Below are positions 1 to 64,000 of a stretch of DNA of 64,000 nucleotides, piece after piece; the first letter of the stretch is position 1; each line of letters begins with the position of its first letter. Under the pieces are notes generated by a model. That model was given only the letters and a program-made list of their open reading frames with translations. It was not told the origin of the DNA and ran no database searches. This stretch comes from an uncultured Acidaminobacter sp. GTDB taxonomy: Bacteria; Bacillota; Clostridia; Peptostreptococcales; Acidaminobacteraceae. Made by a program: the position numbers and the translations under genes. Location of the stretch: contig CAYQDM010000005.1 in assembly GCA_964416305.1 (NCBI GenBank), positions 43,797 through 107,796 of the forward strand. The letters run 5' to 3'.

Positions 1-59
1 CAGGCAGCGAGTGAGAATACTAGGACGAGTGAAAGCAGTAAAGCGACTAACTTTTTCAT
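1..59 (-). CDS. 5' end of a lipoprotein gene (possibly a solute-binding protein); continues past the window start
   Basis: ATG at 59-57 lies 6 nt downstream of GGGAGGA (72-66). Translation is MKKLVALLLSLVLVFSLAA followed by TG-, a lipoprotein-type signal peptide with a lipobox if the next codon is Cys. Only 19 codons are visible. Confidence 0.4.
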   Translation of the reverse strand, partial: MKKLVALLLSLVLVFSLAA

Positions 60-83
60 TCATTTTCCTCCCTGATTGTTTTA

Positions 84-1253
84 TTATTTGTAAAACTTAG
101 AGCCGAATTCATAAAGTGCATCATAAAATGCGACAACATTTTCTACAGGCGCATCTCTTTGAATGTTGTGTACCGACCCGAGAATCAAACCACCACCCGG
201 TGCCAAATCTCGAACGCGCTGCTCAACCTCCGCTCGAATGTCCGCAACTGTACCATGTGTCAAGGTGCTTTGACTTTCACAGCCCGCACCCCAAAAAGAC
301 AATTTCTTTCCAAATTCATTTTTCAACTGCGCTGTGTCATTCATGCCCACTGCGGAAACTTGCAAAGGATTTAGAACATCAAAACCAACATCAACAATAT
401 CGGGCAGAAATTCCGAAATTGCACCATCACTATGATATATGACTTTGACATCAGCTTTGGACTTGATAAATGAAACAATTTTCTTATGAGCCGGTTTGAT
501 AAGTTCTCTGTAAATCGAAGGCTTCATAATTGGGCTGCTTTGTGTTCCCAAATCATCACAAATTACAACCGCTTCAAGATACTTTCCGGCTTCATCCAGG
601 ATCAGATCCCACTGCCCAATGTGATAAGAAACAATTCTGTCAAGCAGCGCTTCAACTACCTTAGGTTCCAGCATCATCTTGATGAAGAATTCCTCAAAAC
701 CCATGAGCCACTGGCACGGAACGTAAACACCCCCATAAAGTGGTCCATTCATGATCAGGGCATAATCCGTACCTTCATACAGATCTTTCGCGAGCTTTCC
801 CAAACCAGCGATCCTGCTGTTGTCCCGAGGGTCTGGCCATTTGAACTTTTCAATGTCGTCGAGTGTGCAATCCAAAAGCGGGTGGCCGATGGTATCGTAA
901 TATAATCCGTTTTTAGGCGACCTCCATTTTACACCCCATTTATCCACATAGGTCGTCGCACCATCGCTTTCAATTTTTGGGCTTAATTGAGAGCCGTACG
1001 GCGCCATGATCGTCAGCGGATAGCAGTCCGCCTTAAATCTCTGTCTGATTGACTCATCAGGAAAAACCGACTGCGATGGCATAGAAGTCAAATTGATAGG
1101 ATTGTCCATGCCAAGGTATGCCTGCAACTTTTTATATGCATCCCGATGGAACGTTGTCAGTGCCGATATGCCCCCGATATCGATTGGCACACGATCTGAC
1201 TCCAGATGGTTTAAAGCTCTTTTTACGCGTTCCCTGGAGTTCATCTGCACCAT
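84..1253 (-). CDS. URO-D-fold corrinoid methyltransferase (MtaA/CmuA/O-demethylase MT-I-like)
   Basis: 389-aa ORF. The N-terminus RERVKRALNHLESDRVPIDIGG and the overall length and pattern are typical of the uroporphyrinogen-decarboxylase-like methyltransferase family. It has an RBS (AAGGGG) and a sigma-54 promoter upstream. Confidence 0.75.
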   Translation of the reverse strand: MVQMNSRERVKRALNHLESDRVPIDIGGISALTTFHRDAYKKLQAYLGMDNPINLTSMPSQSVFPDESIRQRFKADCYPLTIMAPYGSQLSPKIESDGATTYVDKWGVKWRSPKNGLYYDTIGHPLLDCTLDDIEKFKWPDPRDNSRIAGLGKLAKDLYEGTDYALIMNGPLYGGVYVPCQWLMGFEEFFIKMMLEPKVVEALLDRIVSYHIGQWDLILDEAGKYLEAVVICDDLGTQSSPIMKPSIYRELIKPAHKKIVSFIKSKADVKVIYHSDGAISEFLPDIVDVGFDVLNPLQVSAVGMNDTAQLKNEFGKKLSFWGAGCESQSTLTHGTVADIRAEVEQRVRDLAPGGGLILGSVHNIQRDAPVENVVAFYDALYEFGSKFYK

Positions 1254-1287
1254 TATTAACCCCCTTTTCTATTCAATAAATATCAAA

Positions 1288-1302
1288 GCAAGGTTTGTGC
1301 CA
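1288..1302 (-). promoter_or_regulatory. sigma-54 (-24/-12) promoter
   Basis: The minus strand reads TGGCAC-AAACC-TTGC(T), an exact TGGCAC-N5-TTGCW match. It sits about 35 nt upstream of the ATG at 1253. Confidence 0.65.
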
Positions 1303-1554
1303 ACCCAGTCATTTTTAAGAACATTAACAGAGTTTATTCGAAAAAAATGCAATTTTCTTAATTTGATCTTGCAAATCTCAATCAGAATAGAGAATTTCGA
1401 CATCCTTAAGCATAATATTTCAACATTCTGAATATTTTAAAAATAAAGATGCCTGGGATAACTATGCCAAACATAAAAATGCCATTTCTAAATTGACGCG
1501 CCAGCATAAATTGATGTAACAGCGCATCGGAGAAATGCGGTTCTGCATCAAAAA

Positions 1555-1782
1555 TCATCCTCCAACAATCACCGGGATCACAACAACTTCATCCCCATCC
1601 TTCAATGTGTCGCTATATTTGGCCGGAGTGCCATTTACCAAAAATGTCACTGTCCTAATCATACTTTCTTCAATCTTATGTTCAGTCAACAAACTGAAGA
1701 TGGTAGCGCAGTTGTCTGCGGTCGATAAAACCTGGTTGGATTTCAAGTTTATATAAGAAGCATTCTTAATTGTTATTTTCAC
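1555..1782 (-). CDS. MoaD/ThiS-family ubiquitin-like sulfur-carrier protein (C-terminal GG)
   Basis: Small ORF ending ...DGDEVVVIPVIVGG-stop. The preferred start is GTG at 1782 (VKITIKN...), 8 nt downstream of GCGAGG. The ORF track begins at 1791, also a GTG. Confidence 0.6.
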   Translation of the reverse strand: MKITIKNASYINLKSNQVLSTADNCATIFSLLTEHKIEESMIRTVTFLVNGTPAKYSDTLKDGDEVVVIPVIVGG

Positions 1783-1831
1783 GAAACACACCTCGCTTTA
1801 TGAATTTATTTTCTCTCATGCATCCTTTATA

Positions 1832-1846
1832 GCAATTACAAGGCCA
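1832..1846 (-). promoter_or_regulatory. sigma-54-type promoter (weaker match)
   Basis: The minus strand reads TGGCCT-TGTAA-TTGC(T). The GG and TTGC elements have correct spacing. It lies ~50 nt upstream of the MoaD-like start. Confidence 0.45.
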
Positions 1847-1871
1847 GCGAGTGCACATAATATAATCTTAT

Positions 1872-1913
1872 TTAAAAAAATGTCCTTCCATCAATATGAC
1901 AGTAAGGACATTT
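1872..1913 (-). terminator. Rho-independent terminator after the sigma-54 activator gene
   Basis: Perfect 10-bp inverted repeat AAATGTCCTT / AAGGACATTT, followed on the minus strand by a T7 run. Confidence 0.65.
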
Positions 1914-1988
1914 CAGTTACATCATTTGAGCCGAACCATTTTCTAAGCATTACAAAACCTTAGTGGAAACTCTTTAACGGACATAAGA

Positions 1989-3686
1989 TTAAGTCTGCTT
2001 ATTCAGTTTCCTTACAATGGTTGACTGATCAACGCCAAGTGCATGTGCTGCTTTTCGCGTTGTTCCGTATTCGTGCATGGCCATTTCAATCAGCTTATCT
2101 TCCAAGATCCCAACTGCCTCTTTTAATGGCATGATCCCGTGCAGATCAATAATTGGAAATCCTTCGTTAGTGTCTCTAAGCATCCTTTCCGGAAGATGCA
2201 TTTTTCCAATCACCGGTTCTCGTGTTAAAACAACGAGATTTTCAATCAGGTTTTCAAGCTCTCGAACATTTCCAGGCCAGGAATAATTGCACAAGAAGTC
2301 CGTAACATCAGTTTCAATGGATTTCTCTACCTTGTGCTTCTCAGCGAATTTTTTCAAAAAATGATGGATCAGTACCGGGATATCTTCTCTTCGTTCACGT
2401 AAAGGCGGCACAGTGATTCCAACTACATTCAACCGATAAAACAAATCTTCTCTAAATAAACCTTCGCGAGACATTTCCTCAAGATTTTTATTTGTCGCCG
2501 CTATGATTCTTACGTCCAAATTGATTGTTTTTGAACCGCCAAGCCTCATGATTTCCTTGCCTTGAATTGCCCTGAGCAATTTCACCTGCAAATTCAGTGG
2601 GATATCTGCCACTTCATCCAATAAAATTGTACCGCCATTTGCCAGTTCGAACATCCCTATTTTTCCCTTTTGATTCGCGCCGGTAAACGCTCCTTTTTCG
2701 TAGCCAAACAGCTCTGACTCAAGCAAAGACTCAGGGATCGCTCCACAATTAACTTTAATAAAAGGTTTGTCACGTCGATCACTTGCATCAACAATACTAT
2801 CTGCAACGACTTCTTTTCCCGATCCGGATTCACCCAAAATCAGAACGTTAAGATCGAATCGTCCAACGCGCTGTGTCAACTCGAATATTTCACTCATAAT
2901 GCCGCTGCGAAAAATATAGCCGCGGTTCAATGGTTTTTTACTGTTTCTCAATTTCTCAATTTCAATTTTCTGTTGATCTATGATTTTGTCTTTATCATTC
3001 AATTCTTTCCGTAAGTTATCGAACTCCGTAATGTCTCGTACGTTATTTACAATAAAGGCAATCTCTCCGTCACTATTGAAGATGGGATTGCCAGTGATCA
3101 GAACTTGCTTATTTGTTTTATAATTGTAGCCCATTATTGTCACTCTTTTATGTTCATTCATAACAGCTAATGTCGCAGAAACAGAAAAAAGTTTTTGATT
3201 GATCAAATCATGGGTCATTTTACCCACTACGTCTTCCCTCTTTATTCCAGTCAATCTTTCATTTGCTAAATTGGTATAGAGAACCTTGCCTTTGCCATCT
3301 GTAATCCACAAACCATCATACGAAGATTCCAAGATTCTTATAATCTCATCTGTCAGAGTAAATCCATTAGAAGAAGGCATCACAGATTCACACTCAATCA
3401 ATAGAGCTCCAATCAGCAAACCATCCGGATTATAGATATCGAGCTTCTCCTTTGAGTCGATCTTCTGTGAATCCAATACAAAGTCCCCTGACTCAAGCTG
3501 TCTGTCCGAACCATCCTTTTTCTTAAAAGTCGCTTTTATATTTTTTTTTGAATTGCTGCCGGTCTGATTTTTTGGATCTTCCAATGATCTCTGAAATCTA
3601 AATTTTACATTGAGATGATGCTCTTCCAGCAATGTATTGATCACATCAACCATACTTCTGCAATCAGTAAGATACTTTAATCCCAC
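1989..3686 (-). CDS. sigma-54-dependent transcriptional activator (PAS sensor + AAA+ + Fis-type HTH)
   Basis: Walker A GESGSGKE, the sigma-54 contact loop GAFTGA, ELFGYEKGAFTGA, and a C-terminal HTH (TTRKAAHALGVDQSTIVRKL). A PAS-like region lies upstream of the AAA+ core. The start is GTG with a GGGGG RBS. Confidence 0.9.
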   Translation of the reverse strand: MGLKYLTDCRSMVDVINTLLEEHHLNVKFRFQRSLEDPKNQTGSNSKKNIKATFKKKDGSDRQLESGDFVLDSQKIDSKEKLDIYNPDGLLIGALLIECESVMPSSNGFTLTDEIIRILESSYDGLWITDGKGKVLYTNLANERLTGIKREDVVGKMTHDLINQKLFSVSATLAVMNEHKRVTIMGYNYKTNKQVLITGNPIFNSDGEIAFIVNNVRDITEFDNLRKELNDKDKIIDQQKIEIEKLRNSKKPLNRGYIFRSGIMSEIFELTQRVGRFDLNVLILGESGSGKEVVADSIVDASDRRDKPFIKVNCGAIPESLLESELFGYEKGAFTGANQKGKIGMFELANGGTILLDEVADIPLNLQVKLLRAIQGKEIMRLGGSKTINLDVRIIAATNKNLEEMSREGLFREDLFYRLNVVGITVPPLRERREDIPVLIHHFLKKFAEKHKVEKSIETDVTDFLCNYSWPGNVRELENLIENLVVLTREPVIGKMHLPERMLRDTNEGFPIIDLHGIMPLKEAVGILEDKLIEMAMHEYGTTRKAAHALGVDQSTIVRKLNKQT

Positions 3687-3804
3687 ACCATTTGCCCCCT
3701 TATTTAAAGCACTATTTTCGAGTTCCTACCAGGGGATCGCCGACTCTTAATATCAAAAACGCTAGATAGATTCTCTGAAGGTTTTTGGTGTTAAATCTAT
3801 TTTA

Positions 3805-6216
3805 TTAAATATTTCCAAAGGTCAGATTGTCGACAAATAAGTCATTGAAATTATTGTCTTTTGATATATCGATATACTCTGTTAAGTGAACAATTCGCTG
3901 AACACGATCATCATTATTTTTATCAAGTATGTAGTCTACCGCACCACCTAATGCGCTATTGCCAATAGGAACTATCACCTCTTCCAGCTCATGAGGGATC
4001 ATGCCAATTCCAACGGCACTCTTAATGTCCATTTTGCTGCCAAATCCACCCGCAATGAAGACTCGCTTTATATCTTTATAGCTGCAGCCAAATCTCGATA
4101 TCAAAATATCTATCCCTGTACGAATTGCTGATTTTGCCAGTTGCACTTCTCTGAAGTCCTTTTGACTGAATGAAATTTTCGCCGATTCCAGACCTTCTGA
4201 GATCACGATGCCGTCTTTTAACTCAGCGTTTTCTATATGGCCAGTCTCGTTTATAATGCCACAGATGAGCGATGAATATACCATGTCAATTACACCCGAA
4301 CCACAAATGCCAACAGGCGAAAAATTTCCTATCGTAGTAAATTCGAATGTGTCCCCTTCCCTATGAATAGAGTTGATCGCTCCATCAACGCATCCTGTAC
4401 CACAGGATATATTGGCCCCTTCAAAAGCAGGACCTGCAGCCGCAGCAAGACACATCATTTTTCTCTTGTTTCCGATCACCATTTCACCGTTTGTACCAAT
4501 ATCAACAAGCAGAGCAATTTCTTCTTTCAGATCCATGTTACAGTTTAAAACTCCCATTACCAGATCAGATCCTACGTAAGCTGAGATTCCCGGCATAATA
4601 CTCACAAGTGCCTGAATATGATTCCTCTTAAAAATTTCTTCAAAACCGAATTTGTGTTTATTTAAAGTGACAGACAAAAATGGGGCTGAACCTATTGTCT
4701 TGCATTGAATTCCCATAAAAAGATGCAGCATTGTCGTATTGCCTGTTATGACAATGTCGTGTATGCCTCTCGGTTCAACGTCACAGGATTCGCATAGAAC
4801 CTCAATCCCCTTCAACACGTCATCCCGTACCGCATCATTCAACGCGGATAGATTAGCCGCGTCCAGAGAGGCAAATTGAATTCTCGAAATGACATCAGAA
4901 CCGTATTTATTCTGACTGTTCAATACAGAATATCGATCAACCAATTCACCGGTATGCAAATTTACCAGACCAACTACAATGGTCGTGGTCCCTATGTCCA
5001 CAACAAATCCAAATTGCTGCATTCGTTGAGACGTTATGTCGAGTATTTCGCCATCACTCATGTAAAGATAAATTGTCTCCAAATCTCGATTTTCAGCAAT
5101 CAGTTCAGACAGGGCAAATAAGGCTTTCAAAGAAAACTTTCGTTCGTTGACAACCCCTTTAAGCCATTGTAACGCACCGGCTTCATGACTTCGTTTTTGG
5201 GGCAGTGCCACTGGCAAGGTTTCAACCCAAGGATGCAAATCACTCTGGTTCTGAATAAAGTCAGTAATGATTGTACTTTTTCGATTCATAGCTTGAATTT
5301 TGATTGTGCAATTCCGGCTCGGATACGCGCAGCAGGACAACCGGTAACCTGATCTAATCTCCTCATCTGACAGCTTCTTATAATCTGACTCTGTTGCAGG
5401 CAGCTCACCCTCAAGGAGCATAATTTTGCATTTCCCACAAGTCCCATGGCCACCGCATGGTGACACCAGATTTGCCTTTTTCACCAGCGAATGCAGTAAG
5501 CTTTCGCCAGGAGTATATTCCACTTCATAGGAAATTGAATCCTCAATGACGGTTATAATTATGGTCTGGTCGTCTCTAAGAGTGCAATCAGAATTTTCGC
5601 AGTTTTCGCAGCTTTGGTTTCTTTGGATATTTGAAAACGCTTCATCTGCTCCATACAAATACATCATGGATTTTACAGGCTTAAGCATAAAAGAATTCGT
5701 GATGTCCAGCGCTAAGTTCAAATCTGCCCTAAGTGTCTTAAAAATCACTTGTTGGAATGCCATTGGCATGGCAGCATCCCCGGGTGTCACTCTGCAACTC
5801 AATTTTAAACCTAGTGGGTGGCACACGCGAATGATCTCTTCATACATCAAATTACTCATCCTGAATAAATACTCATCCGCTATGACATCCAACATCATTG
5901 CCTCCAAATATTCACCTTCGGTAAATAAACCCTGGATCCTGTCTTCTACCGGCGCTCCCAAGGTAACTGCTGCCCATACGATTTTTTTTGCCCTATTTGC
6001 CGGTTCTATGGAATTAAGTTGGTCTGATTGTTCTGTTAACGAAAAAATCCCTTTGGGGGCAATAAGACCACTGAAATCATTTTCTAGTTTATTGAATACT
6101 TCACAGGCTTCAATATAAGCATCGCTGCCGTCATGACATTTCATTATCCTAAATATTTTCTCTCGATCAAGTTGTATATTAAATTCATTTACAAATTTTA
6201 TCATTTTAATGATCAC
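3805..6216 (-). CDS. Corrinoid reductive activase (RamA/RACo-like ASKHA ATPase with 2Fe-2S ferredoxin domain and an extra N-terminal domain)
   Basis: Plant-type ferredoxin motif CGGHGTCGKCK...C. Downstream ASKHA-type motifs are VVDIGTTTIV, LVDIGTNGE and GICGSG. At 803 aa it is longer than typical activases. Confidence 0.75.
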   Translation of the reverse strand: MIIKMIKFVNEFNIQLDREKIFRIMKCHDGSDAYIEACEVFNKLENDFSGLIAPKGIFSLTEQSDQLNSIEPANRAKKIVWAAVTLGAPVEDRIQGLFTEGEYLEAMMLDVIADEYLFRMSNLMYEEIIRVCHPLGLKLSCRVTPGDAAMPMAFQQVIFKTLRADLNLALDITNSFMLKPVKSMMYLYGADEAFSNIQRNQSCENCENSDCTLRDDQTIIITVIEDSISYEVEYTPGESLLHSLVKKANLVSPCGGHGTCGKCKIMLLEGELPATESDYKKLSDEEIRSGYRLSCCAYPSRNCTIKIQAMNRKSTIITDFIQNQSDLHPWVETLPVALPQKRSHEAGALQWLKGVVNERKFSLKALFALSELIAENRDLETIYLYMSDGEILDITSQRMQQFGFVVDIGTTTIVVGLVNLHTGELVDRYSVLNSQNKYGSDVISRIQFASLDAANLSALNDAVRDDVLKGIEVLCESCDVEPRGIHDIVITGNTTMLHLFMGIQCKTIGSAPFLSVTLNKHKFGFEEIFKRNHIQALVSIMPGISAYVGSDLVMGVLNCNMDLKEEIALLVDIGTNGEMVIGNKRKMMCLAAAAGPAFEGANISCGTGCVDGAINSIHREGDTFEFTTIGNFSPVGICGSGVIDMVYSSLICGIINETGHIENAELKDGIVISEGLESAKISFSQKDFREVQLAKSAIRTGIDILISRFGCSYKDIKRVFIAGGFGSKMDIKSAVGIGMIPHELEEVIVPIGNSALGGAVDYILDKNNDDRVQRIVHLTEYIDISKDNNFNDLFVDNLTFGNI

Positions 6217-6421
6217 GATCCTTTTTTATTATCGCATCATGATGTCTAAAATACGTCTTTTGTTAATACTTAATCGCAAGGAGCAAAAGCTTTTCGTTTT
6301 TCCGCTTCAACTAACACAGTGTGAACGCAAAACCATCTCACACCTAAATGCGAACATCCACGCAGCTTCGATCCGAAGAGCCACATGGATGTTCATTGCC
6401 ACATTCCTGGAGAATTGCAGT

Positions 6422-7072
6422 TTAGCTTATTTTTTCTAGAATCATTTTCTTCGCAGCTTCAGCGGCAGTCGAAGCATCCGGCGCGTAGCAATCGGCACCA
6501 ATCTCTTTGGCAAAATTATTGTTAAGTGGCGCACCACCAACCATAACTATGTATTTGTTTCTTAGATTTCTGTTTTCCAGGTCACTGAGTACATCTTTCA
6601 TATTGCCCATAGTCGATGTCAATAGTGCTGACATTGCAATAACATCCGCGCCATACTCTTCAGCTTTGTCTCCAAATACTTCAGGTGCGACGTCAATTCC
6701 AATATCGATGACCTCCAGGCCAGCGCCTTTCATCATCATAATTACAAGATTCTTTCCAATGTCATGCAAGTCTCCCTGAACTGTGCCCACCACCACTTTG
6801 CCTATTGGCTTTACACCTGATTCCGCAAGCAATGGTTCGAGCACCTTCATCCCAACATTCATGGCTCGCGCTGCAACCAATACTTCAGGTACGTAAACAT
6901 CATTGTTTTTGAACTTGACGCCAATGACGTTCATACCTGCCAGCAATCCATCATTCAAAATTTCACTTGCCGTCAATTTCTCTGCTACAGCTTGTGAAAC
7001 CAGTTCCTGAACCTTTTTAGCATTTCCCTTTTGAACCATTTCAGAAATATTTTCCAACAACATGTCCTTCAC
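6422..7072 (-). CDS. Cobalamin-binding corrinoid protein (MtaC/MtbC/MttC-like)
   Basis: B12-binding DxHxxG motif (GDLHDIGKNLV), followed by a Rossmann-like SALLTST...VMVGGAP and an N-terminal helical cap. Length is 216 aa. Confidence 0.9.
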   Translation of the reverse strand: MKDMLLENISEMVQKGNAKKVQELVSQAVAEKLTASEILNDGLLAGMNVIGVKFKNNDVYVPEVLVAARAMNVGMKVLEPLLAESGVKPIGKVVVGTVQGDLHDIGKNLVIMMMKGAGLEVIDIGIDVAPEVFGDKAEEYGADVIAMSALLTSTMGNMKDVLSDLENRNLRNKYIVMVGGAPLNNNFAKEIGADCYAPDASTAAEAAKKMILEKIS

Positions 7073-7287
7073 TCCCCTAAAGTCTTTTTTATTTAAGTAC
7101 GCATGGCCTCAGCGACATGATCAAACCGGAAGCCGAATAGCATCAGACCGAGGCTCCACCTTGATTATTGTCAGCTTATTATATTGTCTGAATTTTCATC
7201 TATTTGTTCACACTGTATCAAATCTCGTCAAATCTGTTTTGCATTATTTTTTAATTTATCACAATAATATTTGATGTTTTTAAATTC

Positions 7288-8553
7288 TTACATTATTTTT
7301 CCGTGCCTCAAGCGATATTTTCCGGGTGAGGTACCGGTATTTTTTTTGAATACCCTCGAGAAATAACTTTGATCTTCATACCCCACCAGCTCACTTATTT
7401 CAACAATCGTAAATTCATTCTCCAAAAGCAATTTTTTCGCCTGTTCGATTCGCAAGTGATTGAGGTAGGCGTTGAAACTCACCTTCAATTCAGATTTGAA
7501 AATCGTGGAAAAATATGACGAACTATGGTTTACATAGGCAGCGACCTCTTCCAGAGTAATCTTCTTTTGAAAATTCTTTTGCAGAAAATCAACTGCTTTC
7601 AATATGACTTGAGGATGCTTAAGATCATTCTGATCAAAAACTTGTTCAATAAAATGAAGCATGATATGAAATAGCCAAGCGGACAACTCTGCGACAGTTT
7701 TGAAGTCATTGATTTGACTCAGATATTTATATTTTAAACCGAATATTTTTTCAAGCCCGGCACCGCCTTCCAAAGCAGCCCTTGATAATAGGACCACCAG
7801 CTCAAGCACTCGGCCTTTAGCAATTTCAAAATCGTGATTTGAATAGGACGCAATATACAGCAGAATCTCATCCAAAAGACGCTGTGCCTGGACTTTATTG
7901 CCAGATGAAATGAAGGCGAGAAGCTGACGTTCTTTTTCAATAGGGTAAGCTTCCGCTTCTTCTCCCCCACCCATCGTATTGAGATATTTGAGGTATTTTG
8001 AAATATCTCGGCCAAGTGCAGTTTCGTCTTTTACATAATGGACCTGATCCATTCCGTTTATAGAAACGCAGACAGCGGACAACATATGACTGAGCGCTGT
8101 AACGCGTTCAGCCGGAATCTGAGGAATATGCTGAATCCCATTGTTTATAAGTGGGATTTGTTTGCTTTTTATTAGAAATTTATCTATTAACTCCTCAAAA
8201 ACAAATTCCTCATGGCTGTTCAACAAAACCGGTCCACCGACGACCACTGCAAACAGTCCCCCTTCACTATAAACGGGAGAAGCAAAATTCACTAGTCCCA
8301 CAGGGCAGTAAAAGACATATTCGCCGTCAAATCTTTCAGACTGCCGCCCGCTATATAACAGCGACTTTCCGCATTCAACATTAATCTGGGTGATTTCAGA
8401 CAAAATCTCGCAAAGATTACATGCAGGACTTATTGACTGTTCCGATTCATCCAAAAAAATCGCTCGGCACCCAACGCCCGTCGCCATTGAAAATTGTCTG
8501 GTTTTCTCAGTCAATACCTGTTTACACTTCAGCGCTGCTATTGAACTCCCCAT
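7288..8553 (-). CDS. PocR-sensor / AraC-family transcriptional regulator
   Basis: The N-terminal half is a Cys-rich PocR-like ligand domain. The C-terminus is an AraC HTH (LEEVAAYVNHSSSYFSTIFK...YEDQSYFSRVFKKNTGTSPGKYR). Confidence 0.8.
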   Translation of the reverse strand: MGSSIAALKCKQVLTEKTRQFSMATGVGCRAIFLDESEQSISPACNLCEILSEITQINVECGKSLLYSGRQSERFDGEYVFYCPVGLVNFASPVYSEGGLFAVVVGGPVLLNSHEEFVFEELIDKFLIKSKQIPLINNGIQHIPQIPAERVTALSHMLSAVCVSINGMDQVHYVKDETALGRDISKYLKYLNTMGGGEEAEAYPIEKERQLLAFISSGNKVQAQRLLDEILLYIASYSNHDFEIAKGRVLELVVLLSRAALEGGAGLEKIFGLKYKYLSQINDFKTVAELSAWLFHIMLHFIEQVFDQNDLKHPQVILKAVDFLQKNFQKKITLEEVAAYVNHSSSYFSTIFKSELKVSFNAYLNHLRIEQAKKLLLENEFTIVEISELVGYEDQSYFSRVFKKNTGTSPGKYRLRHGKIM

Positions 8554-8783
8554 AATCTTCCTCCTGACAAACTATTCAAAGCGTTCACCGTTTGATTATT
8601 TCGAATCATTTATGTATTCCGAAAATTTTTAACATTATTTATCACTTTTTAAAAGATGGATTGCCGGCGTATCAGTAAAATGGGCTTAACCTGTTATAGC
8701 ACTCCAGGCAGTCAGAAAGTTATCGCTTAAAGTCATCGACATGACATAACAGACTATTATTGGAAAAATCGAGGAGGACTGAC

Positions 8784-9584
8784 ATGATCATTATTGGAGA
8801 AAAAATCAATAGTACTTTAAAAGCCATTCGCCCTGCCATGGAATCTCGCGATCATTCAACCATTCAGGAACTTGCCATACGCCAGAGAGATGCGGGCGCC
8901 GCCTATATTGACGTAAACGCCGGCATGTTCCACAACAATGAACCAGAAGTTCTGAAATGGCTGATTCATACAATACAGGAAGTCTGTGATACTCCATTTT
9001 CAATTGATTCTCCAAGCGCAAACGGTATTTTATCAGGTCTGAAAGCAAATCGAAATTCGAAACCCATTATTAATTCAATCACTGGGGAAAAGGACAGATT
9101 TAATACCATCCTGCCGCTCGTGGCTGAATATAAAACAGGTGTTGTGGCATTATGCATGGACGATCGTGGAATGCCGGAAACTGTTCACGAGCGATTCGAG
9201 GTTGCAGAAACCCTGATTAAAAATTTGACCAGAGAAGGCATTCCGCTGGATGATATCTACATTGATCCACTTGTCAGACCAATCGGAACCGGTTCTCATT
9301 ATGGGATGCTTGCTATTGAAACGATCCGAAATGTAAAGAACGCCTATCCCGAAGTACATATTGCCTGCGGTCTGAGTAACGTATCGTTTGGTATTCCTGC
9401 TCGAAAAATAATGAATCAAACCTTTCTGGTCGCTGCAATGGCAGCCGGTATGGATGGCGCTATTTTGGATCCGCTTGACAAAAAACTCATGGCTTATTTG
9501 TACGCAACTGAAGCTCTTCTCGGTAGAGATGAGTACTGCCTGAATTACCTCGATAAATTCCGCCAGGGTGAACTCGAATTCTAG
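8784..9584 (+). CDS. Methyl-corrinoid:tetrahydrofolate methyltransferase (pterin-binding, AcsE/MtrH/MT-II-like)
   Basis: MIIIGEKINSTLKAIRPAME...AGAAYIDVNAG is the typical N-terminus of pterin-binding (DHPS-like) methyltransferases. The ATG at 8784 lies 6 nt after GAGGAGG. The ORF-track TTG at 8760 was rejected. Confidence 0.8.
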   Translation: MIIIGEKINSTLKAIRPAMESRDHSTIQELAIRQRDAGAAYIDVNAGMFHNNEPEVLKWLIHTIQEVCDTPFSIDSPSANGILSGLKANRNSKPIINSITGEKDRFNTILPLVAEYKTGVVALCMDDRGMPETVHERFEVAETLIKNLTREGIPLDDIYIDPLVRPIGTGSHYGMLAIETIRNVKNAYPEVHIACGLSNVSFGIPARKIMNQTFLVAAMAAGMDGAILDPLDKKLMAYLYATEALLGRDEYCLNYLDKFRQGELEF

Positions 9585-9685
9585 CCGTCAATTTCATTGA
9601 TTATGCAAAAGGATTCGCTAGCGAAACCCGGCCAAGTTATTCCGAGTGATCTTTACTTCTTAGGTCGAAAGGACTGATATCCGAA

Positions 9686-10483
9686 ATGCTGCATCATATT
9701 GAAAATAGAATCTATCATGTTGAAATTCTTCCGCCTAAACAGGATACCGAAAAACTAACAGCAGATCTTGCCCTTTTCGCGGATAAATACAACAAAGCCT
9801 TAGAAATTGGTTCATGCATCTGTCTGACGGACAACGCTATGGGGAATTTGGCGTTTCAAGGCACTGAAGTCATAGAAGAACTTGAGCTGCCGGTAAAATC
9901 TGATCAAGTCATGATCCATCTGAACACTTTTCATACCCTCGAAGACTTGAAAAATATTTTGAATAAATGTAAAGCCTTAGGTATCAAATATCTTTTAGTC
10001 ATCAGTGGTGACGGTTCTGACCGACTTCCAAAATTACAAGCCGCAGATCTCAATTTAACTGACACCACAACGGTAACTTCTGTGGAATTGCTAAGCTACA
10101 TTCACCGTGAATATCCAAATGAGTTTATATTGGGCGTTGCTTTCAATCCCTATGAACCTGCTGAGCATGAATTTCATAAATTGGAAAGGAAATTGAAAGC
10201 TGGTGCAGCATTTATTGTGACCCAACCTGTGATCGAATCAAATGAAATTATTAATCAATTATTGAATCTTTATCCTGCCATTCCGGTTGTTATTGAAGCC
10301 TGGATGAGCAAGAAGCTGCATCTTCTATCTGAAGCTGTAGGTTACGAGATCCCGGAAAATACTGAGTTTGATCCCATTGAAACTTTGAAAATGCTGCATA
10401 AAATTTATCCGAACTGCGGCGTCTACCTTTCTCTTCTTAGCTTTAAAACTCAGTTTGATCTGCTCAGCGAAACATGGATCTGA
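9686..10483 (+). CDS. Methylenetetrahydrofolate reductase (MetF)-like protein, short paralogue
   Basis: MTHFR-family landmarks occur in order: VEILPPK, MIHLNTFHT, YLLVISGDG, LGVAFNPYEPAEHE, KLKAGAAFIVTQPV, IPVVIEAWM. Length is 265 aa. Confidence 0.65.
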   Translation: MLHHIENRIYHVEILPPKQDTEKLTADLALFADKYNKALEIGSCICLTDNAMGNLAFQGTEVIEELELPVKSDQVMIHLNTFHTLEDLKNILNKCKALGIKYLLVISGDGSDRLPKLQAADLNLTDTTTVTSVELLSYIHREYPNEFILGVAFNPYEPAEHEFHKLERKLKAGAAFIVTQPVIESNEIINQLLNLYPAIPVVIEAWMSKKLHLLSEAVGYEIPENTEFDPIETLKMLHKIYPNCGVYLSLLSFKTQFDLLSETWI

Positions 10484-10502
10484 TGCACGAGGAGGAATAC
10501 CA

Positions 10503-11291
10503 ATGAAAATAGTGGTCTGCATTAAACAGGTTCCTGCAACCAACGAAGCCAAAATTGATCCTGAAACCAAACGAATTTTACGCGAAGATGTTAAAGCTAT
10601 ATTAAATCCATTTGACCATTACGCCATAGAAGAAGCGATCCGACTGAGAAATAAATTCGGCGGCGAAGTCATTGCGCTTTCGATGGGTCCGGACAAAGCG
10701 GTGCGCGTGCTTCGCGAAGCTATTTCAATGGGGGCGGATCACGCTGTTCTTCTTAACGACAGAGCATTTGGGGGTTCAGATACTTGGGCGACCAGTTATG
10801 CACTGGCAAAAGCCATTAAGAAAATTGGTCAAGTAGATTTAGTGCTTTGCGGCAAACAGGCAATCGACGGTGACACTGCACAAGTAGGACCCGGTATTTC
10901 TGCTCATCTGAATTGGATGCAAGCTACCTACGTTATGGAAATTAATATTTTAAGCCCGCATCAAATGAGGGTAAAACGAATGAATGAAATGGGTTATGAT
11001 ATATGCCTTCTTGAAACACCTGCCGTTCTGTCGGTAGTCAAGGGCATCAATACGCCGCGAGTTCCGACACTCAAAGGCAGAATTGCATCCGACCGCTATG
11101 AGGTTCCGGTTTGGACTCCGGCTGATCTGGATGCAAATATTGATAATCTGGGACTAAATGGTTCTCCTACTCGCGTTGTTAAAACACAACCCCCAGCACC
11201 AAGAGAAAATATTACAAAAATAATTGAAGGTGCCCCTCAGATCTGCGCACAGTCTCTAATTAATGAATTACGCCTTCGCAATTTATTGTGA
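10503..11291 (+). CDS. etfB: Electron transfer flavoprotein beta subunit
   Basis: MKIVVCIKQVPATNE... N-terminus. CGKQAIDGDTAQVGP motif at 10866-10892. The ATG lies after a GAGGAGGA RBS. Confidence 0.9.
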   Translation: MKIVVCIKQVPATNEAKIDPETKRILREDVKAILNPFDHYAIEEAIRLRNKFGGEVIALSMGPDKAVRVLREAISMGADHAVLLNDRAFGGSDTWATSYALAKAIKKIGQVDLVLCGKQAIDGDTAQVGPGISAHLNWMQATYVMEINILSPHQMRVKRMNEMGYDICLLETPAVLSVVKGINTPRVPTLKGRIASDRYEVPVWTPADLDANIDNLGLNGSPTRVVKTQPPAPRENITKIIEGAPQICAQSLINELRLRNLL

Positions 11292-11306
11292 TCGGAGGAT
11301 CCCCTA

Positions 11307-12326
11307 ATGAGAATTAACGAAACAGATAAACTTGACTTCAGAAATGTCTGGGTAGTTGCCGACTTACTCGTCGGGAAAATTCAATCTGTCACCCATGAAT
11401 TAATTGGTTCAGCTAGAAATTTGGCGGATCTTCGCGGCTCCGAAGTTTGGGTCATTGTCATGGGTGATGCCGTGTCCATTGAAGCATCATCATTATTCGC
11501 ATACGGCGCGGATTGTGTCGTTGCAATTGATGATCCTCTCCTAAAAAACTTTGTCGACGAACTGGAAGCTAATCTGCTGACACGACTAATCCAAAAGTAT
11601 AAGCCCGAAATTGTACTGTGTGCTGCTACCGCCAGAGGCCGTGCCTTGATTCCACGCGTCTCGGTTATGACCGATTGTGGTTTGACTGCAGATTGTACGG
11701 AATTGAGCATCGATCCCGAAAACGGTGACTTGCTCCAGACCCGTCCTGCTTTCGGAGGCAATATTCTGGCTACGATCCGAAGCTCCAACCATAGGCCCCA
11801 GATGGCAAGCGTTCGTCCTCGAGTCATGATCTCACCAGAACCTGACTTTAGCCGAACAGGTAATGTAATCATAGAATCTATTCAAGAATCTGATCTCTGC
11901 AACATCAAACAAGTTGTCGAAGTTGTTCAAGATTTAGAATATTCTGTGAATATTGCAGATGCAAATATCATTATCGCGGGTGGCAGGGGCATGAAAGGCG
12001 CTGAAGGTTTTGAACTGTTGAAGCAGATGAATGAATACTTTGGTGGCGCAGTTGGTGCAAGCCGCGCTGCAGTTGACGCCGGGTGGATTCCCTATTCTCA
12101 CCAGGTAGGTCAAACCGGCCAAACAGTACAAACAAGTGTCTATATTGCTTGTGGCATATCAGGTCAGATCCAGCATCTGGTGGGCATGCAGTCATGCGAC
12201 CTGATTATTGCCATCGATAAAAATCCAAATACACCCATGATGCAAATGGCTGATATTGCTGTTGTTGGAGATATTTTTGAGATCGTTCCGGAAATCATCC
12301 ATGAACTTCGTTCCGCACAGCCCTAA
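11307..12326 (+). CDS. etfA: Electron transfer flavoprotein alpha subunit
   Basis: The C-terminal FAD-binding region ASRAAVDAGW...QVGQTGQTV...YIACGISGQIQH is typical of EtfA. There is no N-terminal ferredoxin domain. Confidence 0.9.
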   Translation: MRINETDKLDFRNVWVVADLLVGKIQSVTHELIGSARNLADLRGSEVWVIVMGDAVSIEASSLFAYGADCVVAIDDPLLKNFVDELEANLLTRLIQKYKPEIVLCAATARGRALIPRVSVMTDCGLTADCTELSIDPENGDLLQTRPAFGGNILATIRSSNHRPQMASVRPRVMISPEPDFSRTGNVIIESIQESDLCNIKQVVEVVQDLEYSVNIADANIIIAGGRGMKGAEGFELLKQMNEYFGGAVGASRAAVDAGWIPYSHQVGQTGQTVQTSVYIACGISGQIQHLVGMQSCDLIIAIDKNPNTPMMQMADIAVVGDIFEIVPEIIHELRSAQP

Positions 12327-12640
12327 TCAAAGATTCCAGACAAAGAAATTTGCATGTCGTCCGGCATAACTTGTCAGTCGTTCTGATCCGGACAAGGCAT
12401 AGCCGAGCTAAAACGAATCCCTCCCCCCTTTCTTATAATTATTTTTACAACAAAATTTGTTGTCACCTCATTAATAGCACTTTCATCTATGGGGTGTTTT
12501 CTTTTGTGAAGAAAATGAATAATCACGAGTTAAGTTCGGTTTCCTTATTTCTCCAAACAGCTGCCAATCATCAAAATATCAGCATCTTATATATTTTTAA
12601 TTCACCTGAACTCTTCCCACAGCCTATTGCCATGTTTAAA

Positions 12641-13480
12641 TTATTCCCGGTCAATATTTCCATTTATGCTTCTTCTGAACTGAGTAGGTGTCATACCGAC
12701 TCTCGACTTGAATGATGCAATAAAAATAGAAGGATTGTTGTAGCCGCATGCCGCTGAAATATTCCTGATACTCATACCTGAGTTAAGAAGCAGCCTCTTG
12801 GCGTTGCTGATCCTTTGAGTAATCAAATACTCATAAGGTGAAATTCCATATTGTTTCTGAAACTGCCTGGTAAAATAGAAAACACTTAACCCAACCTCAC
12901 TGGCAACCTCAGTTATAGATAGCTGCTTCTCGAAATTTTGTCTTAAATACGCTTCAGCAGATGCAACAGCAAGATCTGCAGACTTTGTCCGAGCCGATCC
13001 GTTCTCCGAAAGCATTGCCAAAAGTCTATGAATCGAAACTGATAACATATGTTCCAATGAACTCTCGCTTCTGAGCAATCCCATTAAGAATTTAAATTCC
13101 TGTTCAATTAATGTTGGGTCTTTGATTACAATGGGCTCACCGTATTCTTTCGCCAGCAGTTCACTATACGCAAAAACCGAATTGCCTCGAAAGTGAACCC
13201 ATTTAAATGTTATTGACTCTTTGGATGAATATTTGTGAGGCTTTCTGCAGTCTAAAAAAACACATTCACCACGACCGACACTAATAACTTTTTCACCTTG
13301 TTCGACTTGTAACTCTCCTTTTTCTATGTACATCAATAAAAGACTATCCAGATAATCTCTTTCAATTTTGTAATCGCTGATCCCAAAATATTCACCCGCA
13401 AGCTCAACATAATAAAGATGTTCCTTTGCAAACGCAGAGGGATTCAATGAGAAAACACTGGTTGTCATATTTTTCTCCAT
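12641..13480 (-). CDS. AraC-family transcriptional regulator (cupin sensor + HTH)
   Basis: The C-terminal AraC HTH pair is ITEVASEVGLSVFYFTRQFQK...ISAACGYNNPSIFIASFK. It is divergent from the methyltransferase gene at 13745. Confidence 0.85.
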   Translation of the reverse strand: MEKNMTTSVFSLNPSAFAKEHLYYVELAGEYFGISDYKIERDYLDSLLLMYIEKGELQVEQGEKVISVGRGECVFLDCRKPHKYSSKESITFKWVHFRGNSVFAYSELLAKEYGEPIVIKDPTLIEQEFKFLMGLLRSESSLEHMLSVSIHRLLAMLSENGSARTKSADLAVASAEAYLRQNFEKQLSITEVASEVGLSVFYFTRQFQKQYGISPYEYLITQRISNAKRLLLNSGMSIRNISAACGYNNPSIFIASFKSRVGMTPTQFRRSINGNIDRE

Positions 13481-13744
13481 AAGACCTCCAAATCGAACAC
13501 GTCTTTACGTCATTATACAGCAAGATATATGAATTAAAAAGTATATTTTATTTGCAATAACAAAAATCACATTGAAAACCCTTCAATTTTCTCAAATAAG
13601 AGAGCTAAAAAACAAATTTATATTTTTATGAAAAAGCAAGATTTATATATTCAAGCATATTTTGATTATAGATTTGACAATTAATGAATGTTAGAATATT
13701 TATAATATTCAAAATACAATTTAATAATCGAGGGTGATCGTACA

Positions 13745-14791
13745 GTGTCAACTTTAAGAGAACGAAATTTAAGACGTCTTCAAGAAAGTATTGCGGGTAA
13801 GAAATCTGATGGTCATGCTGTTTTTCATTTTTATACTTTTCCTTTTTTTCAATCTGTAACAGGCGTTAACCTTGATGACTATTTTCACAAACCAGAAGTG
13901 ACACTGCAGTGCCAGTATGAAGCCTTGGAATTGTTGGACGGGATCGGCAACCTGGTGCCTGACATGGGTTCCGTCGCAGAAGCCAGTGGTTTGGGAAGTA
14001 TTGTCTTATTTGATAAAAAAGGCTTTATCTCTGCACATCCTAACCCCAAAATTGCAGAGGCATTTGATGCCAGCGACTTAGATTGGCTGGAACCCGCAGA
14101 TCCGTATGGTGACAATTACATGGCAAAAGCATTGACAACACTCCAATATATGGTAGATCACTGTCCGGAAGGTTATCGAGTGAATCCCCATCCGCTTATG
14201 GGCCCTTTTACCGTAGGTGCAATGTTGAGAGGAATCAGCGACTTTTGCGCGGATACAATTTCTGAACCTGATTTAGTGAACAAAATTCTTGATGTCGTCG
14301 TTGAGACACAAATAAGATTCTTAAAAGCGCAGGAAAAGATTCTTGGTACACTTCATCATGTTTTAGTCGCGGATGATCTATCTGCTTTTCTGAATGAGCA
14401 ATCCTTCAGAGAAATAATTTTGCCTAGATACGAACAAATATTTAAAGAGTTTCCCAACACCCAAAGATGGCTGCACAATGATTCAACTGCGCGCCACGTC
14501 GCAACCGCAATCGCTGATTCTGGCATGGTTGCCTGGCAATACCTTCCGGATATCGCTCCGCAGGATGCACTTGAGCTGACCAGAGGAGAAGTTACTCTGC
14601 TGGGCGGTTTGAGTCCACTGGATCTGCAAAAATGGACAGCAGAGGAAACCTACGAAAAATGCATCGAAACATTAAAATCATTCGACGGCAATAACCGCTG
14701 TGTTCTGGCAGCCGGAGGTTCCATCAATCAGGTGCCAATAGAGAATCTCAAAGCTATGTTCAAAGCTGCTGACGACTATAAAATTGACTGA
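13745..14791 (+). CDS. URO-D-fold corrinoid methyltransferase (second MT-I-like paralogue)
   Basis: 348-aa ORF with a GTG start after GAGGGTGA. The N-terminal RERNLRRLQESIAGKKSDG and overall pattern resemble the URO-D/MtaA family. It is weaker than 84-1253. Confidence 0.65.
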   Translation: MSTLRERNLRRLQESIAGKKSDGHAVFHFYTFPFFQSVTGVNLDDYFHKPEVTLQCQYEALELLDGIGNLVPDMGSVAEASGLGSIVLFDKKGFISAHPNPKIAEAFDASDLDWLEPADPYGDNYMAKALTTLQYMVDHCPEGYRVNPHPLMGPFTVGAMLRGISDFCADTISEPDLVNKILDVVVETQIRFLKAQEKILGTLHHVLVADDLSAFLNEQSFREIILPRYEQIFKEFPNTQRWLHNDSTARHVATAIADSGMVAWQYLPDIAPQDALELTRGEVTLLGGLSPLDLQKWTAEETYEKCIETLKSFDGNNRCVLAAGGSINQVPIENLKAMFKAADDYKID

Positions 14792-15013
14792 AGTAAGTTA
14801 ACTGAAACACAATGCGGCACACCTAAATCCAAATGAATACAAGTCACTTTCTTAAACCAGTGATGCGCTATTACCTCAGAGTCGATGCGGCAATGCATCA
14901 AAATCGTCGCAAACTGTACCGATGCCATGCCCCGCCTAAGGCCTCACAACATTTTACATACTCAGCGCTGAATAATTTGTTGAAAAATGATCACGCGTAA
15001 ACTTAATTTCAGC

Positions 15014-15075
15014 ACCTCCTGTAAAGTTGCTCCAGCAGGCCCCATGCGAGCACTCTGCAGGAGGTTTCTTTATTC
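15014..15075 (+). terminator. Stem-loop with U-rich tail (possible terminator of the 13745 transcription unit)
   Basis: ACCTCCTG ... CAGGAGGT outer stem with an inner TGCTC/GAGCA stem, followed by TTTCTTTATT. The long loop makes it atypical. Confidence 0.35.
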
Positions 15076-15205
15076 CACGTCAGTAAGCATCCGAACGAAA
15101 CCGAATGCAGCCGGATCTTCTTCCGCTATTAATAAACCGTGAACAACGCGACTTTATGAATCCAATTATAATAAAAAACAGCACCCTCATTTTTGTTCCC
15201 TGCTT

Positions 15206-15221
15206 TGGCATGCATATTGCA
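15206..15221 (+). promoter_or_regulatory. sigma-54 (-24/-12) promoter
   Basis: T-TGGCAT-GCATA-TTGCA-T on the plus strand, a near-consensus TGGCAC-N5-TTGCW. It lies ~420 nt upstream of the ADH start. Confidence 0.6.
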
Positions 15222-15501
15222 TTATATAAAGTCATCAGCCCTAGGTACGCACCCCATCTGCGAATGCCCAGCCCGACCGACCGCCTGCAAGTCTCAAATA
15301 CATCCCCTTCTGTTTACAACTGAATATTTCAGCTTTTTTCGAGTTGCATCACCTAAGGCAGTGTCAAGCGCTATGGTCTGCAACCTGGGTTTATTGGAGA
15401 AATCCATAAGCCTCCCACTATCGGAAAGATCAGAGCCTGACTATCCAATCAACTTCAATGATGATTCTCTTATGAGATTATTTGAAGTTATGGTTCTTTA
15501 C

Positions 15502-15532
15502 GGTGCTCACTTTCTGGGCACCTATTTTTTTT
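15502..15532 (+). terminator. Intrinsic terminator inside the leader upstream of the ADH gene
   Basis: 8-bp stem GGTGCTCA / TGGGCACC with loop CTTTC, followed by TATTTTTTTT. Confidence 0.6.
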
Positions 15533-15643
15533 GAGGAGGTAGATCTCGATACCAAAACTGCAGCCATTTAATGCAATCGCTATTCAACAACAAATAATTT
15601 GAAGCTGTTTCCTGTTCTTTTACAACGAAATGGAGGATGCAAA

Positions 15644-16684
15644 ATGAAAGCAGTTCAGTTCACCGGTCCAGAAAATATGACATATGTTGACGTTCCAGAT
15701 CCCATCATTAGCGAAAGTGAAGTTCTCATAAAAATAATGGCTGTTGGAATCTGCGGCACAGATCTTGAGCTCTTCAGCGGCGAAATGCCTTATATAAGAA
15801 ACGGGTTCACTACCTATCCTCTTATCCCTGGGCATGAATGGTCAGGTCAAATAGTTGAGGTTGGAAGCAAAGTTCCCAATTTCAAGGTCGGGGACCGAGT
15901 AACCGGTGATGTGAGCATTGGCTGCGGCAGTTGCAGCATGTGCATGAGCGGACGGTTTAACCTATGTCCGAACAGAAAAGTTGTAGGCTCTTACAGAAAC
16001 TACAACGGTGCTTTTGCAGAGTACATCAAATTGCCTTACAGACATGTTTACTTATTGCCGGATACATTGAGTTATGAAGAGGCCGCACTCATAGAGCCTG
16101 CAGCCACCGCCGCCTATGGTGTGATGAAAGCAGGTATTGGTTTGGGAGATTCCGTATTGGTGATCGGAGACGGTCCGATAGGATTACTATCCGTCCAGAC
16201 TGCTTCACTATCTGGTGCGAGCAGGATTTATTTGATGGGCAGTTGGGACGAAAAACTGAAATTGGGATCTAAAATGGGTGCGGATTTTACTATTAATTAT
16301 CGAAATGATAATATCGTAGAAACCATACAAGAGATGACACAATTTAAAGGCATCGACGTGGTTATTGAAACCTCAGGCAGCACAAAAGCCTTCAATCAAT
16401 CCTTGAAGCTGCTAAAGCCGGGTGGGAAGATTATTCTGTTGAGCATTTATTCAAGCTCTGAATTCATGGCAGAAATTAACAGCATTGTATCGAAGGATGC
16501 AGAAGTGATTGGCGTATTGGCAAGCTGCAATTCTTTCAAGCCAACAATTGAATTGCTGGCGGCCGGAAAAATCAATGTGCTGCCACTCATCACCCACAAA
16601 TATCCATTGAGCAGAGCCTCTGAAGCTATAAACATGATGCGGACGAAGAAAGATTTCAGAATAAAAGTACTGTTGTTCCCCTAA
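15644..16684 (+). CDS. Zn-dependent medium-chain alcohol/polyol dehydrogenase (sorbitol/threonine dehydrogenase-like)
   Basis: The catalytic-Zn region is GICGTDLE...PGHEWSG. The structural-Zn cysteines are CGSCSMCMSGRFNLC. The NAD fold is VIGDGPIGL. The ATG at 15644 follows GGAGGA. Confidence 0.85.
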   Translation: MKAVQFTGPENMTYVDVPDPIISESEVLIKIMAVGICGTDLELFSGEMPYIRNGFTTYPLIPGHEWSGQIVEVGSKVPNFKVGDRVTGDVSIGCGSCSMCMSGRFNLCPNRKVVGSYRNYNGAFAEYIKLPYRHVYLLPDTLSYEEAALIEPAATAAYGVMKAGIGLGDSVLVIGDGPIGLLSVQTASLSGASRIYLMGSWDEKLKLGSKMGADFTINYRNDNIVETIQEMTQFKGIDVVIETSGSTKAFNQSLKLLKPGGKIILLSIYSSSEFMAEINSIVSKDAEVIGVLASCNSFKPTIELLAAGKINVLPLITHKYPLSRASEAINMMRTKKDFRIKVLLFP

Positions 16685-16692
16685 GCTTCTAA

Positions 16693-17502
16693 GTGCGCGC
16701 TTTGACTTTTACAATGACGGGAGTGATAGAAGTGAGTGAAGCCTATCAAAAAATTATGGCTGCAAAATTGAAAAAAGACGAAATTGCAATTCTATGGCTA
16801 GGTCAGGCAGGATTTCTTATCAAAGATGATAACAGCACAATTGTCGCCATAGATCCCTACCTTTCTGACTGTGGAGAAAGGTTAAAAGGATTCGTCAGGT
16901 GCTCACCCAAATCGATTACCGCTGACGAATTAAAGCCTGATTTATACGTTACAACACATCTGCATTTTGATCACTTTGACTACGATACCCTGCCAATAGT
17001 CGCCAGCCACAGTGATTCAATTTTCCTCGGACCCGAATCCTGCTGCCTGAAATTCGCCGAATACAATTTGGAGCCCGCCCGAATAATGCAATTGAATCTT
17101 CAAAAAGAAATTGAATACAAAAACATAAAAATTACCGCAGTCTTTGCAGATCACGGCAGCTTGTCCCCAGATGCGATTGGAATTTTAATGAATTTTAATG
17201 GCATTATTCTTTATTTTTCAGGCGACACCGCCTATAGGCCGGAACAATTAACCTGGCTTGCAGACAACCCACCCGACATTTCATTTCTATCTATCAATGG
17301 TAAATTTGGTAACCTGAATGCCTCCGAAGGCGCTCGACTCGCACATGATATAAAGACCAAAAACGCCGTGCCATGCCATTACGGTACATTCAGTGAACAT
17401 GGCGGAGATCCATTGAGTTTCGCCGCTGAAATGAGCTTACTCGCCCCAGACTGCCAGGTCATTTGCATGGAGCAAAGCGAACTGCTTCTATTCCATAAAT
17501 GA
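16693..17502 (+). CDS. MBL-fold metallo-hydrolase (UlaG-like lactonase family)
   Basis: WLGQAGFLIKDD..., the metal motif THLHFDHFD, a later ADHG, and CHYGTF. The exact start is uncertain: the GTG at 16693 or an internal GTG after GGGAG. Confidence 0.7.
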   Translation: MRALTFTMTGVIEVSEAYQKIMAAKLKKDEIAILWLGQAGFLIKDDNSTIVAIDPYLSDCGERLKGFVRCSPKSITADELKPDLYVTTHLHFDHFDYDTLPIVASHSDSIFLGPESCCLKFAEYNLEPARIMQLNLQKEIEYKNIKITAVFADHGSLSPDAIGILMNFNGIILYFSGDTAYRPEQLTWLADNPPDISFLSINGKFGNLNASEGARLAHDIKTKNAVPCHYGTFSEHGGDPLSFAAEMSLLAPDCQVICMEQSELLLFHK

Positions 17503-17520
17503 TGAAATTAAGAACCAAAC

Positions 17521-17566
17521 AAGCAAAGAGCGCTTGCCTATTCGCTTAAGGCAGCGCTCTTTGCTT
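17521..17566. terminator. Bidirectional terminator between convergent genes
   Basis: 18-bp near-perfect inverted repeat AAGCAAAGAGCGCTTGCC / AGGCAGCGCTCTTTGCTT. Confidence 0.7.
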
Positions 17567-17594
17567 GGCAAGTTGTGTGAAATTTTATTCAGCC

Positions 17595-18884
17595 TCAGGT
17601 CAAAATCCTGAGTTTCTCTATCCTGTTTTTCTCAATACTCTCTACGACAAACTCAACATTGGCGTGCTCGATGCGCTCTCCTACTTCAGGCAGTCTGCCA
17701 AATTCACCTATAATAAAACCGCCTATGGAATCAAAATCCTCGGTCTCAATGCGAAGTCCAAGCATTTCATTGACCACATCAATCTTTGTTGAACCGTCCA
17801 CAATATACTCATCTTCCTGGATCACTTCTATGGAAACCTCGTGGTCGTCATATTCATCCTGGATATCGCCCACGATCTCTTCGACAAGGTCTTCCAGCGT
17901 GACCATACCCGCCGTCCCGCCATATTCATCCAGGACTATGGCAATGGCGGCGCGTTTCGACCTCATCTCAGCGAAAAGTTCGCTGGTCATCTTGAATTCG
18001 TATGTGAAATAAGGTTCCCTGATAAAATCCTCTATCTTGAACGCATTCTGGAGCGGCTCATAAAATATCAGATCTTTGACATTTAAAAGGCCAATGATAT
18101 TATCCGGCGTCTCGTCATAAACAGGGATTCTCGAAAACCTTTCGCTTTTGAAAATATCTACAATTTCCTTAAATTCCGTACTCTTCTCAACCATAACCAT
18201 GTCCGTACGCGGGGTCATGACATCTCCAACCTGAGAGTCACCAAACTCAAATACGTTGTAAATCATTTTCTTTTCATCGACCTCAAGCACACCTTCTTCA
18301 TGGCTGACCGTCACCATGGTCTTGAGCTCTTCCTCTGTAATGAACGGCCGGTCTTTGTCAGGGCTTCCGCCCATCATCTTGATCAAAAGTCCGGTCACAA
18401 ACATTATGGCTGTCAGAACCGGCGTCAGAAGCACCATGAGAATGGAAATAGGTGCAGCGACTTTAAGCGCGATTTGTTCGGAGCGCTCCGAAGCGATCGA
18501 CTTTGGCGTAATTTCACCGAAGATCAAAACGAGCAGCGTCATGACCCCCGTCGAGATCCCAATCCCTTTGACAGGGCCAAAAAGCGTTATGGCTATTGAA
18601 GTAGCCAATGCAGATGAGGCTATGTTGACTATGTTATTGCCGACCAGTATGGCACCCAGCATATGACTTGGAGATTTTAAAAGTCGGGAAACACGTTCCG
18701 CGCCTTTTACATTTTCTTCCAACATATGTCTGAGTCTGATTTTGCTGAGTGACATCAGCGCCGTCTCCGAGGCAGAGAAAAATGCCGACATCATTAAAAG
18801 TACAATCAGTAAAATACTCTGCCATAAGTCACTAGGTTCCAATTCAATCACACTCCAAAATTTTGTTAGTTGCTTAAATTGCAT
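17595..18884 (-). CDS. CNNM/DUF21-CBS-CorC family membrane protein (hemolysin-like, TlyC/CorB type)
   Basis: N-terminal DUF21 TM region (FFSASETALMS), a CBS pair, and a C-terminal CorC_HlyC domain (...VESIEKNRIEKLRI). Confidence 0.85.
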   Translation of the reverse strand: MQFKQLTKFWSVIELEPSDLWQSILLIVLLMMSAFFSASETALMSLSKIRLRHMLEENVKGAERVSRLLKSPSHMLGAILVGNNIVNIASSALATSIAITLFGPVKGIGISTGVMTLLVLIFGEITPKSIASERSEQIALKVAAPISILMVLLTPVLTAIMFVTGLLIKMMGGSPDKDRPFITEEELKTMVTVSHEEGVLEVDEKKMIYNVFEFGDSQVGDVMTPRTDMVMVEKSTEFKEIVDIFKSERFSRIPVYDETPDNIIGLLNVKDLIFYEPLQNAFKIEDFIREPYFTYEFKMTSELFAEMRSKRAAIAIVLDEYGGTAGMVTLEDLVEEIVGDIQDEYDDHEVSIEVIQEDEYIVDGSTKIDVVNEMLGLRIETEDFDSIGGFIIGEFGRLPEVGERIEHANVEFVVESIEKNRIEKLRILT

Positions 18885-18907
18885 TATAGCATAATTTAGG
18901 TTTTTTT

Positions 18908-18947
18908 CAAAAAAAGAGTCCTAAATCACAAGAGATTCAGGACCCTA
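18908..18947 (-). terminator. Rho-independent terminator after metK
   Basis: The minus strand has the AGGGTCCTGAATC / GATTTAGGACTCT hairpin followed by T7. Confidence 0.65.
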
Positions 18948-18981
18948 AGTCAGCATATTAAGCTTTCTACATAAGGACTTA

Positions 18982-20169
18982 TTATTTAAAGGCTTCTTCC
19001 TTTAAAATTGCCGCTTTGTCCGTACGCTCCCAAGGAATGTCGAGATCCGTCCGGCCAAAGTGACCATAGGCCGCTACCTGACGGAAGATTGGACGTCTCA
19101 GATCGAGATCTCGAATGATGGCTGCCGGACGCAAGTCAAAGTGCTTGTTAACCAGTTCAAGAATCTTTTCCTCAGCCACCTTGCCGGTTCCAAAGGTCTC
19201 AACAAGTACAGAGACCGGCCTTGCGACACCAATGGCATACGCGAGTTCAATTTCACACTTGTCTGCAAGTCCAGCTGCTACGATGTTTTTGGCAACATAG
19301 CGTGCAGCATAAGTCGCAGAGCGGTCAACTTTTGTAGGATCCTTGCCGGAGAATGCGCCGCCGCCGTGACGTGAATACCCGCCGTAGGTGTCTACAATGA
19401 TCTTTCTTCCCGTTAAACCGGAATCGCCCTGAGGTCCGCCCACGACAAAACGTCCAGTCGGATTGATGTAGTATTTGGTCTCTTCGTCAAGCAGCGCTTC
19501 AGGCACGACATGGCCAATAACATACTGCTTCAGGTCCGTCTCAATCTGTTCTCTGTCAACATCCGGACTGTGCTGGGTCGAAATGACAATGGTATCAATC
19601 CGAACCGGCGTATCCCCATGGTACTCAACCGTCACCTGAGTTTTTCCATCCGGACGGAGATAGTCGAGAACACCCTTTTTACGGACCTCAGTCAATCTCC
19701 GCGCCAGCTTGTGAGCCAACGAAATAGGGAGCGGCATCAACTCAGGGGTTTCGTTGCAGGCATAACCAAACATTAATCCCTGGTCTCCCGCACCAATCGC
19801 TTCGATCTCGTCAGTCATTTGGCCGCTGCGATGCTCCAGCGCATCATCCACGCCCATGGCAATGTCCGCGGACTGCTCGTCAATAGAAGTGATCACCGCG
19901 CAAGTGTCCGCGTCAAAACCGTACTTCGCGCGTGTGTAACCAATGTCCTTGATAATGTCCCGTACCGTCTTCGGAATGTCGACATAGCAGCTCGTCGTAA
20001 TTTCGCCCATAACAAGCACGAGACCTGTCGTTACAGCAGTTTCACATGCGACGCGCGCTTTTGGGTCGTTGGCGAGAATGGCGTCAAGAATGCCGTCAGA
20101 AATCTGGTCGCAGATCTTATCCGGATGTCCTTCTGTAACACTCTCAGAAGTAAAGAGTCTTTTTTTCAC
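18982..20169 (-). CDS. metK: S-adenosylmethionine synthetase
   Basis: [33 protein letters not shown]. The preferred start is GTG at 20169, 9 nt after AGGAGG. The ORF-track start at 20196 contains the RBS inside the ORF. Confidence 0.95.
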
Positions 20170-20284
20170 TTTTTCATGCCTCCTGAATTTCATCAATTTG
20201 TGTAATGTCTCATGCAGGACCCCAAAAGGCCTCTGCCGATGGTCTCAGTTCCGCAGTACAAGTCAGAACCGCCGCCGCGCAAAT

Positions 20285-20313
20285 AAAAAAAGCCCCTTCA
20301 GAAAAGAAGAGGC
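20285..20313 (-). terminator. Expression-platform terminator of the SAM riboswitch
   Basis: The minus strand has the GCCTCTTC / GAAGGGGC stem followed by T7. Confidence 0.7.
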
Positions 20314-20335
20314 ACTTCAGACTACTTAAGCACAC

Positions 20336-20486
20336 CTCATCTCTCAGCCGTCCAAGTCGCGACTGTAGGATTTAGCACCTTTTTACTCAACAAGCTGAAG
20401 GTCTGCATATACAATGCATACTTTCACCGTTCGTACCGGTTGCCGGGTTTCATTGGGCCTATTCCCTCCACCACTCTCAATAAGGA
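20336..20486 (-). promoter_or_regulatory. SAM-I (S-box) riboswitch
   Basis: The minus strand reads CTTATTGAGAGTGGTGGAGGGAATAGGCCCAATGAAACCCGGCAACC ... AAGGTGCTAAATCCTACAG ... GAGAGATGAGG. This matches the conserved S-box core and lies upstream of metK. Confidence 0.85.
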
Positions 20487-20640
20487 TTCAATTATTTGTT
20501 TTTGACCATTGAAATTATAGCACAGGCATTATAGGATAGCAACCTATTTTTTTAACCCCTATCTTTGTAACCATTTCGTAAGGTCACTGTAATAGGCCAC
20601 TCCGGGAAATTTAGTATAATTGGATTGGGAAGGTGATTCT

Positions 20641-23475
20641 ATGCAACCACAATTTATCCGCATTGGGCGAAAATTTGCTACAGCCGCCCTTGCTCTGTCA
20701 CTTATCACCTCGTCAGCCTTTGCTGACTATCAGCTTTATTATCAGAACAAAACAACCGAAACCATTACGAACGGTGTGCAGTACGAGAAGCTTCTGCGTC
20801 TGACGGATGGAGGCTGGGTCAACGTCAATGTCCTGAAGGTCGATCTGCAAAACCCAACTCTCAAAGTTAAACCTATTTATCCGACACTTTTGTCCGCAAA
20901 AGCCAGTTTATCGAACATCTCAAAATCCTATGACAATCTCATTGGCTCTGTCAACGCTGACTTTTTTGATCCTGCCACGAGCTCGACCCTTGGTCCTATC
21001 GTGGACGAAGGCACCTTGATTACAACGCCGAATGGCGATACACGTTTTGCCGCGCTCAATATAACGGATTATGGTGTACCGTTCATTGACCACTGGGCTG
21101 ACTATGAGATGAGCCTTTCAAATGGCAGCTACACCATGTCACTGAATTACATCAACAAGCCATACCTCAACTACGACCGCGCCATACTCTTCGATTCAAA
21201 CTGGGCGGCAAAGTCCTTCGGCAAGACAGCGAATGTCGCCATTCTGGAAATGTACGTCGAAAACGGTATTGTCAGAGGCTTCCAAGAGAATGGTAACCCT
21301 TATCCGCTCACGGAAAATGCTTTTGTCGTCGCTGCTGTAGGCTCCAAAATCAAAGAGATGCGCGACAATTTCCACGTCGGTGACACAGTTGAGCTCGACT
21401 ACAGCGATTCATTGAAAAGTATCGATTTTACCATAGGCGGTGGTTCCGTCATGGTGAAGGACGGAAAACCCGTCAGCACCTATACATTGAATATCGCCGG
21501 TCAACATCCAAGAACTGCTGCCGGCATCACAAAGGATAAACAACAGTTGATCCTGCTCACAGTTGACGGCCGAACCAATAATTTCAGAGGACTGACCCAA
21601 CCCGAACTCTCACAGCTCCTGATTGAGCTTGGCGCCTATGACGCTATCAACTTTGACGGCGGCGGTTCAACAACTATGGTCGTTCGTCCAATTGGCTCCA
21701 CCGACCTCGATGTGGTCAATACCCCTTCTGACGGCGCGGAGCGAAGAGTACACAACGGCATTGGTGTGATCAGCACTGCTGAAGGCGGCACGTTGGATCT
21801 GATTATTTTGGAAGCCGCTCAGTCCGGTATTTTTGTCAATGCCCCGCTCGAGCTGACTTTGAAAGGCATTGACGCCAACCGAAGCCCTGTCGAGATCGAT
21901 CCGGCGCAGATCAGTTGGTCGGCTGCAGGCGTCAGCGGCAGCTTTACCGAAAACGGCTTTGTACCTTCTACTTCAGGTAAAGGCGTCATCACAGCAAGTT
22001 ACGGCGGGCTGACTGCTTCAAAGACCATTGAGGTCTATAAAGACGCGGTGGATCTAATCATAAAGCCCTCTTCTCTCCAATTGAAACTTGGGGAAACCGG
22101 AAGCTTCAAATTGTTCGCCCTTGATGCGACCGGGCATCAAGCCGAACTTCCAACGAATTTCGCGACTTGGACCATTCCGGATCAATTGATCGCATTGAAT
22201 TCTGACGGCAGTTTCACAGCGGGAGTCAATCCCGGCAAGGGCGTGATTTCCGCCGAATACAATGGTATCAAAAAGCATTTGCCAATTGCGGTCGGAGAGT
22301 CACATACGGTCTTATTTGACTTTGAGCAGCCATCGGCAACTTTCCTGGGGTATCCTCAAGAGGTGACAGGAAGTTTTGTACCGCTTAAATTCAGTCCTAA
22401 CGGCTCTATGGGCGGGCGGCTGATCTTCGACTTCACGAAGACGGAAGCGACAAGAGCAGCTTATATCATGCTGGGCGAAACCGGCGTCACCCTTCCTGAA
22501 GTCCCTGACAAGCTCGGTTTGTGGGTCTTTGGCAACTATGGCTACGAGCATATGCTTAAGGCGAAATTGGTGGACGCAGACGGCAAGGCAGTCAATATTG
22601 AATTCGCACCAAGCATCAACTGGGAAGGCTGGAAGTTCGTTGAAGCAGCTTATCCCAACGACTTAAAAGCACCTGTCAAAGTGGAGCGCATCTATGTGGC
22701 TGAGGATAATCCGGCCAGAAAAGACCGCGGTGTTATCGTTATTGACCAACTGGTATCAATTAAGAAGAACGCCCTGCAGGTCAATCTCCCGGATGATGTG
22801 ACCAAGCTGCCGAAACTCGAGTCACAAAAGATCAATACAAGCGGCGGCACAACACTTCTTGTCTATGGTGGGTTTGAAGCCGGCACACGTCTGAACGGCA
22901 TTGCCGGTTCTACGACAAATACGACCTATCTCAATTACGTCAACGCAGCGACACAGCTTAACAGGTCCTCGAAAACATATTTTGCAGGCCCAATCGATGC
23001 TATGCTCGGCAACCTCATGGGTACCGAAGTTGTGGCTTCCGGCTACAGCGAATTCATCTCAGATCAGGTTGCCGTAGTCACCTTAAATGTTAAAAACAAG
23101 TCGATCATCAAATCAAACGCCAAGCAGTGGCAGTCCTTCCTGACACGCACAAACGCCATGATCGCAGGAAGCGGCGAAAAATCCCTCATGATCGTCACCA
23201 ACTCTACCCTTGAGTTCTCAGATAAACTCGAAGAAACTCTCTTCTACGAAAAACTCGAGCAGCTGTACAACAAGGGGATTCGAACGACGATCTTCAGCGG
23301 CGGGGCTTCCAAAGATCCAGACCTTCGTCTGACGCGTTATGCCAGCGTTGTCGACGTCCAGTCGCTGACGCCTTCCAGCACCTTTGATCTGAAAACGGGT
23401 GCCAAAGCAGTCGCCGTCAACCTGAAGGATGGCGCGATCACTTATCAGCTCAGGACCGTTTCATTAAAGAAATAA
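20641..23475 (+). CDS. Secreted phosphodiester glycosidase (NAGPA/DUF2233)-domain protein with Ig-like repeats
   Basis: Signal peptide MQPQFIRIGRKFATAALALSLITSSAFA. The NAGPA-like core ends in INFDGGGSTTM. Repeated Big_2-like segments follow (ITASYGGLTASKTIEV / ISAEYNGIKKHLPIAV). Confidence 0.7.
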   Translation: MQPQFIRIGRKFATAALALSLITSSAFADYQLYYQNKTTETITNGVQYEKLLRLTDGGWVNVNVLKVDLQNPTLKVKPIYPTLLSAKASLSNISKSYDNLIGSVNADFFDPATSSTLGPIVDEGTLITTPNGDTRFAALNITDYGVPFIDHWADYEMSLSNGSYTMSLNYINKPYLNYDRAILFDSNWAAKSFGKTANVAILEMYVENGIVRGFQENGNPYPLTENAFVVAAVGSKIKEMRDNFHVGDTVELDYSDSLKSIDFTIGGGSVMVKDGKPVSTYTLNIAGQHPRTAAGITKDKQQLILLTVDGRTNNFRGLTQPELSQLLIELGAYDAINFDGGGSTTMVVRPIGSTDLDVVNTPSDGAERRVHNGIGVISTAEGGTLDLIILEAAQSGIFVNAPLELTLKGIDANRSPVEIDPAQISWSAAGVSGSFTENGFVPSTSGKGVITASYGGLTASKTIEVYKDAVDLIIKPSSLQLKLGETGSFKLFALDATGHQAELPTNFATWTIPDQLIALNSDGSFTAGVNPGKGVISAEYNGIKKHLPIAVGESHTVLFDFEQPSATFLGYPQEVTGSFVPLKFSPNGSMGGRLIFDFTKTEATRAAYIMLGETGVTLPEVPDKLGLWVFGNYGYEHMLKAKLVDADGKAVNIEFAPSINWEGWKFVEAAYPNDLKAPVKVERIYVAEDNPARKDRGVIVIDQLVSIKKNALQVNLPDDVTKLPKLESQKINTSGGTTLLVYGGFEAGTRLNGIAGSTTNTTYLNYVNAATQLNRSSKTYFAGPIDAMLGNLMGTEVVASGYSEFISDQVAVVTLNVKNKSIIKSNAKQWQSFLTRTNAMIAGSGEKSLMIVTNSTLEFSDKLEETLFYEKLEQLYNKGIRTTIFSGGASKDPDLRLTRYASVVDVQSLTPSSTFDLKTGAKAVAVNLKDGAITYQLRTVSLKK

Positions 23476-23488
23476 GCATTCAAAAAAC

Positions 23489-23538
23489 ACAGCCGTGAAA
23501 TTGGCGATTCTCCAATTTCACGGCTGTATACTTTTTTT
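23489..23538. terminator. Bidirectional rho-independent terminator
   Basis: 16-bp perfect inverted repeat ACAGCCGTGAAATTGG / CCAATTTCACGGCTGT, flanked by an A-run and a T-run. Confidence 0.8.
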
Positions 23539-23551
23539 GTTAACACTTTGC

Positions 23552-24472
23552 TTAAGCTGCGAGCAGCGCAACGAACAATGGAATGGTCGCGATTGACAGA
23601 AGTGTCGAAATAAAGATCGCACGACTCGCAAGTTGATAATCACTGCCGTACTGAGCCGCTATAACGGCTGAATTAGCCGCAGCGGGCATGGCAGATATAA
23701 CGACAGGGACCCCGAGCAGAAGGCCATCAAAGCCCAAGGTCGTAAGTACCAGATAGACGCAGACGGGCATGATCAGCAGACGCAGAACGGAAAAAGCGTA
23801 GACCTTCCAGTCCATGGTCAACTGTTTAAAATCGCTGTCCGCCAAAATAAATCCAATGAACATCATAGACAGCGGTGTTGTCATGGAGCCCACCAAAGCC
23901 AGCGCATCAAAAATTGGAGCCGGCAGATCCACCGACAGCAGAAACAGGATAAAGCCGGTCACAATGGCAACCAGACTGGCATTGATATGAAACCTCTTCG
24001 AGTGAGAACCCGCTGAATCTGTATGGCGTTTCAACACATGTACGCCATGCGTCCACACCAGAAATGAGAACGGCAGGTTGTAGATCGCCGCATAAAAGAC
24101 ACCCTGAGAACCATAGATCAGATCTATGACCGGGTATCCCATGTACCCAAAATTCGAGAACAAAATTATATACTCATAGACATCCATGGCTTTACCGTCC
24201 ACTTTCAGAAGCCAGGTCGCCGGTTTGACCATGAGAATGCCAAACACATAAACCGAGAGAGAGATGACGATAAAAATCGCGCTGCTCTTCAGAACAGAGG
24301 GAGAAAACTCCATATTCATGGAAGTGATCAAGAACGCCGGCAGCGTGACATTGAGGACCAGACTGCCCACTTCCCGAATCACGTCATCTGTGACGACTCT
24401 GAGCCGTTTGACGACTGCACCAATTACTATGAGCAAAAATATGACAAAGACTTGCTGCAGTACCATTGGCAA
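23552..24472 (-). CDS. AEC-family (auxin efflux carrier) permease
   Basis: 306-aa polytopic membrane protein. Its N- and C-terminal halves are typical of the AEC/membrane transport protein family. Confidence 0.7.
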   Translation of the reverse strand: MPMVLQQVFVIFLLIVIGAVVKRLRVVTDDVIREVGSLVLNVTLPAFLITSMNMEFSPSVLKSSAIFIVISLSVYVFGILMVKPATWLLKVDGKAMDVYEYIILFSNFGYMGYPVIDLIYGSQGVFYAAIYNLPFSFLVWTHGVHVLKRHTDSAGSHSKRFHINASLVAIVTGFILFLLSVDLPAPIFDALALVGSMTTPLSMMFIGFILADSDFKQLTMDWKVYAFSVLRLLIMPVCVYLVLTTLGFDGLLLGVPVVISAMPAAANSAVIAAQYGSDYQLASRAIFISTLLSIATIPLFVALLAA

Positions 24473-24517
24473 CGCTCCTTAGTTGCAAACCTATAAAAGA
24501 CCGGATCCTCAACCGGA

Positions 24518-25684
24518 TTATAAGTATTCAAAAAAATCTGAAATGCCGCTATTGATAAAATCGTATAACAACGGCTGATCCGCAGAAAATTCGCCCACTT
24601 TGGACAGATAGTGGCTAAGGTGACCATCGGCAAAACGCTTTTCAATTGTATTCAGCGTTTCCTGGTCAAATGCCGCAACCAGCAATTGGTGGGACTCGGT
24701 TACAAAATAATTGGCAAAGACATCCCCATTCAAATAATAGATCCATTCTGACACGTGGGCATTATCATGATTGAATTCGGTGAAGAGATCCCCCGCCAGG
24801 TAACTGTTGGGCATGAGTTCGGGCATGGACGACTCAAACTCGGGCAAAAATGCCGGATCGAGTATGCTGTAGAGGGTGATGTATTCTGTCTTGCGCAGCA
24901 TAAAGGACGCCTCCACCGGGGATACAGCCAACTGGTGCTTGAGCTCACAACTGCCAATCCACCGGTGTGGATGGTCCGGCAGATCGTTGTGAAAGACAAG
25001 ATCGAAGATGCGGACAAAATAGCCATTTTCGTTTTCGATCAGCGCTTCACAGCGGAATTGTCCAGGGGCAGCCCCCTCTTTGACAATATTCTTAAGCAAG
25101 GTCGACTTTGGACCATCCAGACGCTCATCGAAGACGAGATCCCCAAGGTACAATATACCTTCTGCATCCTGACCGTGAAGCCTCATGAGGTAGTAGTGAA
25201 GATGCTCGCACTCCGAAGCCGGCGACGGGCCTAGACGTTCAAACAGCTGTATGGCTGCTTCTCTCCCCAGCCCGTTCTTCTCATAATCTTGCAGGATAAA
25301 GCTGTACTGAGGCAGAAAATCATAGATGGCGCTCGGAGACTCCGGATCCACCGCATGAGCCGTAGCAACAAGATATGCGAACTCTTCGTAGGTAACTGGT
25401 TTAAAGGCGCCACCCAGACCCCCCGTCATTTCCAGGACCCGCTGCTCAATGCGCTCTTTCTCCAGGGCATCAAACTCGTCATAGGCGTCAATGCCGTAAT
25501 CTTCATAATCCAGATGCAAAAGCTGATACAAAGTTTGTGAACCATCAATCCGCCACCGGGCAACGACGCCTACAACACCCATCAGCCTCGTCGCCGTGGC
25601 TTGTGCGTCTATAAGCTCTGCGCGTTGTGAAAAAGGGCGGGAAAACCGCCCTTCGATTACTTTTCCCATATTCTTTCCTTTCAT
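24518..25684 (-). CDS. Hypothetical protein (no domain recognised)
   Basis: 388-aa soluble acidic ORF in an operon-like position after the phosphohexomutase. An alternative start is the ATG at 25669 after AAGGA. Confidence 0.5.
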   Translation of the reverse strand: MKGKNMGKVIEGRFSRPFSQRAELIDAQATATRLMGVVGVVARWRIDGSQTLYQLLHLDYEDYGIDAYDEFDALEKERIEQRVLEMTGGLGGAFKPVTYEEFAYLVATAHAVDPESPSAIYDFLPQYSFILQDYEKNGLGREAAIQLFERLGPSPASECEHLHYYLMRLHGQDAEGILYLGDLVFDERLDGPKSTLLKNIVKEGAAPGQFRCEALIENENGYFVRIFDLVFHNDLPDHPHRWIGSCELKHQLAVSPVEASFMLRKTEYITLYSILDPAFLPEFESSMPELMPNSYLAGDLFTEFNHDNAHVSEWIYYLNGDVFANYFVTESHQLLVAAFDQETLNTIEKRFADGHLSHYLSKVGEFSADQPLLYDFINSGISDFFEYL

Positions 25685-25688
25685 GCGG

Positions 25689-27377
25689 TTAGACGGCAGG
25701 CACTAAGCGGCTCTGCACCTCTTTGGCAACCGCGTCTGCCATGGTCTTCGCTTCCTCACCGGAAGCTGCCACAGACGAGACATAGATTTTAAGTTTTGGC
25801 TCTGTGCCCGATGGTCGAATGGCGAACCAAGTGCCGCCTTCGAGCTCATACTTGACAACATCTGACTTCGGAAGGCCGGTAGTGTCATTTTCAAAGTCAG
25901 TAATTTTTATAGTTTTGAGGCCGGCAACGACATCCATGCGGTCATTTCTGGCATTTGCCATGATCTGACCGATTTGCGCCATGCCGTCCTTGCCCTCGCG
26001 CTTGAGGTTTACAAGTGTCTCAAAGTGGTAACCATACTCTCTGTAGAGAGCGTCGAGGCGATCCAGCAAGGATTGCTTGCGTTTATAATAGTACATCAGC
26101 ATTTCTATGATCCAGACCGTAGAAATGACCGCGTCCTTGTCTCTGACATCTGTTCCGATCAGATAGCCATAGCTTTCTTCATACCCAAAGAGGAACGTTT
26201 TGGAGCCGTCTTCATACTCTCGGATTTTTTCTCCAATAAACTTGAAACCTGTCAGGGTGCTGACCACTTCAATGCCGTGTTTCTTCGCTATAGCTGCGCC
26301 AAAGTCCGAGGTGACGATTGTATCCAGGACAACCGGATTCTTTGGAAACTCGCGCAATTGAGAGATCATGTAATCCAGGAGCAAACCGCCCGTCTGATTG
26401 CCTGTCAGTTTAATGTAACGACCCAGGTCATCCCTGACAACGACGCCCACTCGGTCGCAGTCCGGGTCCGTGGCAATAGCCGCTGAAGCGCCATGCAGTT
26501 CGGCGTAAGCTACCGCGCGCTCGTAAGCTTCCATCTCTTCCGGATTTGGCAGCTTAATGGTGGTGAAATCGCTGTCTTCCTCCATCTGCTCCAGGACAGG
26601 AATCAAACCTTTAAAATTGAGTGCCTCCAGCGCTTTTACGACCGGCCGGCCTCCGGTACCATGAAGCGGTGTGAACACCACTTTAAAGCCTTCAGGAGGA
26701 TTACTGAACATTGAAGGTGTGCAGGTTTTTGATACGACGCCTTCAATGTATGCCTGATCCACGGAGTCCGGCACGATTTCAAGAAGTCCTTTTGCCTTGG
26801 CAGCAGCTTCTTCCATATATGAGACATCTTCAAAAGATTGGACTGCCACAACTTCCTCAATGACTTTGTCCGCCTCTTCAGGCACGAGCTGACAGCCATC
26901 TTCCCCATAGACTTTATAGCCATTGTACTCCGGTGGATTGTGGCTGGCGGTGATGACTATGCCCGCGGATGCGTTGAGAAACCGAACAGCGAAGGAAAGC
27001 TCCGGCGTTGTTCGTACACTTTCATAAACATAGGCTTTGATACCGTTTGCGGCCATGACTAGCGCAGCTTCAAGAGCAAACACTTTGGAAAATCTGCGGG
27101 TATCATAGGCAATTACAATGGCAGGTTCTGTTCTGGCACCCCGATTGAGAATATACTTGGCAAATCCCTGGGAGGCTTTGCGAATCATGTAGCGATTCAT
27201 TCGGTTGGTGCCCGCGCCTATGATGCCTCTCATGCCGCCTGTACCAAATTCAAGGTCTTTATAAAAGCGCTCTTCAATTTCCTTGGCATTGTCCTTAATG
27301 GCCACAAGTTCCTGTCGAGTGACCTCATCCACATAAGGGCTGTCTAACCAAAGCTGATACATTTTTTGAACGTCCAT
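25689..27377 (-). CDS. Phosphoglucomutase/phosphomannomutase (alpha-D-phosphohexomutase)
   Basis: Active-site loop TASHNPPEYNGYK, the metal loop DPDCDR, and the sugar loop GYEESYG. Confidence 0.9.
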   Translation of the reverse strand: MDVQKMYQLWLDSPYVDEVTRQELVAIKDNAKEIEERFYKDLEFGTGGMRGIIGAGTNRMNRYMIRKASQGFAKYILNRGARTEPAIVIAYDTRRFSKVFALEAALVMAANGIKAYVYESVRTTPELSFAVRFLNASAGIVITASHNPPEYNGYKVYGEDGCQLVPEEADKVIEEVVAVQSFEDVSYMEEAAAKAKGLLEIVPDSVDQAYIEGVVSKTCTPSMFSNPPEGFKVVFTPLHGTGGRPVVKALEALNFKGLIPVLEQMEEDSDFTTIKLPNPEEMEAYERAVAYAELHGASAAIATDPDCDRVGVVVRDDLGRYIKLTGNQTGGLLLDYMISQLREFPKNPVVLDTIVTSDFGAAIAKKHGIEVVSTLTGFKFIGEKIREYEDGSKTFLFGYEESYGYLIGTDVRDKDAVISTVWIIEMLMYYYKRKQSLLDRLDALYREYGYHFETLVNLKREGKDGMAQIGQIMANARNDRMDVVAGLKTIKITDFENDTTGLPKSDVVKYELEGGTWFAIRPSGTEPKLKIYVSSVAASGEEAKTMADAVAKEVQSRLVPAV

Positions 27378-27396
27378 GATGATCCCCTCCTAAATG

Positions 27397-28611
27397 TCAT
27401 GTTGTTTTCAGCAGTTCCTCAAGAACCGTCGCAAGCAGTTGGTCCCTGATAGTATTAAGATATAACCCGTTGCTCTTCAAAACATCAGGCAGCCAACCCG
27501 GAATTTTTTTCCGGTCTTCTACCTGAATCAGAGGCTCGCTGGAAAGTACCTCTTCCGATAACGCAACATCACTGATGATCCGGAATCGGTCGATTCCGAC
27601 CTTCTCGGCGCCGTACTCCATAAGTGCCAGGGCAATCTCAGCATAGGAGGCTGATGGACTGAGTTTCAGGAGTTCGCACAACTTAGGAATGAGATCCTCA
27701 AACAGCAGCCGCTGCGGACTTTTATCCTTGATTCCGAGCAGCTCGGCAAGTTTGGCTATGACCGCTTCATCCATCTGAGAAAATCGCTCTATGTAATAAA
27801 AATTATCGCGCAGTTGATCCACGTAATATTGACTGCCTTTAAATTTTCTGTAATGCTTCAGCGTGTCATAATACCCCATCCTCATATTGCGATGAAGGGT
27901 TTCAGGAATCACTTCCAGCGTTCTTCCCAAATCTCCGGAAGGATAGAGGCGCGTGATCTCAAGACCGGTGCTGTCGAACTTTTGCTTCAGTCCCAGACCC
28001 TGAGACTCCACGCAGATAATCTCTTTAAAACCCTTTTGCTGCAGCAGCCGGACAGGCAAGTTGTCATAAAAGCCGCCATCTATATAGAGTTTCCCATCAA
28101 TACGATCCAGCTTGAAAACGGGCAGATTCGCAGATGCCATAAGATATTCTGTGAGCATACCGTCCGGCACTTCTGACAGATAGACATCCAGAGGTTTGAA
28201 GTCAGTCAGAGAGACAGTCACGAAGCCAAAAACCTTTTGGGATCTTCGTATGGCCTCTTCCCTCACCGTGCTTTTTAGAAGCCGTCTAAGGGGCGTGATA
28301 TCCAACCCGCCTTCAGCAATAAACCGTTTGAAAGATGCCCTGATTTTATTCAAATCCTCTGTTTCAAGGTCCATGCGAATAATCTTGTTCATAAGCTTTT
28401 CGTCGCCATTGAAAACCAGTGACGGCTTCATGTTGTACCAAATTTCCCAAGCCAGCTCAAAGTCATCCTGCAGAATGTAAGCGCCATTGATCGCACCTAT
28501 AGAAGTGCCGGCGACCCCGTCAATTTCGACGCCAAGCTCCCTGAGCGCTTTCCATGTGCCTATATGATAGGAGCCCTTGGCGCCGCCGCCTTCAAGTACC
28601 AAACCTGCCAA
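27397..28611 (-). CDS. Patatin-like phospholipase
   Basis: Oxyanion GGGAKG, the nucleophile GTSIGA, and a later DGG motif. The start is TTG, 6 nt after GGAGGG. Confidence 0.85.
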   Translation of the reverse strand: MAGLVLEGGGAKGSYHIGTWKALRELGVEIDGVAGTSIGAINGAYILQDDFELAWEIWYNMKPSLVFNGDEKLMNKIIRMDLETEDLNKIRASFKRFIAEGGLDITPLRRLLKSTVREEAIRRSQKVFGFVTVSLTDFKPLDVYLSEVPDGMLTEYLMASANLPVFKLDRIDGKLYIDGGFYDNLPVRLLQQKGFKEIICVESQGLGLKQKFDSTGLEITRLYPSGDLGRTLEVIPETLHRNMRMGYYDTLKHYRKFKGSQYYVDQLRDNFYYIERFSQMDEAVIAKLAELLGIKDKSPQRLLFEDLIPKLCELLKLSPSASYAEIALALMEYGAEKVGIDRFRIISDVALSEEVLSSEPLIQVEDRKKIPGWLPDVLKSNGLYLNTIRDQLLATVLEELLKTT

Positions 28612-28690
28612 ACTTATCCCTCCAATGTTGGGATTTTAAAACAGCTGACGTGGTTGCTCAGCCGCGCACAAATAGGAACTCAAACCTTTG

Positions 28691-29128
28691 TTAAAGTCCC
28701 TTATTTTCAATGACAGCAAACATAAGCATGCCTTTGCAGGCAATTTCGCCATCTACATAGGCAATAGCCTCGCCTTTTCCAATGCCACGTCGGAAGGCGT
28801 GGAGCACGACTTCCATTCTGAGTTGATCTCCAGGCACAACCTGCCGTTTAAACCTTACCTCATCTATACCCGCAAAAACGGCAAGTTTTCCTTTATTTTC
28901 TTCCAAACTCATTAATGCGACCGCGCCGACCTGAGCCAGGGCTTCAACAATCAACACACCCGGCATGATAGGATTCCCCGGAAAATGTCCTTGAAAAAAA
29001 GGTTCATTTACAGATACTGACTTTATACCCACCGCGCTTTTCCCGGGCTCAAAATTCTCAATTTGATCCACAAGTAAAAACGGATACCGGTGGGGAATGA
29101 TTTTTTGAATTTCAATGCTGTTTAACAT
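28691..29128 (-). CDS. fabZ: 3-hydroxyacyl-ACP dehydratase
   Basis: [11 protein letters not shown]...[23 protein letters not shown] is the canonical FabZ motif. Confidence 0.95.
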
Positions 29129-29152
29129 GTTTGACCTCCTATGCTAATCCGC

Positions 29153-30199
29153 TTAAATCTCAAGTACAGTTTCTCCTGTCAGCGTTGCCGAACCTCCAAC
29201 CCAAACGGTCTGACTCCATTCACGTTCTTGATCTTCATCTTTCTTATTATCACCCTCAGGGGTCTGGTCCGGATCCAGCGCTTCGCCGGATCTCTCGGTC
29301 CACAACACCCTGGCGTTGATTTTTGAAGGCAGATCCATCCACATACCCTGGGCAAATGTCATGGTCTCTTCTACGGCGTCACTGCCGGCAGCTTCTTCAC
29401 CGGTATCGCATTCGTCCGCACCGGTGGTGCTTGTACACGCTCCCAAGTCCTTTGAAACCGCGCCATAAGCGCTCAGATAGGCTGCAAGAGCACCGTTTGA
29501 CGTCCCCGTCGCAGATTCCTCATCTATGCCGAATAAAGGCGCGAAGTTTCGACACCACGCAGTGACTTCAGGACGGGTTGTCTCATGGGTCAAGTCGCGT
29601 CCTGAGGGAAGCGCAAAACAATGATATCCGGTGACGCCATGGACTTCGCTGATTTTTCGGATCTCTTCCAGGTCGGGCAGCATCGAACGTAAGGAATCGA
29701 TACACTTCACAGGCACCAGAATATCTCTTAAACCGGTAGAAACAATTTGAACCGGGAGGCCCGGTGCCTGATCATCCTCTGATAAACCAAGAGACCAAAA
29801 AATCTCCTCCGGTTCAAGGACAGGTCCAAATTCAGGTGTTGCCTGCTCCATAAGGATCTCCTCAGGGGAAACTCTGATTTTCAGCAACCCTGCTTTTGTT
29901 TCCTGGACCAGCATTTCACGGCCTTTTAAGTACCCGAGGTGCTCAAGCAGCCAAAAAGAAGCAATAGTCGCATGCCCGCACAGATCGACTTCTTCTGTCG
30001 GGGTAAAAAATCGCACCTTATAATCCGCCTGATCACTCTCCATGACAAATGCGGTTTCGGAAAAGCCCATTCGGGCTGAAATCTCGAGCATCTGCATTTC
30101 CGTCAGGGATGAAACATCAGGCTGAATCACGACGCCAGCAGCGTTTCCACCGTTTAAACCATCTGTAAAGGCATGAATCTCATACACGTGAATCTTCAT
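29153..30199 (-). CDS. PhzF-family isomerase-like protein with C-terminal insertions
   Basis: MKIHVYEIHAFTD...GNAAGV, FSETAF, CGHATI and ATGTSNGALAAYL are typical of the PhzF family. Two acidic low-complexity insertions lie near the C-terminus. Confidence 0.75.
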   Translation of the reverse strand: MKIHVYEIHAFTDGLNGGNAAGVVIQPDVSSLTEMQMLEISARMGFSETAFVMESDQADYKVRFFTPTEEVDLCGHATIASFWLLEHLGYLKGREMLVQETKAGLLKIRVSPEEILMEQATPEFGPVLEPEEIFWSLGLSEDDQAPGLPVQIVSTGLRDILVPVKCIDSLRSMLPDLEEIRKISEVHGVTGYHCFALPSGRDLTHETTRPEVTAWCRNFAPLFGIDEESATGTSNGALAAYLSAYGAVSKDLGACTSTTGADECDTGEEAAGSDAVEETMTFAQGMWMDLPSKINARVLWTERSGEALDPDQTPEGDNKKDEDQEREWSQTVWVGGSATLTGETVLEI

Positions 30200-30240
30200 T
30201 GTCAGTGCCCCCTGCTACAGCAGCTTTGAATGCCACTGTT

Positions 30241-30278
30241 AAAAATACGGCGCGTGGGGAAGTTTCCCAACGCGCCGT
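30241..30278 (-). terminator. Rho-independent terminator after mreB
   Basis: The minus strand has the CGGCGCGTTGGG / CCCCACGCGCCG hairpin followed by TATTTTT. Confidence 0.7.
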
Positions 30279-30312
30279 GATCCATTCTTAGCTTGTTGCC
30301 GACCGGTAATCC

Positions 30313-31332
30313 CTAACGCCGGCGATGCGTCATCATGCTCTTCTCGAGAACGTCAATGTGTTCAAGAGACATTCCAGTTCCCTTGGCGACGCAAGATATG
30401 GCATCTTCAGCGACGTAGGTCGGAATCCCCGTTCTCTTCTCGAGCATGCGGTTTAGTCCATGCAGCAATGAGCCGCCACCGGTCATGACAATGCCTCTCG
30501 CACTGATATCAGAGGCCAGTTCAGGCGGCGTCTTCTCAAGCACAGAGTGAACAGCATCACTAATTGCGTTGACTGGTTCTCTTAGTGCTTCCAGCATTTC
30601 TTCACTGCTGACAGTAATATTTTTTGGAAGACCCGTAATCAGGTCCCTGCCACGGCAATCCATTGTCACTGGCTTTGGACGCGGCGATGCCGTACCGATT
30701 TCCATTTTAAGTTCCTCGGCAGTACGCTCTCCAATCAACAGGTTATGGGCTTTTCTCATGTATTTGATAATTGCCTCGTCAAATTTGTCACCGGCAACTT
30801 TTATGGATTTGCTGACGACAATGCCACCCAGGGAAATCACCGCTATATCCGCGGTTCCTCCGCCAATATCAATAATCATGTTGCCGTCCGGCTTAGTGAT
30901 GTCGAGCCCAGCACCCACAGCTGCTGCAATTGGCTCCTCAATCAGGAAGGTTTTGCCGCCGCCCGCTTCAATGGTGGCGTCAATAACAGCACGCTTTTCG
31001 ACTTCAGTGACGCCGCTCGGCACGCAGATTATAATCTTAGGTTTGATAAACCTGCGTGGACCACAGGTTTTATTGATGAAGTGACGCAGCATTTTTTCAG
31101 TTACTTCGTAATCTGAAATGACGCCGTCCTTCAGCGGACGAATCGCCACGATATTGCCCGGTGTTCTTCCAAGCATTTTTCTCGCTTCAGAGCCTACGGA
31201 AAGAACGCGGCCTGTATCACGGTCAATCGCGACCACCGAGGGCTCCTGCAGCACAATACCTTTGCCTTTTATGAACACGAGAACGCTGGCGGTACCCAGG
31301 TCGATCCCAATTTCAGTGCCTAATCCAAACAT
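30313..31332 (-). CDS. mreB: Rod-shape-determining actin homologue MreB/Mbl
   Basis: IGIDLGTA, EPSVVA, IIDIGGGTADIAV, VMTGGGSLL. Confidence 0.95.
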   Translation of the reverse strand: MFGLGTEIGIDLGTASVLVFIKGKGIVLQEPSVVAIDRDTGRVLSVGSEARKMLGRTPGNIVAIRPLKDGVISDYEVTEKMLRHFINKTCGPRRFIKPKIIICVPSGVTEVEKRAVIDATIEAGGGKTFLIEEPIAAAVGAGLDITKPDGNMIIDIGGGTADIAVISLGGIVVSKSIKVAGDKFDEAIIKYMRKAHNLLIGERTAEELKMEIGTASPRPKPVTMDCRGRDLITGLPKNITVSSEEMLEALREPVNAISDAVHSVLEKTPPELASDISARGIVMTGGGSLLHGLNRMLEKRTGIPTYVAEDAISCVAKGTGMSLEHIDVLEKSMMTHRRR

Positions 31333-31410
31333 AGCTGACCTCCTAATGTCTTATGCGTTTCAAGGGACGGCAGCGGAAAAACTGCCAAATTTTTAATCCA
31401 AAACTTGCTG

Positions 31411-32667
31411 TCAGCTCTCCGTGCGCGAAATATTGGCACCCAGCTGTCGGAGTTTATTTTCAATCTCCACATAGCCGCGGTCAATATGATAGGTATTTCC
31501 TATCTCAGTGGTCCCCTCTGAGATCAGACCGGCCAATATGAGGGCCGCGCCAGCTCTGAGGTCTGTCGCCATGACTTTTGTGCCATGGAGGGATCTGACC
31601 CCTGTAACGACAGCGCTATGACCTTCTATCTTGATGTCCGCACCCATTCGGTTCAACTCTGCCACATGCATAAATCGATTTTCAAAAACAGTCTCAATGA
31701 TGACAGAGGTGTCTGTTGCCGCAGCCATTAATGCCATAAACTGAGCCTGCATATCCGTAGGAAAACCTGGATAAGGCAGGGTTGTGACGTCCACCGAATT
31801 AATTTTACCCTGACCAATAACTCTCAGGGAATCTTCAAATTCCTCAATGACAACACCAGCTTCTTTGAGCTTGGCAATAATTGGCTTGAGATGGCTTGGC
31901 ACGACATTCTCAACCATGACGTCACCATTCGTAATAGCAGCTGCGACCATGTAAGTTCCGGCTTCGATGCGGTCAGGAATTACCTGATGACGCGCACCCG
32001 ACAGTCTCTCTACGCCCTGTATGCGTATGGTGTCCGTACCGGCGCCTTTGACCTTCGCGCCCATTTTATTCAAAAAGTTCGCCAGATCAATAATCTCAGG
32101 CTCTTCAGCAGCATTCTCAATAATAGTGGTGCCTTCTGCCATGCTCGCTGCCATTATGATGTTTTCTGTCGCTCCGACACTTGGAAAGTCCAGATAAACA
32201 CTATTGCCAACCAATTTCTCTGCACGGACTTCAATAAACCCTTCACCATGCTCCACGTGAGCACCGAGAGCAGCAAAGCCTTTCAGATGGAGATCGACAG
32301 GTCGGGCGCCGATAGCACAGCCACCCGGCATAGGAATGCGGGCAACGCCACATCTGGCCAACAATGGTCCCATGACAAAAAAAGACGCCCGCATTTTTTG
32401 AACCAATTCAAACGGAGCCTCCGTCTGTGTAATGACCGGTGTATTCACTTCCAATATGCCGTCCTGAACGCCGCCGACAACGGCGCCAAAGGCCCTGAGC
32501 ACCTCGCTCATAACCTCAACATCTTTAAGCGGCGGCACATCCTCAAGCACACAAGGTGTGTCTGCCAGCAGCGTTGCAGCCATTATAGGCAGCACTGCAT
32601 TTTTTGCACCACTTATTTTGACGCGTCCTTTTAAAGGACCGCTCTTATTCACTAATATATTTGCCAA
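31411..32667 (-). CDS. murA: UDP-N-acetylglucosamine 1-carboxyvinyltransferase
   Basis: [11 protein letters not shown]..., the catalytic-Cys region [14 protein letters not shown], and the C-terminal YHIDRGY. The preferred start is TTG at 32667, 6 nt after GAGGAGG. The ORF-track ATG at 32739 sits almost on the predicted TSS. Confidence 0.9.
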
Positions 32668-32753
32668 AATTGGCCTCCTCTCGCGATCGCCAAATATCCG
32701 CAACATTACTCGAAGCTCTTTTAAGGTCGCCCCGGACATAATTCACCGCTTGC

Positions 32754-32782
32754 ATTATATACAATTATGAAGGAAAGTTCAA
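32754..32782 (-). promoter_or_regulatory. sigma-70-type promoter upstream of murA
   Basis: The minus strand reads TTGAAC, a 17-nt spacer, then TATAAT. Confidence 0.5.
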
Positions 32783-33040
32783 CCTCTTTCATTATAACGC
32801 AAAAATCGCCAAGCAAAAAGATAAAAGGTTCACGAGGGAATTATTTAGAACCGCGGGACAGTTTTTCATACTCTGAACACGCTTCTTTGGATAGGATTAG
32901 TTCCAAGCAAACACTAAAATCATGCAAATTAAAAAGCACCCTCGCACTTTGGAGCCAAAACTCGGGGCCAGCGCCTTTTCATGCGGCTGACCCAAGTTTT
33001 AGCGAATCGTTCCTTAGTGCGTGAATGCTCCTTATTCAGG

Positions 33041-33451
33041 TTAGTTTTTTTCAGCGACTCTGATCCGGTTGGTTGCTCGAGTCAGAGAGTCAAGCGCCCT
33101 TGCGTAATCGAGCTCGCTGTCGCGTCGTTCGATACGGGCTTGAGCACGCTGCAATGCAGCTTTTGCTCTGTTGACGTCAATTTCATCAGCCCACTCAGCA
33201 GAATCCGTAACCACCGTTGTCTTGTCGTAGGTTACAGTCATAAAGCCACCGCTGCAAGCTGCGTCTCTGAATTTCTCCTCGCCTTGCAGCCGAATGCGAA
33301 TAGGACCAATGACGACAGGGGCTACTGTTTGCTCATGGTCGTACATAATCGCTATGTCGCCTTCAGTGGTCCTGAGGATCACCATATCGACTTCTCCGTC
33401 GAAAAACGTTCTGTCGGGCGTCACTATTTCCAGCATAAATTTCGTTGCCAC
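33041..33451 (-). CDS. atpC: F1 ATP synthase epsilon subunit
   Basis: Last gene of the operon. LEIVTPDR...EGD.. is the typical epsilon N-terminal beta-sandwich, with a helical C-terminus. Confidence 0.9.
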   Translation of the reverse strand: MATKFMLEIVTPDRTFFDGEVDMVILRTTEGDIAIMYDHEQTVAPVVIGPIRIRLQGEEKFRDAACSGGFMTVTYDKTTVVTDSAEWADEIDVNRAKAALQRAQARIERRDSELDYARALDSLTRATNRIRVAEKN

Positions 33452-33484
33452 CTGGGCTCACCTCCTGGAGATCGATTTTTAGCG

Positions 33485-34891
<1,407 letters not shown>

Positions 34892-34916
34892 TCAGTTGGT
34901 TCCTAAGGGACAAGCC

Positions 34917-35795
34917 CTATTTGAGCGCTTCCGCACCACCGACAATTTCAGAAATTTCCTGCGTGATGGACGCCTGACGCGCCTGGTTGAATGACAGCGT
35001 CAGACTTTCAATGATGTCCTCCGCGTTGTCATTGGCATTTTCCATTGCAAGGCGCCGCGCAGCCTGTTCCGCTGCGGCCGATTCGACGAGGGCGCCATAA
35101 ATAGTGCTCTCGATATACTTTGGAATGACATAGCTCAACACCTCTTCAGGCGATGGCTCGTAGACCATGTAACTCTCGTCGTCGCCCTCTTCCTCGACCT
35201 TCTCTTCTTCCGCCTTGGTTTCCATGACCATCGGCAAAAGCTTCAGCATGGTCGCCTGTTGGGAAATCGTGCTGATGAACCTCGTATAGACGAGCTTAAT
35301 CTCATCGACTTCTTCCTGGGAATAAAGCTTTAAAAGGTATCTGGCCATTTCCTGGGCATCCGAATATTGCGGATTTTCTGAAATATGGATGTACTCGCGG
35401 ACTACATTGTAATCTCGCTTCGTAAAGCTGTCTCTTGATTTTCTGCCGATGGCGATAATTTTAGCGCTGGATTTGTCCTTGATATCCTCAAATACCAGCT
35501 TCATGGCGTTGTTGTTGTATCCGCCGGCCAACCCACGGTCCGCTGTGACTATGACATAGATGCTGTTCTTGACTTCTCTGTAATCCAGAAACTCATGCTT
35601 GACCTTCTTCTGTGTCTTCATGAGGTCCTGGACGGTCTCAAGAACGGTTTCAAAATAGGGCCGCGTAATATCCATCCGATCCCTGGAGCGCTTAAGTTTC
35701 GCAGTTGAAACCAGCTCCATGGCCTTCGTGATCTGCATGGTGGAGTTGACGCTCTTAATTTTGCGCTTTATGTCGCGCGTTCCCATTCCTGCCAC
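34917..35795 (-). CDS. atpG: F1 ATP synthase gamma subunit
   Basis: The N-terminus IKRKIKSVNSTMQITKAMELVSTAKL and the C-terminus ITQEISEIVGGAEAL are canonical. Confidence 0.95.
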   Translation of the reverse strand: MAGMGTRDIKRKIKSVNSTMQITKAMELVSTAKLKRSRDRMDITRPYFETVLETVQDLMKTQKKVKHEFLDYREVKNSIYVIVTADRGLAGGYNNNAMKLVFEDIKDKSSAKIIAIGRKSRDSFTKRDYNVVREYIHISENPQYSDAQEMARYLLKLYSQEEVDEIKLVYTRFISTISQQATMLKLLPMVMETKAEEEKVEEEGDDESYMVYEPSPEEVLSYVIPKYIESTIYGALVESAAAEQAARRLAMENANDNAEDIIESLTLSFNQARQASITQEISEIVGGAEALK

Positions 35796-35826
35796 TATCG
35801 ATCCCTCCTAAGGTGACGTCTTCAGA

Positions 35827-37377
<1,551 letters not shown>

Positions 37378-37391
37378 TCATTTAGAAAGCT

Positions 37392-37934
37392 CTAAACGAC
37401 TACTTGCCGCAGATCTTCCTTGATTTGAGCCAATTTTTTGCGTACGGAACCATCAATCATTTTGTCGCCAATTTCAAGGACGACGCCGCCGATGATAGTG
37501 TCATCCACAACATTGGCCAGAGATACTTTCATTCCGGCCAATTTTGACAATTTCTCTTCAAGGATTTGCATCTGCTGTTCTGTCATTTCGACCGAAGTTC
37601 TAACCCGGCCTTTTACAAGACCTTCGCGTTCATCCACCATGGTGTCAAACAGCTTGCGGATGTCATTGAGTTCACTTTCACGTCCCTTGTCGACCAGGAC
37701 TCTGATGAAATTCAACACATCCTTGGAGACGTTCTTAGCGAACACTTCCTCCATGGCAGACTTCTTCTGCTTCTCGCCAATGGATGGCGATTCAAACAGT
37801 TCCTTGAAGTCTGGGTTTTCAGCCAACGTGTCGGCGATCAACCCGAGATCGCGTCTGATTTCGTCCATCTGGCCAAGTTCTGCCGCGGCCTCCATCAGCG
37901 CTTCCGCATAGGCTTTCGCGACTAGTTGTGCCAT
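37392..37934 (-). CDS. atpH: F1 ATP synthase delta (OSCP) subunit
   Basis: Position between atpF and atpA. 180 aa with an OSCP-like pattern (AKAYAEAL..., ...IIGGVVLEIGDKMIDGSV). Confidence 0.9.
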   Translation of the reverse strand: MAQLVAKAYAEALMEAAAELGQMDEIRRDLGLIADTLAENPDFKELFESPSIGEKQKKSAMEEVFAKNVSKDVLNFIRVLVDKGRESELNDIRKLFDTMVDEREGLVKGRVRTSVEMTEQQMQILEEKLSKLAGMKVSLANVVDDTIIGGVVLEIGDKMIDGSVRKKLAQIKEDLRQVVV

Positions 37935-38455
37935 GCTGTATCCCCTACCTCCTGAATGAACTGATCGATCAGAACTTTGTGCTGGTCGCCGTCAATGTCT
38001 TTGTGAATGACTTTGGAAGCGGCAAGGATTGCCATGTCTGCTATGTCATTCTTGAGCGTATTGATCGCTTTGACCTTTTCCTGCTCGATTTCTTTCTGAG
38101 TGGCTTCTTTTATCTCAGAAGCTTTGTGTTCAGCTTCCTTGAGGATCTCGGCCGTGCGTTTGTCAGCGCGTTGTACGGCTGATCTGACAATCTCCTTGCC
38201 TTCGTCCTCAGCATTTCTGATTTTGTGAGAATACTCTGAAATCAATTGATCTGCTTCCTTTTTTTTGAGTGCTGCTGCATCAAACTGGCTCTTGACCTCG
38301 TTTTCGCGTTTCTCCATGAACGCCGTGACCGGCTTGAAGAGGATTTTGCGAAGCACCAGGAACAAAATCAATGTATTGGCGATCTGAACCGCCAACATCC
38401 AGTCAATTGCGACAAGACCCATTCTCAATTCGGAAGCGAGTACATACACATTCAT
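37922..38455 (-). CDS. atpF: Fo ATP synthase b subunit
   Basis: A single N-terminal TM helix followed by a long charged coiled coil. The position in the operon fits. Confidence 0.9.
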   Translation of the reverse strand: MNVYVLASELRMGLVAIDWMLAVQIANTLILFLVLRKILFKPVTAFMEKRENEVKSQFDAAALKKKEADQLISEYSHKIRNAEDEGKEIVRSAVQRADKRTAEILKEAEHKASEIKEATQKEIEQEKVKAINTLKNDIADMAILAASKVIHKDIDGDQHKVLIDQFIQEVGDTAWHN

Positions 38456-38503
38456 TTATTCTGCCTCCTTTTTGCGGATTTTCACTGATGGACCTAGATA
38501 ATA

Positions 38504-38779
<276 letters not shown>

Positions 38780-38814
38780 CTAGTCCTCAAATATGATTTT
38801 ATAATGCCTGAGTC

Positions 38815-39627
<813 letters not shown>

Positions 39628-39653
39628 TCATTTCTTGAACTGGTTCAACTAAT

Positions 39654-40355
39654 TTAATCCATAGCCATGGAGACATAAACCATAGTCAGCATGGTGAAAA
39701 TGAACGACTGCAGCAGCCCCGAGAAGAGGTCAAAATAAATGTGAAACACTGCGGGGACGCCAACTGCCAGAACCGGAATGTTCAGGCTGAGCAATGCAGA
39801 TGAAAAACCGCCCAATGCGCCGTAGAGAAGGCTCATGATAATCAAGCCGCCTACGATGTTGCCGAAGAGACGGAACGACAGAGAGATCGGTGTCGCCACT
39901 TCGCCAAGCATATTGATTGGGAACAACAGGAAAAATGGTTCAAAGAAGCCCTTGACGTATTTTCCAATGCCTTTTGTCCTGATGCCAAAACTGTGAATCA
40001 TGAAAAACGTGATTAAAGCCAGCGCCAGTGTTGTGTTGATATCCGCAGTAGGCGGTCTGAGTCCCAGCAAACCGGCCAGGTTTCCCACAGCCAGAAAGAT
40101 CATCAGCGTGCCTATATACGGCGCGAATTTCATGTTCTTTTCGCCCATGGTCTGTTTTGTCAGATTATTGATCATCTTAACAATGGTTTCAACAACGATC
40201 TGACGTTTCCCCGGCACCATCTGCAAATTTCTGGTTCCAAGCCATGCCAGCAAAATAATTCCTGCCATGATCCACCAGGTTACCGTCACCGTTTCTGTGA
40301 CTTGAATGCCAAAGGGCAATTCTACAATCCGTGGTCCAAATCCTTCAGTACCCAC
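39654..40355 (-). CDS. atpB: Fo ATP synthase a subunit
   Basis: Polytopic membrane protein with the conserved stator Arg region (LSFRLFGNIVGG) and the C-terminal helix pair. Confidence 0.93.
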   Translation of the reverse strand: MGTEGFGPRIVELPFGIQVTETVTVTWWIMAGIILLAWLGTRNLQMVPGKRQIVVETIVKMINNLTKQTMGEKNMKFAPYIGTLMIFLAVGNLAGLLGLRPPTADINTTLALALITFFMIHSFGIRTKGIGKYVKGFFEPFFLLFPINMLGEVATPISLSFRLFGNIVGGLIIMSLLYGALGGFSSALLSLNIPVLAVGVPAVFHIYFDLFSGLLQSFIFTMLTMVYVSMAMD

Positions 40356-40357
40356 TT

Positions 40358-40774
40358 CTATTCCTCCTTTCTTTTCGAAATGTTCATTGACTTTGAACTT
40401 GCTGATACCAACTGTGTCATATAAATGACCAGTTTTACGGTCAAAAGGCCTGCCACCGTACCCAGAACCTGAATCTGCTCTGATAGGATGGAAACCAGTA
40501 TGGCGACCGCAACCAGTGAAAAACGGATGAAATAGTGAATGGTGGCATAGGTCTGAGCTTTAGCCGGCGACATGGCCACAGCTTTGTCAATAGTTGCACC
40601 GAGCTGTCTGAAGTTCAAAATGCCCAACGCCGTGCCAAAGAGAAGCCCCAAAAGATAGTGCGGTGCGCCGCTTCTGAAAAGAATCAAAAAAATGATGGCA
40701 AACACTGCTGACAGCATCAAAGATCTCAAAGTCACCGCTTTCAGCAAGGCCTGATAATTCTGCACTGGCGTCAC
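40358..40774 (-). CDS. atpI: ATP synthase protein I (AtpI-like)
   Basis: 138-aa, 4-TM small membrane protein immediately upstream of atpB. Confidence 0.7.
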   Translation of the reverse strand: MTPVQNYQALLKAVTLRSLMLSAVFAIIFLILFRSGAPHYLLGLLFGTALGILNFRQLGATIDKAVAMSPAKAQTYATIHYFIRFSLVAVAILVSILSEQIQVLGTVAGLLTVKLVIYMTQLVSASSKSMNISKRKEE

Positions 40775-41010
40775 TTCCTTTTGTCATGGGGATGGTCTTT
40801 TGTTTTCCTCATAGCAAGCTTAAACAACTCCATAAAAGCAGTCGCAGTGCCAATCAGCGTGAAAACAAGCAAAAAAATACCGTTGGTCCCCACCTTGTCA
40901 TCCAGGTAACGTCCCAACAGGACGCCGCCAAAGATTGGTGTGATCATCATGAGTGCGATCTGGGACAACAACGCGAGGTTCTCATACATTTTATAACTGT
41001 GCTTTGACAT
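40771..41010 (-). CDS. AtpZ/AtpR-like small membrane protein (putative F0F1-ATPase accessory subunit)
   Basis: 79-aa, two-TM protein (ITPIFGGVLLGRYLDDKVGTNGIF). It is the first gene of the operon, with a 4-nt overlap with atpI. Confidence 0.6.
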   Translation of the reverse strand: MSKHSYKMYENLALLSQIALMMITPIFGGVLLGRYLDDKVGTNGIFLLVFTLIGTATAFMELFKLAMRKTKDHPHDKRK

Positions 41011-41231
41011 CTTAATCCGCTCTCAATCTTCATTTAGGTGCAAGTTAGGCCATCCTAAGAATACCATATTTTTCACCGGATGTGGATAGGAAAGTAATCG
41101 CCGGATTCCCAACAAATGTAATAATTAGGCTGTATAAATCTTTTTTTGTTGACAAAAAAGTGAATATTATTAATATTTTCGTTTATATTTTACAATGTTT
41201 TAACATCAATTATCGTTAATGATTTAACGCA

Positions 41232-41261
41232 ATTATAAACCCAAGTTTAATATTTAGTCAA
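41232..41261 (-). promoter_or_regulatory. Candidate sigma-70 promoter of the atp operon
   Basis: The minus strand reads TTGACT, an 18-nt spacer, then TATAAT, in the AT-rich 400-bp gap upstream of atpZ. A second extended -10 (TGGTATAAT) lies at 41292-41300. Confidence 0.4.
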
Positions 41262-41356
41262 TCGATTGTACTCGAATACAAGCATACAGTTATTATACCA
41301 TGAGGTTTGTGACCAATATGAAATTATTTAAATATTTTTAAAAATGATATTGTCAA

Positions 41357-41385
41357 TAAAAAAACAGACCATTCACTTGGTCTGT
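41357..41385 (-). terminator. Rho-independent terminator after wecB
   Basis: ACAGACCA / TGGTCTGT hairpin flanked by an A7 run and a T-run. Confidence 0.75.
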
Positions 41386-41411
41386 TTTTATATTAATAAC
41401 TCACAAATTTT

Positions 41412-42548
41412 CTAAATTCCGTTCATATCAGGTCTCAGTGCCGCTTTGATTCGATTGACGATCCGTTGGGAAGCCCGACCGTCTCCATAGGGGTTAACCG
41501 CATTCGCCATGGCTTGATAAGCTTCCGGCTGGGTCAGCAGCGCTTCACACATGGAAATAATCTCCTGCGCGTCAACGCCGGCGAGCTTCACTGTACCAGC
41601 TTCAACCGCTTCAGGTCGCTCCGTCTCTCTCCTCAGCACCAAAACAGGCTTTCCGAGAGCAGGTGCTTCTTCCTGGATGCCGCCGGAATCAGTGAGGATC
41701 AGCCAGGACTTGGCTATGAGATGCGCAAAAGGTTCATAATCCAGCGGCTCAATTCTGTGAATCCGGCTGCAGCCTTCAAAATGCGCAGCAGCGATCTCCC
41801 TTACAGCCGGATTTTTGTGCATCGGAAAAATCAGTTCGACTTCTGGGTGGCGATCTACAATCTGTCGAACGGCACTGAAAATGGCATGCATTGGCGCTCC
41901 GAGATTTTCACGTCTATGCGCTGTCAACAGTATTACTTTTTTATTGTCATAATCTATCCCCTGAAGTTCCGGGACATCAAATGCGTAATCCGGACGAATG
42001 ACGCTGAGCAAAGCGTCAATCACCGTGTTGCCTGTTTTCAGAATGGCCTTCGAGTCAATTCCTTCATTTAAAAGATTTTGAACATTTTGCGAAGTTGGCG
42101 AGAAATGCAGATCCGCCAGACGTCCCGTCAAACAACGGTTCATCTCTTCCGGAAACGGAGAAAATTTGTCGAAACTTCTGAGACCCGCCTCGACGTGTCC
42201 GACGCGGACACCCTGATAATACGCCGCCAGAGCCGCCGAAAACGTCGTTGTCGTGTCGCCGTGCACCAGGACCATCTCCGGGTTAAATGCCTTAATGACG
42301 GGCTCCAGGCCCTTTAAAACGCGGCAGGTTATATCCGACAATCCCTGGCCCGCCTGCATGATATCCAAATCATAGTCAGGAACGATCTGAAACAGTTCCA
42401 GTACCTGGTCCAGCATCTCCCTGTGCTGCGCCGTGACACAGACGCGGGCATCAAAGGCATCATCCATGGCCAGAGCCTTAACCACCGGCGCCATTTTAAC
42501 GGCTTCAGGACGCGTCCCAAAGACCGAGAGAACTCTTATTCTTTCCAC
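41412..42548 (-). CDS. wecB: UDP-N-acetylglucosamine 2-epimerase (non-hydrolysing)
   Basis: VFGTRPEAVKMAPV, HVEAGLRS, LTDSGGIQEEAP. Confidence 0.93.
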   Translation of the reverse strand: MERIRVLSVFGTRPEAVKMAPVVKALAMDDAFDARVCVTAQHREMLDQVLELFQIVPDYDLDIMQAGQGLSDITCRVLKGLEPVIKAFNPEMVLVHGDTTTTFSAALAAYYQGVRVGHVEAGLRSFDKFSPFPEEMNRCLTGRLADLHFSPTSQNVQNLLNEGIDSKAILKTGNTVIDALLSVIRPDYAFDVPELQGIDYDNKKVILLTAHRRENLGAPMHAIFSAVRQIVDRHPEVELIFPMHKNPAVREIAAAHFEGCSRIHRIEPLDYEPFAHLIAKSWLILTDSGGIQEEAPALGKPVLVLRRETERPEAVEAGTVKLAGVDAQEIISMCEALLTQPEAYQAMANAVNPYGDGRASQRIVNRIKAALRPDMNGI

Positions 42549-43603
42549 ACATTTTCCTCGCTTTCTTCGACAGACAACCTTTCTCTGCTGATCGACCGCC
42601 TGATCGGAATGAGAATGAGCAGCACTGCCGCTGCGAGCGCTACCGTCATAGAGCCAATGGCACCCTGAATCAGAAAGATGCCGGACAAACCGAGCAGCAC
42701 GCTGATAAAGTACATGGCAAGGACAACTGTCCTCTGATGGTACCCAAGCGACAACAACCTATGGTGCAAATGCCCTTTGTCCGCCTCCATGATAGGCCTG
42801 CCGCTCAAAAATCGCCTGAGAATCGCAAAGGTCGTATCAAAAATTGGTAAGCCGAGCGCCAGAATAGGCGCTGCAAAGACTAGAAATGTCGCGCCTTTGA
42901 TCGAACCGTCAATGGATGTGGCCGCCAGCATAAATCCCAGGAACAGGGATCCCGTGTCCCCCATGAAAATCTTTGCCGGATTGAAGTTATAAGGCAGAAA
43001 TCCGATACAGCTTCCTACTATGAGCACCGTGACAAGGGCCGTCTCAACGCGGCCGTTGACAATGGCGACGTAGGCCAGCGAAGATGCCGCAATAATTGAA
43101 ATCCCTGCAGCAAGGCCATCCAGGCCGTCAATCAGATTGACCGTATTTGTAATGCCCACAATCCAGAAGATCGTAATTGGAAGGCTCAGCATACCCACAT
43201 AAATCATCTCGGACGCACCAAAATAATTCGTCAGAAAGTCGATTCTCGTACCGCTGAAGAACAGGATCAGAGCCGCCACTATCTGAGCCGCCAGTTTGAG
43301 TTTAGCGGAAATAGGCTTCATATCATCAAATACACCCGTCACGACAATAATCAACGATCCGGCCACCAGTCCCATTTCTTTTATTCCGGACATGGAGTTG
43401 AATGCCAGATAGGTTGCCATAAACGCAATAAAAATAGCCAGGCCGCCCAACCTGGGAATGGGCTTGGAATGCACCCTCCGTTCGTCTTTGGGTACGTCAA
43501 TAGCCCCAACTGCATGGGCAACCCGGATTGCTATAGGTGTCATCAGATAACTGATCATGACCGATATAACAAATGGCAGAAACAACATGGACAATAAAAA
43601 CAC
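42536..43603 (-). CDS. tagO: Undecaprenyl-phosphate GlcNAc-1-phosphate transferase (MraY/WecA/TagO family)
   Basis: VFDDMKPISAKLK, NLIDGLDGLA, NFNPAKIFMGDTGSLFLGF. Confidence 0.9.
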   Translation of the reverse strand: MFLLSMLFLPFVISVMISYLMTPIAIRVAHAVGAIDVPKDERRVHSKPIPRLGGLAIFIAFMATYLAFNSMSGIKEMGLVAGSLIIVVTGVFDDMKPISAKLKLAAQIVAALILFFSGTRIDFLTNYFGASEMIYVGMLSLPITIFWIVGITNTVNLIDGLDGLAAGISIIAASSLAYVAIVNGRVETALVTVLIVGSCIGFLPYNFNPAKIFMGDTGSLFLGFMLAATSIDGSIKGATFLVFAAPILALGLPIFDTTFAILRRFLSGRPIMEADKGHLHHRLLSLGYHQRTVVLAMYFISVLLGLSGIFLIQGAIGSMTVALAAAVLLILIPIRRSISRERLSVEESEENVWKE

Positions 43604-43761
43604 CTCTTAAGGGAACGCCGCCTGAAATTACAGGCTAAGCATTCAAATTCAGTCTCATTTTAACATGAAATGACTGACTTGCAATGAGTTCCTTTGTAAT
43701 TGTAAATCTATTGTGACTAAGTCACTCTTATTCATCCAAGTACTTGATCTCCACTTGGAAA

Positions 43762-44250
43762 TCACTCATTTTTTCCCAGGGAATCATCATTTTCAACCCA
43801 TTCACGTTCTACATCCACTACTCTGAAATGGTCGCGGTCATCCCGAATGAGGACACGTGCGATTCCCGCGTTGATGACCAGACGTTTGCACATGCTGCAG
43901 GAGGTGGCGTTTGCTACGTACCGTCCGTCTTCCATCTCAGTGCCCACCAGATAGAGGTCTGCCCCAATCATATCCCGTCTTGCCGCCGAAATAATCGCGT
44001 TCGCCTCAGCATGCACAGAACGGCACTTCTCATACATCTGCCCGCTTGGAATCCCCAGCCTCATCCGTTCGCAGTATCCAAGTTCAATACAGTTGGCTCT
44101 TCCCCTGGGCGCCCCTGTGTACCCTGTCGCTATGATCTCATCATTCTTGACCAGGATTGCACCGTAATTACGTCTGAGACATGTTCCTCTTGCAAGGACA
44201 GTCTCTGCAATATCCAAATAATAATTGGTTTTATCTCGTCTGGTCGCCAT
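43762..44250 (-). CDS. dCMP deaminase (ComEB-type cytidine/deoxycytidylate deaminase)
   Basis: Zinc motifs HAEANAI and the C-terminal CSMCKRLV. Confidence 0.88.
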   Translation of the reverse strand: MATRRDKTNYYLDIAETVLARGTCLRRNYGAILVKNDEIIATGYTGAPRGRANCIELGYCERMRLGIPSGQMYEKCRSVHAEANAIISAARRDMIGADLYLVGTEMEDGRYVANATSCSMCKRLVINAGIARVLIRDDRDHFRVVDVEREWVENDDSLGKNE

Positions 44251-44360
44251 CAGGTACTCCCCCTTTTAAATCCATCCATCCACAGGTGAAAAGGCATTTT
44301 GCCCGCTAAATTCAAGCGTGACTGTTGCCAAGTGCCCAAAGGACGCTTAACCCGCAATGG

Positions 44361-44401
44361 AAAAAAAGGACAGCAGTTGAATTTATGCAACGGACTGTCC
44401 T
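44361..44401 (-). terminator. Rho-independent terminator after upp
   Basis: The minus strand has the GGACAG...CTGTCC hairpin followed by T7. Confidence 0.7.
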
Positions 44402-44432
44402 GACTGAAACTTAATTTTTAAACAGACTTCAA

Positions 44433-45062
44433 CTACTTTGTGCCAAAGAGTCGGTCACCGGCATCACCAAGTCCAGGGACAATATACGCATGGTCATTGA
44501 GTTTTTCGTCAATAGCCGCGACAAAAATATCGACGTCCGGATGTTCGCTGCGAACAGCCGCAATACCTTCCGGGCAGGAGATGATTGAGATCAGTTTGAT
44601 GTTTCTGGCGCCGCGGTTCTTAATGAAGCGAATGGCTGCGCGCGCGGAGCCGCCTGTTGCCAGCATGGGATCCAGAACCAGCAGGTCTCGCTCCGGTACG
44701 TCCGAAGGCAGCTTGCAGTAATACTCGACAGGGTTTAATGTTTCAGGATCTCTATATAGCCCAACATGACCCACCTTTGCAGCTGGCAGCAGAGACAGGA
44801 AACCGTCTACCATGCCAAGGCCGGCTCTGAGAATAGGCACAATGGCGAGCTTTCTGCCCGCGATCGCTTTTCCCTTCATGACGCAGATGGGCGTTTCAAT
44901 TTCAACGTCCTCGAGAGGAAGCTCCCTGGTAACTTCGTAAGCCATGAGCATGGATACTTCCTTGATCAGCTCCCTGAACTCCTTGGCACCTGTATTTTTG
45001 TCCCGGATCAATGTCAACTTGTGCTGAATCAGTGGATGGTTTAGTTCAAATACCTTATTCAT
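44433..45062 (-). CDS. upp: Uracil phosphoribosyltransferase
   Basis: [20 protein letters not shown], the PRPP loop [12 protein letters not shown], and the C-terminal [17 protein letters not shown]. The ATG at 45062 follows GAGGAG. Confidence 0.95.
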
Positions 45063-45160
45063 TAAGACTCTCCTCTCAAATTGGGCAATTTCGCTATGCG
45101 TCGCCGCAGCCAAAGGCTTCCAAATTTACAAAATTAAATCACGTTGTTTACCGGGACTGC

Positions 45161-45610
45161 TTACTTGGTATATTTTGCCTCTATAGAGGTCAGCAAATCC
45201 ACTCTGCGTTCGTGCCGCCCACCTTCAAAAGGTGTGGAGATGAAAGTTTCAACAATTTTAAGCGCCAGCCCCACACCTACGACACGGCCGCCAAGACTGA
45301 GGATGTTCGCATTGTTGTGGAGTCTCGTCATTTCAGCACTGTAGGTATCTGCGACTACCGCCGCGCGAATTCCCTTCACCTTGTTGGCTGCCATGGCTAT
45401 GCCCTGGCCCGTGCCGCAAACGACTATGCCAAGATCTGCCGCGCCGGTGACGACAGCTTCAGCCACTTTCTCTCCATAAACCGGATAGTCTACCGACGAC
45501 TCGGAGTGTGTGCCAAAATCCGTCACGTTCACGCCTTTTTCTTTCAGGTAATTCAAGATTTCCTCTTTTAATTCAAAACCGCCATGGTCACTGCCAACAG
45601 CTATGTTCAT
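45161..45610 (-). CDS. rpiB: Ribose-5-phosphate isomerase B
   Basis: MNIAVGSDHGGFELKE..., VVCGTGQGIAMAANK. The ATG at 45610 follows GGGGAGG. Confidence 0.93.
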   Translation of the reverse strand: MNIAVGSDHGGFELKEEILNYLKEKGVNVTDFGTHSESSVDYPVYGEKVAEAVVTGAADLGIVVCGTGQGIAMAANKVKGIRAAVVADTYSAEMTRLHNNANILSLGGRVVGVGLALKIVETFISTPFEGGRHERRVDLLTSIEAKYTK

Positions 45611-45689
45611 GTTTGCCTCCCCTGAACCTTTCATCACTTTTATTACAACACTTTCGATTCTATCATACACTATTTTACGACTGTTTTTT

Positions 45690-46811
45690 CTATGACTTTT
45701 GAACTCGGATGATGCGATACCCGGCCGCTTTGATCAGCCTGTTCATGATTGCTTTTCCCAGGCCGCTGTCATCAACGGTTTCGGAGAGCACTACACTCAT
45801 CTTGCCCGCATCAAAGGCGCGCAGCGTCTGAAACAAATTCTGAGCCACCTGATCCAGCCGGTGAATGCTGCCAAGAGACAGGACTTCGCCGCTGCCCGCA
45901 TAGACGCCCACACGCTCATCAAAAGTCATGATGCCAACGCGCCTGCCTTCTCGGGTGTACTCAGCAGCCCGCTTCAAAATCTCAGCTGCGACCGCTTCCG
46001 GATCGCCCTCAAACAGGATCACTTCCGCATCAGGCGAATAGTGCGTGTATTTCATGCCGGGAGAACGCGCTGCCTCACCCTCGCGAATTTTTCGGTCAAC
46101 CGCTTCATCATACTTTCCCGAGCCTGCTGCACCGCGAATCATTTCAAGGGTGATTCCGCCCGGCCTGAGTATGACAGGCTCTTCGCCCGTGACATCCACC
46201 ACCGTGGATTCCAGCCCAATTTCACTGAGCTCCCCGCACAGGATGCACGCCACTCTGCCGTCCAGGTCCCGAATCACATCTTCACACCGGGTCGGACTCG
46301 GCTTTCCTGAGAGATTTGCGCTGGGCGCCGCCACTGGCACCCCGCTCAGCCGGATCAGCCGCCTCGCCAACTCGTGAACCGGCATACGCACCGCAACGGT
46401 GTCCAGCCCGGCAGTCACCTCTGCCGGTACTTCAGGCCGCTTTTTCATGACCAGGGTCAACGGACCCGGCCAAAAGGCCGCCATCAGCGTCTCCGCCAGC
46501 GGCGACACGTCTTCAACCAGACCTTTCAGTGCGTCAAGGTCTGCAATGTGAACAATCAACGGGTTGTCTGAGGGTCGTCCTTTCGCCTCAAAAATTTTAA
46601 GGATAGCCGATGGTTTCAGCGCATTCCCCCCCAGCCCATAGACGGTTTCCGTGGGAAAAGCCACCGTTTCTCCCTCCCGAAGGAGCTCAGCGGCGAGAAG
46701 GAGCTCTGCGTCAGAAATGACGGCGCAGTCCAAACCCAGGATCAGCGTATTGGAGGCCATGTCACCATCGGCAAAAAACGTGTCCTGCGCGCTTTTATCT
46801 GCCTGCTTCAC
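45690..46811 (-). CDS. tsaC: L-threonylcarbamoyladenylate synthase (Sua5/YwlC type, TsaC domain + Sua5 C-terminal domain)
   Basis: PTETVYGLGGNA, KGRPSDNPLIVH, SANLSGKPSPT. The GTG start overlaps the selU stop (GTGA). An internal ATG at 46760 is possible. Confidence 0.88.
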   Translation of the reverse strand: MKQADKSAQDTFFADGDMASNTLILGLDCAVISDAELLLAAELLREGETVAFPTETVYGLGGNALKPSAILKIFEAKGRPSDNPLIVHIADLDALKGLVEDVSPLAETLMAAFWPGPLTLVMKKRPEVPAEVTAGLDTVAVRMPVHELARRLIRLSGVPVAAPSANLSGKPSPTRCEDVIRDLDGRVACILCGELSEIGLESTVVDVTGEEPVILRPGGITLEMIRGAAGSGKYDEAVDRKIREGEAARSPGMKYTHYSPDAEVILFEGDPEAVAAEILKRAAEYTREGRRVGIMTFDERVGVYAGSGEVLSLGSIHRLDQVAQNLFQTLRAFDAGKMSVVLSETVDDSGLGKAIMNRLIKAAGYRIIRVQKS

Positions 46812-47848
46812 TTGTCCGTCACCGCCTGCTGCTCATACCACCGGCGGATTTCCTGCGCAGCGTCCTGAACGGACTCAACCCAGACTTTGAGGTCATAGTC
46901 GTACTGGACTGAGGTGTATTCATATTTCGGATCATAATAACGTTCCATCAGCACCCTGGCCACCGGGCCATAATCGTCCGACCGGATCAGCATCTCAAAT
47001 TGGTTCACGGTTTCATTGCCGAGATGCTTTCTGAAGTTGTCCATAACCGCCAGAAGCTCTTGCTTGGAGCCCTCGAGCCGCGTGTATTCCCTGACAATTT
47101 CCTGCTCTCTGAACCACATTGGGGCATCGACGAAGATATGTCTGCCGCGGCGCATTCCGGCCAGCACCGCATCGTCAATATTGACCCGGCCAAGGCGTTT
47201 GCTTTCCGCCTCGACGAACACGTCACCGCTCCTCGAGCCCTTCAGAGCCCTGTACAGACGGTCCTCGAAGGTCTTCTGAGACGGCTGCGGCTCCAGCCCA
47301 ACACGTCCAAGCATCGAGCCTCTGTGGTGTGCGAGGGCCTCTATGTCAACGACATCCAGGCCTTCTTCCTCCAGCCGGTTGAGAATCAGGGTCTTGCCAA
47401 CGCCTGTGTTGCCGTGGAGCACAATAAACCGCCGCGTCTCACTCAACTCATGGAGCGCCTGCAGCAAATATTGGCGATATGCTTTATATCCGCCCTCAAT
47501 GACGCAGACGTTATGCCCGATCGCCCTCAGCAAACTGGCGAAGCTTTGGGAGCGCATGCCGCCCCTGGCGCAGAACATGGCTACAGGGCGCCCGGTCGCT
47601 TCAATGGACAGAAAATGCTCGTAAAGCTCCGGCAGTTGGGCAGACACGGCTTTTATGGCACGCCGCTTGGCGTCTAAAACGCTTTGCTTTTTGTAAGCCG
47701 TTCCCACCTCTGCGCGCAATTCGTCTCCAAATATTGGGAGATTGATAGCTTCTCCTATTGTGCCTTCTCTGAACTCAGCTGGCGATCTGACATCAATCAG
47801 CTGCCAGTCATCCTCAACCTGCTCATAAGGCATCCACATTTCTCTCAT
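46808..47848 (-). CDS. selU: tRNA 2-selenouridine synthase
   Basis: N-terminal rhodanese domain (LIDVRSPAEF, catalytic CARGGMRS) followed by the P-loop GNTGVGKT. Confidence 0.85.
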   Translation of the reverse strand: MREMWMPYEQVEDDWQLIDVRSPAEFREGTIGEAINLPIFGDELRAEVGTAYKKQSVLDAKRRAIKAVSAQLPELYEHFLSIEATGRPVAMFCARGGMRSQSFASLLRAIGHNVCVIEGGYKAYRQYLLQALHELSETRRFIVLHGNTGVGKTLILNRLEEEGLDVVDIEALAHHRGSMLGRVGLEPQPSQKTFEDRLYRALKGSRSGDVFVEAESKRLGRVNIDDAVLAGMRRGRHIFVDAPMWFREQEIVREYTRLEGSKQELLAVMDNFRKHLGNETVNQFEMLIRSDDYGPVARVLMERYYDPKYEYTSVQYDYDLKVWVESVQDAAQEIRRWYEQQAVTDK

Positions 47849-47943
47849 TTTCTTTCACCTGCTTTCATGACCTACCGCAAAAATGCGACAGGCGGGTCAT
47901 GGCTTTGGTTAAAACGCCACCACCCGGCTGTCGCAGTTTCAAA

Positions 47944-49014
47944 TTATTCTTCCATGGTTTTCATAGCTTCAGCCTGATAATGAGTAATCAAAGCATCCAC
48001 CATTTCCTCTATTTCTCCCGCCATATAGGCGTCTATTTTGTAGACGGTCATACCTATGCGGTGATCCGTAATCCGCCCCTGAGGGAAGTTGTACGTCCTG
48101 ATTTTGCCGCTTCGGTCACCCGTACCGACCTGACTTTTGCGCTCCTCGGCAATTTCGGCGTTTTGTTTGGAAAGCTCCGCCTCATAAAGACGCGCTTTCA
48201 GGATCTGAATAGCCTTTTCCTTATTGGAGAGCTGTGACTTGCCATCCTGGCAGGAAACAACCATGCCGGTCGGCAAATGCGTGACCCTGACCGCAGAGTC
48301 GGTCGTGTTGACGCTCTGGCCGCCGTTGCCGGAGGAGCGGAAAACGTCAATTCGGAGGTCATTTGGATTGATATCGACTTCGACATCATCCACCTCAGGC
48401 AGTACAGCGACGGTTGCCGTTGACGTATGAATCCGTCCGGCAGACTCAGTGGCCGGCACGCGCTGAACTCTGTGAACACCGCTTTCATACTTGAGCTGCG
48501 AGTAAGCCCCCTTGCCCTTGATCATGACAGAAGCCTCCCGAATGCCACCGACGCCGCTCTCGGAAGTATTCATCATCTCTACCTTCCAGCGTTTTTTCTC
48601 CGCGAAGCGAATGTAAAGCCTTAAAAGCTCAGCGGCAAAAAGGCCCGCTTCATCACCGCCCGCTCCGGCGCGCACCTCGAGGATGACGTTCTTGTCATCA
48701 TTGGGATCCTTTGGAATCAGCAGCTTGCGGATCTCGGCTTCAATCTCGTCAATCTCAACTTCCAGCTCGGAAAGCTCCATTTTAGCGAGCTCTCTCAGAT
48801 CCTCATCATTCTCTTCCATAAGAATGGTTTTGGCTTCAGCCATACTATTCTTCGCCACTTTATAGGCTCTGTATTTTTCCACGATCGGTGTAATCTCCGC
48901 GTGCTCTTTCATATAGCGCTGCCAGAGCCTCTGATCGTTGATGACTTCCGGGTCAGCCACTTTGGCCGACAAGTCTTCATATTTTTCTTCCAAAAATTCG
49001 AGTTTATCAAACAT
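47944..49014 (-). CDS. prfA: Peptide chain release factor 1
   Basis: The RF1-specific PAT tripeptide (RVPATES) and the GGQ motif (SGNGGQSVN). The start ATG at 49014 ([12 protein letters not shown]) is preferred over the upstream TTG. Confidence 0.95.
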
Positions 49015-49158
49015 GTTTCTAAAACCCTCTCCCAAAGTTTCTAAGAACTTTGCATAACTTTCCAAGCACCGGATCCTTCATTTTCACCGGATATTTTCAT
49101 TGAGCGTACACCTTTTGCGAGGCGCGGATCACCGCCAATTCAGTGATCCGGTCCTATT

Positions 49159-50049
49159 CTATACAGCCGTTTGACTCTTCACCGCCGTCACTACACGGTC
49201 ATGGCCCTGTAAATCCCGTAAGCATTCTACCTTTTCCCAGACCCCTGCGTCAAGTAAAAATTGTTTAACCGGTTCCGCCTGGTCGTGTCCAATCTCCATC
49301 ACCAAACGCCCGCCGCTCACCAATGGCCTGTGCGCCATAACCGCAAGTCGTCGATACGGCCCGAGCCCATCCGGCCCGCCATCCAGGGCCAGCCGCGGCT
49401 CGTGGACTCTGACCTCCACTTGCAGCGCCTCTATGACCTGGGTCGGGATATAGGGGGGATTGGAGACAATCAACTCGTAGGACGCCGCCTCTTCATCTGC
49501 CAGAAACTCGAACATGTCTGCTTCAATCAGCCTGACGCGCCGTTCAAGGCCAAGCCGCCTGACATTTTCATCCGCTATGGCAAGCGCCTGAGGCGAAAGG
49601 TCGACCGCTGTCACTAAAGCCGCCTCATTGTAATGCGCGATCGACAGCGCGATTGCCCCGCTGCCGGTTCCAAGATCCGCTGCCTTAAAGAAGTCTGCCG
49701 ATGGTCGCGCAAGGCCCAACCCCTTCAAATGCGACAATGCCGTTTCAACCAGCAGCTCAGTATCCTGCCTCGGAATCAGCACACCGGGTCTCACCAGAAA
49801 ATCCAGTCCCATGAACCCCGCATGACCCAGCAGATATTGGAGCGGTTCACCTTTTGCCCTTCGATCGATCAATGCTTCAAACTCCCGAAACATTGGTTCT
49901 TCAAGAGCTGTTTGACTCTCCATGAACAGTTTCAGGCGATCCCAACCGAGCAAATGACACAGCAGGTCTTCCGCTTCCCGAATGGCGTTGTCCGTGACTG
50001 ACGAAAGGGCAGCCCTGGCATTTTCAATGGCGCTATGAACTGAGGACAT
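49159..50049 (-). CDS. prmC: Release-factor glutamine N5-methyltransferase
   Basis: SAM motif DLGTGSGAI and the catalytic NPPY. It lies adjacent to prfA. Confidence 0.92.
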   Translation of the reverse strand: MSSVHSAIENARAALSSVTDNAIREAEDLLCHLLGWDRLKLFMESQTALEEPMFREFEALIDRRAKGEPLQYLLGHAGFMGLDFLVRPGVLIPRQDTELLVETALSHLKGLGLARPSADFFKAADLGTGSGAIALSIAHYNEAALVTAVDLSPQALAIADENVRRLGLERRVRLIEADMFEFLADEEAASYELIVSNPPYIPTQVIEALQVEVRVHEPRLALDGGPDGLGPYRRLAVMAHRPLVSGGRLVMEIGHDQAEPVKQFLLDAGVWEKVECLRDLQGHDRVVTAVKSQTAV

Positions 50050-50974
50050 TCGCCTCAGCTCCTTCTATTTCCAGTACTTTGTGAAGTGCCGCAAGCGCGA
50101 CTTCAAGCTGACGGTCGTCCGGCTCTTTGGTAGTCAGTTTCTGCATCATTAAGCCCGGATAGCTGACCGCCCTTACAAGAAAACTGTCACTCTTGCCTGC
50201 CCACTTGATAATTTCATAGGAAATGCCCGCTATGACCGGCAATAACAGCACCTTGAGCGCAATGCGCATAAGGAGGTTTGACCAGCTGATAAACGAAAAT
50301 ACGATAATGCTGACAGTGAGCACAATAAAGAGAAAGCTGGTACCGCATCGCGGGTGCAGCGTCGTAAACATTCTCGCATGCTCCACGTCCAGCGGCTGGC
50401 CACTTTCAAGGCAGCTGATCGATTTATGCTCAGCGCCGTGGTACTGAAACACCCGCTTGATGTCGCGCATCTGTGAAATTAAAGCGAGATAGGCTATAAA
50501 TACACCAATCTTGATCAGGCCCTCTGCGACTGTCATGACTGTGGTGCTCTCGAGAAAGCCTCCCAAAAATCTTGCAGTCAGTGTTGGCAGGGCGGCAAAC
50601 AGAACAAAAGCCATGATAAAAGCGAAAATCATGGACATCCCAACAATGATGTTGTCTGCTTTGTCTCCAAATTTATCCATAATCCAGCGATCGAATTTGC
50701 TCGGCTCATAGCTTTCATCTGCCTCTGAAAAAACCTCGGCAGAATAGGTCAACGCGCGAACGCCAACGGCCATTGAGGAGATCAAGCCAAAAAAACCTCT
50801 TAGAACTGGTATCTTTCCAATTTTTTGCATCCATGGTTTTGTTTTTAAAGTTTCAACCTTGATGTCAATTTCGCCATCCGGTCTCCGAACAGCGATGGCA
50901 ATCGTTTTGCGGCCTCTCATCATAACGCCTTCAATCAATGCCTGACCGCCAATTGCCGTGTAGTTCTTTTTCAT
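50033..50974 (-). CDS. DUF1385 (YqhQ-like) membrane protein
   Basis: IGGQALIEGVMMRG ... YHGAEHK motif. This is the typical neighbour of prmC/prfA in Firmicutes. Confidence 0.8.
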   Translation of the reverse strand: MKKNYTAIGGQALIEGVMMRGRKTIAIAVRRPDGEIDIKVETLKTKPWMQKIGKIPVLRGFFGLISSMAVGVRALTYSAEVFSEADESYEPSKFDRWIMDKFGDKADNIIVGMSMIFAFIMAFVLFAALPTLTARFLGGFLESTTVMTVAEGLIKIGVFIAYLALISQMRDIKRVFQYHGAEHKSISCLESGQPLDVEHARMFTTLHPRCGTSFLFIVLTVSIIVFSFISWSNLLMRIALKVLLLPVIAGISYEIIKWAGKSDSFLVRAVSYPGLMMQKLTTKEPDDRQLEVALAALHKVLEIEGAEANVLSS

Positions 50975-51585
50975 AATGACGCCTCACTTCTTTGATGCTC
51001 ATAGGCATCCCTTAGACCAAAGTAACATTTGGGACACAGTGACTGATACTCGACTTGATCCAAGCCGTCGATGGCAACCTGTTCCCCTTCGAAAACAAAT
51101 CTGCCGTTAATTTTTCTTCCATTTAATAAGGCTTTTTTTCCACAGGTACAAATGGTCTTGAGTTCTTCGATGCTGTGGGCCAAGAGCAGCAATCGCCCGC
51201 TGCCTTCAAACCCCTCCATTCTGAAGTCAGTTCTCAGGCCATAGCAGATCACCGGAATTCCTCCTTTGACCGCTATTTCAAAGAGATCATCCACCTGTGC
51301 TTTTTTAAAAAACTGAACCTCATCCGCCAGGATACAGTCGACCCTGCCATGCTGATCCATCCAATTTTCGACTTCGTTTATAATGGAAGCTTCCGGCGGG
51401 ATCCAAAGATCGACTTCTCTGGAGAATCCCAGCCTCGAAACAACAGTATTCGCGCCTTTCAAGTCTGTCTGTGGTTTTAAGATCATGACCCTCATGCCGC
51501 GTTCTTCATAATTGTAGGCGACCTGTAGCAAGTTGGTGGACTTGCCGCAGTTCATGGCCCCATATCTGAAATACAGTTTGCTCAT
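50971..51585 (-). CDS. tdk: Thymidine kinase
   Basis: P-loop GAMNCGKST, ILADEVQFF, and a C-terminal zinc ribbon (CTCGKKA...CPKC). Confidence 0.93.
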   Translation of the reverse strand: MSKLYFRYGAMNCGKSTNLLQVAYNYEERGMRVMILKPQTDLKGANTVVSRLGFSREVDLWIPPEASIINEVENWMDQHGRVDCILADEVQFFKKAQVDDLFEIAVKGGIPVICYGLRTDFRMEGFEGSGRLLLLAHSIEELKTICTCGKKALLNGRKINGRFVFEGEQVAIDGLDQVEYQSLCPKCYFGLRDAYEHQRSEASL

Positions 51586-51610
51586 GCTCTATTAGAAACC
51601 TCCCGAATAG

Positions 51611-51641
51611 TAAAACAGGTTAGAGATTTCCATCTCTAACC
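51611..51641 (-). terminator. Hairpin/terminator after rpmE
   Basis: GGTTAGAGAT / ATCTCTAACC 10-bp stem followed by TGTTTTA on the minus strand. Confidence 0.55.
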
Positions 51642-51658
51642 CAATTACTGAAGTGATT

Positions 51659-51856
51659 CTATAAGCCATATTTCTGCTTGAATTTGTCTGCTCTACCGCC
51701 GCGCTCAACTTGCTTCTGCGTACCGGTATAATAAGGATGACACTCTGAACAAACTTCGACATGAATTGCCTTGTTAGTCGACTTTGTCTTGAAAGTGTTT
51801 CCGCATGCGCACTTCACTTCAACTTCATTGTAGTTAGGATGAATGCCCTCTTTCAC
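51659..51856 (-). CDS. rpmE: 50S ribosomal protein L31 (Zn-binding type A)
   Basis: MKEGIHPNY...CACGNTF...[10 protein letters not shown]. Confidence 0.97.
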
Positions 51857-52018
51857 CTACGTTCACCTCTTTCCGATTAGTACTGAGTTCACTTTATAAA
51901 TAATATGAGATTGGTAGCGTTCTGTCAAGCCATTAAATTATAGCACAAGGTCTTTCCTGATGCAAGTCCGCATGATATAGTTATCCTGTATCGAAATATC
52001 CAATCGACCTAAGGGGAG

Positions 52019-53812
52019 GTGTCTGCCATTCAACTCACTCAAGCTATGAAAAAAATGATTTGTACACTGCTGATTTCAGTGTTCGTCTTAATCACTTTGA
52101 CCGAAGCCGCAGGCAGCTTTTCTTTCGGAACTAACGAAATCAGGGAGATTTCTATCTATTTGAATGATAGAAAGCTCGATTTCAAAACCATGCCGGTCGT
52201 TCGGGGCGGAATCGTCTATGTGCCTGTCATTGATCTCGCTTCCGAGCTAAGGTTTTATTACCAGCGTCATAACGAATATAATGCTGTCCTATATAAAAAT
52301 AACCTGTTCATAAAGATTGTCAAAGACAGCGAGACTGCTTACATCAATGGCGCTCCCATCAACCTTCGAGGCCCGGTCATAGAAGAAGACAACCGGCTAT
52401 ATCTGCCTGTAAGCCTGATTTCAGACGCGCTGGATTTTAAAGACAGTTGGGATCCCTCAACTGGTATGTACAGCATGACTTCAGGTGAAATTGGATATAA
52501 ATATACTTTATTTAAGGATTCCTTTTACAAAAAAATATTTGTGGATGCTTACGGCGTCAATATTTCTGTTCCACTGCACTGGGAACGCCTGACCACTGAG
52601 CGGCAAAGCTTTGGATTTATCGACAGCTATGAGCAGTTCAGCGTTGATATCAGAGCTGAGCGGCAGGATCCAGGCACCAAACTTGACGATTGGCAGGAGA
52701 CGGTGCTTGAAACTTTAGAAACCGCCACGCCTGGTCTGACAGGTTCTATAGAGATTGACACATTGACGACCACGCGAATTGACTCTCATTCTCTGGAATA
52801 CCGGGTCCGCCAAGGGCCTGAAACAATTAACAATGTCAATTACGTTTTCCTGCAGGCAAACATTGGCTATAATCTTCATTTCGCCTATAACGACTACATT
52901 GACCCGGTCTATGCCAGAAGCATAATTCGAAATATCGCAGAGAGTTTTCAGGTCGACATGCTGACCATACGGGAGTCTGAGGAACATTATATAGAATACC
53001 GGAATTTCTTTGAATTCGGCGTTACCCTGGATGACGAGCTCTTTTCGAACCAACTTGCCTTCAATACTCAGCGCTTTGAAGGTACACTTCTCAATCCTGA
53101 CGGCGTAGAACAATTTCTGATCACAGTTTCAAAAGGAACTGACAAACTTGAATTTGTCGTTCCTGTTGAAGCGGGTAAATTCAGCACCAGAATTTACCTG
53201 CCATTTGGTCTCGGCAAACACAACGTTTTGATTGAAACATTGGATAAGAATGGGTTTATCTTCGATGCCAAACGTGATCTTAACTTTGAGCCTAGGATCA
53301 ATTACCACCGCAATAACGTCATGCAATTCAGCCTGATCAACACGAGCAGTGACAAAATCAGATATTTGGTACCCACTGTCAGAATCCCTGCTGATCACGA
53401 GCAAATTACAAGCGTCTCCAATTTACTGAGCTATAAGGAAGTGACACAATACGGTAAAGCCAGGGCACTGTATCTCTGGATCCTGGAAAATATTGAACTG
53501 GATGACTCAAACGAGCCGTTTAAGAGAACTGCACTGGAAGTCTTTGATAAGGAAATTGGTACCGAAGAGGAGATAGGCCTTCTTTACGCGTCCTTTTTGA
53601 GAGCCATTGGGATTCCTGCCAGAATGGCGACCGGCGCGGGCTTGGCACACCAACATATCTGGGTGGAGGTCTTCATCAACGGCGAATGGCGTGTTATGGA
53701 TATCAACCACGAATATACTAATAACACTTCAAGTCCGCCACTAAAATATTTTTGGTTGAATCAAACCAACTTTTATGAAAATTATCAAAATATCACCACT
53801 TTAAATGAATAA
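52019..53812 (+). CDS. Secreted protein with a copper-amine-oxidase-N-like (stalk) domain and a C-terminal transglutaminase-like domain
   Basis: Signal peptide MKKMICTLLISVFVLITLTEAAG. N-terminal LYLPVSLISDAL-type repeat. The C-terminus is FLRAIGIPARMATG...HIWVEVFINGEWRVMD. The start is uncertain: GTG at 52019 or ATG at 52046. Confidence 0.6.
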   Translation: MSAIQLTQAMKKMICTLLISVFVLITLTEAAGSFSFGTNEIREISIYLNDRKLDFKTMPVVRGGIVYVPVIDLASELRFYYQRHNEYNAVLYKNNLFIKIVKDSETAYINGAPINLRGPVIEEDNRLYLPVSLISDALDFKDSWDPSTGMYSMTSGEIGYKYTLFKDSFYKKIFVDAYGVNISVPLHWERLTTERQSFGFIDSYEQFSVDIRAERQDPGTKLDDWQETVLETLETATPGLTGSIEIDTLTTTRIDSHSLEYRVRQGPETINNVNYVFLQANIGYNLHFAYNDYIDPVYARSIIRNIAESFQVDMLTIRESEEHYIEYRNFFEFGVTLDDELFSNQLAFNTQRFEGTLLNPDGVEQFLITVSKGTDKLEFVVPVEAGKFSTRIYLPFGLGKHNVLIETLDKNGFIFDAKRDLNFEPRINYHRNNVMQFSLINTSSDKIRYLVPTVRIPADHEQITSVSNLLSYKEVTQYGKARALYLWILENIELDDSNEPFKRTALEVFDKEIGTEEEIGLLYASFLRAIGIPARMATGAGLAHQHIWVEVFINGEWRVMDINHEYTNNTSSPPLKYFWLNQTNFYENYQNITTLNE

Positions 53813-53828
53813 GAATGATGAAATAATT

Positions 53829-53879
53829 GAGGAAGCAGCGTCATAAAAGTCTGACTTAGACTTTGCGCACTGCTTCCTC
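53829..53879. terminator. Bidirectional hairpin between convergent genes
   Basis: GAGGAAGCAG / CTGCTTCCTC 10-bp stem enclosing a second AGTCT/AGACT stem. The U-tract is weak. Confidence 0.5.
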
Positions 53880-53892
53880 TTCTCATTTCCAT

Positions 53893-54654
53893 TCAATCCG
53901 GCCATTCCAAAAGAGCCGCATTATTTTTCAGCCAGTTCTGAGCGTCTTTATAATCCGGCATTACACTTTCCACAACCGAATAAAATGCTTTAGAGTGATT
54001 GAGATGGGCTAAATGTGCCAGTTCGTGAACGACAATATAATCCGCGATAAATTGTGGTGCCAGAAGGATCCGCCAGCAAAAATTGAGGCTCCCCCTGCTG
54101 CTGCAGCTTCCGTAGCGGGTCTTGGCGCGGCTGATCTTGACTGCACTTGGCTGAAGGGACATTCTCTGGCTATAATGTTGTACGCGCTTCGTGAACCAGA
54201 TCTTAGAATAAGTTATAAGTGCCTCTTCCACCGCCTTGGCCGCTTGCTGCTCGTAAGTTGCAGAAGGTGTTTCATTGAATTTAGTTCCGGAATAGATGCG
54301 GATTTCCAGCCGTTTCTCGTCCAAGGCTGCCTTTAAAATCTGACCCGGCTTAATCGCTGCCTTCACCACCCTGAAAGAGCGTTCTGCAAAGGTTATGATC
54401 TCACCTTCAGAAAACTTGTACTTTGGCATTTGATTCACATATGCCGTCATCCGGTCGAGATACTGCCCAATTTCCTCTCTACGCCGCTCCAGGAATTCTT
54501 CGAGGGTTTTCAGCGAGGCCTTCTGCGGAATAGAGGCGACCAGATCGCCGGATTTCATGATCTTGAGGCGATAATCCTTGCGTCGTTCGCGTTTGATGGT
54601 GATCTCATAAGGTTTGTCATTGTGGTGAAAGCGGATGCTGGCAACCATCGGCAT
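53893..54654 (-). CDS. YgjP-like (DUF45/M48-related) zinc metallohydrolase
   Basis: HEXXH motif in VVHELAHLAHLNHSKAF, with family-typical length and layout. Confidence 0.8.
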   Translation of the reverse strand: MPMVASIRFHHNDKPYEITIKRERRKDYRLKIMKSGDLVASIPQKASLKTLEEFLERRREEIGQYLDRMTAYVNQMPKYKFSEGEIITFAERSFRVVKAAIKPGQILKAALDEKRLEIRIYSGTKFNETPSATYEQQAAKAVEEALITYSKIWFTKRVQHYSQRMSLQPSAVKISRAKTRYGSCSSRGSLNFCWRILLAPQFIADYIVVHELAHLAHLNHSKAFYSVVESVMPDYKDAQNWLKNNAALLEWPD

Positions 54655-54705
54655 AACGCTCCTTTCAGCAGGGTACCGGCCTTAAGAGGGTCGGCTCCGG
54701 TCGTG

Positions 54706-54742
54706 ATAAAAGCAGCCCGTCAAATGCGTCGGGCTGCTTTTG
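54706..54742 (-). terminator. Rho-independent terminator after kce
   Basis: AGCAGCCCG / CGGGCTGCT 9-bp stem flanked by T/A runs. Confidence 0.7.
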
Positions 54743-54756
54743 GTTTGAGTTGAAAA

Positions 54757-55572
54757 CTATTTCGCAATGCCGAGGATGCGTCTGGCCTCAGCAGGCGTCG
54801 CGACTTCTCTGCCAAGCTCCGCAGCCAGTCTCACGACCCTTGCCACGAGTTGAGCGTTGGAGTCTGCCTTGACGCCCTTGCTGTAGTAGACGTTGTCTTC
54901 GAATCCGACGCGGACGTGACCGCCCATGATGATAGCCATGGCAGCGAGAGGCGTCTCATAGCGGCCAATGCCCGCAACCGTCCAGGTCGCGTCTGACGGG
55001 ATTTGATGCACCATGTACATGAGATCCTCCGGATTCCCCGGACAAGCGCCCGGTACACCGAGGACAAAGTCAAAATGGAGCGGTGCGCTGATCAGGCCTT
55101 TCTTGACGAGGCCCTTAGCTGTGTCAATCATGCCGCGCTCGAATACTTCAATTTCAGGTTTGACGCCCATTTCCTGCATGCGCTTGGCGAAGATCTCAAT
55201 ATTCTCCTGGGTATTCATGAACACTTCGTCCCCAAAGTTGCAGGTTCCGCAGCTGAGGGTCGCCATTTCAGGCGCCAGCTCAACCGGCTGCAGCCGCTGC
55301 TCAGGCGTATGCCAGGTAGCGCCGCCCGTGGACGGCTGGACAATGATGTCACACTTGGCGCTGATTTTTTCTATGATTTCTTTGTAAACGTCTCCCGACT
55401 GCGTCGGATTGCCTTCCGCGTCCCGAGCGTGCACGTGCACAATGGACGCGCCGGCTTTCCAGCATTCATAGGCTGCTTCAGCGATTTCATCCGGCGTCAC
55501 CGGAAGGGTTGGCTGAATTTCCTTGGTCACTTCTGCGCCGGTCAGGGCAGCGGTAATGATCAATTTTTCCAT
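54757..55572 (-). CDS. kce: 3-keto-5-aminohexanoate cleavage enzyme family (BKACE/DUF849)
   Basis: MEKLIITAALTGA..., VHVHARD, HFDFVLGV, GGHVRVGFEDN are the BKACE family landmarks. Confidence 0.85.
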   Translation of the reverse strand: MEKLIITAALTGAEVTKEIQPTLPVTPDEIAEAAYECWKAGASIVHVHARDAEGNPTQSGDVYKEIIEKISAKCDIIVQPSTGGATWHTPEQRLQPVELAPEMATLSCGTCNFGDEVFMNTQENIEIFAKRMQEMGVKPEIEVFERGMIDTAKGLVKKGLISAPLHFDFVLGVPGACPGNPEDLMYMVHQIPSDATWTVAGIGRYETPLAAMAIIMGGHVRVGFEDNVYYSKGVKADSNAQLVARVVRLAAELGREVATPAEARRILGIAK

Positions 55573-55584
55573 TCAGGCCACCTC

Positions 55585-55968
55585 CTATTTGCGCTGCTTG
55601 TCTTTAGGAACCACGCAGGTGCCTGTCGCGCGACAGACCACAATAGGCTCTTCAAGTACGTCACAAGCGGAATCGTTGATGTCCGGTCTGGGGATGATGA
55701 CTTTTCTGGCCTCAAAGACCATTTTCCGAGAGGAATTGCCGACTTTGACGATCTCGCCGACGGCTTCTATATAGTCACCGGCATAGACCGGCGCGAGGAA
55801 CTCTACGGACTCATAAGCCGCGAAAAGTCCTTCGTCTCCGTCCTGACGGATGAGAAGCTCGGTGGCGACATCCCCAAATAAATTGAGCATTTTTGCGCCG
55901 TCGACAAGGTTGCCGCCGTAATGCGCGTCGTGCATGCTCATTCTGATTCTGATCATTGCTTTTGACAT
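55585..55968 (-). CDS. kal: 3-aminobutyryl-CoA ammonia-lyase-like hotdog protein
   Basis: [35 protein letters not shown]...[10 protein letters not shown] matches my recollection of Kal proteins, and the gene is adjacent to kce. The ATG at 55968 follows GGAGG. The longer ORF-track start was rejected. Confidence 0.7.
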
Positions 55969-56124
55969 GTGATAACCTCCAAAGGTTAACCCGACCCTGT
56001 TCTTGCACCCAAGGCTATTATATCCTTTCAGAGGCAAAAAGAAAATGAGGGAATACAAAACTATTTGGTAACTACAAGTGCGAAACGGGCGGAGGACACT
56101 GTGCGTTTCCCCTCGCCCGCTGAT

Positions 56125-56748
56125 TTACATTTTCTTCGAAGCATTTTTCTTGACCTTTTTGAGCCGGAAGAAATCCTCGCGCTCTTTCTCTTCGAGAGTC
56201 TCCGAAATGGCCTTGACCAAAGCTCTGTATCTCGGTATTTGAATGCGGTCCAGGGCGTTGGTTCGCTTTTGTGTCTTCTTGATTTCCATGGCCAGCTTAT
56301 ATATGGAAGTTTCGATCTCAGCAAGTTCATAAAGTTTTCGGCGCAGATCGTTATAGGCCTCAACGGCGTTGTCCAGGGCAGAATTCGTCCTGAAGACGCC
56401 ATAGCTGGGGTCAATGGGCTGGGGTACGTTTCGGACCATCGGCAGCTCCACACCCATGACGCTGCGGCTGAGCAGCTCAAATTCCTCATCTTTGGGAATG
56501 GAAATGGAAATCTCTTCAATAGTTTGTGTGCCCAGCAGCATATTTGAGATTTTAAGGGCTTCGGAGGCTTCCTCGAAGCGATTCTGGATCTCAATCTGAA
56601 CCTGATTGGCCCGGTTCATCATGCCCATCATGTCACGGATCAGAACGTTCCGCTTTCGGTCCAGAAGCTCATAGCCTCGAATGGAAAAGGCGAGCATGCT
56701 TTTCGCACGGATCAGATTGGCTTTGGTCGGCGCTATGTTGCTATACAT
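56125..56748 (-). CDS. ntpD: V/A-type ATPase subunit D
   Basis: APTKANLIRAKSMLAFSIRGYELLDRKRNVLI is the canonical subunit D N-terminus. It is the last gene of the operon. Confidence 0.92.
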   Translation of the reverse strand: MYSNIAPTKANLIRAKSMLAFSIRGYELLDRKRNVLIRDMMGMMNRANQVQIEIQNRFEEASEALKISNMLLGTQTIEEISISIPKDEEFELLSRSVMGVELPMVRNVPQPIDPSYGVFRTNSALDNAVEAYNDLRRKLYELAEIETSIYKLAMEIKKTQKRTNALDRIQIPRYRALVKAISETLEEKEREDFFRLKKVKKNASKKM

Positions 56749-56760
56749 GTCGCACCCCTC

Positions 56761-58140
56761 CTAACCTCTGTAGAAAGCGTCAATAATATCTGTGCTGAGG
56801 CGGTCGAGTTCAGTCCTCGGAAGAAGGCTAAGTACATCCCAGGCAATGCCCAGACTCTTGTTGATGTCGCGGCTTTCGTCCATATGCTGCCGCACGAACT
56901 GACTCTCAAAAGCCCGGCCATAGGCCATATAGCGCTGATCGGTCTCAGTGAGGTCGCTCTCGCCAATAATTTGAGCCAGGGAGCGGATGTCCTGCACCTT
57001 TGAATAACTGGAAAAAAGCTGGTTGGCAACATCCGGATGTTCTTTTGTGGTATAGCCTTCACCAATGCCGTCTTTCATCAGACGGGACAGACTCGGCAGG
57101 ACGTTGATGGGCGGATAGACATTGTCCTGATGCAGCTCGCGGCTGAGCACGATCTGACCTTCAGTAATATACCCCGTCAGGTCCGGAATTGGGTGGCTGA
57201 TGTCATCATTGGGCATAGTCAGAATTGGCAGGAAGGTAATGGAGCCTTCGCGGCTGTGGAGCATACCCGCCCGTTCATACAGCGAAGCCAGGTCAGAGTA
57301 GAGATACCCCGGATAGCCCTTTCTTGAAGGGACTTCCTCCCGCGCTGAAGATACCTCTCGTAAGGCTTCGCAGTAGGAGGTCAAGTCAGTCATGACGACG
57401 AGGACGTGATAGCCCAGTTCAAAAGCCAGGTATTCGGCTGTCGTCAAAGCGCACCGCGGTGTACTGATGCGTTCAACAATAGGATCATCCGCCAGATTGA
57501 CAAACATGACGACTTTGTCAATGGCACCGGAGTCCTCGAAGCTGCGTCTGAAAAAATCAGCGTCATCGTGCTTGACACCTATGGCTGCGAAAACTACAGC
57601 GAACTTGTCGTTGCTCGTACCGCTAAGCTTGGCCTGACGGACAATCTGGGCGGCGAGTTCATTGTGCGGAAGGCCGTTCCCTGAAAAGATAGGCAGTTTT
57701 TGCCCTCGGATCAGCGTCATCAGCGTATCAATGGAGGAAACGCCGGTTTCAATATAATCTCTTGGATACTTTCTGGCGACGGGATTGATTGGTCTGCCGT
57801 TGATATTATAGTGCAGGTTTCCGTAAATTGGGCCGCCGCCGTCAATCGCCCTGCCTATGCCATCAAAGGAGCGTCCAAGGATATCCGGGGACATAGCCAG
57901 CTCAAAGGGCCTGCCGGTAAAACGAATAGAAGCGTTGGTGGCGGAAAGACCGGAGGTGCCCTCAAACACCTGGGCAACCACGGTTTTATCTTCGAGGCGG
58001 ATTACCTTGCCCAGCCTGTCCTTGTCACCCTTGACTCGGATCTTGATAATTTCACCATAAGAAGCATTTTCGACGCCCGAGAGGACCATCAGCGGACCTT
58101 CGAGCATGTCAATTTTTAGATACTCTTTAGCAATTTCCAC
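56761..58140 (-). CDS. ntpB: V/A-type ATPase subunit B
   Basis: EGPLMVL..., the degenerate P-loop region [15 protein letters not shown], and [11 protein letters not shown]-type [13 protein letters not shown]. Confidence 0.95.
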
Positions 58141-58152
58141 ACAGGTCCCCCC

Positions 58153-59919
58153 TTAGGCATATTTTTTAATCAGCGTGTCAAAGTAATCGTCGATCTGCTC
58201 CGTGAGGGCATCCAGACCGCTTAAATCATCATTCGGAATATCATATTTCATTTTGATCACACGGTCAAAAAGCGACTCATTGCGGACCACCGAGATTGGG
58301 ATGCCTTTCTTTACGGCTTCCAAGCCGCGCTCGTAGAGGTGCGCGATAATTGTCAGCATACGGTACTGCTTTTGAATAGGCACATAGGTATCGTCCTTAT
58401 GAAAGGCATTTTGCTGAAGAAAACCAATTTTCAGAACTTTAGATACTTCCAGGATCAGGCGCTGATCATCTGGAAGGACGTCTTCGCCTACAAGCTGAAC
58501 GATATCTGCCAGCTTGTTTTCTTCAAACAGCAGCCGGATCATTTCTGCCCGCAGCTCCACAAGGTCCGCACTGACATTCGCCGCGTACCACGGTGCGAGG
58601 ATCTTGATATAACCGCTGTAGCTGTTAAGCCAGTGAATCGAAGGATAGTGGCGTGCATATGCCAGCTTTTTATCGAGGGCCAGAAAGGCATTTACAAAGC
58701 GCTTGGTATTTTCCGTCACAGGCTCGGAGAAGTCACCGCCGGCCGGGGAAACTGCACCTATGATCGTCACCGAGGCGTCCCGTCCCTCCATAGTGCGAAC
58801 GTAGCCGGCGCGCTCGTAAAACTCTGCAAGTCTGGAAGGCAGGTAAGCTGGGTAGCCATCCTCTGCAGGCATTTCTTCCAGACGACCCGAGATCTCCCTC
58901 AAGGCCTCTGCCCAACGGGACGTGGAGTCTGCCATAATGGCGACATCATAACCCATGTCCCGGTAGTACTCCGCAATGGTAATTCCGGTATAAATACTGG
59001 CCTCTCGGGCTGCGACCGGCATGTTTGAGGTGTTTGCGATCAGGACAGTCCGGTCCATGATTGGACGGCCGGACGCCGGATCGATCAGCTTTGGAAACTG
59101 CTCAAGGACGTCCGTCATTTCATTGCCCCGCTCTCCGCAGCCGATGTATACGATAATATCCGCATCGCTCCATTTGGCGAGCTGATGCTGGGTCATAGTT
59201 TTGCCAGTGCCGAAGCCGCCCGGTATGGCTGCGGTGCCGCCCTTGGCGATAGGGAAAAAGATATCCAGTACGCGCTGTCCCGTCAACAGCGGTTTTGAGA
59301 GCGCAAGACGCTCAGAGACCGGTCTTGGCGATCTGACCGGCCATTCCTGCAGTAGGCAGAGCGACTCCTCATCACCTTCCCTGTTCCTGATCTTTACAAG
59401 CGGCTCAATGATGCTGTATTCTCCGGAAGGCGCGCACCAAGTCACTTCGCCCTCCACGCCCGGCGGTACGATCCAGCGAAACTCAATCAAAGGGGTTTCC
59501 TGGAAGCTTGCCATGCACATTCCTTGCAGGAGATGCTGCCCGACAACGACATCCATGTCCACTTTCCAGCGAGCTTCCTCATCAATGGCAATCATGCCAA
59601 TCCCTTCATTGATGAAACCGGGATTGTTTTTTTCGATTTCCAGCAACGGCCTCTCTATGCCGTCAAAGATGTTGCCAAGCAGTCCAGGGCCAAGCTTAAG
59701 CGACAGCGGCTTTCCGGTGGACGTCACCGGTTCGCCAATTTTCAAGCCCTCAGTCTCCTCATACACCTGAATGGTGGCGTCATTGCCCTCTATGGCAATG
59801 ATCTCCCCAATCAGTTTGAGATGGCCCACCATGACCATTTCACGCATTTTATAGCCCGTCATATCAGTGGCGCCGACAACCGGGCCATTGACCATTTTAA
59901 TTCGGCCTCGATCATGCAT
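58153..59919 (-). CDS. ntpA: V/A-type ATPase catalytic subunit A
   Basis: Walker A GGFGTGKT, GCGERGNEM, the non-homologous region, and PAEDGYPAYL. The ATG at 59919 overlaps the upstream stop (ATGCATGA). Confidence 0.95.
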   Translation of the reverse strand: MHDRGRIKMVNGPVVGATDMTGYKMREMVMVGHLKLIGEIIAIEGNDATIQVYEETEGLKIGEPVTSTGKPLSLKLGPGLLGNIFDGIERPLLEIEKNNPGFINEGIGMIAIDEEARWKVDMDVVVGQHLLQGMCMASFQETPLIEFRWIVPPGVEGEVTWCAPSGEYSIIEPLVKIRNREGDEESLCLLQEWPVRSPRPVSERLALSKPLLTGQRVLDIFFPIAKGGTAAIPGGFGTGKTMTQHQLAKWSDADIIVYIGCGERGNEMTDVLEQFPKLIDPASGRPIMDRTVLIANTSNMPVAAREASIYTGITIAEYYRDMGYDVAIMADSTSRWAEALREISGRLEEMPAEDGYPAYLPSRLAEFYERAGYVRTMEGRDASVTIIGAVSPAGGDFSEPVTENTKRFVNAFLALDKKLAYARHYPSIHWLNSYSGYIKILAPWYAANVSADLVELRAEMIRLLFEENKLADIVQLVGEDVLPDDQRLILEVSKVLKIGFLQQNAFHKDDTYVPIQKQYRMLTIIAHLYERGLEAVKKGIPISVVRNESLFDRVIKMKYDIPNDDLSGLDALTEQIDDYFDTLIKKYA

Positions 59920-60553
59920 CTGCCTCACCCCGTTCCTCAAGGAGCTCTGCAACCAGCTGCCCCATCACGACTTCAGCGTCTTCAAGCAGGATATCAAAGG
60001 AACCGTCCAGCTTCAGTGTCCGCTCGCCGTTGTAAAAAATCAGTCCGCCCATAATACCTTTTTTGACGGGCACCCACTTAATCTTTGCAGGGTCAAACCC
60101 CTGCATTACCATTTCGCTGGCGAGGCTTTCCCCAAAACGCGAATAATCCTCTTCCAGAAGTTCCACTTCAATGCTTGTGAACCGGTTCAACTCCTCAACG
60201 GATTTTAGAATACGCAGTTTGAGAAAATCCAAATAGTCCGGCGTTTTTCTGAATTCATTGACACGCGCTTTCAGGGCATCACATAGCTCCAGGACAATAT
60301 CGTGCTTCAGTCTCAACATCTGATTCCTGACGCCGCTGAGCACTTTGGAAATCTTTTTCCTTGAGTCATCCCTGGCATTCTCTTCGTGAACTTCAACAAA
60401 TTTTCTGGATTTTTCCATTAGCTTTTTTTTATAGATTTTGACCGCTTCAAGAGTTTCCTCATCCAGTTCTGAAATTTTCACACCGTAGGATTCTTCGAGG
60501 CGATCGAGCACAATTTTTGTAAACACTTCAATTTTTTCATCTACTGTAATCAT
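59912..60553 (-). CDS. ntpE: V/A-type ATPase subunit E
   Basis: 213-aa protein with a charged coiled-coil N-terminus and a globular C-terminus, immediately upstream of subunit A. Confidence 0.7.
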   Translation of the reverse strand: MITVDEKIEVFTKIVLDRLEESYGVKISELDEETLEAVKIYKKKLMEKSRKFVEVHEENARDDSRKKISKVLSGVRNQMLRLKHDIVLELCDALKARVNEFRKTPDYLDFLKLRILKSVEELNRFTSIEVELLEEDYSRFGESLASEMVMQGFDPAKIKWVPVKKGIMGGLIFYNGERTLKLDGSFDILLEDAEVVMGQLVAELLEERGEADA

Positions 60554-60570
60554 TGGTCACCAACTCTCTG

Positions 60571-60876
60571 TTACAGTTTAATGCCGATCGAGTCGCGTAT
60601 GTAGCGTGTGATGTACCCGCTGTCATATTTCCCCCCGACCGCCGGCACTTCAACGATCATTTTTTTCTTTTCCTTTAACTTGATTGTCATGACTTCCTTC
60701 TCAATCATGTGAAGCACCCCGCTGGACAAGACGACGATCCCAATTTCAGGATCTGCCAGTTTTCTCTCCAGCAGTTCCAGAGCTTTATCCCTGTCCTGGA
60801 CGAGCTCGCCGGCAATGCCGGACAGCCTGAGACCCATCAGTGTATCCAGATCATCACTGATCAGAAATGACTTCAT
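60571..60876 (-). CDS. ntpG: V/A-type ATPase subunit F
   Basis: 101 aa. The MKSFLISDDLDTLMGLRLSGI pattern is typical of subunit F. Confidence 0.75.
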   Translation of the reverse strand: MKSFLISDDLDTLMGLRLSGIAGELVQDRDKALELLERKLADPEIGIVVLSSGVLHMIEKEVMTIKLKEKKKMIVEVPAVGGKYDSGYITRYIRDSIGIKL

Positions 60877-60912
60877 ACGAACCGCTCCCTTCTGATGGCG
60901 CTGTAGTTCGGA

Positions 60913-61338
60913 CTACAATCGGCCAAGTATCAGAATGGAAATGATCAGACCGTAAATGGCAATCCCCTCGGCAAGACCGACGAAGATCAAGGTTTTACCA
61001 AGGATTTTTGAGTCTTCGGAAACCGCGCCAAGGGCTGAGGACCCAACCGCGCCAACAGCATAACCCGCGCCGATGGTCGCAAGTCCCGTACACAGCGCCG
61101 CTGCGATGAACCCCAGGCCGCTGGCAGAGGACGCTGCGCCGGTTTCCGCCGCATAAGCGATATCAGGCACGATCATTCCAACGGCAATCATCATGACTGG
61201 CGCAAAGATCGCAATATTCCAGCGCATGATGCGCTTTAACTGTTTCTTTTCCTTCAAGCCTTCACCAAAATAATGATATACACCTGCCAATACCGTTCCA
61301 ATCACCAATAAAACATTCAATCCAAGCAAAATTTGCAT
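60913..61338 (-). CDS. ntpK: V/A-type ATPase proteolipid subunit K (c)
   Basis: The C-terminal 75 aa form a c-type hairpin (GLATIGAGYAVGAVG ... GLAEGIAIYGLII, E124). The N-terminal 63 aa carry two further hydrophobic segments. Confidence 0.85.
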   Translation of the reverse strand: MQILLGLNVLLVIGTVLAGVYHYFGEGLKEKKQLKRIMRWNIAIFAPVMMIAVGMIVPDIAYAAETGAASSASGLGFIAAALCTGLATIGAGYAVGAVGSSALGAVSEDSKILGKTLIFVGLAEGIAIYGLIISILILGRL

Positions 61339-61433
61339 GCTAGTCTCCTCCTTGTTAGCTTTTTATGCGAATGCGGGGCATTAGCCGCGGAGCAAAAAAC
61401 CGGTCTTTTCCCGAAGTGAAAAGAAACTACATT

Positions 61434-63419
61434 TTAAACTTCTTGAAATCTAACCGGATCAAAGGCTTCGCCATCTCCGGAATAATATTTGCTGAACAGT
61501 TCGTAATACATCAATCGGAGTCCCTGGATCATGACGATCAGTCCCTCAAGGAAAATGACAATGAGGTTGCCCAGGAAAAACATCAAGATTTCTCCGCCCA
61601 GATTCCCGATCAGGGCACCCATGGTGTGAAACGCAACGAACAGACCGACATGGTTAAGAGCGAAGGCACCCACACGAATGAACGAAATACTGTTGGAAAG
61701 AAAACTCAAAAAAGTTTCCAGGATGTCAAAACCACTCTCCACGTAGTATTCCGACATTTTTTCGTGATAGAGCGGCCGTGCGCCCTTCATCAGGTTGGCC
61801 AGGGGTTCGCGCCCAATAATGACACCCACACTGGCCAGGACGAGGATTACTGTCATGAACGTTGGCAGCCCTGGTAACTTGAAAGCTGTTTTCAATACCG
61901 CCTGAATCAAGGTGAGATAGAGAACAAGTCCGGCGACGCCATTGCGGCCAAGCCAGCCCTCCTGCACATCTCCAATCCGCAGCTTGTTGAGAATACTGTA
62001 GGCAAAACTAATGAGCAATAAAAAGACTCCAACGCCTACCGATACGCCCAATATGGTATTGATGTTCTCAATAGGCCTGAGAAAAGGCATGAATGGAAAT
62101 AATTTCGAAATCAGGTGCTCATAACCGAAAAAGCTGTCATAAAAGAATCCGAAGAAGGCTGAGCTGATTCCTAGTCTGGCCAAAATATGGAAATACAAGT
62201 TGTCGGGATTTTTTTTCGTCAGCACCATACCTGTGAGAAAGAGCACTATGCCTTGACCGAGGTCGCCAAACATGGCACCGAACAAAGTCATGTAGGTCAG
62301 TCCAAAAAAGACCGTAGGGTCAGTTTCATTGTAGGCGGGCGTGCCGTACATGTTGACCAGCATTTCGAAGGGTTTCACCAACCAGCGATTCTTTAGCAGC
62401 GTCGGCGGTGTATGCTTTTCAATAGCGTTGCTGGTGTCATTGAACAGGACAATCGTACCTGGGCCCAGTTTTTTGATTCTCTCTTCGAAGACCGCTTCGT
62501 CCCGTTCAGGAATCCATCCGGCCAGATAAAAGAAATTCCTCGTCGTCGCTATGCTGCGTCGCATTTTTACCTTGACCCGCTCCAAGGCCAAAGCGTTGAC
62601 ACTAGCTTGAATCTCATTCTCATAGGAGCGTTTGAAGACCTCCAGCTCCTTGAGTTTCGCGGCTATTTCAATTTCAATTTCTTCCTGGCGTGCTCGAATC
62701 CTTCGCAGCGCCTCTGGCGCTTTGACTTTATAGGCATCCGGGATAGAAATTTCCTCAAAATAGACCGATCTGAGAATTCGGTCCGTCTCTGCGTCGAGTT
62801 CCTTTGGCGAAATGATCAGCTCGGCTTCACCACGATCTATGGTGTCCAGATGCATGACGACCGCAGTGATATTTTCGTAATTCAATGACAGCTTATATCT
62901 GTTTTCCTTTGAGAGTACGCCCAGTCTGGCTGAGAAATGTTCCATAGTGGTGATCTCTTCAAGGTCGACCTCAGTTTCCTGAAGCTTTCCAAGGCATTCA
63001 AGTTCTTTGAGATGGACGCGTTCTTCCCGCAGTGCTGATAAAACACTATAGGCACCGCTGACCTCTTCGGTAAAGAGGTCGATCTGCGTCTCCACCCGCT
63101 CAAGTGTCCAGTCCCAGACCGGATCTTCAAGATAAGCGCTGTCAATTTTCTTCTCAAGGTCCAGCATCATAAGCAGCTTCTCAGCTTTTTCCATCAGCGC
63201 CTTAGGATCCACCTGAGTTTTATAAGGCTCAATGCGGCACATATTCAAGATTTCGTCGCGATTCTCATCTACCATGCTAAGCCTGAAGTTGCTTTCTTCA
63301 ATTTCGTGATATGCGTTGACGAGCTGAATACGCTCAAACAGAGCGATCTCTTTAAGCACTTCGTCCAGCAGCGCTAAATCTGCTACCAGATTCACCATGC
63401 TCATTTTTTCAACGGACAT
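61434..63419 (-). CDS. ntpI: V/A-type ATPase subunit I (a)
   Basis: 661 aa with an N-terminal cytoplasmic coiled-coil half and a C-terminal polytopic half. The latter carries the conserved Arg region (SFIRVGAFALNH). Confidence 0.92.
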   Translation of the reverse strand: MSVEKMSMVNLVADLALLDEVLKEIALFERIQLVNAYHEIEESNFRLSMVDENRDEILNMCRIEPYKTQVDPKALMEKAEKLLMMLDLEKKIDSAYLEDPVWDWTLERVETQIDLFTEEVSGAYSVLSALREERVHLKELECLGKLQETEVDLEEITTMEHFSARLGVLSKENRYKLSLNYENITAVVMHLDTIDRGEAELIISPKELDAETDRILRSVYFEEISIPDAYKVKAPEALRRIRARQEEIEIEIAAKLKELEVFKRSYENEIQASVNALALERVKVKMRRSIATTRNFFYLAGWIPERDEAVFEERIKKLGPGTIVLFNDTSNAIEKHTPPTLLKNRWLVKPFEMLVNMYGTPAYNETDPTVFFGLTYMTLFGAMFGDLGQGIVLFLTGMVLTKKNPDNLYFHILARLGISSAFFGFFYDSFFGYEHLISKLFPFMPFLRPIENINTILGVSVGVGVFLLLISFAYSILNKLRIGDVQEGWLGRNGVAGLVLYLTLIQAVLKTAFKLPGLPTFMTVILVLASVGVIIGREPLANLMKGARPLYHEKMSEYYVESGFDILETFLSFLSNSISFIRVGAFALNHVGLFVAFHTMGALIGNLGGEILMFFLGNLIVIFLEGLIVMIQGLRLMYYELFSKYYSGDGEAFDPVRFQEV

Positions 63420-63425
63420 TCAGCC

Positions 63426-64000
63426 TCACCCCCTCAGTTCCCTTATTAAGAATTTCCGGCAGGCTTCGCTGCTGATGTTGTAGCGTTTGGATTCGACAAT
63501 AGTGAACAGGTCCCGCATTTCATACTCGAGTCTGTGAAGGTACACCATAGGCTCTGTAATAGTCATGGGGTATTCCATGCGCAATTTGTCGAACAGCTTG
63601 TAAAGATACCGGTCCATCAGGATTTCTAAGTTCAGTTCAAAGTGTTCTGTTTGCTCAAACATGAAGCCATATGGTGATGCCCGCAGCACCCGGCTGATAT
63701 CATCCAGGGAAGGCAGGTAGCACAGCTCTTTGAGTCGTTTGTAAGAAAAGTATTTGCCGTTCAGCAGCGTGTAGTTCAGGATCTCCTCAGGCAGCAGCTG
63801 ATAATAGCGCCTGCCTCTGTACACCCATTGGATGTTCAGCATGTCAATATTCCGCTTCAGGACTTCACCAACAGCCTTTTGATCTGCAGCGTCCAGCTTT
63901 TCTGTACGCTGGGACAGCTTCTTGAAATACAGTCGGTCCAGGTTCATCTCGACATAAAACATCATTCTGGTAGGCTCTTCGTCCTTATAGTACTCAATCA
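63426..64000 (-). CDS. ntpC: V/A-type ATPase subunit C (d), 3' part; the gene continues past the window end
   Basis: The reading frame stays open upstream of the ORF-track ATG at 63965 (…IEYYKDEEPTRMMFYVE…). The position upstream of subunit I and the helical repeat pattern fit subunit C/d. Confidence 0.7.
   Translation of the reverse strand, partial: IEYYKDEEPTRMMFYVEMNLDRLYFKKLSQRTEKLDAADQKAVGEVLKRNIDMLNIQWVYRGRRYYQLLPEEILNYTLLNGKYFSYKRLKELCYLPSLDDISRVLRASPYGFMFEQTEHFELNLEILMDRYLYKLFDKLRMEYPMTITEPMVYLHRLEYEMRDLFTIVESKRYNISSEACRKFLIRELRG

Follow-up and report, generated by a model that had tools for sequence, protein, structure and literature searches.

Which electron partner serves the oxidation of methyl groups in oxygen-free bacteria has long been debated, and the methylene-/methyl-THF step (-200 mV) has repeatedly been named the main uncertainty in anaerobic C1 energetics. 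An Etf partner for MTHFR has been hypothesised, but in model acetogens metF has no adjoining etfAB, and the idea was set aside for them on that ground (PMC8515935). The locus studied here raises the question again, with an MTHFR-like gene, etfB and etfA side by side. It lies in a window, by which we mean the whole 64,000-nt stretch of DNA that was analysed, from an uncultured Acidaminobacter sp. (GCA_964416305.1, contig CAYQDM010000005.1, positions 43,797-107,796 of the forward strand). The trio points to an undescribed complex, and no description of an Etf-linked MTHFR complex of this kind was found in the searchable literature. The published five-group (PMC8515935) and four-type (PMC11868366) classifications of MTHFRs include no Etf type. 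An initial annotation, made from sequence alone, had described the Etf-MTHFR link as proposed and not demonstrated, which agrees with PMC8515935.

Gene content and arrangement of the cluster

We used open reading frames and Pfam to define the genes at 9686-12326, and the results showed the MTHFR-like gene, etfB and etfA in that order, all on the forward strand. The first (9686-10483) encodes a 265-aa MTHFR-like TIM-barrel protein, identified by PF02219, an AF2 model, Foldseek and conserved residues. The second (10503-11291) encodes an EtfB that is of the bifurcating (two-FAD) type by PDB sequence comparison and matches PF01012 with 149.9 bits, and the third (11307-12326; PF01012 and PF00766) encodes an EtfA with the C-terminal FAD domain and without an N-terminal ferredoxin-like domain. 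Upstream on the same strand is the gene for MT2, a methylcorrinoid:tetrahydrofolate methyltransferase (8784-9584), identified by its pterin-binding domain, by NF005719 (356 bits) and by PDB 4o0q. The intergenic gaps are 101 nt between MT2 and the MTHFR-like gene, 19 nt between the latter and etfB, and 15 nt between etfB and etfA. GAGGAGG lies 7 nt 5' of the ATG of etfB and GGAGGA 7 nt 5' of the ATG of etfA; the ribosome site of the MTHFR-like gene is only a modest, AAGGA-type one. A mechanical ORF call had begun etfB at TTG 10455, and this start was rejected as spurious because homologues and PDB alignments open at MKIVVC.

Three genes lie on the strand opposite to the trio, encoding a corrinoid (B12-binding) protein (6422-7072; PF02310 and PF02607, with MtgC-like NCBIfam matches under the cut-off), a RACo-type protein with a 2Fe-2S domain, which reductively activates corrinoid proteins (3805-6216; RACo_C_ter, Raco_middle and Fer2), and a URO-D family protein (84-1253; PF01208, 76 bits). 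The last is a candidate substrate:corrinoid methyltransferase (MT1) with no substrate assigned, and it had no match in a PDB sequence search. A second URO-D / MtaA-CmuA family methyltransferase candidate, at 13745-14791 on the forward strand (PF01208, 80.5 bits), weakly matches MtaA 4ay7. MT1 candidates, corrinoid protein, MT2 and RACo activase are thus encoded together, and the substrate was not identified. Both flanking regulators are on the reverse strand: a PocR-sensor/AraC regulator (7288-8553; PocR and HTH_18) is divergent from the MT2-MTHFR-like-etfBA unit, and an AraC-family regulator (12641-13480; HTH_18 and AraC_binding) is convergent with etfA and delimits the unit on its 3' side. 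Promoter and terminator scans performed no better than chance level. We also observed a low-GC island at the window locus which, with the patchy distribution of the module, hints at an accessory module.

The initial annotation had placed the trio at 9686-12326, downstream of MT2, and a DGDTAQVGP motif at 10866-10892 on the forward strand; both claims held, and the coordinates of the motif (EtfB residues 122-130) were verified exactly. The description of the genes as translationally linked was overstated, since they are close without overlap in the window; a true 4-nt overlap occurs in a Lentisphaerae relative (L062). Their placement inside an operon was overstated as well: only MT2 is co-directional with the trio, the genes for the corrinoid protein, RACo and one URO-D protein being on the other strand, and the term gene cluster fits.

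The barrel protein and the Etf subunits

The barrel protein scored 51.6 bits on the MTHFR profile PF02219 (cut-off 24), in an alignment limited to positions 10-188 of the 287 in the profile, and did not reach the NCBIfam equivalogs TIGR00676 and TIGR00677 (35.0 and 41.7 bits versus cut-offs of 293.7 and 310). The AF2 model predicted a complete TIM barrel of eight beta-alpha units (pLDDT 90.6, pTM 0.89). Foldseek comparison with the PDB returned MTHFRs or MTHFR-like proteins as the top 37 matches (TMq 0.58-0.73, E down to 6.6e-13); the best were all MTHFRs (TMq 0.66-0.73), and the matches included the flavin-free MTHFRs 7wmz and 8qpj. Identity to solved MTHFRs was only 13-20%, and canonical MTHFRs surfaced only at about E 1e-7 in an exhaustive search with the barrel. 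The MTHFR-like family forms a compact clade at a large distance from canonical MetF, and even between distant lineages its members share about 70% identity.

The catalytic residues of EcMTHFR are Glu28, Asp120, Gln183 and Phe223 (PMC11868366). E13, D109 and Q180 of the barrel are the equivalents of the pterin-contacting Glu28, Asp120 and Gln183, H78 corresponds to His88, R168-K169 to Arg171-Lys172, and the AGA motif is also present; S208 stands opposite Phe223 in the alignment, after a deletion of three residues, with the invariant W206 close by. In all 56 family members E13, H78, D109, K169, Q180 and the AGA motif are unchanged, with R168 almost invariant, and the equivalents of the E. coli FAD region (H78, SGD, R168-K169 and AGA) are conserved in the family. 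That the barrel subunit holds a flavin is inferred from these conserved residues only, without flavin or turnover data.

The barrel motifs are of the MetFV type (TDN not TYG, SGD, NPY, TQP) and not of the E. coli type. The protein is shorter than MetFV-type MTHFRs and carries a family-specific GDGSxRLPKL insert and an EAWMSKK segment. It has these motifs in common with C. ljungdahlii MetFV, A. woodii MetVF-RnfC2 and M. thermoacetica MetFV-HdrABC-MvhD, and both kinds of enzyme would need a separate electron module. The trio differs in that it has no MetV or iron-sulfur subunit at any locus, its electron module being EtfAB; no ORF for MetV (GPCGG) was found in the window or at 53 loci, the sole match being an antisense artefact.

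We then compared the Etf subunits with solved structures. EtfB scored 194-213 bits against CarD, the EtfBs of A. fermentans and C. difficile, the T. maritima Etf and LctB, compared with 88-98 bits against human, Paracoccus and Methylophilus ETF beta and 59 against the Geobacter 5ow0 chain. EtfA scored 247-305 bits against bifurcating EtfA chains and 98-139 against full-length canonical alpha chains, and for both subunits each of the five solved bifurcating Etfs gave roughly double the score of the canonical ETFs. The DGDTAQVGP motif of EtfB aligned with IDGDTAQVG in CarD and IDGDTAQVGP in A. fermentans EtfB. The alignment of EtfA with CarE and LctC begins at their residue 67, so their iron-sulfur domain is absent from the window EtfA. 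Among NCBIfam models, acryloyl-CoA reductase Etf subunits were the closest for EtfA and the second-closest for EtfB, and the acryloyl-CoA reductase-Etf of C. propionicum reportedly does not bifurcate. We infer from these comparisons that the window Etf belongs to the bifurcating type (group 2, two-FAD); bifurcation activity itself is inferred, and a group-2 sequence is no guarantee of ferredoxin coupling. The closest solved Etf subunits belong to Bcd-EtfAB and CarCDE (5ol2, 4kpu, 6fah; EtfB 205-213 and EtfA 247-305 bits). There too the dehydrogenase gene adjoins etfBA, but the partner has the acyl-CoA dehydrogenase fold, reduces enoyl-CoA at high potential and is physiologically reductive.

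Synteny and C1 neighbourhood

The survey covered 50 loci from Clostridia, termite Treponema and other Spirochaetota, Atribacterota and Lentisphaeria. The results showed that etfB lies directly 3' of the MTHFR-like gene in 42 of the 43 related loci with room for it, an adjacency far beyond chance, and that etfA is next in order in 36 of 37. Additional contigs, from Phycisphaerae, Lentisphaerae and Rectinema, show this gene order too. Over 37 loci the three proteins co-vary in their identity to the copies in the window (r 0.86-0.93), indicating that the trio was inherited as one unit. Two relatives (L013 and L063) have no adjacent etf genes, and a sister subfamily in Desulfobacterales stands alone. 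No other dehydrogenase recurs near the trio in the loci examined.

The initial annotation would have been refuted by a barrel lacking flavin- and folate-binding residues, by an EtfB of the non-bifurcating group or by unconserved synteny. Each point was checked: the residue equivalents are kept except Phe223 and the barrel model is complete, both Etf subunits fall with the five solved bifurcating Etfs and not with canonical ETFs, and the order MTHFR-like gene, etfB, etfA is kept across several phyla. None of these computable refutations was met, and the interpretation as a whole is supported.

Among 127 neighbouring ORFs, the commonest besides MT2 were FTHFS (10), formate/nitrite transporter (7) and FolD (4), followed by FTCD_C/FchA (3), URO-D (3) and B12-binding proteins (2); the census was also run by tblastn. 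The fhs, folD and focA neighbours carry no information on reaction direction, and none of the three lies within this 64-kb window. CODH/ACS families did not recur among the neighbours checked and were absent from annotated flanks. The best PDB match of the window MT2 was the D. hafniense O-demethylase MT2 4o0q (223.5 bits), compared with 155-193 bits for AcsE-type MeTr and at most 85 for MetH. Against 4o0q the MT2s scored 223 (window), 297 (termite Treponema) and 245 bits (rumen Clostridia), with 126-193 bits for AcsE-type enzymes and at most 85 for MetH across the three lineages, indicating that the adjoining MT2 is of the O-demethylase type wherever tested.

In the window, in L011 and in L064, the module has full demethylase gene sets around it. 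RACo is nearby in these three and in only few loci overall, and a PocR/AraC-type regulator also adjoins the module in L011, L063 and L064. No THF-dependent demethylase (LigM/DesA/Dmt/CmuAB) was met beside the module, the neighbours being corrinoid-dependent components. Many loci, including that of Clostridium thermosuccinogenes, carry the trio without a corrinoid or MT2 gene within 8-10 kb. The window resembles the O-demethylase systems of Desulfitobacterium and Acetobacterium in its MT2, nearest to 4o0q, and in its corrinoid protein, RACo and URO-D-type methyltransferases. In the literature searched, the described systems differ in passing methyl-THF to a general Wood-Ljungdahl MTHFR, and no dedicated MTHFR-Etf module has been reported for them.

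Proposed reaction and rival explanations

On balance, and with moderate confidence, we favour the reading that the trio is a methyl-THF/methylene-THF oxidoreductase that uses EtfAB, probably confurcating with reduced ferredoxin and NAD+, and that takes methyl groups from demethylation towards formate. The region 9686-12326 would then encode a three-subunit flavoenzyme, made of the MTHFR-like TIM barrel and the bifurcating-type EtfB/EtfA. A corrinoid demethylase (URO-D-type MT1, corrinoid protein, RACo and MT2) would put the methyl group of the substrate on tetrahydrofolate, and the MTHFR-like subunit would oxidise methyl-THF to methylene-THF with transfer of a hydride to its own flavin. Electrons would pass singly, via the mobile FAD domain of EtfA, to the EtfB FAD, where they would be joined by electrons of reduced ferredoxin or flavodoxin for the reduction of NAD+. 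The putative net reaction is CH3-THF + Fd(red) + 2 NAD+ -> CH2-THF + Fd(ox) + 2 NADH, near equilibrium and reversible, like that of the lactate dehydrogenase-Etf complex. In relatives, methylene-THF may continue through FolD/FchA and Fhs to formate and ATP, with exit by a FocA-type channel. The complex, co-transcription, ferredoxin coupling and the oxidative direction are, like the barrel flavin, inferred, and no biochemical, transcriptomic or structural evidence exists for the complex.

The CH2/CH3-THF couple is at -200 mV, and the NADH/Fd-coupled reaction yields about -5 kJ/mol reductively (PMC5861303). The earlier claim that oxidation of methyl-THF by NAD+ is uphill held (-200 versus -320 mV; PMC5861303). 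Coupling to ferredoxin would conserve energy in the reductive direction; in the oxidative direction NAD+ alone cannot drive the reaction. The best functional analogue is A. woodii LctBCD (PDB 7qh2), whose LctB and LctC score 194 and 249 bits to the window EtfB and EtfA. There, too, the substrate couple is at about -190 to -200 mV, NAD+ alone is insufficient and confurcation with reduced ferredoxin takes place; the dehydrogenase, however, is LctD, the substrate is lactate, and the N-terminal iron-sulfur domain of LctC has no counterpart in the window EtfA. Type 4 (S6MTHFR-type) enzymes of aerobes (Sphingobium ligM-metF-ligH; Methylorubrum cmu) offer another likeness, in that a demethylase makes methyl-THF and a dedicated adjoining MTHFR homologue oxidises it without direct NAD(H). 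They are single-subunit and aerobic, with an unknown acceptor and mostly with THF-dependent (LigM/DesA/Dmt) demethylases, whereas the trio has strict anaerobe hosts, a corrinoid-dependent demethylase and a candidate acceptor, Etf, encoded in cis. Mitochondrial dimethylglycine and sarcosine dehydrogenases also carry out folate-linked demethylation with electrons passing to ETF; that system differs in its canonical one-FAD ETF, aerobic chain, unrelated fold and lack of a methyl-THF intermediate.

The rival that survives best, and remains possible, is that the MTHFR-like protein and EtfAB work without ferredoxin, the Etf relaying electrons to NAD(H) or to a high-potential acceptor encoded elsewhere (an Etf-dependent enoyl-CoA reductase or a membrane Etf-oxidising enzyme). 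In its favour are the NCBIfam matches to the reportedly non-bifurcating acryloyl-CoA reductase Etf (best for EtfA, second-best for EtfB), the Fusobacterium canonical ETF that couples lactate oxidation directly to crotonyl-CoA reduction (PMC12630350), and the lack in EtfA of the ferredoxin-like domain of CarE and LctC. Against it, methyl-THF oxidation by NAD+ alone is uphill, the second-FAD-type EtfB sequence is common to proven bifurcating Etfs, no second acceptor gene recurs in the neighbourhoods, and Bcd-type Etfs bifurcate without an EtfA ferredoxin domain (5ol2 and 4kpu, among the top matches).

The same complex running in reverse is unlikely. It would be a bifurcating methylene-THF reductase (2 NADH + Fd(ox) + CH2-THF -> 2 NAD+ + Fd(red) + CH3-THF) for formate/CO2 assimilation or acetogenesis, with MT2 handing the methyl group to the corrinoid protein. 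The reaction is near equilibrium, fhs-folD-fchA-focA clusters are equally compatible with formate uptake and reduction, and the cluster is present in termite-gut Treponema MAGs; cultured termite treponemes include acetogens. However, in each of the three lineages examined the adjoining MT2s are of the O-demethylase and not the AcsE type, annotated flanks hold no CODH/ACS genes, and the modules of the window, L011 and L064 are embedded among demethylase genes, RACo and PocR regulators.

Very unlikely is a housekeeping anabolic MTHFR for methionine synthesis that replaces MetF with Etf as donor. The identity of about 70% across distant lineages, as for a constrained core enzyme, and the occurrence of the trio alone, without demethylase genes, in C. 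thermosuccinogenes and several others speak for it. Against it, the adjoining methyltransferases are not MetH-like, a YitJ-type fusion co-exists on the L030 contig, the patchy distribution and low-GC island suggest an accessory module, and the association with genes for RACo, corrinoid protein, PocR and URO-D has a catabolic character. Equally remote are another job for the Etf, namely low-potential electrons for RACo corrinoid reactivation (RACo requires such a donor, which a bifurcating Etf could supply, and is near the trio in the window, L011 and L064, but occurs in few loci only while the MTHFR-like-etfBA order is near-universal), and a non-folate substrate for the barrel (merely 13-20% identical to solved MTHFRs, but with invariant pterin-contacting residues and folate C1 enzymes as neighbours).

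The preferred reading, oxidation of methyl-THF with EtfAB, would, if true, give Etf-based bifurcation a new partner fold and MTHFR classifications a new type. It would also show how non-acetogenic anaerobes get rid of the methyl groups that methoxylated or methylated compounds of plants and algae bring in, formate serving to carry electrons between species in rumen, termite gut, digesters and sediments. A bolder reading, which we could as readily doubt as accept, is that the trio is a fifth class of Etf-based bifurcating enzyme and a new MTHFR type, catalysing 2 NADH + Fd(ox) + methylene-THF <-> 2 NAD+ + Fd(red) + methyl-THF reversibly, spread horizontally among anaerobes associated with polysaccharides and lignin (Clostridia, termite and other spirochaetes, Atribacterota, Lentisphaerae and Phycisphaerae) and forming the basis of an unrecognised methyl-to-formate fermentation. 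If so, anaerobic C1 metabolism would have its long-postulated ferredoxin-coupled MTHFR.

Since etfBA adjoins a divergent MTHFR in dozens of genomes, with one cultured host, the hypothesis is directly testable with three small genes. That one cultured host of the trio is Clostridium thermosuccinogenes. The gene cluster was also observed in termite-gut Treponema MAGs, and at L030 the YitJ-type protein on the same contig as the trio is a homocysteine-methyltransferase/MTHFR fusion, an anabolic MTHFR.

Gene order of the module and its conservation

We located an MTHFR-like ORF of 265 aa at 9686-10483 (+) of the window, followed by etfB (10503-11291, +) and etfA (11307-12326, +), and preceded by a gene for a pterin-binding methyltransferase (methylcorrinoid:tetrahydrofolate methyltransferase, MT2; 8784-9584, +). 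The intergenic gaps were 101 nt between the MT2 and MTHFR-like genes, 19 nt between the MTHFR-like gene and etfB, and 15 nt between etfB and etfA, with canonical ribosome-binding sites 7 nt 5' of the start codons of etfB (GAGGAGG) and etfA (GGAGGA). Upstream, the minus strand carried genes for a regulator of the PocR/AraC type, a corrinoid (B12-binding) protein, a corrinoid-protein activase of the RACo type, a sigma-54 activator and a methyltransferase of the URO-D family. The gene after etfA was in convergent orientation, and another URO-D gene was found downstream.

The initial annotation's factual statements on the ORF coordinates and on the DGDTAQVGP motif of EtfB, whose coding position is exactly 10866-10892, were confirmed, while its terms "translationally linked" and "operon" held only in part, being slightly stronger than the data allow. 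Promoter and terminator scans within this gene stretch gave no signal above chance, and RNA folding of the region 3' of etfA revealed no terminator-like structure above chance. Co-transcription of the trio is inferred from sequence alone, with gene spacing as its sole support. A true translational-coupling geometry was present in a Lentisphaerae relative (L062, 8795-8798), where the MTHFR-like stop and the etfB start overlap by 4 nt; the window has none.

We then examined synteny in one genome per GTDB species, and 50 loci were returned, spanning Clostridia (including Saccharofermentanales, Oscillospiraceae and rumen MAGs), termite-gut Treponema, other Spirochaetota, Atribacterota and Lentisphaeria. 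The initial annotation had proposed a survey of this gene order in other genomes, and the results showed that it is conserved: EtfB was encoded directly 3' of the MTHFR-like gene in 42 of the 43 loci with room for etfB, and EtfA in 36 of 37. Identity to the window copies co-varied among the three proteins (r 0.86-0.93), and the same order occurred on further contigs from Phycisphaerae, Lentisphaerae, Rectinema and Clostridium thermosuccinogenes, the last being the only cultured host seen. Two loci of the Etf-linked subfamily had no adjacent etf, namely L013 (8001-11755), which carries the MTHFR-like gene with Fhs and FocA, and L063 (8001-8789), flanked by a PocR/AraC regulator and an Nramp transporter with glycine-cleavage P-protein genes near. 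Members of a sister subfamily from Desulfobacterales (259-262 aa; L059-L061, gene at 10001-10789) were stand-alone beside an MFS transporter, and no etf, MT2 or C1 genes were found in these neighbourhoods. Two apparent Rosetta-stone fusions of a truncated MT2 to the MTHFR-like protein (P0157 and P0210) came from high-GC metagenome contigs and resemble frameshifts or misassemblies at their fusion points; they were not counted as fusion evidence, yet they confirm the adjacency of MT2 and the MTHFR-like gene.

GC content was 0.38-0.44 in 1-18000 of the window, which contains the demethylase/MTHFR-like/Etf region, versus 0.47-0.56 in most of 18000-64000, and the trio was about 70% identical across phyla. 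Together, these observations suggest that the region may be a horizontally acquired island.

The MTHFR-like protein and the type of Etf

The MTHFR-like protein matched the Pfam MTHFR family at 51.6 bits, with only the N-terminal two thirds of the profile covered, and reached only 35-42 bits against the NCBIfam MetF equivalogs, whose cut-offs are near 300; its best PDB sequence match had an E value of 0.0014. When 1.84 billion cluster representatives were searched exhaustively with HMMER, only 23 clusters came back at E <= 1e-30, and canonical MTHFRs first turned up at about 1e-7. A word-indexed search gave 1137 relatives, the best 120 of which ranged from 68 to 100% in identity and from 265 to 287 aa in length. 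These results indicate that the family is a compact, strongly conserved clade distinct from canonical MTHFRs.

Modelling with AF2 on an alignment of 56 members gave a confident structure of eight strand-helix units (pLDDT 90.6, pTM 0.89). Its top Foldseek matches in the PDB were MTHFRs (TMq 0.66-0.73), with the flavin-free MTHFRs of mycobacteria and the methyl-THF binder Cthe_2304 at lower ranks. The latter (3ijd, Clostridium thermocellum; TMq 0.62, 12% identity to the model) is an uncharacterised protein with the MTHFR fold whose crystal structure contains two 5-methyl-THF molecules, another orphan MTHFR-like barrel from a cellulolytic clostridium.

Residues were mapped in a MAFFT alignment that included E. 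coli MetF together with sequences of the MetFV type; it replaced a profile alignment to the lone E. coli MetF sequence, which was limited to the central core and put strand 3 out of register. The results showed that E. coli Glu28, His88 and Asp120 correspond to E13, H78 and D109 of the window protein, Thr59 to T48 within a TDN motif, as is typical of the MetFV type, Arg171-Lys172 to R168-K169, and Thr182-Gln183 to T179-Q180; the AGA motif was also mapped. In the 56-member alignment E13, H78, D109, K169, the AGA motif, T179 and Q180 were invariant and R168 nearly so, while T48 fell below the 90% conservation threshold. Glu28, Asp120, Gln183 and Phe223 have been named as catalytically essential, the first three touching the pterin (PMC11868366). 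The Phe223 equivalent is lost through a 3-residue deletion. Family-specific features were a GDGSxRLPKL insertion after strand 4, the motifs VTSVEL and EAWMSKK, and a shortened C-terminal third. The initial assignment of the ORF as MTHFR-like was supported by Pfam and by the AF2/Foldseek fold; of the four catalytic residues, the three pterin contacts are kept and the Phe223 equivalent is missing. Neither MetV (GPCGG) nor another iron-sulfur partner was found in the window or any related locus, and a flavin in the barrel subunit is an inference.

The Etf group was assigned by comparing scores against solved bifurcating (CarDE, A. fermentans, C. difficile, T. maritima and LctBC) and canonical Etfs rather than by published group motifs. 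EtfB scored 194-213 bits against the bifurcating set, versus 88-98 bits against canonical proteins (human, Paracoccus, Methylophilus) and 59 against Geobacter 5ow0; EtfA scored 247-305 bits versus 98-139 bits against canonical full-length alpha chains. In the alignments an IDGDTAQVG(P) stretch was common to the window EtfB, CarD and A. fermentans EtfB. The scores and this stretch bear out the earlier designation of EtfB as bifurcating-type. Because its alignment begins at residue 67 of CarE and LctC, EtfA lacks their ferredoxin-like domain, resembling Bcd-type EtfA.

Demethylase and C1 surroundings

A tblastn census of the 50 loci detected an MT2 homologue in 34, formate-THF ligase (Fhs) in 16, a FocA-type formate channel in 10, FolD in 6 and FchA in 4. 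When 127 flanking ORFs were sorted by Pfam family, FTHFS, the formate/nitrite transporter and FolD led, FTCD_C, URO-D and B12-binding proteins were also among the commonest, and no CODH/ACS family recurred.

Each of the three MT2s tested from beside the module had its best match in 4o0q, the O-demethylase MT2 of D. hafniense: the window MT2 scored 223 bits (AcsE-type 155-193, MetH 85 or less), that of termite Treponema 297 bits (139-143 and 71 or less), and that of rumen Clostridia 245 bits (123-134 and 68 or less). Complete demethylase sets surrounded the module in the window, in Rectinema (L064) and in Atribacterota (L011), the last having URO-D, PocR, corrinoid protein, MTHFR-like, EtfB, EtfA, MT2 and RACo genes on a single strand.

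In rumen, Phycisphaerae and Lentisphaerae genomes the module lies amid glycoside hydrolases and carbohydrate esterases, and the flanks in C. thermosuccinogenes, rumen Clostridia, a Clostridia MAG and Phycisphaerae (L001, L042, L008 and L055) encode these enzymes together with CBM proteins and rhamnose genes. Such carbohydrate-degradation genes raise the possibility that the methyl donors are methylated carbohydrates of plants or algae, or else pectin-derived methanol. In the window, a zinc-dependent alcohol dehydrogenase and a metallo-beta-lactamase-fold protein are encoded at 15599-17502, about 0.8 kb 3' of the second URO-D gene, and might belong to a methylated-substrate pathway whose substrate is unknown.

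A Spirochaetaceae contig (L030) carries, besides the module, a YitJ-type homocysteine-methyltransferase/MTHFR fusion and a homocysteine S-methyltransferase gene, so the module is not the sole MTHFR of this organism. A 727-aa ORF starting at the etfA stop there appeared hydantoinase/ASKHA-like by eye only, without a domain search; the features noted on this contig lie at 6454-8637 and 9894-12416.

Proposed reaction and competing readings

The comparative data establish the components, the fold, the conserved residues, the type of Etf and the genomic context; a three-subunit complex is inferred. In the proposed pathway, MT1 (the substrate:corrinoid methyltransferase, with the URO-D proteins as candidates) would transfer the methyl group from the substrate to Co(I) of the corrinoid protein, MT2 would move it to THF, and the MTHFR-like subunit would oxidise methyl-THF to methylene-THF. 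The FAD of EtfA would accept the electrons and relay them to that of EtfB; joined there by electrons from reduced ferredoxin, they would reduce two NAD+. Both the ferredoxin coupling and the reaction direction are inferred; the lactate/Etf system is a direct analogue of such confurcating oxidation. The potential of the methylene-/methyl-THF couple is -200 mV, and coupling to NADH and ferredoxin places the reaction near equilibrium (PMC5861303). Oxidation to excreted formate, with a gain of one ATP, may be completed in relatives by FolD/FchA, Fhs and FocA; no FolD, FchA, Fhs or FocA gene lies within the 64-kb window.

One alternative is that the same complex runs in the opposite direction as a reductive electron-bifurcating MTHFR, which is unlikely but remains possible because the reaction is reversible. 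A ferredoxin-independent relay through the Etf is likewise unlikely. A housekeeping anabolic MTHFR is very unlikely, and a sole anabolic MTHFR was rejected as the main reading, since L030 also has the YitJ-type fusion and the neighbouring MT2s score far lower against MetH than against 4o0q. It is equally hard to credit that the Etf serves corrinoid reactivation or that the barrel acts on a non-folate substrate.

Described MTHFR classes comprise MetF alone, flavin-free MTHFR, MetFV, MetFV-RnfC2, MetFV-HdrABC-MvhD and a NuoEFG-linked type (PMC8515935) or, alternatively, types 1-4 (PMC11868366); neither scheme has an Etf class. Etf partners in bifurcating-enzyme surveys are Bcd, CarC, LctD and FixCX. 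EtfAB-MTHFR coupling was proposed earlier and deemed unlikely in C. ljungdahlii because each etfAB there has its own dehydrogenase (PMC8515935). No description of a MetF-Etf enzyme was found in the literature searched, which largely excluded subscription journals. Aerobic type 4 MTHFRs follow the same logic of demethylation and then methyl-THF oxidation, with an unknown electron acceptor. The trio would combine two known kinds of enzyme, the Etf-dependent dehydrogenase complex and the multi-subunit MTHFR. We regard the finding as real and its interpretation, in which complex, flavin, coupling and direction are inferences, as backed by strong comparative evidence; it renders a long-standing Etf-MTHFR hypothesis directly testable.

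Elsewhere, the window apparently encodes an F-type ATP synthase (33485-40355, -; alpha/beta-family subunit 35827-37374) together with a V/A-type ATPase (54757-63965, -; A and B subunits 56761-59952, I subunit 61434-63419).
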